A DNA stretch of 33,412 nt from Promethearchaeota archaeon (GCA_048940375.1 JBHLOP010000001.1:1-33412); one strand, 5' to 3'. Numbered from the stretch's first letter, positions 1-33,412 are shown. Program-made: numbers and translations. The notes: a model not told the origin generated them from the sequence alone.

Positions 1-2
1 GA

Positions 3-86
3 CCAGAACCGGTTAAAAGAGTAGTAATGCCTATAGAAATGGTTCTAAGAGAAGTTCTAACAAGACAAATTGCAAGAGCCAATTGA
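3..86 (+). CDS. 3' end of an unidentified CDS cut by the window edge (27 codons then TGA)
   Basis: Frame 3 is open from the window edge to TGA at 84-86 (PEPVKRVVMPIEMVLREVLTRQIARAN*). An oligo-T tract follows at about 113-120. Too short to identify. Confidence 0.25.
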   Translation, partial: PEPVKRVVMPIEMVLREVLTRQIARAN

Positions 87-159
87 AGATAGAAAACAGT
101 AATTAAACAGTCTTTTTTTAAAGAGAGGGATAGAACCTCAAAAGCATTTTTCTGTTATA

Positions 160-483
160 TCACTTTTTGGCTATTTTATCTCGTGCAAAATCGAGGTTTT
201 CTAAATCTGCTTTTATACTGTCTACACCCATCTCTCCGAGTTGATTTAATAAATCATCTTGAAGAGTCAATACCGTTTGTAAGATGTCTAAGTGATGGAA
301 AAACTTTGGATCTGAGGTTAGTTTTTTCCAGTATTTCTCAAGTAAAGCCGTAACGTTAATTTTCAACAGTTCTTCTTGTACTTCTTCCGGGGTGCCCGTG
401 GAAAAAATCAGTTTCTCTAGTGCTCGTGATGCCTTTTCCGCTACCTCAAGGGTAACATCATTTAAAGACACATCATCATCCAT
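160..483 (-). CDS. hypothetical acidic helical protein (107 aa), co-transcribed with the Mrp/NBP35 gene
   Basis: The ATG lies 4 nt after the upstream TAG, and a GGTGAG motif sits in the junction. No recognisable motif. Confidence 0.55.
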   Translation of the reverse strand: MDDDVSLNDVTLEVAEKASRALEKLIFSTGTPEEVQEELLKINVTALLEKYWKKLTSDPKFFHHLDILQTVLTLQDDLLNQLGEMGVDSIKADLENLDFARDKIAKK

Positions 484-486
484 GGG

Positions 487-1440
487 CTACTCACCTTCTT
501 TAGGTTTGTGCTTTTCAAGTTCTTTTTCGATAAGCTTCACTATTTTGCGGAAGTTCTTTGCAGCATCGCTATCTGGATATTTCAGCACAAACGGGGTACC
601 TTCATCTCCTGAAGTTCTTATACGAGGATCTACAGGTATACTTCCTAGAAAGGGTACCTCAAGTTCTTCAGAAGCAATTTCTGCGCCACCTTCGCCGAAG
701 AACTCAACTTCATTTCCACAGTTGCCACATTTTAGTATTTCACCACAGTGGGGACAGATTACTTTAGCAGACATATTTTCAATGACGCCCAGTACAGGCA
801 CATCCATCTCCTTAACCATTTCTCCAGACTTTCTAACATCCAATAGTGCAACTTCTTGTGGAGTTGCAACAATAACTACACCATCAAGTTCTGGGATTTT
901 TTCAATAATTGTCTGAGGTTCATCTCCAGTTCCCGGAGGCAAGTCAATGATAAGATAGTCAAGTTCACCCCAATCTACAGCGGCTAAAAATTGTTTGATT
1001 ACTCGCGTTTTGTAGGGGCCGCGCCATAGAACTGGTGTAGAGTCACTTGGCCAATATAAAGCTACAGACCAAACCTTAATGCCGTCTTCTGTCTCTAAAG
1101 GATAAAATGTTCTTCCCTTGAAGTCAGGATATTTTTGACGTAACCCCATCATTTTTGGAACATTAGGACCGTGAACATCAGCATCTAAAATACCACAATT
1201 ATATCCTTCTGCTTTAAATGCAGCCACCAGATTTGTGGCTACTGTCGATTTGCCAACGCCTCCTTTACCTGATACGACAGCGATTTTGTGTTTTATTTTC
1301 TCGAACCTAGCTACAATTGGTGAGCGTATCTTTGAAACAAGTTTCAATTCTTCTCTCTTTTCACCCTTTTCTCGAAGTTCTAAAATTTTTTGAATTGTTT
1401 CTTCTGCTTTTTTTTCCTTTATTTTTTTCTCTGAACTCAT
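487..1440 (-). CDS. Mrp/NBP35/ApbC-family P-loop ATPase, Fe-S cluster carrier
   Basis: Deviant Walker A VVSGKGGVGKST. Also DLPPGTGD and the Cys-rich CPHCGE..CGNCG segment typical of the family. Confidence 0.9.
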   Translation of the reverse strand: MSSEKKIKEKKAEETIQKILELREKGEKREELKLVSKIRSPIVARFEKIKHKIAVVSGKGGVGKSTVATNLVAAFKAEGYNCGILDADVHGPNVPKMMGLRQKYPDFKGRTFYPLETEDGIKVWSVALYWPSDSTPVLWRGPYKTRVIKQFLAAVDWGELDYLIIDLPPGTGDEPQTIIEKIPELDGVVIVATPQEVALLDVRKSGEMVKEMDVPVLGVIENMSAKVICPHCGEILKCGNCGNEVEFFGEGGAEIASEELEVPFLGSIPVDPRIRTSGDEGTPFVLKYPDSDAAKNFRKIVKLIEKELEKHKPKEGE

Positions 1441-1531
1441 AAAATTACACCTCTTGTGAATCTAAAAAATATTAGAAGTCATTAACTTCTTATTTCTTAT
1501 TAAAAGAAAATTAAATGAGAACTCAAGAAAT

Positions 1532-1852
1532 CTATTCCTCGATTTTATATTCCTTTCTTATTATAGAGCGCTTTATTTTGGGTTTTTTCTTCCAATGTTT
1601 CTCTATTTCTTTCATATAATCTTCATAATCTGCTAATTGGAAATATTGCATATTATCCTTTTCTCTAATCTTACCCTCCTCAATGAGTTCAGTAAATGCT
1701 TCATGGATTTCTTCAGGCGATTTCATTCGTGTAATTACGTCAAAGGAAAAAAGATTTAGCAATTCGTTTATATGAACCCATTCTCGCGGGTTGACAGCAG
1801 CTGCATGTCTTCGTTTTAACTCGATGATAATTTTTGTCTTCGAGTCTACCAT
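1532..1852 (-). CDS. hypothetical protein (106 aa), lysine-rich C-terminus
   Basis: Clean ORF in a gene-dense region. No motif recognised. Confidence 0.5.
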   Translation of the reverse strand: MVDSKTKIIIELKRRHAAAVNPREWVHINELLNLFSFDVITRMKSPEEIHEAFTELIEEGKIREKDNMQYFQLADYEDYMKEIEKHWKKKPKIKRSIIRKEYKIEE

Positions 1853-1888
1853 ATGAAAACGCCCGATAATAATAATAGCAGAAATACT

Positions 1889-2269
1889 TTATATTAACTC
1901 CTTGTAGGTAAATTCACTTTCAAATTCCTTTGCTTTTTTCCCACCCTTTTCTGTTAACCTATAACATTTTTGGATCGCTCTTCTCTGTTGGGTGGTCCCC
2001 TCTTCATTAGCATGAAGCTCTAATATCTGGACATAGCCTAAATCTGCTAATTTCCATAGTGTTCGAAATATTGATTTTGTGCCTTTATTGAGTACTCGAC
2101 TCAATGTACCACAATGGCGTCCTTTAACTTCTGGTGGAATTTGATGGCTACAAATACCAGGACATGTTACACCAAGATCATTCAAGGTAGCTACCATAAG
2201 CTTTCTAACCCATTTCTGCTTGAATAATTCTTCTGCTTCTTGAGAAGTTTCCTTTGTAACTGTTGTCAT
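1889..2269 (-). CDS. hypothetical protein, possibly a winged-helix DNA-binding protein
   Basis: 126-aa ORF. The segment LSRVLNKGTKSIFRTLWKLADLGYVQ looks like a helix-turn-helix/wing. Judged by pattern only. Confidence 0.45.
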   Translation of the reverse strand: MTTVTKETSQEAEELFKQKWVRKLMVATLNDLGVTCPGICSHQIPPEVKGRHCGTLSRVLNKGTKSIFRTLWKLADLGYVQILELHANEEGTTQQRRAIQKCYRLTEKGGKKAKEFESEFTYKELI

Positions 2270-2499
2270 TCTTATCGACTCTTTTTGATGATAACTAATT
2301 AATCAAACCACTTCTTCGAACAGGACTATAAAAAACGTCCATTTTTGTGTTTATTTCAACTATATTTAAATAAGCGTGTTATTAGATCAGACTTTCAATT
2401 GCCGCTATTTTTAATACCTCTTATAATCCAATCAATAAGTGCTTAAAGATTATATCTGAATAAAAAAGCCTTACATTTGTGCAATTTGAACATTATGTG

Positions 2500-3660
2500 T
2501 CATCCATTTTCTGAAATTTCCCAAACATCAATCAGTTTATAATTTGTCGTTCCAAGACCAAGATCTTCAGCCGCTTTAATCTGAACCATCGGATCTGCCC
2601 CGCAAATCGAAATAGCTTTAAATTTTTCTGTTCCTTTCTCTAACACGTTAAATTGTTCAGCTACGGATCCTGGAACTCCTGGTACTCTGTTTATAAGGTC
2701 AAAGGTAGCTTTATCTACAGCTACAGGATCCTTTGATGCTAGGATGCCCAGATCTGGGATAAATGGAATACCAGAGTTTGAATCTGTATCAGGATTAGGT
2801 GTCACTTCAATAATGAAATTATAATAAACCATCTTGCCATCCATCGCTTGGATAACGAATGAGGCTGCATCAGCTACTTTAGTTTGAAGATCTATTACCT
2901 GCTCCTGTGAAACCTCCAAAGCTAGCTGTGGGCACTTAACTATACATTTTCCACATCCAACGCATTTATTAGAATCAATAAAAACCGTTTCATTTATTTT
3001 AATAGCGTTCCATTCACACATCTGTTGACATAAACCACACATATTACATTTTTCCATGTTTACACTTGGTTGAAAATCTTCAAAAATGCGCATTTTCCCT
3101 TTTTTTGCTGTGCAACCTAAAGCCATATCAGCTATTGCGCCATAAAATCCAATGAAAGGATCACCAGTTACATGCGTGAGCATCATAAGTAGTTGACAGT
3201 AAGTTATTGTAGCACCGACTTCTAAAACACGGATTTTTTTCGCATTTTTATTCATTAAGGTCTTACTATCCATTCCGGTATAGCCTTCCGCCAGAAAAAT
3301 CTCTGTTCCCAGACTTTCCATCGAAAAACCGTGTTGCCGACACTTATATGCCCATGCTGATGCATCATAGCGTTCTCCTCCCTTCCATAGACTCAGTGAG
3401 TCAATTGCGATTGGTATCGAGCGGAGTTTAAGAAGTTCATCAACCATTGTCCTGACCATTATTGGTCGTAAGTAATGAGTTGATGATGCATCTCCCGTTA
3501 GAAATCTAATTCCAGGTCGCGTAAATGTTTCCGTAGAAATCCATTCTCGTACATCTAGAAGTTCGAATAAGCGTTCTAAGGAAATTCTCATATTTTGCCA
3601 AGGAAAATATGAGGTTGCGGATGCGAAATAAACTTCAGCTGTTGTCAAATGAACAAACAC
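2500..3660 (-). CDS. DUF362-family protein with an inserted 2x[4Fe-4S] ferredoxin domain
   Basis: Two CxxCxxCxxxC motifs (CNMCGLCQQMCEW, CVGCGKCIVKCPQ) within DUF362-like flanks. GTG start. Confidence 0.8.
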   Translation of the reverse strand: MFVHLTTAEVYFASATSYFPWQNMRISLERLFELLDVREWISTETFTRPGIRFLTGDASSTHYLRPIMVRTMVDELLKLRSIPIAIDSLSLWKGGERYDASAWAYKCRQHGFSMESLGTEIFLAEGYTGMDSKTLMNKNAKKIRVLEVGATITYCQLLMMLTHVTGDPFIGFYGAIADMALGCTAKKGKMRIFEDFQPSVNMEKCNMCGLCQQMCEWNAIKINETVFIDSNKCVGCGKCIVKCPQLALEVSQEQVIDLQTKVADAASFVIQAMDGKMVYYNFIIEVTPNPDTDSNSGIPFIPDLGILASKDPVAVDKATFDLINRVPGVPGSVAEQFNVLEKGTEKFKAISICGADPMVQIKAAEDLGLGTTNYKLIDVWEISENG

Positions 3661-3901
3661 TCCATTTTGAATAATAGAGAAATCAAAAATGTCCTTTTGT
3701 GAGGATACCTCTAAATTAGTTTTTTCTTTAAAAACATTATTGATCCTGATTCAAGCTTGTCTTGTGAAGAGATCTGGTCGTTCAAAATGCTTTAGAAAAC
3801 CATTCCTGTGTTTTAGAATGGTTAAAAAGTTATAAAATTTGCCATAAGGACAAAACTACTCTAGAATAGGGACTAAAACCTTTGAAAAAAAGGAAACTGC
3901 G

Positions 3902-5086
3902 TTAAATACATTGATCCACTATGTTTGGATGCAACGCACGCAGTTTGGAAATGCTTTTGGGCAGTACTTCAAGAACGTACTCAACTTCATCTTCTGTATT
4001 TTTTGTGCTGACTGTTAATCTTAAACTTCCTTCCGCCTCATTATGTGATAAGCCCAGCGCAAGAAGAACGTGTGATGGCTCAGTCGAATGCTCCGAGCAA
4101 GCAGAGCCAGTTGATGCTGAAATTCCATTCATATCAAGATCTAAAACTAGTGCTTCTCCATTTATATAATCAAATCGGAAATTGGTATTATTTGGTAGCC
4201 TTTTAATTCGATGACCGTTAAGATATGCTCCTTCAATATCCAACACTCCTTCGATTAATTTGTCACGCAACCTAGTCATGTGTTGTGCATTAGCTTCAAG
4301 ATCATTAGTTGCCAACTCCGCAGCTTTTGCAAAACCCACAATTCCTGGCACATTCTCTGTACCAGAACGAAGATTGTACTCATGTCCGCCACCATGTAAA
4401 AGTGGTTCGATAGGAATATCTTTCCTAATATAGAGTGCACCTACGCCCTTAGGTCCATGGATCTTGTGGGATGACATAGAGAGTAAATCGACTCCAAGTT
4501 TATTGACATCAACATGAAGTTTTCCAATGGATTGAACAGCATCAGTATGAAAAACAATATTATGTTTTTTGGCAAGTTTGCCAATTTCTTCAAGTGGCTC
4601 GATTGTCCCAATTTCATTGTTTGCATGCATTATGGAAATTACCACAGTATCAGATCTAATGGCATTTTGGACGTCGTCTATATTTATTAACCCCTCTTTG
4701 TCAACTGGTAAATAGGTTACTTCATAGCCTATTTTTTCTAAGAATTTAGAAGTTTTTAAAATTGCGCTATGTTCAATGACACTTGTAATAATGTGTTTAC
4801 CTTCGTATTTATCAGAAAAAGCGATTCCTTTTAAAGCAAGATTGTCAGCTTCAGTACCTCCAGAAGTGAATATGATTTCTTCTGCTTCTGCTCCAATCGC
4901 TTTAGCTACAACTTGCCTAGAGTTTTCTACTGCCACACGCGCTTCACGACCAAAACTATGAATACTTGAGGCATTGCCAAACTGTTTAATAAAATAATCG
5001 GTTATTACTTCTGCCACAACCGGGTCAACTGGGGTTGTTGCAGCGTTATCCATATACACAACTTTCACAAAGATCCCCTCCAACAT
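3902..5086 (-). CDS. cysteine desulfurase (NifS/IscS-type, class V aminotransferase)
   Basis: N-terminal YMDNAATTP, PLP-lysine motif SSHKIHGPKG, and catalytic-loop ASTGSACS. Confidence 0.9.
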   Translation of the reverse strand: MLEGIFVKVVYMDNAATTPVDPVVAEVITDYFIKQFGNASSIHSFGREARVAVENSRQVVAKAIGAEAEEIIFTSGGTEADNLALKGIAFSDKYEGKHIITSVIEHSAILKTSKFLEKIGYEVTYLPVDKEGLINIDDVQNAIRSDTVVISIMHANNEIGTIEPLEEIGKLAKKHNIVFHTDAVQSIGKLHVDVNKLGVDLLSMSSHKIHGPKGVGALYIRKDIPIEPLLHGGGHEYNLRSGTENVPGIVGFAKAAELATNDLEANAQHMTRLRDKLIEGVLDIEGAYLNGHRIKRLPNNTNFRFDYINGEALVLDLDMNGISASTGSACSEHSTEPSHVLLALGLSHNEAEGSLRLTVSTKNTEDEVEYVLEVLPKSISKLRALHPNIVDQCI

Positions 5087-5181
5087 GATTTAAATAAATT
5101 TTGACGACTCATTAGGTTGAATGATGACATCTATAGTTTTTCACAAGTGCAAATAAACTTGTTGTCAAATAACTCCCGCTT

Positions 5182-6105
5182 TTAACTAAGCTTCTTTTTC
5201 TTAAACAGAGATGTACTAAGGTATTTCATGCCATCGTCGGGTAATATCGCAACAACTGTCTTACCTTCCCCTAACTCCTTTGCTTTCTGGAGTGCGATAT
5301 ACATAATTGATGCTGCACTTAATCCAATCAAGAGACCTTCTTCCTTCGCGACTCTCCGTGCGACCTCGAAAGTTTTAGGCAACTCTTCCTTCGATATCTC
5401 TATAATCTCGTCGAAGCACTCTCTTCTAAATAGTTGAGTAGGATAGGGCTCTCCTGGATTTCTTAAACCTTGAACACTTATGCCAAGCTTCGGCATGACG
5501 CCAATTATTTTTATCTTTGGATCATGCTCTTTAACACGCAGAGAAGTTCCAACTCCAGTCCCAGCAGTTCCAATGCCAACCACAATCATATTCACTTTTC
5601 CTTTAGTCTGTTCAAGGATTTCCTTACCAGTTGTTTCATAATGCGCCAATATATTCGCGGGATCTTTGAATTGATCTATATCTATATATTTATCCGGATT
5701 TTCTCTGAGTAACTCTTGCTTAAGTTCTACCGCGCCACCGGTACCTTTTACACCTGGCGAAAGTATTAATTCAGCTCCATAGGCCTTTATAACTCTTCTT
5801 CTTTCCACACTAACAGATTCAGGCATTACAATGGCAATTTTGTAACCCTTTGCTGCTGCGATCATTGCTAACGCAATCCCGGTATTACCAGACGTTGCCT
5901 CCAAAATTGTTTTACTATTACTTAATTTACCTGCAACATTCGCATATTCTAAGAGATATAAAGCCATCCTATCCTTTACCGAACCACCGATATTATACCA
6001 CTCTAGTTTTGCATAAACAGTAGCTCTATTGGGATCTGTAAGATTGTTTATCTTTAACAAAGGAGTCTTACCAATTAAGTCTGTAATAGAATTTGCGACA
6101 ATCAT
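5182..6105 (-). CDS. cysK: cysteine synthase / O-acetylserine (or O-phosphoserine) sulfhydrylase, PLP-dependent
   Basis: GGSVKDR PLP-lysine motif, TSGNTGIALA, and GIGTAGTGVG glycine loop. Confidence 0.85.
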   Translation of the reverse strand: MIVANSITDLIGKTPLLKINNLTDPNRATVYAKLEWYNIGGSVKDRMALYLLEYANVAGKLSNSKTILEATSGNTGIALAMIAAAKGYKIAIVMPESVSVERRRVIKAYGAELILSPGVKGTGGAVELKQELLRENPDKYIDIDQFKDPANILAHYETTGKEILEQTKGKVNMIVVGIGTAGTGVGTSLRVKEHDPKIKIIGVMPKLGISVQGLRNPGEPYPTQLFRRECFDEIIEISKEELPKTFEVARRVAKEEGLLIGLSAASIMYIALQKAKELGEGKTVVAILPDDGMKYLSTSLFKKKKLS

Positions 6106-6355
6106 TTCATTATCTACCTTTTTTATGACATTGTCGTATTATTATGACAGTGTCATATTCATGGTTATATAGTTTACGGTGGTAATATTCTTAACGGTAA
6201 CAAAGAACCAAGTGATCTTCTCTTAAAGCGAAATTGAATTTCAACAATCAAGGGAACATTTTCTTTAGAATAGGAGACTTTTTGATAAGGCTAATAATTT
6301 CAACGCTTTTAATGTCGTTTAATTTTAAAAAATGAGTTAATACGGAGAATTCAGA

Positions 6356-6682
6356 ATGACACGGACTTATTACAATAAACTCGTAAGAGATAAAATACCA
6401 GACATAATTAGACAGCAGGGAAATCATCCCGAATATCATATCGAAAATGATAAAGCAGATTATTGTCAAGCATTAAGAGAAAAAATTCTGGAAGAGGCAA
6501 TTGAGCTCAAAGAATCCCAAGACGTTAATGAACTTATTGATGTTCTGGAAGCAATTTATTGTTTAATTGAAGCTGAAAATCTAGAATTCACTATTGAAGA
6601 ATTAAGAAAGAAAAAGAATATAGAACGTGGAAGTTTTAAAAAGCGCATTATTTTGGAGTATGTTGAAAGAAAATCCACATAG
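6356..6682 (+). CDS. MazG-like / PRA-PH-like nucleoside triphosphate pyrophosphohydrolase
   Basis: Characteristic N-terminus YNKLVRDKIPDII, then an EExxE-type acidic helix (EKILEEAIEL) and DVLEAIY. Confidence 0.7.
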   Translation: MTRTYYNKLVRDKIPDIIRQQGNHPEYHIENDKADYCQALREKILEEAIELKESQDVNELIDVLEAIYCLIEAENLEFTIEELRKKKNIERGSFKKRIILEYVERKST

Positions 6683-6819
6683 TAATGCAACAAAACGGAG
6701 AATGTACAGTAAGGTGTAGCGTTATCGTGAATGTCGTTAAACGTGGCTTTTATGCAATTCATTAAATTCCAATAAATGTGTGAACCTAATTAGAATTGAC
6801 AAAAATGTGTTAACTCTCA

Positions 6820-7677
6820 TTAAATCGTCTTAATCAGGTTTTTTTTGACTATTGCATTCAGAAAAACAGGATAAAACTTTGCATTATTTAAAGAAAGGAG
6901 AATCATCTCAGTTTTATTCATTCGACGCACTATTTTCTTCTCACCGTTTTTTGTAATCATTGTACGGAACTTTCCGGCGAGAATATTATATAATGATGAA
7001 TCAAATGAATACGCATTTGTAACTAAAGGTATCTTTTCTCGATTTGTAGAATTGAAGGCGAGCAGATGTGTTTTATCGAAGATTTTGTATTTCTCTAGTA
7101 TATTTTTCCGTTTTGTGAAGACCGAGAAGGGTCTACATGACACAGCAAACCACATATATTCATCAATTAGTCCAGAATCATAGTACAAACGAAAATCAAG
7201 TGCATTGTTAAAATGTAAAGGGAGAACGAGTTTATCTTGGTTATCAAGTATCTCTAAAGTCCTTTTTGCTATTTCTATGTTTTTCTCTTTGTATTCGTCA
7301 CCAAACTTCCAGAATGGCACGTCCGGGACAATGAGATAGTCAACTAACTGCAACCATTTTTCTATTTTTACTATGAAATCTGACAATTTTTCAATTGCAA
7401 AGGGAGTTTTTCTTTGTATAATGCCGTTATCAAGCATAATTTCTTTGGCATGTGCTTTTCGTAAATTCTCTGCGTATTTAATAGCGCTTGGTCTAATAAG
7501 AACAGTTGGTAAAGGAACTTTGGTGATAAGTTCATACATTTCTTGGCATGATTCAAAATTTTCCTCAATAAGCGATAAATGTTCATTCATTGTTTCGAGG
7601 GTATTCTTTCCTGCAAATGAGTCGCTAAGAAAACAACATTGTTGATAACTTAATGAAGCAAAAAATTTCACAGGCAT
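6820..7677 (-). CDS. minimal TGT-superfamily (tRNA-guanine transglycosylase / DpdA-like) TIM-barrel protein lacking the Zn site
   Basis: The ordered motifs IMLDNGIIQ, LIVPDVP, HLLAFNS and FDSSLY resemble TGT DSGGxQ, DEC, hLxGxG and FDSAxY. No CxCxxC..H Zn motif after the last one. Confidence 0.45.
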   Translation of the reverse strand: MPVKFFASLSYQQCCFLSDSFAGKNTLETMNEHLSLIEENFESCQEMYELITKVPLPTVLIRPSAIKYAENLRKAHAKEIMLDNGIIQRKTPFAIEKLSDFIVKIEKWLQLVDYLIVPDVPFWKFGDEYKEKNIEIAKRTLEILDNQDKLVLPLHFNNALDFRLYYDSGLIDEYMWFAVSCRPFSVFTKRKNILEKYKIFDKTHLLAFNSTNREKIPLVTNAYSFDSSLYNILAGKFRTMITKNGEKKIVRRMNKTEMILLSLNNAKFYPVFLNAIVKKNLIKTI

Positions 7678-7695
7678 TTTCTGTCTGGTACTACT

Positions 7696-8013
7696 TTATT
7701 TTACTATCTTTTCTAAAGCGTCTTCAAGCATTTCCTTTGGCGGAAATTCGTGTGTTTTTTCTTTATAGATATAGAACCTGCAACCTGCTGATTTATAACT
7801 TGTAACATTTTTAGCCATTGGGTCAATGTCTTTGCCATCAATGTTTATTTGCGGGGAACCAAAGTAATGATGCTTTTCTGCATCTTCTTGGGTCTCAATT
7901 TTCATTAATTTTACTTCTACATCAATTTTTTTGTCTTTCAGAACTTGTTTTATCATTTCTAAAGTTCTTTCCCAAGTATGACATCCTTCGCTATATAATA
8001 ATTCTATATTCAT
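7696..8013 (-). CDS. thioredoxin-fold protein (DUF2703-like)
   Basis: 105 aa. Contains FGSPQINIDGKDI and two Cys. Its start overlaps the upstream stop as ATGA. Confidence 0.5.
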   Translation of the reverse strand: MNIELLYSEGCHTWERTLEMIKQVLKDKKIDVEVKLMKIETQEDAEKHHYFGSPQINIDGKDIDPMAKNVTSYKSAGCRFYIYKEKTHEFPPKEMLEDALEKIVK

Positions 8014-8264
8014 TTTTTGCCCTCCAAATTCAATAACTTCTTTATTTTTTCTTCATCAAAGCCCGCAATTATCTCAACAGTGTTCGATCGTGTAATTTCA
8101 ATAACGGGGACAGCTATTTGCTTACTAATCTTTATCATTTCTGTTCGTGCTTTCTCGTCTTCGAGAACATTTTTATCTTCAAATTCAATCTCGTATTTCC
8201 TCAAAAGTTCTCTAGTTTTTTTGCAAAATGGACAATCTGGTGTAGAAAATAATCTGATTCTCAT
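8010..8264 (-). CDS. glutaredoxin/NrdH-like small redox protein
   Basis: CPFC active site near the N-terminus and VPVI..G typical of the Grx fold. ATGA overlaps on both sides. Confidence 0.8.
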   Translation of the reverse strand: MRIRLFSTPDCPFCKKTRELLRKYEIEFEDKNVLEDEKARTEMIKISKQIAVPVIEITRSNTVEIIAGFDEEKIKKLLNLEGKK

Positions 8265-9457
8265 AATTCTTTCCTCTTTACTTTATTCTCCATTATAACA
8301 AATGAAATCACAGCAAGAAATGCGAGTGTTGCCCCATAAAGAAATGTTGCCATTGGATTGATGAAATCCCAGAGAAAACCAGCAATTACGCTTCCAGGAA
8401 GTACAGCAAGACCTATTGCCGTATGAAAGATACCTAATGCTGTTCCTTTAAAATCTTCGGATGCTAAATCTGATACAAACGCACGTTGATTTGATTCAAC
8501 TAATGCAAATACAAAGCCATAAAGTATGAAAAGGATGACAAGATAAACAAGGGATAAGTTAAGTTGAGCGAAACCAATACAGACAAAGCCAAATAATGCA
8601 TAGCCTACTATTAATACTGTTGGTCTGCCGACCTTATCTGATAATATTCCTGATGGAATACAAAATGCAGCATACACTATGTTAAGTATTACGTAAAGAA
8701 ACAAGGGACCTATAATTGCTAATTCTGCCGAAAAAAACTGTTGTGCTCTAAGAATAAAAAAAAAGTAACTAAAATTGCCTAAGGCAAAAAGAGTTGCAAT
8801 AATCATAAAGAATTTTAGAGATCTAGGCATTTCTTTAAAGCTGATATGTAAGCTTATCGACTTTGCTAGCGGTCTTGATTTTTTTTCTCTTAAAAAAATG
8901 AGTGGAATAAGAGCGATAAAAGCAACTCCTCCAGCTATAAGAAAGATGGTTCTAAAGCCTAAACTGTATAACATGATAAACAATAAGGCTAGGAGAGATC
9001 CAATGATCGCTCCGGCCGTATCAAACGCTCTATGAATCCCGAAGCCTTTACCTCTTTCATGTATAGATTCAGCAATAAGCGCATCTCGTGGGGCGGTTCT
9101 TATTCCTTTACCTAGGCGTTCAATCGGACGAAGGATTAACAAATGTTGCCAAATGGTCACGAAAGCAAAGAACAGTTTTGACACTGCAGATGTCTGGTAA
9201 CCCGCATAAATGAGAATCTTTCTTTTTCCTAACTTATCAGAGAAATAACCCGAAAATACTTTCAAGATGCTAGCTACACTATCGCCTACTCCACCTATTA
9301 GCCCTAGGATGATTCCAGTTCCGCCAATTGATACAAGAAACAATGGGAGTATTGGAAGGATCATTTCAGAACTCATATCAGTTAGAAAACTAACAATACT
9401 GAGTAAAAGTACATTTCCAACTAAAATATTACTCCTTTGCCTTTTATCTGTAGCCAA
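8261..9457 (-). CDS. MFS transporter
   Basis: About 12 hydrophobic segments. MFS loop 2-3 motif GYFSDKLGKRK and repeat-half motif LSDKVGRP. Confidence 0.85.
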   Translation of the reverse strand: MATDKRQRSNILVGNVLLLSIVSFLTDMSSEMILPILPLFLVSIGGTGIILGLIGGVGDSVASILKVFSGYFSDKLGKRKILIYAGYQTSAVSKLFFAFVTIWQHLLILRPIERLGKGIRTAPRDALIAESIHERGKGFGIHRAFDTAGAIIGSLLALLFIMLYSLGFRTIFLIAGGVAFIALIPLIFLREKKSRPLAKSISLHISFKEMPRSLKFFMIIATLFALGNFSYFFFILRAQQFFSAELAIIGPLFLYVILNIVYAAFCIPSGILSDKVGRPTVLIVGYALFGFVCIGFAQLNLSLVYLVILFILYGFVFALVESNQRAFVSDLASEDFKGTALGIFHTAIGLAVLPGSVIAGFLWDFINPMATFLYGATLAFLAVISFVIMENKVKRKEL

Positions 9458-9652
9458 TTCTATATCCAGACTCCTAAATCGACATAAAGTAATTAAAATA
9501 ACAATATAACTATTAGATTGCCATTCGAAATGTATTTTCTATATATTTATTTTCTATAAAGAAAATGTGCTTATAGAGTTTTGAACTCTTTAAAATATTA
9601 AAAATACTTCAAAATCTAAATAAAATAGAGATGGAAATCAAAAACTAGTCTT

Positions 9653-11773
9653 TCAAACAGTCTCATGTTTTGCAATAACATAGTTTAATCGTTTGTTCAT
9701 CTCTTGTACGGCTTCAATGAATTTATTTGGTTCAGATGAGGTCATTGAAAATAGTTCTACTCGATTTTCATCAATTCCAATTTCATTTAGGATGCCCTTC
9801 GTGAAGTCCACTACAAGCGAAGCGATTGTATTTCCGCGAAGAAATTGACATCGTTCTTCAGGGCAACTTGCAAGCATAACGCCGTCTATGCCCTCAACAA
9901 AGGCCTTTAGTATATCTAAAGGAGAAATTCTGCCAATACAAGGAACTGAAGCGACTAAAACATTAGGAGGATATTGCCAATTATTAATTCCTGCTAGATC
10001 AACTGATCCATAGGCACATTCAGTACACACAAATGCTAAGATGGTCTTTGTGGCATCTCCTTCCAAGTTCTTTTTTGTTGAAATTAGTGTTTCTATCTGT
10101 CTGAAGAGTATATCTCTCTCATAATTAGTTAATTGTGCTGCACCTGTAGGACAAATAGCAGCACACACTCCGCAGCCCTCACATTTAAGTTCATTAATTA
10201 TTGCTAGATCCTTCGCTTCATCAAAATCTATGGATTCAAATGGACAGAGTTCAACGCATGCCTTGCAGCCGTCACATGCCTCTTCATCAATTTTTGATAC
10301 AAGAAGATCTGCTTGGAAAATGGTATACTTCAGATACTTCAATACTTTGAAAGCTGTTGCACTTGCGTGTGTCAATGTTTCTTTTATGAACATTGGTTCT
10401 ATTGCTGAACCACATAAGAATATTCCCTTCGATTCCGATTCGCTAGTTTTTATTTTTGCGTAAAGGGGATTGAAGAAATTAGATTTCGGGGAAGGGTTTT
10501 TACCTATCCCTAGCTTCTCTTTTAGATCCTCAGAACCTGCAGAAGGTACTAATGCACTGCTTAAGACAACCAAATCTGTATCTAGTGTAATTATTTCTCC
10601 AGTAAATGAATTCTCTAATTCCACACTTAGATGATTCGCCGCTTGCTCGATATTAGAAACGCGTCCATGAAGAAATAGGACGCCTAGTTTTCTTGCTTGT
10701 TCATAATAATCTTCGTACGCATACGGTGTTCTTATGTCTATGAAGGAAATTGCTGCATCAATTCCTTGCTCTCTTAGTAAGATTGCATTCTTAATAGAGC
10801 TAACACAGCATAATTTTGAACAATACTCATTAAATCTTGAATCGCGAGAGCCCACACATTGAATAAAGAGTACTTTCTTAGGTTGCTCGCCGTTTATAAG
10901 GACTTTACCGTTTGTAGGGCCTTCAGGATCCAAATAATTAACTAGATCACTCTGAATAAGTACATTAGGATATAATCCATATCCAAATTCTTTCAGGCTA
11001 AACGGTTTAAACTCTTCCATACCAGTTGCTACTAAAATGGCACCAACCTTCAGAACGTTCTCGTTTATTCCGTCAATAAAAACTTTATAATTCCCTGGAA
11101 CTCCAGCAACACTTTTTACTTCGCTTGACGTGAAAATTTTGATCTGTGGGCTTGCGGCAACACTTTGTAAGAGTTCTTGAAATGCTTTATAATCTTCTTC
11201 TCCTCGAATCCTAGTGATTTTTCGCACCCTTCCTCCAATCTCATGGGAGCGTTCAATAATAGAGACCTCTATACCATTACTAGCTAAATCTAATGCTGCT
11301 TGTAGACCTCCAATCCCACCTCCAATAATTAAAACAGATTCTTGTGGAGAGACCATCTTCTTTTCAACAGAACTTGCTAGACTTACTTTTTGTATTGCTG
11401 CATTGATTTGAGCAATAGCTTTTGTTGTTGCCTCTTTTGGCCATTGTTTGTGAGGTAGTGCACATTGCTCTCTTAAATTCGCAATTTCTACGAAATCTGG
11501 GCTTATGCCAATTTGCTGCAGTTCTGTTTTAAATCTTGTCTCAAAGAGTTTTGGTGTACAGGCCGCAATGACTACCTTTGTAAGATTATTTTTCTTGATA
11601 GATTCTTTAAGAAATTCAAGCCCGTCACTTAAACAAGCTGTATCATGTTGTTCTATTAATAATTCCTCATTCTTAGATAAATAGTCTATAATTGCGTTAT
11701 AATCTACGGTTTCACTTATCTTAGAGGCGCAACTACAGAGAAATACGCCAATGCGTTGATTTTCTGAGGTCAC
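9653..11773 (-). CDS. hdrA: HdrA-like flavoprotein with C-terminal ferredoxin and fused MvhD-like domain (QmoB-like architecture)
   Basis: N-terminal Cys domain IGVFLCSC, FAD motif IIGGGIGG, CDGCKACVELCP and CEGCGVCAAICP. C-terminal FVCTECAY..PCIGR..ASCPEERCQF matches MvhD. GTG start overlaps the upstream stop (GTGA). Confidence 0.88.
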   Translation of the reverse strand: MTSENQRIGVFLCSCASKISETVDYNAIIDYLSKNEELLIEQHDTACLSDGLEFLKESIKKNNLTKVVIAACTPKLFETRFKTELQQIGISPDFVEIANLREQCALPHKQWPKEATTKAIAQINAAIQKVSLASSVEKKMVSPQESVLIIGGGIGGLQAALDLASNGIEVSIIERSHEIGGRVRKITRIRGEEDYKAFQELLQSVAASPQIKIFTSSEVKSVAGVPGNYKVFIDGINENVLKVGAILVATGMEEFKPFSLKEFGYGLYPNVLIQSDLVNYLDPEGPTNGKVLINGEQPKKVLFIQCVGSRDSRFNEYCSKLCCVSSIKNAILLREQGIDAAISFIDIRTPYAYEDYYEQARKLGVLFLHGRVSNIEQAANHLSVELENSFTGEIITLDTDLVVLSSALVPSAGSEDLKEKLGIGKNPSPKSNFFNPLYAKIKTSESESKGIFLCGSAIEPMFIKETLTHASATAFKVLKYLKYTIFQADLLVSKIDEEACDGCKACVELCPFESIDFDEAKDLAIINELKCEGCGVCAAICPTGAAQLTNYERDILFRQIETLISTKKNLEGDATKTILAFVCTECAYGSVDLAGINNWQYPPNVLVASVPCIGRISPLDILKAFVEGIDGVMLASCPEERCQFLRGNTIASLVVDFTKGILNEIGIDENRVELFSMTSSEPNKFIEAVQEMNKRLNYVIAKHETV

Positions 11774-13182
11774 TTCACTTCACCTTTCTGGAGAGGATTA
11801 TTTCGTCTTAAGATCGCCATGCTAACAGCATTAGCTTGTTCAATGGTTGAGGGAATATCTTTTGGTTCTTGGGCGGCTCCACAGACATAAACATTCTCTA
11901 TATTTGTATAAATGCTTTCTTGAGCTCCAGTTGTTGGAAAGAATCCATAATCATCTAATTTAATACCTAGCATCTCAGCCAGTTTTCTTATGCCTTTAGA
12001 TGAAACAAGAGCGGCACTAAGAACGACTAGATCAGTTTCTAGATCCATAATCTCGTCAGTTTGGATATCTGAAACATAAACATGCACTTTTTGTGTCACA
12101 GGGTCCTTCTCAACGTGGCTAACTCTGCCTTTGATGAATCTGACACCTAGCTTTCTTGCCTGCTCATAGTAGTCCTCATAAATAAAGGGCGTCCGAATGT
12201 CAATATAAGCAATATTTACGTCAATTTCTTGCTCTCTAATTAGGAGTGAATGTTTAAGAGCATACGTACAGCATAAACTTGAACAATAACTATTTAATCT
12301 TTTGTCTCTTGACCCAACACATTGTAACATAGTTACATTCTTTATTGGAGCACCATCTTTCTTTAGAAGTTTCCCCTTAGTCGGACCTTGTGGATCTACT
12401 AATCGAGCAAGTTCTACTTGTGTAATTACTTCATCAAATATACCATATCCATACTCTTTTAGAGGGCTAGGATCAAATTCTTCAAAGCCTGTCGCTATAA
12501 CAACCGAACTGAATGTTTTTTCAATGGTTTCCCGTTCTTCTGTGAGATCTATTGCGTCTGTTGGGCAAACTTCTACACATTTAGCACATTCTTCGAATAA
12601 GCATGTATTTGGATCAATTACGTAAGAATAAGGAATCGCCTGGGACGCAGGCAAATAGACCGCTTTTCGAGTATCTAAATTAAGATTTGTAGGATTAGAT
12701 ACCTTTACTGGGCATATATCTGCACACTTATCGCACATAATGCATTTTTTCGCGTCTACAAATCTCGGCTGTCTTTCCAGTGATACCTTAAACTTTGAAT
12801 TAAGTTTCTCAACTGCCACAAGTTGTGTTTGAGTAAGCAATTCTATATTTGGATGCTCTGTGATACCGCATCTGTAAAAACATTTCCTAAATCCACCACG
12901 AGAAAAAAGTCTGTCCGATGACGAGACACAAAGGGCGCAATCATCTGTTGGAAAAAATCTGAAGAGTTGTAACGCGTTACCACCGAGAGTTGGTGCTTTT
13001 TCAATTAAAGAAACTGGAACTCCAAAATCGCCTAGTTCAAGTGCTACATGAATTCCTGCAATTCCTCCACCAATTACGAGTACAGGTGGCGGTCCAGAAG
13101 TGACATGTTCATTCAATGGACTTCCTCGCTTTTGAATACTAAATAATAATTCTTTAAGAGGTAATAAGGTGCACCTTGTCAT
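11770..13182 (-). CDS. HdrA-like flavoprotein with inserted 2x[4Fe-4S] ferredoxin domain (QmoA-like position)
   Basis: FAD motif VIGGGIAG, CIMCDKCADICP and CAKCVEVCP. The segment QCVGSRD..YCS..CC is shared with the downstream paralogue. Confidence 0.85.
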   Translation of the reverse strand: MTRCTLLPLKELLFSIQKRGSPLNEHVTSGPPPVLVIGGGIAGIHVALELGDFGVPVSLIEKAPTLGGNALQLFRFFPTDDCALCVSSSDRLFSRGGFRKCFYRCGITEHPNIELLTQTQLVAVEKLNSKFKVSLERQPRFVDAKKCIMCDKCADICPVKVSNPTNLNLDTRKAVYLPASQAIPYSYVIDPNTCLFEECAKCVEVCPTDAIDLTEERETIEKTFSSVVIATGFEEFDPSPLKEYGYGIFDEVITQVELARLVDPQGPTKGKLLKKDGAPIKNVTMLQCVGSRDKRLNSYCSSLCCTYALKHSLLIREQEIDVNIAYIDIRTPFIYEDYYEQARKLGVRFIKGRVSHVEKDPVTQKVHVYVSDIQTDEIMDLETDLVVLSAALVSSKGIRKLAEMLGIKLDDYGFFPTTGAQESIYTNIENVYVCGAAQEPKDIPSTIEQANAVSMAILRRNNPLQKGEVK

Positions 13183-13354
13183 TACAGAAGTTGTATTTAA
13201 AGCCTTACGTATTACTCTTTGTAAAAGTTATGCTTAAAAAATTGTGGATATGGACACTCTAGCCGCTAAATCCTCGAAATTAAAAAAAGTATGAGACAGC
13301 AAACTTTAATACAAAAAGAAAAAAAGTTTTATTGTTTTTTGATCTCTTCCTGAA

Positions 13355-14416
<1,062 letters not shown>

Positions 14417-14532
14417 TTAATTTGTTGAAACCGGTATCTTAACAAATATAACTTTATTCCGTAATTTGTTAGTTAGAACAAAGCACTATAAGTGTTCGAA
14501 ATTAGATCAAGTAATAGTAGGCGGAAAATTTA

Positions 14533-15015
14533 ATGCCTGATAAAAACAGTAAATCAGAGAACGAGGAAATCCAAAGTAAGAGAGAAAAATTAGTCGATTT
14601 AATAAGAAAAATCGCATTAAAAAAGCCTGAAAAAGTAATAGCTGTTCCAGAAGGTCTCCGTGGATTTGGAAAAGTAACTGCGCTACAAAGCATTTGCATA
14701 GGATGCCATAAATGTGAAGAAGTCTGTCAACTTGATGCCCCGCTTATAGAAAACAAATTTGACTTGCCTAGCCTTTTTGAAGACAGCGGGGAAATAAAAT
14801 CAGAAAATAGACGCCTTTTAATAAATTTTATCAAACAGTTAGCGGTTAAAAAACCTTTAGAAGTGATATCACTCCCAGCGCCGCTGAGAGGATTTGGTAG
14901 ATTGTGTGTTTCCGGTAGAAAATGCATTACCTGTGGCGATTGTGAAGAAATATGCCCGGAAAAAGTAATTGAAATAAAACCAATATTTGATCTGGGTCTT
15001 ATTTTTCAAGAATGA
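14533..15015 (+). CDS. ferredoxin-like protein made of two internally duplicated halves, each with one CxxCxxCxxxC motif
   Basis: The halves LIRKIALKKPEKVIAVPEGLRGFGKV..CIGCHKCEEVC and FIKQLAVKKPLEVISLPAPLRGFGRL..CITCGDCEEICP align by eye. Confidence 0.7.
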   Translation: MPDKNSKSENEEIQSKREKLVDLIRKIALKKPEKVIAVPEGLRGFGKVTALQSICIGCHKCEEVCQLDAPLIENKFDLPSLFEDSGEIKSENRRLLINFIKQLAVKKPLEVISLPAPLRGFGRLCVSGRKCITCGDCEEICPEKVIEIKPIFDLGLIFQE

Positions 15016-15035
15016 TATTTCGTGTAGAATTATTT

Positions 15036-15545
15036 TCAATGAATTGAAAATTCGTCCTTCTCTATCCGATCGCCAACTTTTCGTACGTAATCACCGTGAA
15101 CTCGGATAGGTATGGGAGCGGGTGAGTCAAGCAACTCAACTGTAACTTCTTCTTTTACCTTATCTACTCTTGTGACCTTTGCTCTCGTGCCTTTAAATGG
15201 CCCTCCAGTGACCTCAACTATGTCTCCTTCGGTCAAGCCCTCAACTACAGGTTTGGGAATCAGGAAATGCGAGAGTTCATTAATATTGGTTTTTCCTACA
15301 GATCCTCTTACATGTGAAATTCCAGAAATAGCTTCATCAATGGCATCTCTCTTTGACGTTTCGATGAAGATATATCCTCTTAGAGTTTCAGGCACTAGGA
15401 TAGATTGTATAGTTAGATCATGTATTTCAACACGATTAGCAATTAGCTCTGCCACTGATTTTTCTTGACCTATTGTTGTTCGTATTGTATAAATTGAGGT
15501 ACTTCGACGTTTTCGCGTTACCTCAGGTTTTTCTTGAGTTTCCAT
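15036..15545 (-). CDS. spt5: transcription elongation factor Spt5 (archaeal NusG)
   Basis: NGN domain followed by KOW motif GDIVEVTGGPFKGTRAKV. Lies directly downstream of secE. Confidence 0.9.
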   Translation of the reverse strand: METQEKPEVTRKRRSTSIYTIRTTIGQEKSVAELIANRVEIHDLTIQSILVPETLRGYIFIETSKRDAIDEAISGISHVRGSVGKTNINELSHFLIPKPVVEGLTEGDIVEVTGGPFKGTRAKVTRVDKVKEEVTVELLDSPAPIPIRVHGDYVRKVGDRIEKDEFSIH

Positions 15546-15559
15546 TAAAAATACGCTCC

Positions 15560-15748
15560 TTAGGCTGTCGGAGGTGTAAAACCAACTACTAAGGTGAAGA
15601 TAAGTTTAATTATAAACGCTATAAGACCTATAGCAACCATGCCAAGTAGGCTAATTCTAAGGCTAAGCCAAACTTCTTTTCTTGAAGGCTTTTTTGCAAG
15701 ACGTGCCATTCTCATAAAGTCTGATCTCACTTTCTTGAAATCTATCAT
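15560..15748 (-). CDS. secE: preprotein translocase subunit SecE / Sec61-gamma
   Basis: 62 aa. AKKPSRKEVW followed by a single TM helix. Conserved position upstream of spt5. Confidence 0.8.
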   Translation of the reverse strand: MIDFKKVRSDFMRMARLAKKPSRKEVWLSLRISLLGMVAIGLIAFIIKLIFTLVVGFTPPTA

Positions 15749-16021
15749 GAAAATCCTCTCTCGTGTTTAAGTTTTTCACCAATCGATAAGCATGGATCTT
15801 TGTATACTATTTATTCTAATGAACAAGTCCTTAAAAAGACTGTATTTTTGTAATTACATTTGATTAAAAAAGGTTGCGAAAGCAACTATTATCATAGTTG
15901 ATGCGTATAGATAGTCTATCTACAATACAGTAATGTTACTTTTCTTGATATTCCATTACTGTTTTTAATTATTATGTCAAATGTGTACAAAAAATCAAGA
16001 TTCTGTTAAGGATAGAAGGAA

Positions 16022-17005
16022 ATGACAGAACTTATACCTAGTATCTTAATTGTTGGAGTGGGCGGTGCAGGAAATCATATAGTAACGCGGTTATGTGACA
16101 ATGGTCTCTTTGACAATGTTCAAGCACTGGGAACACTGGGGATAGATACTAATGTCCAAAATCTTAACAATACAACTTGTGATACAAAGCTTGCAATTGG
16201 TAAGAAAGTTTGCAAAGGATTAGGTGCTGGAAAGGATCCAAAAAGAGGAAAAGCGGCTGCAAAAGAAAGTATCACCGAAATTAGAAATCATATTCAAGCA
16301 GATATCGCTTTTTTGATTGTAGGATTAGGAGGAGGAACAGGCACAGGTGCTGCTCCAATAATTTCACAAATTGCTAAAAATAAAGGAATTTTGACCGTTT
16401 GCATTTCAACTCTTCCGTTTGATGTAGAAGGAAAAAGGCGTATGGATTTCGCTTTAGCTGCTTTAGAGGAGATAATGACGGTTACTGACGCAATTATCGT
16501 AATCCCGAATGAGAAACTCTTGAAAGTCGCTCCAAACTCATCTTTAGAGGAGGCTTTTCGACTAGCAGACGATTTAGCTATTAACGGCGTTTTAGCTATC
16601 GTTGAATTGGTTGCAACGCCAGGTCGAATCAATGTAGACTTAGCTGATTTACGAGCACTATTTTCATTAAGCAAAAAACCGACAGGTATTTCAATAATCT
16701 GGAGAGGTGTATCAGAGGAAGAAAACCGAGAAAAACGCATAACAGAAGCCGTAAAAACTGCTATGGAATTTCCTTTTATCGATGTTGATCTTTCTCATGC
16801 GCGGGGAGTTATCGTCAATATTACAGGTAGTCCCGATCTTACACTTAAGGAAGCGCAAGAAATCGCTCAATATGTCGTAAATGAACTTGATGAAAACGTT
16901 CAAGTCATCTGGGGGCATATTATAGACGAAAAATTAACTGATACTGTAAAAGTAACCACTGTTATTTCAGCAGTTGAAATAGATCTAACTAATTTTATTG
17001 AATAA
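16022..17005 (+). CDS. ftsZ: FtsZ-family tubulin-like GTPase (short form, no C-terminal tail)
   Basis: GVGGAGNH, GLGAGKDPKRG, tubulin signature GLGGGTGTGAAP, PFDVEGKRR, PNEKLL, NVDLADL. Confidence 0.85.
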   Translation: MTELIPSILIVGVGGAGNHIVTRLCDNGLFDNVQALGTLGIDTNVQNLNNTTCDTKLAIGKKVCKGLGAGKDPKRGKAAAKESITEIRNHIQADIAFLIVGLGGGTGTGAAPIISQIAKNKGILTVCISTLPFDVEGKRRMDFALAALEEIMTVTDAIIVIPNEKLLKVAPNSSLEEAFRLADDLAINGVLAIVELVATPGRINVDLADLRALFSLSKKPTGISIIWRGVSEEENREKRITEAVKTAMEFPFIDVDLSHARGVIVNITGSPDLTLKEAQEIAQYVVNELDENVQVIWGHIIDEKLTDTVKVTTVISAVEIDLTNFIE

Positions 17006-17056
17006 CTTTAAATGTTTTTAAAATAATTATCTGTTTTAAGTATAATTTTAAATCCC

Positions 17057-17866
17057 TTAATTAGTTTTTTCCCGCGCTTTCGCTACTTTTAGTGCAATTA
17101 GTGCTGCCGCTGTACCTGCCCCGATTCCATTGTCTATATTTACTACCATTACTCCAGGTGCACAGGACTGTAACATTGAATTAAGGGCAGCTATTCCTTT
17201 ACCTCCTAAACCATAGCCTACAGGACTTGGAACTCCAATTACAGGAATATCTACAAGCCCAGCAACAACTGAGGGTAATGCGCCTTCCATTCCTGCCACA
17301 ACGACAAGCGCATCGACATCTTCTTCAAGCATCGTTTTTAGATGAGGCAATAATCGATGTAATCCTGCAATTCCTACATCATAGGCAGTGTATGCAGAAA
17401 CGCCCATTGCTTCTGCAATGAGACGCGATTCTTCGGCTACAGGTATGTCCGAAGTTCCCGCAGCAAAAATCCCGATTTTCCCTGGAAACTTTTTGTATTT
17501 ATAGCCTTTTTTTTTCACGATCGCCATCCGTGCGCGTTCATTAACCTCAATTTCAAATGAATCGGGAAGGATAGGTTTTATCTCTTCGATAACTTCATCA
17601 GAAATTCTAGAAACTAAAGTATAGCCACTTTTACTTGCCATTTTGACTGCAAGCAGGGCGGCGTCTTTAGGACGTTTTCCTTCTGCTAATATTACCTCAG
17701 GAATGCCAGTTCTTGCTTGACGATACAGATCCAGTTTTGCAATGTCATCAACTTCTTCAATCGCTGTTGAAATAAGATCCCCCTTCAGTAACTTCTCTGC
17801 CTCTTCAATACTTAGTTCCTTGCATGCTATTTTCTCTAAAATCTCTTTTAGGTTCATTGAATACAC
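17057..17866 (-). CDS. larB: LarB (PurE-like NaAD carboxylase/hydrolase of nickel-pincer cofactor synthesis)
   Basis: PurE-fold core IGIFAAGTSDIPVAEE and VVVAGMEGALPSVVAG, with the N-terminal extension typical of LarB. Divergent from larC. Confidence 0.8.
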   Translation of the reverse strand: MYSMNLKEILEKIACKELSIEEAEKLLKGDLISTAIEEVDDIAKLDLYRQARTGIPEVILAEGKRPKDAALLAVKMASKSGYTLVSRISDEVIEEIKPILPDSFEIEVNERARMAIVKKKGYKYKKFPGKIGIFAAGTSDIPVAEESRLIAEAMGVSAYTAYDVGIAGLHRLLPHLKTMLEEDVDALVVVAGMEGALPSVVAGLVDIPVIGVPSPVGYGLGGKGIAALNSMLQSCAPGVMVVNIDNGIGAGTAAALIALKVAKAREKTN

Positions 17867-18020
17867 CAGATCTTAAGTTTCTTAATGTGTTTATAAAGTT
17901 AAGGATCTATTAAATGATCAATAGATCTTAAATAGAAATCTTAAAAATTGACTATTAATTTAAAAAAAACAGTTTTCTTTTTATGATAATCTAATGAGGT
18001 AGAAGGCAGGAGGTACTTGT

Positions 18021-19280
18021 TTGATACACTCAGCCAGTCAAAAAATCACTTTTATTGATTCTAGTATTGCGGGGATTTCTGGAGATATGTTACTTGGCGC
18101 GTTAGTCGATGCTGGGGCTAATCAGGCGAAAATTACTAAATTAGCAGAGGTAATTCCCGAATTTCTTTCTGATTGTAAAGAAATTACCATAGATTTTGAA
18201 GAAGTTAATCGAAGCGGTATTCAAGCAACCAGGATCGGAATTAATATTCTTGAACATATTCATCATCGGGAAGGTGCAACGCTTTTAAATGCATTAACAC
18301 GCATTCTTCCTGAATTTGACCTATCTAAAGAGGCAAATGATTTTGCAATCAATTCATTAAAAACGTTAATTCAAACAGAAGCTTCTGTTCATAATGAACC
18401 CTTTGATCATGTTCATCTTCACGAAGCGGGCTCAGCAGATACAATTATTGATGTGGCTGGAATCGCAATCGCTCTTGATTCTCTCGATTTGTTCAATTCA
18501 AAGATTTATGGAACACCTCCTTCCATTGGTGGAGGGATAATCAAAATTGATCATGGGACTTATCCTGTGCCCCCACCAGCTACAAGCAAGATCCTGCGCG
18601 ACTATAGTATCCCTTTCAAAGGAGGACCTGTTGAGAAGGAATTGGTTACCCCTACAGGTATTTCAATATTAGCAAATCTTGTTACAAGTTTCGCTACAGT
18701 ATATCCTGCAATGACCATTAAAACAGAAGGATATGGTGCTGGCAAGTATGAGTTTCATGGCATTCCAAACGTTACAAGAATTATTATTGGAGATGCAGCT
18801 AATCAGAAGTTTTTTGAGGATGAGATAGTTAAGCTTGAAACAAATGTTGATGATGTTACAGGAGAAACTTTAGGTTATACCATGAATAAACTGCTGGAAA
18901 ATGGAGCTTTGGATGTTAGTTATTTGAACACTGTTACAAAAAAGAATCGTCCAGGTTATTTAATCTCTGTGATTTCCAAACCCAAAGATAGCCTCAAGTT
19001 AACATCCATTTTATTCGAAGAAACGGGTACACTTGGAATCCGAACCATCCCTGGCATCAAGCGGTTGATCCTCAGTCGCAGTGTCGAAAAAATTACAATT
19101 ACGGTTGATGGTAAAGAATTTTATATAGGAATCAAGATCGGAAAGGATTCTGACGATAATGTTCTCACAATAAAACCTGAATTCGAGGACATAAAAGATA
19201 TAGCTAAAGAAACAGGAGAGTCAATGAAAACTATTTCTGAGATTGCCTTAAAGAAAGCCAGTGAAAAATTCGGCACATAA
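18021..19280 (+). CDS. larC: LarC (DUF111 nickel insertion protein / CTP-dependent cyclometallase)
   Basis: N-terminal GISGDMLLGALVDAGA, HLHEAGSADTIIDV, PVPPPAT. TTG start at 18021, 6 nt after GGAGGT. Confidence 0.85.
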   Translation: MIHSASQKITFIDSSIAGISGDMLLGALVDAGANQAKITKLAEVIPEFLSDCKEITIDFEEVNRSGIQATRIGINILEHIHHREGATLLNALTRILPEFDLSKEANDFAINSLKTLIQTEASVHNEPFDHVHLHEAGSADTIIDVAGIAIALDSLDLFNSKIYGTPPSIGGGIIKIDHGTYPVPPPATSKILRDYSIPFKGGPVEKELVTPTGISILANLVTSFATVYPAMTIKTEGYGAGKYEFHGIPNVTRIIIGDAANQKFFEDEIVKLETNVDDVTGETLGYTMNKLLENGALDVSYLNTVTKKNRPGYLISVISKPKDSLKLTSILFEETGTLGIRTIPGIKRLILSRSVEKITITVDGKEFYIGIKIGKDSDDNVLTIKPEFEDIKDIAKETGESMKTISEIALKKASEKFGT

Positions 19281-19318
19281 CTTTCGATGAAGTATCAAAA
19301 AGATAAGGAGTGTTGAAA

Positions 19319-19864
19319 ATGTCAAATCTGGAAGAAATAGTTGCAACAAATCTGAAAAAGAAACCGAGCATACACGAATCAGTTTTTATTTCACCCTCAG
19401 CTAATGTTATTGGGGATGTAGAATTAGCGGAAAACGCTTCTGTTTGGAATTGTGCAGTCGTGAGGGGGGATGTAGGACGGGTTGAAATCGATAGGTTCTC
19501 TAATGTGCAAGATAATTGCGTCATACATCCTGGATGGACTCGTGAAAGGGATACAGGGATTGATGTGCGCATCGGCCAATACGTCTCAATCGCACATGGC
19601 GCAATTATACATGGTGCCACTATAGAAGATAATGTTATTGTAAGCATGAACGCTACAGTTATGAATAATGCCAAAATCGGCTCTAATTCTATTATTGGCG
19701 CAGGTGCGGTAGTTACACAGAATGCTGTCATTCCAACAAATAGTATCTGTTTCGGTATTCCTGCAAAACCTGTCAAAACAGTGAATGAAGAGCAATTGGA
19801 ATTGATAAGGTGGAATGCAAAGGAATACTACAAACTTGCGCGAAGTTATTTGAGATTAAAATAA
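19319..19864 (+). CDS. gamma-carbonic-anhydrase-family (left-handed beta-helix, YrdA/PaaY-like) protein
   Basis: Hexapeptide repeats with IHPG..IG..VSIAHGAIIHGATI. I prefer the ATG at 19319, 8 nt after AAGGAG, over the GTG at 19310 in the ORF track. Confidence 0.8.
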   Translation: MSNLEEIVATNLKKKPSIHESVFISPSANVIGDVELAENASVWNCAVVRGDVGRVEIDRFSNVQDNCVIHPGWTRERDTGIDVRIGQYVSIAHGAIIHGATIEDNVIVSMNATVMNNAKIGSNSIIGAGAVVTQNAVIPTNSICFGIPAKPVKTVNEEQLELIRWNAKEYYKLARSYLRLK

Positions 19865-19925
19865 TTATCTTTTTCAATGGTTTTAAAGAGTTTCAAGATA
19901 GATTTGTTTCAAGTCATTGTATTCC

Positions 19926-20246
19926 TCAATGATTAAGGATTTTATCGGCCTCTGTTGAAATCTTTATGAAAAGATGTGAAAAAGAGGTTGCTTTAACATA
20001 ATTATCCCAGAAAACTCTATGGATTGCTCTTTCGATTGATTCATGTATTATTGTATTTGCTAAATCTCTTGGTTTGTGGTTACATGGACTTGTCAAAAAG
20101 ATATAAATTGTATCTGTTTTGAGATCATAGTATCCACATCTAGTTGCTGTAGACCCTACTTCCTTTTTTACATATGGTGGTACTTTTGGTTCACGTATAC
20201 CGCAAAAAATTATAGGAACTCCATGTTCTGATTTCATTGATTCCAT
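19926..20246 (-). CDS. hypothetical protein (about 106 aa from ATG at 20246; the ORF track starts at TTG 20276)
   Basis: ORF only. No motif recognised. Confidence 0.35.
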   Translation of the reverse strand: MESMKSEHGVPIIFCGIREPKVPPYVKKEVGSTATRCGYYDLKTDTIYIFLTSPCNHKPRDLANTIIHESIERAIHRVFWDNYVKATSFSHLFIKISTEADKILNH

Positions 20247-20687
20247 AAATAAGACCTGCCTAGTACAACTAAACAAGTTCTATAAGAAGGAATTCTCCCC
20301 TAACTATCTCTTTTCTTATTATAGGTTCCATACGTTGTATTTCGCATTTTTCATATCTGCAAACTTGAGTTATTGACTTTAAGTACAGATCTTCTTTCTA
20401 AATCGATCCTTAATAAGCAGTTTTCCCTGAATTGTCTGCTTATTCATATTTTTATGTATTAATACACCTATATATTCTTTTCGTCATCTCTTCTTTATTT
20501 CGCGGATTTCAAGTTCTCAAGCAGCTAATTATCATGATCGATCATTACAAACAAAAATAATGCGCGCCTTTTACGTAAAAATTTAATGCAATACAGTGGA
20601 GACTCATCCATCAATTAAACAATAGATTTCTTAATTTCCGTCTCGGAGATGGCTCAAATCTGATATTCAATGTGTAATTTCTTCTCG

Positions 20688-20707
20688 ATATGCATGCTGA
20701 TGCATAT
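20688..20707. promoter_or_regulatory. perfect palindrome ATATGCAT-GCTG-ATGCATAT, candidate operator of AOR copy 1
   Basis: 8-bp perfect inverted arms, 16 nt upstream of a TATA-like box. Near-identical element upstream of AOR copy 2. Confidence 0.55.
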
Positions 20708-20722
20708 TTTAATATACTAATG

Positions 20723-20733
20723 TATATATATAA
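20723..20733 (+). promoter_or_regulatory. TATA-like box of AOR copy 1
   Basis: TATATATATAA about 100 nt upstream of the start codon. Position matches the box of copy 2. Confidence 0.4.
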
Positions 20734-20833
20734 GAATACTCATAAATAAAATCTAGACTTTTTCTTCGATACAAAATACCCCCGATTAGGAGGTATGTGA
20801 AAAAATATATTCGAATAGGAGGAAATATGAAAA

Positions 20834-22702
20834 ATGGCAAACGGATACATGGGTAAATGGGTCGATATTGACCTAAACAAGAAGAGTGCTGTAATTAAAG
20901 ATGTTGACATGGATTTTGCCAAAACCTGGGTCGGAGGACGAGGTGTCGGTGTTAAAATTCTTTATGATCGCTTGAAGGCAGGAGCAGACCCACTCTCACC
21001 AGACAATATAATCGTCCTTGCAACGGGTCCAATAACAGGTACAGGTGCTCCGAGTTCTGGACGATTCGTTAGTATTACAAAGAGCCCACTAACAAACACG
21101 GTACACGATTCGCACTGCGGTGGAGACTTCGGTCATGCACTTAAAGCTGCGGGGTTTGATTGGCTCGTCATCACTGGCAAAGCTGATAAACCGACTTGGA
21201 TCTTCTTAGATGATGGAAAAGTGGAGTTTAAAGATGCATCAGCCCTTTGGGGCAAAGATGTTTTCGAAACAGAAAAAATGCTTCTTGAAGAATTAGATCC
21301 GAGTGCTAAAGGTCAGAGCATGGAAAAACTCACGCGCAACTCGATTGGTGTAGCATGCATTGGACCCCCTGGAGAAAATATGAAACGCCTCGCGGCTATA
21401 ATGAATAGATTTTATCGTGCCGTTGGAAGAGGTGGACATGGGGCAGTTATGGGTTCAAAGAACCTAAAGGCTGTAGTGGCAAGAGGAAAACAAAAAGTCT
21501 CCTTATATGATGAGGATGCATACAGGGCAGCTGTGAAAAAGAATGAAGATGAAGCAATGAAAGTAAGCGATGTAACAAAGCCAGGAGGAGGACTTAATAC
21601 GCTTGGTACAGCCCTGCTTGTTAACATTATAAATGGTGCAGGAATTTATCCCACTAGAAACTTCCAGACAGGTGTATTTGAGGGTGCTGAGATTACTTCT
21701 GGAGAATATCTAAAGGAAAAACGATTAATCAAGCCTGTTGGTTGCAAAGGATGTAGAATTATGTGTGGGCGATGGTCTAAAATCGAAAAAGGACCTTTTG
21801 CCGGAACTGAAATGGAAGGACCTGAATATGAGAATATGTGGTCGTGGGGTGCTGATTGTGGCGTAGATGACATTGACTATGTGATGACAGCACATCACTT
21901 GTGTAATTTATACGGGCTCGATGCGATTCAAGCGGGTACGACGACTGCATTCGCTATGGAGTGCTTTGAGAAAGGCATTATCACCACAGAGGATACGGGT
22001 GGTATCGAACTCACATTCGGAAACGCTGATGCTATGATAAAAATCGCCGAACAAATAGGTAAAGTAGAAGGAATTGGCAAAATCCTTGCAGATGGTGAAG
22101 TAGTTGCCGCAAGAAAATGGGGCAAAGGTGCTGATAAGTACGCTATGGTGACAAAAGGACAAAGCATGCCAGCTTATGACCCGAGGGGATCAAAAGGACA
22201 TGGACTTGCATATGCCACATCTAATAGAGGCGCATGCCACATACGTGCTTACATGATCAATCCAGAAATTTTAGGTGCACCTGAACAATTGCCGAGGTTC
22301 GATCCAGGCCAAAAGACGATCGATATGTTAATTGCCTTCCAGAACTTTGTTGCACTTCTAGACTCCAGTCTTCTTTGCCTGTTTGTTTCTTTCGCCATGG
22401 GTAATCAGGAGTTTGCAAACTTACTAAAGCCAGCCACTGGCTGGAACTGGACTGCCGATATGGTCGATGAGGTTGGCGCACGCATTTGGAATCTTGAACG
22501 AATGTTTAATTCACGAGAAGGATTTGGCAGAAAGGACGACACTTTAGCTACCAGAATGCTTGAGGAACCTATGCCTGAAGGACCAGCAAAAGGACATACC
22601 GTGCCAATCGATAAACTGTTGCCGATGTACTACGAGACTCGTGGATACGATAATGAAGGCAAACCGACTGAAGAAACACAGAAAAGATACGGCCTCGCAT
22701 AA
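20834..22702 (+). CDS. aor: tungsten-containing aldehyde:ferredoxin oxidoreductase (AOR family), copy 1
   Basis: Aligns by eye along its length with Pyrococcus-type AOR. Shared elements: N-terminus GxWG..IDL, SGRF..TKSPLT, AAGRGGHGAVMGSKNLKA, GCKGCRIMCGR cluster cysteines, EGPEYE, PAYDPRG..GHGLAYATSNRGACH, LCLF. Confidence 0.95.
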   Translation: MANGYMGKWVDIDLNKKSAVIKDVDMDFAKTWVGGRGVGVKILYDRLKAGADPLSPDNIIVLATGPITGTGAPSSGRFVSITKSPLTNTVHDSHCGGDFGHALKAAGFDWLVITGKADKPTWIFLDDGKVEFKDASALWGKDVFETEKMLLEELDPSAKGQSMEKLTRNSIGVACIGPPGENMKRLAAIMNRFYRAVGRGGHGAVMGSKNLKAVVARGKQKVSLYDEDAYRAAVKKNEDEAMKVSDVTKPGGGLNTLGTALLVNIINGAGIYPTRNFQTGVFEGAEITSGEYLKEKRLIKPVGCKGCRIMCGRWSKIEKGPFAGTEMEGPEYENMWSWGADCGVDDIDYVMTAHHLCNLYGLDAIQAGTTTAFAMECFEKGIITTEDTGGIELTFGNADAMIKIAEQIGKVEGIGKILADGEVVAARKWGKGADKYAMVTKGQSMPAYDPRGSKGHGLAYATSNRGACHIRAYMINPEILGAPEQLPRFDPGQKTIDMLIAFQNFVALLDSSLLCLFVSFAMGNQEFANLLKPATGWNWTADMVDEVGARIWNLERMFNSREGFGRKDDTLATRMLEEPMPEGPAKGHTVPIDKLLPMYYETRGYDNEGKPTEETQKRYGLA

Positions 22703-22714
22703 AAACGAAAAAAT

Positions 22715-22743
22715 CCCTTTCCTTTTTTTTTCCTGTTTTTCTT
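22715..22743 (+). terminator. oligo-T tract after AOR copy 1 (archaeal-type terminator candidate)
   Basis: CCCTTTCCTTTTTTTTTCCTGTTTTTCTT begins 13 nt after the stop codon. Confidence 0.4.
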
Positions 22744-22842
22744 AACATTTCTTAGATTAAAAAAACAAAAAAAGTTTTGAAGAAGTTTAAATGACTCGTA
22801 TCGACTACTTACTTATTAGAATGAATGAGGTGGCATTACCTT

Positions 22843-23223
22843 ATGTTGAGCCAACGACGCTTTAGAGGAACAAATTTTCCAGGCGTGGTATTTTCAAATT
22901 CTGCAGTATGCCTTGAAAGCATGGGGATAACTCTTACAAAAAAAGAAGTGCTGAAAGAAGAAGATATCGACTTTGAAGGTATCATAGAAGGTACTCAGAT
23001 AAGTCCTGCAGGTGAGGTTATTATCCGACTTAAAATCTATGGGTGGCGTGATATGGATCATCATATGGGGTTCTGGCCAACAACCATAACTACTGATCTC
23101 ATGATCGAAACATTTGAACTCTCTAAGAACGAGAAAGAACTCCCTGACACTCTAAATGCGAAAGTTTTACATGATGAATTTAATAATCGTATCAATCTAT
23201 ATGTTTGGCATACTGCTGGCTAA
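22843..23223 (+). CDS. AOR-linked small protein, paralogue 1 (unknown family)
   Basis: Homologous to 25905-26288 and 30036-30407. I prefer the ATG at 22843 (MLSQRRFRGT), about 10 nt after GAGGTG and matching the paralogue N-termini, over 22825. Confidence 0.7.
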   Translation: MLSQRRFRGTNFPGVVFSNSAVCLESMGITLTKKEVLKEEDIDFEGIIEGTQISPAGEVIIRLKIYGWRDMDHHMGFWPTTITTDLMIETFELSKNEKELPDTLNAKVLHDEFNNRINLYVWHTAG

Positions 23224-23688
23224 TCATCTTGTATCTTTATTGTCGTATGGCAACCCAGAAAAAACTTTATACAAAAGTATTATAGCAAATTTGAAGTGAA
23301 CTCATTACTCCATTACAACGAAGAAGATACCTTTCCATAAAGAAGAATGTAGTTTTTGTGATCGATACTTTTTAAAGACCACACAGTTATTGAAATAATT
23401 ATTTAAATTTACTATACTCTACCAAAAAAGAGGAAAAACATCCATTTCCAATTAAAATCTTTGAAATCGGAGTATATTCATATATTTGATTTTAAACCTG
23501 TTTTATTTCCTTAAAAAACCTAAAAAGCGCTTATTTGCAATTTAATTTTTAGAAGTAAGAGTATATTTGTATACTTCAGATAGCTTAATGTATTTTACGT
23601 CAACTCGATTTTTAATGATGTTCTGTCTCTGAAATTTTTTTAATTCGATGGTTAATGAATCTACTCGTTACTAAGTTCATTTTCATCG

Positions 23689-23708
23689 ATATGCATAATG
23701 ATTCATAT
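23689..23708. promoter_or_regulatory. palindrome ATATGCAT-AATG-ATTCATAT, candidate operator of AOR copy 2
   Basis: Same element as 20688-20707 with one arm mismatch. Lies 25 nt upstream of a TATA-like box. Confidence 0.5.
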
Positions 23709-23732
23709 CACTCTGAGCCTTAACGTTAATGC

Positions 23733-23742
23733 TTTTATATAA
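23733..23742 (+). promoter_or_regulatory. TATA-like box of AOR copy 2
   Basis: TTTTATATAA about 90 nt upstream of the start codon. Confidence 0.4.
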
Positions 23743-23826
23743 CCTTTCACCATAAAATAGGTCACACTCCTTTTTTGATACAACTTTGTATCTCAAAACG
23801 TTTTGAGTTAGGAGGAAATATGAAAA

Positions 23827-25668
23827 ATGGCAAGAGGATATATGGGAAAGGAAGCGTGGATTAACCTATCCACAGGGAAAATAGAAATCAAAGACATTGA
23901 TTACGACTTTGCAAAGAAATGGCTTGGCGGAAGAGGTGCCGGAGTTAAGATCCTTTATGACAATTTGAAGCCAGGAACAGACCCACTATCACCAGACAAC
24001 ATCATCGTGTTCGCGACTGGACCATTGACAGGAACAGGCGCTCCCAGTTCTGGACGATTTTGTACTGTTACAAAGAGTCCTTTGACGGGAACAGTCCACG
24101 ATAGCCACTGTGGTGGTGATTTTGGTCACGCCCTTAAAGCAGCTGGATTTGATTGGCTTATCATTACAGGAAAAGCCGCTAAACCAACAATGATTCTGTG
24201 TAATGATGGAAAAATAGAGTTGAAAGATGCATCGAAATACTGGGGTAAGAGTGTTTTTGAGACGGAAAAAGGAATTCTTGCAGAATTAGATCCATCTTCA
24301 GCAGGAAAAGATATGGAAAAACTCGTCAGAAATCCAATTGCTGTCGCTAGCATTGGACCGCCAGGCGAGAATAAGAAAAGACTTGCCGCAATAATGAATA
24401 GATTCTACCGTGCCGCTGGAAGAGGTGGACACGGAGCTGTTATGGGTTCAAAGAATCTAAAAGCTGTAGTGGCAATGGGCAAACAAAAGGTCCCTATGAA
24501 TGATGATGCTGCATACAAGGCTGCGGTTAAAAAGAACGAAGACGAAATAATGCAAACAGGTGACGTAACAAAGATCGGCGGAGGCCTATACACACTTGGT
24601 ACTGCTCTGCTGGTGAATATCATCAATGGTGCTGGAATCTACCCAACACATAACTTCCAAATGGATGTATTTCCTGGCGCTGAAATTACCTCAGGTGAGC
24701 ATCTAAAGGAAAACCGCTTGATCAAGAATGTCGGTTGCAAGGGCTGCAGAATCATGTGCGGACGATGGAGCAAGATAGAAAAAGGACCTTATGCCGGAAC
24801 TGAGTGTGAAGGATTCGAGTACGAGACCACATGGTCTTGGGGCGCGGACTGCGGTTGTGACGATATCGACTATGTTTTGACAGCACATCATATTTGCAAC
24901 GAGTATGGGCTTGATGCAATTCAGGCGGGTACAGCGTGCGCATTCGCGATGGAATGCTATGAAAAAGGAATTATAACAAAAGATGACACAGGCGGAATTG
25001 ACCTCAAATTCGGAAATAATGAGGCCATAGTGAAGATTGCAGAAATGATGGGTAAAGTCGAAGGAATCGGTGCCTTATTAGCCGAAGGTGAAGAGATGTC
25101 AGCTAAAAAATTCGGCAAAGGTGCTGAAAAGTACGCAATGACAGTCAAAGGCCAAAGCATGCCTGCTTATGATGGAAGAGGTGCAAAAGCACACGCACTT
25201 GCATATGCAACCTCCAATAGAGGTGCATGTCACTTACGTGCTTATATGATCAATCCTGAAATCTTAGGTGCACCTGAGGCATTAAATCGATTCGCTCCAG
25301 ACCAGAAGTCAATCGACATGTTGATTGCATTCCAAAACGGTGTTTCAGTGATGGATTCTTCTCTGGTTTGTCAGTTTGTGACCTTCTCCATGTGGATGCA
25401 GGAATTTGCCAACCTATTAAACCCAATAACTGGCTGGAACTTCACTGCTGAAAGTTTGGATGAAATGGGTGCTCGCATCTGGGCTCTTGAGAAGAAATTC
25501 AACATCCGAGAAGGATTTGGCAAGAAGGACGACACCTTACCAACTAGAATACTTGAGGATCCAATACCAGCAGGACCCTCAGCGGGAAACACGGCGAAAG
25601 AAGGAATGGACTTACTAGAGACATACTATAAGACACGCGGATGGGATTCGAACGGTAATCCACCATAA
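23827..25668 (+). CDS. aor: tungsten-containing aldehyde:ferredoxin oxidoreductase (AOR family), copy 2
   Basis: Same motif set as copy 1. Most positions are identical to copy 1 by eye. Confidence 0.95.
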   Translation: MARGYMGKEAWINLSTGKIEIKDIDYDFAKKWLGGRGAGVKILYDNLKPGTDPLSPDNIIVFATGPLTGTGAPSSGRFCTVTKSPLTGTVHDSHCGGDFGHALKAAGFDWLIITGKAAKPTMILCNDGKIELKDASKYWGKSVFETEKGILAELDPSSAGKDMEKLVRNPIAVASIGPPGENKKRLAAIMNRFYRAAGRGGHGAVMGSKNLKAVVAMGKQKVPMNDDAAYKAAVKKNEDEIMQTGDVTKIGGGLYTLGTALLVNIINGAGIYPTHNFQMDVFPGAEITSGEHLKENRLIKNVGCKGCRIMCGRWSKIEKGPYAGTECEGFEYETTWSWGADCGCDDIDYVLTAHHICNEYGLDAIQAGTACAFAMECYEKGIITKDDTGGIDLKFGNNEAIVKIAEMMGKVEGIGALLAEGEEMSAKKFGKGAEKYAMTVKGQSMPAYDGRGAKAHALAYATSNRGACHLRAYMINPEILGAPEALNRFAPDQKSIDMLIAFQNGVSVMDSSLVCQFVTFSMWMQEFANLLNPITGWNFTAESLDEMGARIWALEKKFNIREGFGKKDDTLPTRILEDPIPAGPSAGNTAKEGMDLLETYYKTRGWDSNGNPP

Positions 25669-25702
25669 ATCCAATAAAAAGTATTTAATCGAGTAAAAAA
25701 CT

Positions 25703-25750
25703 CTTTTTTCCCTTTTTTTATTTTTTTCTGGTTTAATTTGTTGTTTTTAT
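25703..25750 (+). terminator. oligo-T tracts after AOR copy 2
   Basis: CTTTTTTCCCTTTTTTTATTTTTTTCTGG... follows the stop codon. Confidence 0.4.
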
Positions 25751-25904
25751 GGGATTTAGTAACTAGTTCTTAAGAGAATTATCTCAAATAAGAGAAAATG
25801 CTTGTTAGATCGAATATGAAAAGATATTTAAAAGAATCTTATATTAAAGTCACAAATTAACGCGATTAATAGCCGACGTTACACATAATTGATAAGGTGA
25901 TATT

Positions 25905-26288
25905 ATGATAATCGAGCGACGCTTTAGGAGTACAAAGGTTCCAATCCAGGTTTGGAACAACACTATCTTGTGTCTTGAGCGGATAGGTGTAACTCTCTCG
26001 AAAAAAGAAATACTGAAATATGAAGGGGATGATTTTGATGGTATCATTCAAGGTACTCGGCCAGGTTCTCAAGGACAGGTGTATGTTCGAGTTAAAATCC
26101 ATGGATGGCGAGACATGAACCATCATGGTGGCTTTTGGCCAACATCATTGACTTCCGATCTTATAACTGAAACATATGAACTCTCTGAGAACAATGAAGA
26201 ACTCCCCGACACTCCAGATGCGAAAGCCCTAAATGAACATTTTAATGACAATATAGGCAAATATTACTTGTGGGGTACTTCAGGTTAG
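25905..26288 (+). CDS. AOR-linked small protein, paralogue 2 (unknown family)
   Basis: AAGGTGA lies 4 nt before the ATG. Homologous to the other two copies. Confidence 0.7.
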   Translation: MIIERRFRSTKVPIQVWNNTILCLERIGVTLSKKEILKYEGDDFDGIIQGTRPGSQGQVYVRVKIHGWRDMNHHGGFWPTSLTSDLITETYELSENNEELPDTPDAKALNEHFNDNIGKYYLWGTSG

Positions 26289-26437
26289 TATTTTTTGCGT
26301 CCTATATATACAAAAACCTCTAAATTTCTTTTTTACTTTATTTCAATCTCTTGCTAGCATAACAATCTAAAAAACGAAAAGAGAATGCGAATTCTAAGAT
26401 CTCTCTAAAGTGTTCAATAACCAGTATCGAGATAATC

Positions 26438-26734
26438 CTATCCTCCACCACTCGGCGGAAAGAGTGCGATGAGATCGTCATCCTTTAGTTCTGTTTTTGG
26501 GCCTTGTAAATTCCTTACATTTGTTCCGTTGACGAACATAATCAAACGATTAGTTAATTGATTTGTTTCGGGATCAATAAATTTTTCTTTTACCTCTTCA
26601 CCATAATGTTGGATGAGTGCGTTGATTAAATCCTCTACAGTACAATGATCTAATGTGAATTGTCTGCTTGCTTCCTTCACGACATTCGTTCTCAATATGC
26701 CATAAAATTTGACAGTAACATCAATCATCTTCAT
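26438..26734 (-). CDS. MoaD/ThiS-like ubiquitin-fold sulfur carrier or small modifier ending in GG
   Basis: 98 aa. C-terminus DDDLIALFPPSGGG is typical of MoaD/SAMP-type beta-grasp proteins. Confidence 0.75.
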   Translation of the reverse strand: MKMIDVTVKFYGILRTNVVKEASRQFTLDHCTVEDLINALIQHYGEEVKEKFIDPETNQLTNRLIMFVNGTNVRNLQGPKTELKDDDLIALFPPSGGG

Positions 26735-26839
26735 TCCCCAATATTATCTTGGTAGATACCTTAACAGATTTTATTATTTTGGCAATAAATTACTTTATTC
26801 AAATGTTCGGTTTATAATTATTTTTCTAGGTTTTAATTC

Positions 26840-28273
26840 TTAATGAGAAAAAACATTAACTTGTGAATTGAAATAATTGGCAAATCGGATAATATCGGTC
26901 TCAGACATGTTTTCAGTCTCATAACCAAGACGAGAACTGAGTGGTATACCTAATGCAAATTTCTTATAGGTCACATAGAAATCAATGAATTGCTGAAATC
27001 TTAAAAGTATACCGAATTTTTGTGGGTCCAAAAAGCGCGGAGAACATGGTTCAAGAAAAATTGGATTACAAGCAATATGTACAATATTGGGATATTCTTC
27101 AACGACCCTTTTTCCAAGCTGTACAGTTTCTCTGAAATGTGTTACAGTTTCACCGGTCAACCCAGTAGTGAAATATAATTCGATGGGAATTAAGTTTTCT
27201 TTGGTGAGATCAAGCCATGAGAATAATTGTGAATCGCTATAAAAGAATCCTTTATTCAATTTTCGAATTGTTTCGCTACCAGATTCTGGAGACAATGTAA
27301 GAGTAGTGTATAAAGGATTGAAAGTTCTTTTAAATTCTTTCAAGAACTTTTTTGACGTGACGTCCCATACCAAAAACTGGGATGAAATGTCTACACCCTC
27401 TTTTCGGATCATATCGAAGAGCTTAAAATAATATTCACGCGTTTTCCTTCCATAAGGGTCAAAATCGCAGTAAGCACAAGAGATTTTCATTTCTTCAAAT
27501 GCGTTCAATGTTTCAATTACTTTTTCTTGTGAACGGAACAGGGGAGTCAAACGTCCTGTAAGGAGGCACTGAGCGTTATGGCCACCTCCGCAATAACTGC
27601 AATTTACTGCACAGCCTCTTCCTACACATAACCATCCCTGTCTCTTCAATTTTTGGCGAAGGTTGTCATTTTCGTGAGTAAGTTGTAGGTATTTGTACCA
27701 ATTTCTAAGCAATGAGAGTCTATGAAAATTAAAAGAGTCAAATTGCTCTTGAGACGGATAATATATCTTTTTACTTTGATTTATGCTATCATTTTCTCGA
27801 TAAAACAAATTAGGAATATTAGATAGAGTTTTAGAGGGAAGAGCGTTCAAAAGATCTAACATCGGGATTTCTGCATCGCCTTTAACAATTGCGTCAACAT
27901 AAGCAAAGTTTTGCAATATTTCTTCAGCAAAACAGGAAGCAGTGAACCCGCCTAATACTATGAAGACGTTTTCATAAACATTTTTCGCCATTTCAGCTAT
28001 CTTTAATGCGTCATAGCTATGAGGATACCAATGCAGATCGATCCCCACAACTGTTGGATTATACTCTTTGAATAGTGCTTCCATCGTGAAAGATGGATTT
28101 AGCAGTTCTTCTAATCCATTGTGAACAATTTCTGTTGCAAATCCATTCCTTTCAATATAATCTGCAATCGCAATTGTCCCCATGGGAAGTATTACGTTAG
28201 TTAGGATATTTTTATGGGAACGCGTTTTGACACGAGTTGTGGGATGTATGAATAAGCAATCGAGTTCCTTCAT
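26840..28273 (-). CDS. B12-binding-domain radical SAM enzyme
   Basis: N-terminal Rossmann-like B12-type domain (VVGIDLHWYP...VLGGFTAS), then CX3CX2C as GCAVNCSYCGG. Its ATG overlaps the upstream TGA (ATGA). Confidence 0.85.
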   Translation of the reverse strand: MKELDCLFIHPTTRVKTRSHKNILTNVILPMGTIAIADYIERNGFATEIVHNGLEELLNPSFTMEALFKEYNPTVVGIDLHWYPHSYDALKIAEMAKNVYENVFIVLGGFTASCFAEEILQNFAYVDAIVKGDAEIPMLDLLNALPSKTLSNIPNLFYRENDSINQSKKIYYPSQEQFDSFNFHRLSLLRNWYKYLQLTHENDNLRQKLKRQGWLCVGRGCAVNCSYCGGGHNAQCLLTGRLTPLFRSQEKVIETLNAFEEMKISCAYCDFDPYGRKTREYYFKLFDMIRKEGVDISSQFLVWDVTSKKFLKEFKRTFNPLYTTLTLSPESGSETIRKLNKGFFYSDSQLFSWLDLTKENLIPIELYFTTGLTGETVTHFRETVQLGKRVVEEYPNIVHIACNPIFLEPCSPRFLDPQKFGILLRFQQFIDFYVTYKKFALGIPLSSRLGYETENMSETDIIRFANYFNSQVNVFSH

Positions 28274-29346
28274 TGTACTTCCTTCTTCAGAATTTGCAGG
28301 GAATGAATTGCTGTAAAGCCAATTTGATTAAGAAGAGAGGTTAGAAATTCATTTTGTTCATCAATATATCCAATCTGACAGTTCGTTAGGCCTTTTTCTC
28401 TCATTAGCAGTAATGTCTTATGAAGAAGTTCCTTAAAGAGATCATCATCTTCAGTTTTAACTCCAAACCTAAAGATTTTTCCTGTCGTGAAAGGATGCAT
28501 TTTTAATAGGTTTGGATAAAGGAATGGCGTTGGTAATGCATTAACTGGTAATTCAAACAGATTAGGTGTCCATTGAAAGAATCCTATTAATTGTTCGTCC
28601 TGAAAACTTGCAATACCCTGATCTACGATATCAATCGCGTTGTGATTTGAAATAAAAGCCAGAGAATTTGTAATCGAATAATTTTGCATAATCATAGAGG
28701 ATGTGGGATCTCTGAGTAATATGGTCAAGTTTCTTCCTGGGAAGTCTTCTAAGATTTTATATTGTTGTTGTTTTGATTTCAAATGCAGATTATTTAGCAA
28801 TGTTTCAATCTCGCATTCATAGCATACCAATCTCCTGTATTCCTTTAAACCTGCCTCCCGAAACTGGGCAAAATCATACGAGAGAAGAGTGTTTTTAAAT
28901 AACTCAGTGACATCATAAGAAAAATGTGTGAGCGATGTTGGATATGCAGGAAGGGATGATGAGGGCAACATCCTCTGAAGTTCTAAATAGAGTGCCATTT
29001 CACCAACTTCACCCGTTTTATTGAAGCAAGTGCTGAGCTCATCAAGTAAAGTATGAACGGTCGAAAAGTCGCTTTTTTCAAGCCAAATTGGATGTGTAAG
29101 ATATATCGCTAAATGTTCGTCTTCATCAATAAAGGGAAAACTAAATGAAAATAACAAATCGGTAATAGTATTCCCTTTCTTATGATAAAGCGTGCATGGC
29201 AAAAAAGCCGAGATATTTTCATTCTTAAAAGTAAGATAATCAATAGGAGTACCCATAGGAAAGTATTTGTAATTTGGGGCAGTGAAGAGAAACTGAACTT
29301 TTCTAAATAACGAGAGAGGTAGTCTTATGTCTAACTGAATTTTCAA
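28270..29346 (-). CDS. hypothetical protein, C-terminal part GNAT-fold-like; translationally coupled to the radical SAM gene
   Basis: The C-terminus IFRFGV..LLHKTLLLMREKGLTNCQIGYIDEQNEFLTSLLNQIGF has the beta4-alpha3-beta5-alpha4 pattern of acyl-CoA N-acyltransferases. TTG start is uncertain (the next ATG is codon 31). Confidence 0.55.
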   Translation of the reverse strand: MKIQLDIRLPLSLFRKVQFLFTAPNYKYFPMGTPIDYLTFKNENISAFLPCTLYHKKGNTITDLLFSFSFPFIDEDEHLAIYLTHPIWLEKSDFSTVHTLLDELSTCFNKTGEVGEMALYLELQRMLPSSSLPAYPTSLTHFSYDVTELFKNTLLSYDFAQFREAGLKEYRRLVCYECEIETLLNNLHLKSKQQQYKILEDFPGRNLTILLRDPTSSMIMQNYSITNSLAFISNHNAIDIVDQGIASFQDEQLIGFFQWTPNLFELPVNALPTPFLYPNLLKMHPFTTGKIFRFGVKTEDDDLFKELLHKTLLLMREKGLTNCQIGYIDEQNEFLTSLLNQIGFTAIHSLQILKKEVQ

Positions 29347-29488
29347 ATCTTGTCATCTGCTTTATAGTTTGAGACATATTTTATAGTGCTTCTTTTTAAA
29401 AAATAGATCGAAAAAAAAGAAACTCTAATGCCGATTGTATGCCCTTGATCAGGACGACCAACTCAAATACGGGTTGAAGAAAAAACAT

Positions 29489-29647
29489 TTACATTTTTTC
29501 GAACATATCTTTATCTGCTCCACATACTGGGCAAACCCAATCCGCGGGGAGTTCCTCAAATGGTGTTCCAGGTGCAGCCCAAGGCTCATCACCAACTTCT
29601 GGGTCATAAATATACCCACAAACGCCACATTGATATTTATCTGCCAA
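29489..29647 (-). CDS. rubredoxin
   Basis: [10 protein letters not shown] and CPVCG knuckles with WxxxPxxFxxLPxxWxCP. I prefer the TTG at 29647 (MADKYQC..., 5 nt after GGTGA). The ORF track extends to GTG 29698. Confidence 0.88.
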
Positions 29648-30035
29648 TTGTTTCACCAACTTTAAACTCTTGACTTTCAAGTGCAAGAGAACTGCCACGA
29701 GCTCTCTCTATGATAAGTCTCAACTGAGCAAGACAGTCTATAATAAATCTTATTTTTCATACTTTTGGTTTTGACATACTTTTTGACATTTCTCATCCTT
29801 GTGTCTATCATTTATGCTCTTATTGAACAGCCAAGAAAATGAAATCAGGATTTTCATCAGATATTTCAGCGATTTCAAAGAGAAGTCTTCTAAACCATGG
29901 CTATGTTCTGTATTTACCACTATCCTATATTTTATATTACAAACATTGCAGATTATGAAGGGAGAGTGTTAAACTTGTACTATTAAGAAGGATATGCTTT
30001 TATCAAACAAATTTGAATAATAAAAGGGGAGACGT

Positions 30036-30407
30036 ATGATAACCCAAAGGCACTTTAAAGGTACAGAACCTCCTAGTCAAATGTTTTCTGATTGTTTAGC
30101 TTGTCTTGAACACATGAAAGTTGTTCTTACAAAAAAAGAAGTTCAGAAAGACGAAGGGAACGACTTTGATGGCTTGATAGAAGGTATGAGAATGAGTTCT
30201 TCGGGACAAACAATGATTCGACTCAAAGTACATGGTTTCCGAGAAGGGGGTCATCCATTGTTTGCAGGAGAAGTTATTGAAATCAATGTAGAAACCTTTG
30301 AACTATCTGAGAACAATGAACAGCTCGATACTCCAAATTCGAATGCCTTAAACGAGGAATTTAACAAGCAGATCAATGCTTATGCATGGAAACATGCAGG
30401 TGGCTGA
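30036..30407 (+). CDS. small protein, paralogue 3 of the AOR-linked family (divergent)
   Basis: Shares RHFKGT, CLE, LTKKEV, DFDGLIEG, IRLKVHGFR, ETFELSENNEQLDTP and EEFN with the other two. Lacks their WRDMxHHxGFWPT block. Confidence 0.65.
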   Translation: MITQRHFKGTEPPSQMFSDCLACLEHMKVVLTKKEVQKDEGNDFDGLIEGMRMSSSGQTMIRLKVHGFREGGHPLFAGEVIEINVETFELSENNEQLDTPNSNALNEEFNKQINAYAWKHAGG

Positions 30408-30464
30408 TTAGTAGACTTTTCTCTTCCTCTTCTTGTCATCCAATGTATAAGCTATAAAACAAGC

Positions 30465-31373
30465 TTAACTTTTTTTGTTATTATGTACTGCTTTTCTGAT
30501 CTTTACGAAAGCGTCAAAGGGCGGACAACCAGGAATTTGAATACCTTTGCAATCTGTCGATTCACATGCACAATCGCCAACAATGAAATCTAAACTCGAT
30601 TCAGTATGAGGCTCAGAAGGATTTTTACCCACAACAACTTGCATGTTTTGAACTAACGAAATGTCTCCCTTCTTGTGTAGAGATTGTAGTGCGGTTTTAA
30701 CGATTGCCTTGCAATATTGACAGGTTCCACCTTCATACACATCCACTTTATCATAAACGCCACTTATAGCTAAATCTGGTAACGCAAAGTAGTGTTTTAC
30801 CTTGTCTAGTGGATCGCCAGCTATATTTATGTGATCAAGTCTTCCTTCTCCTAATCCTTGTGCGTTTGCTAATCGTACATGTGCAATACCAAATGGATCA
30901 ACACCCATTATGTCACAACCGACTGCATCACAGGCAACAATATCCGGAGACGCAACAAGCGTGTTTAGATATACTGGAGTTCCTAGTCCAGGACCATGAC
31001 CTTCCATCGCTATTGTTCCATCTATAATGTTCAGGGTAAATTTGTCTTTAACGCATCTGTAAATGTCAACTAACTTCTGGTGGAGGTTATCAAGATGAGC
31101 ATATGTTTTTTGAGAGTCATGGATGATACCTTGCAAATTTTTGAGGCAGAGCGTCACGGTTGTCATGTGGTGAGTTTTCATAACAGGAATATTGATGACA
31201 TGATCTACATCAAAAATAAGTTTAGAAATTAATGGTTTTCTTAGGACTTTATTTTCTGGATTTTCAACCTCGACAAATTCGTACTGGTCGAGATCAACCA
31301 CCTCTCCCCCCACTTCACGCACTGCTTCATTTAAACCAGTACCTTCAAGAATTCGTTCCCAAGATCGCTTCAT
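30465..31373 (-). CDS. DUF362-family protein (ATG-bounded part; the true 5' end lies further upstream)
   Basis: DUF362-like core (PVMKTHHMT, IIDGTIAMEGHGP) and a Cys-rich C-terminus. Confidence 0.8.
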   Translation of the reverse strand: MKRSWERILEGTGLNEAVREVGGEVVDLDQYEFVEVENPENKVLRKPLISKLIFDVDHVINIPVMKTHHMTTVTLCLKNLQGIIHDSQKTYAHLDNLHQKLVDIYRCVKDKFTLNIIDGTIAMEGHGPGLGTPVYLNTLVASPDIVACDAVGCDIMGVDPFGIAHVRLANAQGLGEGRLDHINIAGDPLDKVKHYFALPDLAISGVYDKVDVYEGGTCQYCKAIVKTALQSLHKKGDISLVQNMQVVVGKNPSEPHTESSLDFIVGDCACESTDCKGIQIPGCPPFDAFVKIRKAVHNNKKS

Positions 31374-31653
31374 GATGTGTTTTGTCGGGTACGAAGCGCT
31401 ATCTCCAACTAAGATCTCTTCTGCGTCAGTTAAATGCGTTATAAGTTTTCTAATGACATCTTTATTGGTTGTAATAGGTGCAGGTCGATTATGTGCAATG
31501 TTAGGCTTTATTAAGATCTTACCTTTCAGCGGGAGACCTTCTAATAAATCAACTAACTTTTGAACAGCATCTTCTGGGCTTGAACCTTTTGCTACATTTA
31601 CTGTTTGAATTGCGTTTACCCCCTGAAGTTTCAGCGAATGGTTTAAACAACAT
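31374..31653 (-). other. in-frame N-terminal continuation of the DUF362 gene with no canonical start codon; possible frameshift at a homopolymer
   Basis: Reading upstream of 31373 in frame gives VNVAKGSSPEDAVQKLVDLLEGLPLKGKILIKPNIAHNRPAPITTNKDVIRKLITHLTDAEEILVGDSASYPTKHI, the typical DUF362 N-terminus. There is no in-frame ATG/GTG/TTG back to the stop at about 31741. The nearest ATG (31653) is one frame off, across a C5 run at 31619-31623. Confidence 0.55.
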
Positions 31654-31957
31654 GGGATTATAAACTTATGTAAACAAGCATAGACTTGGCAAAAGTCTTC
31701 TATATTGATTTTGATAAGACTTTGAACAGTATAGGCAAATCAGCTTAAGATATTATTCTTAATAGGAGAAATAATGCATGATTAGACTTTATAATAGACC
31801 AACAAAAATTTGAGGAAACTTTGTGACCTTAAAGGTAACCTTATGCGTGATCTCCTCGATTTTAAGGAATCTGATGACCATATTTATTTACAAAATTCAC
31901 ATTTTGTACGTATTTCTGTTTTTGAGGAAATATATTGCTTGTGAGATCGACATCTTT

Positions 31958-32004
31958 AAATATAGCTCAGTTAATATATAGTCGAGATAATATATAGCCC
32001 AGAT
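31958..32004. repeat. short tandem array of TATA-like about 16-bp direct repeats in the uxaA-family gene promoter
   Basis: AATATATAGTCGAGAT (31973-31988) and AATATATAGCCCAGAT (31989-32004) match at 14 of 16 positions. Degenerate copies flank them at 31928-31947, 31958-31972 and 32005-32023. Confidence 0.5.
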
Positions 32005-32087
32005 ATCATATATTATGGCTATCACCCCCTAACAAGTTGGGAGGGTCATCTTGCGAAAAAATGATAAAATTCAATAGGTGTTGAAGT

Positions 32088-33254
32088 ATGGGTACCTCAT
32101 TTTTTGGATTCGAAAGACCTAATGGCGAAATTGGTGTGCGAAATTATGTAGCGGTTCTTCCAACCGTAGGGTGCGCCAATGAGGTGGTTCTTGAAATCAC
32201 TAGGCATGTAAGTGGCACTGTAGGACTAACACATCGTCAGGGATGTCTAAAACTGCCTCCAGATCTTGTACAAGTAAGTGAAACAATTATTGGTCTAGGA
32301 AAGAATCCTAATATAGCGACTGTTTTATTGGTTAGTTTAGGTTGTGAAAGTGTGTTTCCAGATAAAATAGCAGACGAAATTGCTAAATCTGGAAAACCTG
32401 TTGATTTAGTAGAGATTCAAAAGATAGGAGGCAGCACAAACGCATGTGCAAAAGGCATTGAAATCGCCTCTGAAATGGTACTTGAAGCATCACAAATAAG
32501 GAGAAAGGAATATGACGTCTCTGAATTAATATTGTCTACAAAATGCGGGGCGTCGGATGCAACATCAGGACTTGCTTCAAATCTTGCGGTAGGGGCAGTA
32601 GCTGATAAACTAATCGAAGATGGTGGTACGTTTATACTTGGCGAGGTATGTGACATTATGGGTGCCGAAGATGTCTTGGCAGCACGTGCTGTAACTCCCG
32701 AAGTGGGTAATGAAATAATTTCTATGGTAAAAGATCTGATAGTTAGGGCGCAAGCAGTCGGTATGGATGCTGTAGGTGGGCAATTAACAGAGGGAAATAA
32801 GAGAGGTGGACTCACTACAGTCAAAGAAAAGGCTTTGGGTGCAATAGCTAAGGGTGGTTCGACTCCAGTAAAAGGAACAATAGGATACGCTGAAAAACCG
32901 CCTGGAAAGGGACTTTACGTTATGCCGACCCCAGGACGAGGATATGAAAATCTTACTGGTGTAGCGGCAGCGGGCTCTCAACTTATGCTATTTACTACAG
33001 GGCTAGGCGCACCAGAAGGGCATCCGATCATGCCAGTCATCAAGTTAACGGGAAATATCAACACATGGGAGAATTTACGATCACATATGGACTTTAACGT
33101 TAGTGGAATAATCGAAGGCACGGAAACTGTTGAGCAAGCAGGTGAAAAACTTTATGAAGAAATGTTAAGTGTAGCCTCTGGTAAATTGACGAAAGCCGAG
33201 ATTCTGAAATATAATGAGGGTATGGAAATCCTAACATACGGACCCACGATTTAG
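32088..33254 (+). CDS. UxaA-family (altronate/galactarate dehydratase-like) catalytic C-terminal-domain protein
   Basis: FxGFERPNGEIGVRNYVAVLPTVGCAN, TKCGASDATSG and FTTGLGAP are typical of the UxaA/GarD large domain. GGTG lies 7 nt before the ATG. Confidence 0.8.
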   Translation: MGTSFFGFERPNGEIGVRNYVAVLPTVGCANEVVLEITRHVSGTVGLTHRQGCLKLPPDLVQVSETIIGLGKNPNIATVLLVSLGCESVFPDKIADEIAKSGKPVDLVEIQKIGGSTNACAKGIEIASEMVLEASQIRRKEYDVSELILSTKCGASDATSGLASNLAVGAVADKLIEDGGTFILGEVCDIMGAEDVLAARAVTPEVGNEIISMVKDLIVRAQAVGMDAVGGQLTEGNKRGGLTTVKEKALGAIAKGGSTPVKGTIGYAEKPPGKGLYVMPTPGRGYENLTGVAAAGSQLMLFTTGLGAPEGHPIMPVIKLTGNINTWENLRSHMDFNVSGIIEGTETVEQAGEKLYEEMLSVASGKLTKAEILKYNEGMEILTYGPTI

Positions 33255-33412
33255 AGTCAACTACCCCACCCTAAAGGGTAGGGGCTTGGGAAACCAAGTC
33301 CCTTAGTTGATTAGAGGGCTTCCATTTATTGGGACGCAGCAGTTGTTTAGGTCATGACACCCTGGGGTGCTCCACTAGCCCCCTGCTCTGTCGTCGGTGG
33401 TTAAAAGTTCTG
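33255..33412 (+). ncRNA. GC-rich structured segment, candidate structured RNA or rRNA-operon leader, cut by the window edge; strand uncertain
   Basis: Outer helix AGTCAACTA (33255-33263) pairs with TAGTTGATT (33304-33312). It encloses hairpins ACCC-TAAA-GGGT (33268-33279) and GGGGCTTGG-GAAA-CCAAGTCCC (33281-33302). GC content is far above the window background. No ORF. Confidence 0.3.

Follow-up and report, generated by a model that had tools for sequence, protein, structure and literature searches.

The 33,412-nucleotide stretch of a Promethearchaeota archaeon analysed here (GCA_048940375.1 JBHLOP010000001.1:1-33412; hereafter the window) carries two duplicated genes for tungsten enzymes of the aldehyde:ferredoxin oxidoreductase family (AORs), each followed by a small gene, and a third small gene of the same kind further downstream (Table 1). 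What are these small proteins, and does their position behind the AOR genes reflect a function tied to these enzymes, as a first-pass annotation made from the sequence alone had proposed? No catalysts other than the tungsten enzymes of this family are known to reduce unactivated carboxylic acids (PMC12096430). These enzymes are of biotechnological interest and hard to produce in active form, and both the delivery of the tungsten cofactor to AOR and the determinants of AOR quaternary structure are poorly understood.

Table 1. Features of the window, with positions counted from its first nucleotide.
Feature	Position	Strand	Remarks
AOR paralogue 1 (AOR1), 622 aa	20834..22702	+	AFOR_N E = 8e-75, AFOR_C E = 1e-140; cognate enzyme of copy 1
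Intergenic spacer 1	22703..22842	+	T9 22723-22731; TATA-like TTTAAAT 22786-22792; Shine-Dalgarno GAGGTGG 22827-22833
Family copy 1	22843..23223	+	126 aa; AOR-linked type; long Trp/His loop GWRDMDHHMGFWPT
AOR paralogue 2 (AOR2), 613 aa	23827..25668	+	AFOR_N E = 2.5e-74, AFOR_C E = 2e-131; cognate enzyme of copy 2
Intergenic spacer 2	25669..25904	+	T-runs 25704-25727; TATA-like ATATTTAAAA 25824-25833; Shine-Dalgarno AGGTGA 25895-25900
Family copy 2	25905..26288	+	127 aa; AOR-linked type
MoaD/ThiS-family small sulfur-carrier-like gene	26438..26734	-	PF02597 E = 7e-12
Rubredoxin gene	29489..29698	-	PF00301 E = 1.3e-20; divergent from copy 3
Family copy 3	30036..30407	+	123 aa; short-loop type; GG end; not AOR-adjacent
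DUF362 gene	30465..31547	-	PF04015 E = 3.8e-40; convergent with copy 3

A rare family of small archaeal proteins

The three open reading frames lie where the first-pass annotation had placed them and are homologous, the paralogues being 45-55% identical. Copies 1 and 2 share 55% of their residues, close to the half that had been estimated by eye, and copy 3 is 45-48% identical to either; the tblastn E-values (1e-31 to 1e-46) are far beyond chance. All the sequence blocks listed earlier as shared are present in the alignment, as is the GWRDMxHHxGFWPT loop common to copies 1 and 2, of which copy 3 has a shorter form, GFREGGHPLFAGE. The list of open reading frames also offers an upstream ATG for copy 1 (position 22825), but the start at 22843 is preferred because it matches the N-termini of all the homologues (M-[IL]-x-x-R-x-F-[RK]) and because the GAGGTGG motif lies 9 nt upstream of it. 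Copy 1 is 93% identical to its orthologue in Candidatus Borrarchaeum weybense (dN/dS = 0.21), copy 2 is 91% identical to that of Ca. B. yapensis (dN/dS = 0.20) and copy 3 is 85-89% identical to its orthologues (dN/dS = 0.11-0.20). All three copies are under purifying selection, and these ratios (0.11-0.21) mark them as expressed genes whose protein products are constrained. Scanning the window for Rfam families and tRNA genes returned nothing.

Neither Pfam (E ≤ 1) nor NCBIfam scans of the three copies returned a family match, a Pfam scan of 26 aligned members was empty even at E ≤ 10, and the best match in a sequence search of the PDB had an E-value of at least 0.65. Foldseek gave fold-level resemblance only. 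The earlier statement that no domain can be assigned is borne out: none of these four resources linked the proteins with confidence to a characterised family. The family is tiny, making up some 45 clusters in a set of 5.8 billion proteins, and is known from metagenomes only. Its hosts, all of them uncultured archaea, belong to the Asgard genus Candidatus Borrarchaeum / Sifarchaeia or to a Bathyarchaeia-containing group, and the family splits into an Asgard and a distant subfamily with 22-38% protein identity between them. An exhaustive profile search of 1.84 billion representative proteins recovered four genuine distant relatives; a fifth match, to a 2131-residue Ser/Thr-rich repeat protein, was spurious and was rejected as a member. 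A metagenome scan with the Asgard alignment found 8 loci, and a genome scan with one pattern did not find the distant subfamily in GTDB representatives. No account of a small AOR-adjacent protein of this kind turned up in the literature searched. The three copies belong to a rare, unnamed and previously undescribed archaeal family of proteins of about 125 residues.

The only residues that never vary in either subfamily are R5, F44, Y120, W122 and G126. The C-terminal tail, Y-x-W-H-T-[SA]-G, is invariant, with an invariant terminal Gly and a Gly-Gly end in the copy-3 type only. The first-pass annotation had counted one conserved Cys, which holds within the Asgard subfamily; this residue (Cys23) is absent from the distant one, members have between 0 and 3 Cys, and none of these is conserved family-wide. 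An Fe-S or Zn site at this Cys was rejected on the same ground; the annotation had itself reported no Fe-S or Zn signature. There is no Cys, His or metal motif conserved across the family, which disfavours the role of redox partner that it had listed among the possible functions. Searches for CxxCxxCxxxC Fe4S4 motifs of the polyferredoxin type and for a Fer4 Pfam match were likewise negative. With pI values of 5.2-5.5 the window copies are acidic, and since members of the family span pI 4.8 to 10.4, there is no conserved basic surface.

Two independent AlphaFold2 models (pLDDT 83.8 and 91.0; the former, of copy 1, with a pTM of 0.78) have the same β-α-β4-α topology, which DSSP reads in both as E-H-E-E-E-E-H. 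Confidence is low at the β4-β5 loop and in the last 3 residues, and the conserved Gly and aromatic residues sit on strands β3-β4. The predicted fold is thus a compact two-layer β-α-β4-α arrangement of the TBP-like/helix-grip type. Both models show the topology that we take to be that of one TBP repeat (the TBP-like fold of SCOP), but PF00352 was not matched and TBP did not appear in the list of the best 50 Foldseek PDB matches of either model. Against the PDB, both models gave weak Foldseek matches (TM 0.3-0.44, rmsd 8-12 Å); those at the top of the lists are nearly all SRPBCC/START/Bet v 1 proteins (PYR/PYL, CERT START, ZhuI, SMU.440; E = 1e-4 to 1e-3), and a search of the BFVD viral structures produced fold-level matches only. 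A relation to Pop5, the RNase P protein component 2, was rejected. Its two weak hits, one in NCBIfam with copy 2 only (13.9 bits against a cut-off of 195, E = 0.038) and one to PDB 2av5 (E = 0.65), cover the same β-α-β-β segment. The similarity seems to go no further than common supersecondary structure, and the family copies are acidic. A MoaD-like or MoaE-like nature, prompted by the MoaD neighbour and the terminal Gly, is contradicted by a predicted fold that is not a β-grasp and by the absence of PF02597 and TIGR01687 matches.

Linkage to a single AOR clade

The genes that precede copies 1 and 2 are true AORs, as annotated: both combine AFOR_N and AFOR_C (E = 1e-75 to 1e-140) and are closest to P. 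furiosus AOR, which makes them AORs sensu stricto. The nearest solved structure to AOR1 is P. furiosus AOR (1aor, E = 2.6e-165), and AOR2 is 75% identical to AOR1 and 94% identical to AOR2 of Ca. B. yapensis. The distances from the AOR stop codons to copies 1 and 2 (140 and 236 nt), the T-runs of 6-9 and the GGTG Shine-Dalgarno motifs in both spacers agree with the first reading, and this layout is kept across an alignment of orthologous spacers.

The pairing extends well beyond the window. If an AOR gene with the small gene behind it is called a module, then in all of the 16 distinct modules with a visible upstream gene (copy-1/2 type and distant subfamily together) an AOR gene immediately precedes the small gene, and both lie on the same strand. 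They come from the window and six other Asgard loci, and from six loci of the distant subfamily, one of them from Bathyarchaeia, whose flanks are unrelated, so that homologues neighbour aor genes in otherwise unrelated surroundings. No family member was found beside any of 80 other AOR loci. The partnered AORs, AOR1 included, are monophyletic with respect to 79 other AORs (NJ bootstrap 100/100) and have a clade-specific 2-residue insertion and signature residues located 7-13 positions ahead of the catalytic-shell Thr. Over 13 modules, the distances between AORs track those between the small proteins (Mantel r = 0.94, p = 1e-4), as they do within the Asgard set alone (r = 0.89). This linkage, the restriction to a single AOR clade and the co-divergence support the AOR-tied function that had been proposed from retained synteny and, as far as comparative sequence evidence goes, copies 1 and 2 are very probably dedicated, cofactor-free partners of AOR.

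Copy 3 has other neighbours. They are a rubredoxin and a DUF362 gene, as the annotation had it (Pfam matches PF00301 and PF04015); the DUF362 frame is open to its listed end, with 357 aa aligned at 94% identity to the Ca. B. yapensis orthologue. All 8 copy-3-type genes with visible flanks adjoin rubredoxin and/or DUF362 genes, and the rubredoxin/copy-3 pairing is also found at eight loci and on one further contig. The copy-3 lineage is linked to rubredoxin/DUF362 and not to AOR, and is a sub-lineage that lost the Trp/His loop. A fourth subgroup adjoins a restriction-modification methylase and has no adjacent AOR on contigs that end close upstream. The MoaD/ThiS-family gene (61.1 bits with TIGR01687 moaD_arch, cut-off 49.5) adjoins the second module in ten loci.

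The spacers also carry signals that bear on expression. A T-run of at least 6 lies 11-56 nt past the AOR stop codon in all 16 modules, and five of the six distant-subfamily genes start with TTG, which suggests, if indirectly, that the small gene is expressed less than AOR. The spacing from AOR to the small gene is 40-43 nt and operon-like in the distant subfamily; in Asgard archaea it is 127-252 nt and includes TATA-like boxes of its own, from which the Asgard copies could be regulated independently of AOR.

Possible roles of the small protein

Several scenarios may explain these observations. The best of them, to which we give a tentative preference, is that copies 1 and 2 would each be a paralogue-specific, non-redox partner that binds AOR as an assembly or maturation factor. 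The unit made up of AOR gene, oligo-T tract, Shine-Dalgarno motif and small gene would have a single origin, at the root of one AOR subclade, and would since have been duplicated and inherited whole in Borrarchaeum-type Asgard archaea and in the Bathyarchaeia-containing group. Each soluble, acidic protein would be private to the AOR encoded just upstream and would bind it directly, the candidate contacts being the β4-β5 loop with its aromatic residues (W..H..G-x-F-x-P) and the invariant C-terminal tail, the latter probably disordered when the protein is alone. Made in smaller amounts than AOR, it would assist in assembly, maturation or stabilisation, for example by holding apo-AOR open for the insertion of the tungsten-bis-pyranopterin or by protecting AOR. 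Copy 3 would be a paralogue without the loop that moved to the rubredoxin/DUF362 neighbourhood and was presumably re-targeted to another partner. Since the vast majority of AORs have no such small gene, AORs in general cannot depend on it to receive their tungsten cofactor. Further points speak against this explanation: the known private chaperones (TorD/DmsD/NarJ, XdhC) differ in fold and none was matched, none of the 1.84 billion representative proteins fuses the domain to AOR or to another protein, the signs of low expression are indirect, the Asgard copies could be regulated on their own from their TATA-like promoters, and copy 3 and the fourth subgroup have no adjacent AOR.

The linkage, clade restriction and co-divergence would fit equally well with a non-redox subunit present permanently and stoichiometrically in the holoenzyme (an AOR "β subunit"). 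Docked on the catalytic subunit, it would either take the place of the Fe-bridged homodimer contact or form a cap over the substrate channel, and thereby tune oligomeric state, stability or substrate access. The Fe-bridge ligands Glu332 and His383 of P. furiosus are unique to the AOR_Pf subclade of Fe-bridged homodimers (PMC12096430). In AOR1, which falls outside that subclade, they are replaced by Thr and Ile, so that the quaternary structure is not fixed here by homology. The clade-specific changes in the partnered AORs adjoin the catalytic-shell Thr, the operon-like spacing of the distant subfamily would suit a subunit, and accessory subunits are known to vary widely among AOR subclades (PMC12096430). 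Nevertheless, the oligo-T tract of every module and the TTG starts suggest expression below that of AOR, the Asgard spacers have their own TATA-like boxes, and the small protein diverges much faster than its enzyme (28-48% versus 72-79% identity within the distant subfamily). A permanent subunit therefore seems unlikely, if still a serious contender, and the assembly or maturation factor is favoured over it.

It is distinctly less probable that the protein is a small-molecule carrier, whose helix-grip pocket would take up a substrate (a hydrophobic aldehyde or acid), the pterin cofactor or tungstate and pass it on to AOR or buffer it for the enzyme. This idea draws on the ligand binders that make up nearly all of the top Foldseek matches listed for both models, on the conserved Gly and aromatic residues of β3-β4 and on CoxG, an SRPBCC protein that accompanies molybdenum CO dehydrogenases. 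Yet the structural similarity is low, the models have 5-6 strands in about 125 residues where START domains have seven in at least 150, which leaves little room for a cavity, no SRPBCC clan match appeared at E ≤ 10 in the 26 members, and no oxyanion-binding motif was recognised.

The small gene could also be a passenger without any functional tie to AOR, its adjacency resulting from the common descent of a short segment in a few related lineages. The small, metagenome-only family, the close synteny of all the Asgard loci and the two sub-lineages that live away from AOR are what such a history would leave behind. It is made improbable by an adjacency that persists at 22-38% identity, with all other neighbours different and GC contents from 39% to 60%, by pairs kept intact through tandem duplication and by the co-varying distances. 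Finally, a regulator of aor expression, such as a dimer of single TBP-like domains acting on DNA or RNA near aor genes, would be congruent with the predicted topology, the promoter-like elements of the Asgard copies and the sub-threshold Pop5 matches, but seems very improbable given the acidity of the window copies, the lack of HTH or TBP Pfam matches and of a conserved basic surface, and the oddity of one private regulator per enzyme paralogue.

Significance and comparison with known systems

Our broadest proposal is put forward as a doubtful possibility. In it, the family would provide the first factor described for the maturation or assembly of a tungsten AOR-family enzyme that is dedicated to one paralogue, or else the first non-redox subunit. 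Its fold would have no close solved relative, it would mark an AOR subclade common to Asgard (Borrarchaeum) and Bathyarchaeia-type archaea, and copy 3 would do the same service for a rubredoxin/DUF362 system. If true, an enzyme-specific, cofactor-free partner would offer a handle on both cofactor delivery and quaternary structure for one AOR subclade, and would add a new fold family to the Asgard and Bathyarchaeia protein catalogue. As the family is rare, its hosts are all uncultured and most AORs have no small gene, its significance is probably clade-specific rather than general.

The MoaD/ThiS/SAMP proteins are also small, can be encoded next to AOR genes (a genuine one is found in the window). 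The present family for its part ends at a conserved Gly, with Gly-Gly in the copy-3 type only; the predicted fold and the profiles set the two apart. The AOR accessory subunits, such as the AorA/Wor1S/WOR5-S polyferredoxins, the AorC FAD subunit and Wor1ABC, likewise lie beside the catalytic AOR gene and are subclade-specific. All those known are redox proteins (polyferredoxin, FAD subunit or HydABC-like module; PMC12096430) that carry Fe4S4 or flavin, whereas the small proteins conserve neither a Cys nor a nucleotide-binding motif and so have no means of relaying electrons. The best structural matches, the SRPBCC/START/Bet v 1 proteins, have an antiparallel sheet packed on a long C-terminal helix, an arrangement also predicted for this family, but the similarity is weak and this family is 25-50 residues shorter, with fewer strands than the seven of the helix-grip and no profile match. 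CoxG, encoded in Mo-CO dehydrogenase operons, is nonetheless a precedent for an SRPBCC protein that accompanies a pterin-cofactor enzyme. For AOR-family enzymes, no dedicated chaperone or maturation factor is described in a 2025 review (PMC12096430). The private chaperones of other enzymes, TorD/DmsD/NarJ and XdhC, gave no Pfam or NCBIfam match, which excludes membership but not an analogous role. TorD-type proteins are all-α whereas this family is predicted to be α/β, without kinship in sequence or fold, and AOR has no Tat leader for them to bind. The likeness lies in the arrangement: these chaperones are small and cofactor-free, are encoded beside or within the operon of one pterin-cofactor enzyme, and come as one chaperone per enzyme paralogue, co-evolving with that enzyme.

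Three related genes and the extent of their family

The products of the three small genes of the window (copies 1 to 3, ~125 residues) align end to end, which bears out their proposed homology. Copies 1 and 2, estimated by eye to be identical at about half of their positions, share 55% identity, and copy 3 shows 45-48% identity to each of them in pairwise alignments. For copy 1, the start at 22843, which lies 9 nt behind a GAGGTGG motif, is preferred over the upstream ATG at 22825 as it agrees with the N-termini of all homologues. The dN/dS of each copy, obtained against orthologues from related contigs, is 0.11-0.21, and the three are therefore genuine genes under constraint; the neighbouring AOR genes (tungsten aldehyde:ferredoxin oxidoreductases) have comparable values (0.07-0.15). 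All window copies are acidic (pI 5.2-5.5). The flanking genes are those described in the first-pass annotation: two AOR paralogues (AFOR_N + AFOR_C), a rubredoxin and a DUF362 protein. In its protein sequences the window is similar to Candidatus Borrarchaeum (Ca. B.), an Asgard archaeon.

Coordinates of the small genes and of neighbouring features in the window
Feature	Coordinates	Strand	Remarks
Second DUF362 gene, fused to 4Fe-4S ferredoxin domains	2500-3660	-	
Two adjacent flavin/Fe-S oxidoreductase genes	9653-13182	-	~8 kb upstream of the AOR genes
LarC-type nickel-insertion protein gene	18021-19280		just upstream of the AOR island
Hexapeptide-repeat (LbH) gene	19310-19864		upstream of AOR1
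116-residue ORF	19926-20276	-	divergent from AOR1; no family match
AOR1	20834-22702		
Family copy 1	22843-23223	+	ORF list, alignment with homologues
AOR2	23827-25668		
Family copy 2	25905-26288	+	ORF list, alignment with homologues
MoaD-family, B12-binding radical SAM and 357-residue protein genes	26438-29346	-	conserved trio beside the second module
Rubredoxin gene	29489-29698	-	
Family copy 3	30036-30407	+	ORF list, alignment with homologues
DUF362 gene	30465-31547	-	302 aa from ATG in the ORF list

Pfam and NCBIfam hold no model for the family, in agreement with the earlier failure to recognise a domain; its members carry only the label "hypothetical protein" in their source records, and no description of them was found in the literature searched. 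A word-indexed search of 5.8 billion proteins returned 31 clusters, all unnamed and of 97-144 residues, one of them from a "Sifarchaeia archaeon". When 1.84 billion representatives were searched exhaustively with an HMM, four distant relatives of 123 residues and one spurious repeat protein came to light. With the four distant proteins as queries, a second subfamily of 10 clusters was found (one from a Bathyarchaeia MAG), and a combined profile gained only three further clusters. None of the members is fused to another domain. P0035, a protein from outside the window with 2131 residues and 12 near-identical Ser/Thr-rich repeats, was rejected as a repeat-amplified false positive (E = 3e-6 against the family profile).

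AlphaFold2 models of the Asgard alignment (pLDDT 83.8, pTM 0.78) and of the distant subfamily (pLDDT 91.0, pTM 0.83) have the topology β1-α1-β2-β3-β4-β5-α2 in common, with the lowest confidence in the β4-β5 loop and the last three residues. The top Foldseek matches of both models in the PDB are START/Bet v 1/SRPBCC helix-grip proteins, with E-values of only 1e-4 to 1e-3 and TM scores of only 0.3-0.44. Given these weak matches and the lack of any match in a viral structure library, the predicted fold is taken to have a TBP-like/helix-grip topology and no solved structure closely related to it. Only R5, F44, Y120, W122 and the C-terminal G126 are invariant over both subfamilies. The single Cys noted earlier as conserved (Cys23) is not kept across them; an Fe-S or Zn signature is indeed absent from the family.

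Linkage to one clade of AOR genes

Every fetched locus was annotated with the window proteins as queries, plus the gene calls of the source contigs. All copy-1/2-type members (two each in the window, Ca. B. yapensis and Ca. B. weybense, one each in the Asgard loci L008, L015, L016 and L017) and all distant-subfamily members (L009, L010-13, L014, L023, L024-26 and L110) lie directly 3' of a same-strand AOR gene. The suggested retention of this pairing extends to other genomes, in 16/16 distinct modules. The remaining neighbours of the distant-subfamily modules differ by locus (peptidase M20/amidase; cupin/Ldh_2; Glu/Gln-tRNA synthetase; TBP/Yip1), and these loci have a GC content of 45% to 60%, versus 39% in the Asgard loci. 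No family member was found within 2.5 kb of 80 AOR loci from other genomes, including Thermococcaceae, other Asgard and other Bathyarchaeia, whose AORs are at most 53% identical to the partnered ones.

The partnered AORs form one clade against the 79 alignable other AORs (NJ bootstrap 100/100). It is marked by a two-residue insertion (K249-P250) and by D246 and G252 as signature residues, all close to the Thr equivalent to P. furiosus Thr243, on its N-terminal side. The distances between AORs closely track those between their small proteins (Mantel r = 0.94, p = 1e-4; r = 0.89 in the Asgard set alone), and the pair was therefore duplicated and inherited as a unit, the small protein diverging ~1.5 times faster. 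The two modules differ in their closest relatives: AOR1 shares 94% and copy 1 93% identity with the B. weybense proteins, and for AOR2 (94%) and copy 2 (91%) the best agreement is with B. yapensis. The first module is only 75%/55% identical to its B. yapensis counterpart, and the second is 82%/66% identical to that of B. weybense. Either a whole-module exchange between species or the retention of different paralogues could explain this.

The spacers between AOR and small gene in the window measure 140 and 236 nt, each with the oligo-T tract and the Shine-Dalgarno motif previously described, the latter containing GGTG. A T-run of at least 6 starts 11-56 nt past the AOR stop codon in 16/16 modules, and the small gene has a purine-rich Shine-Dalgarno motif ahead of it. 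In archaea, oligo-T tracts serve as transcription terminators. The intergenic gap is only 40-43 nt in the distant subfamily, where 5/6 small genes start with TTG; Asgard spacers are 127-252 nt long, with a TATA-like TTTAAA box 50-70 nt ahead of the start codon. Both genes may be co-transcribed with attenuation by partial termination, in which case the small protein would be less abundant than its AOR; the Asgard lineage may have an additional dedicated promoter for the small gene.

Copy 3 and the surroundings of the AOR island

In the copy-3 sub-lineage the β4-β5 loop is shortened and the protein ends in Gly-Gly. Its members with visible flanks all have a divergent rubredoxin gene on one side and a convergent DUF362 gene on the other (8/8), and none adjoins an AOR (0/8). 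In a fourth subgroup (P0023, P0031), also with a short loop, the next gene downstream is not MoaD but one for an MmeI/Eco57I-type restriction-modification methylase, in two different contigs (L027 411-2197; L028 559-1479). The contig end truncates the gene upstream of this subgroup, and the 22 residues of its C-terminus that can be seen do not resemble AOR. Thus, AOR linkage correlates with the long Trp/His-containing loop.

Copy 3 is absent from the syntenic site in B. weybense, where an apparent Hsp20-like C-terminal fragment fills the gap. B. yapensis carries a Zip-family metal transporter gene in the space separating copy 3 from DUF362 (L001 14626-15369), and in B. weybense such a gene adjoins DUF362 (L005 14675-15931); the window has none at 30408-30464. 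The frame of the window DUF362 gene is open further upstream of its ATG, and the gene is probably full length with a non-ATG start, since its product aligns over 357 residues with that of the TTG-started B. yapensis orthologue (94% identity).

Between copy 1 and AOR2 (23224-23826), the window has a 600-nt AT-rich stretch without ORF or Rfam match; B. yapensis has a second LbH gene there (L001 7033-7581), and in the window and B. weybense the only LbH gene is that upstream of AOR1. In the trio, the MoaD-family gene scores above the TIGR01687 cut-off, the radical SAM gene has its best match, below cut-off, in TIGR04190, and neither Pfam nor NCBIfam has a match to the 357-residue protein, whose gene overlaps the start of the radical SAM gene with its stop codon. 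The B. weybense MoaD gene is inverted, directly 3' of copy 2 on the same strand. Both Borrarchaeum genomes keep the 116-residue ORF in the same position (79% identity) and the LarC-type gene in synteny. The first flavin/Fe-S oxidoreductase has a C-terminal MvhD/FlpD domain (HdrA-MvhD-like), which suggests that the pair is a ferredoxin-linked electron-bifurcating module.

Possible roles of the small protein

The comparative evidence makes a functional tie between the small protein and one AOR subclade very likely. That each paralogue has its own partner, that the two co-diverge and that a flexible C-terminal tail is conserved all suggest direct protein-protein binding. The small protein could tentatively be a private assembly or maturation factor of its AOR. 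The main alternative, a permanent non-redox subunit, is kept alive by the absence from AOR1 of the Fe-bridge ligands found in the P. furiosus homodimer, but the attenuation signals, weak start codons and rapid divergence of the small protein favour an assembly or maturation factor and leave a subunit rather unlikely. A ligand carrier, which would draw solely on the weak START-like fold resemblance, is more doubtful still. No nucleotide- or DNA-binding signature was found in the family sequences, and a regulator seems very improbable, as does a passenger unrelated to the AOR genes that the small gene follows. Since the gene is absent from most AORs, the role is a clade-specific addition and not a general requirement of tungsten enzymes.

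The redox partner also proposed in the first-pass annotation can be set aside: the small protein has no cofactor-binding motif and is thus not an electron carrier, whereas the AOR accessory subunits known so far are all electron carriers (PMC12096430). AOR enzymes with subclade-specific accessory proteins are an already known theme, of which a cofactor-free partner of ~125 residues on a predicted TBP-like/helix-grip topology would be a new variant.
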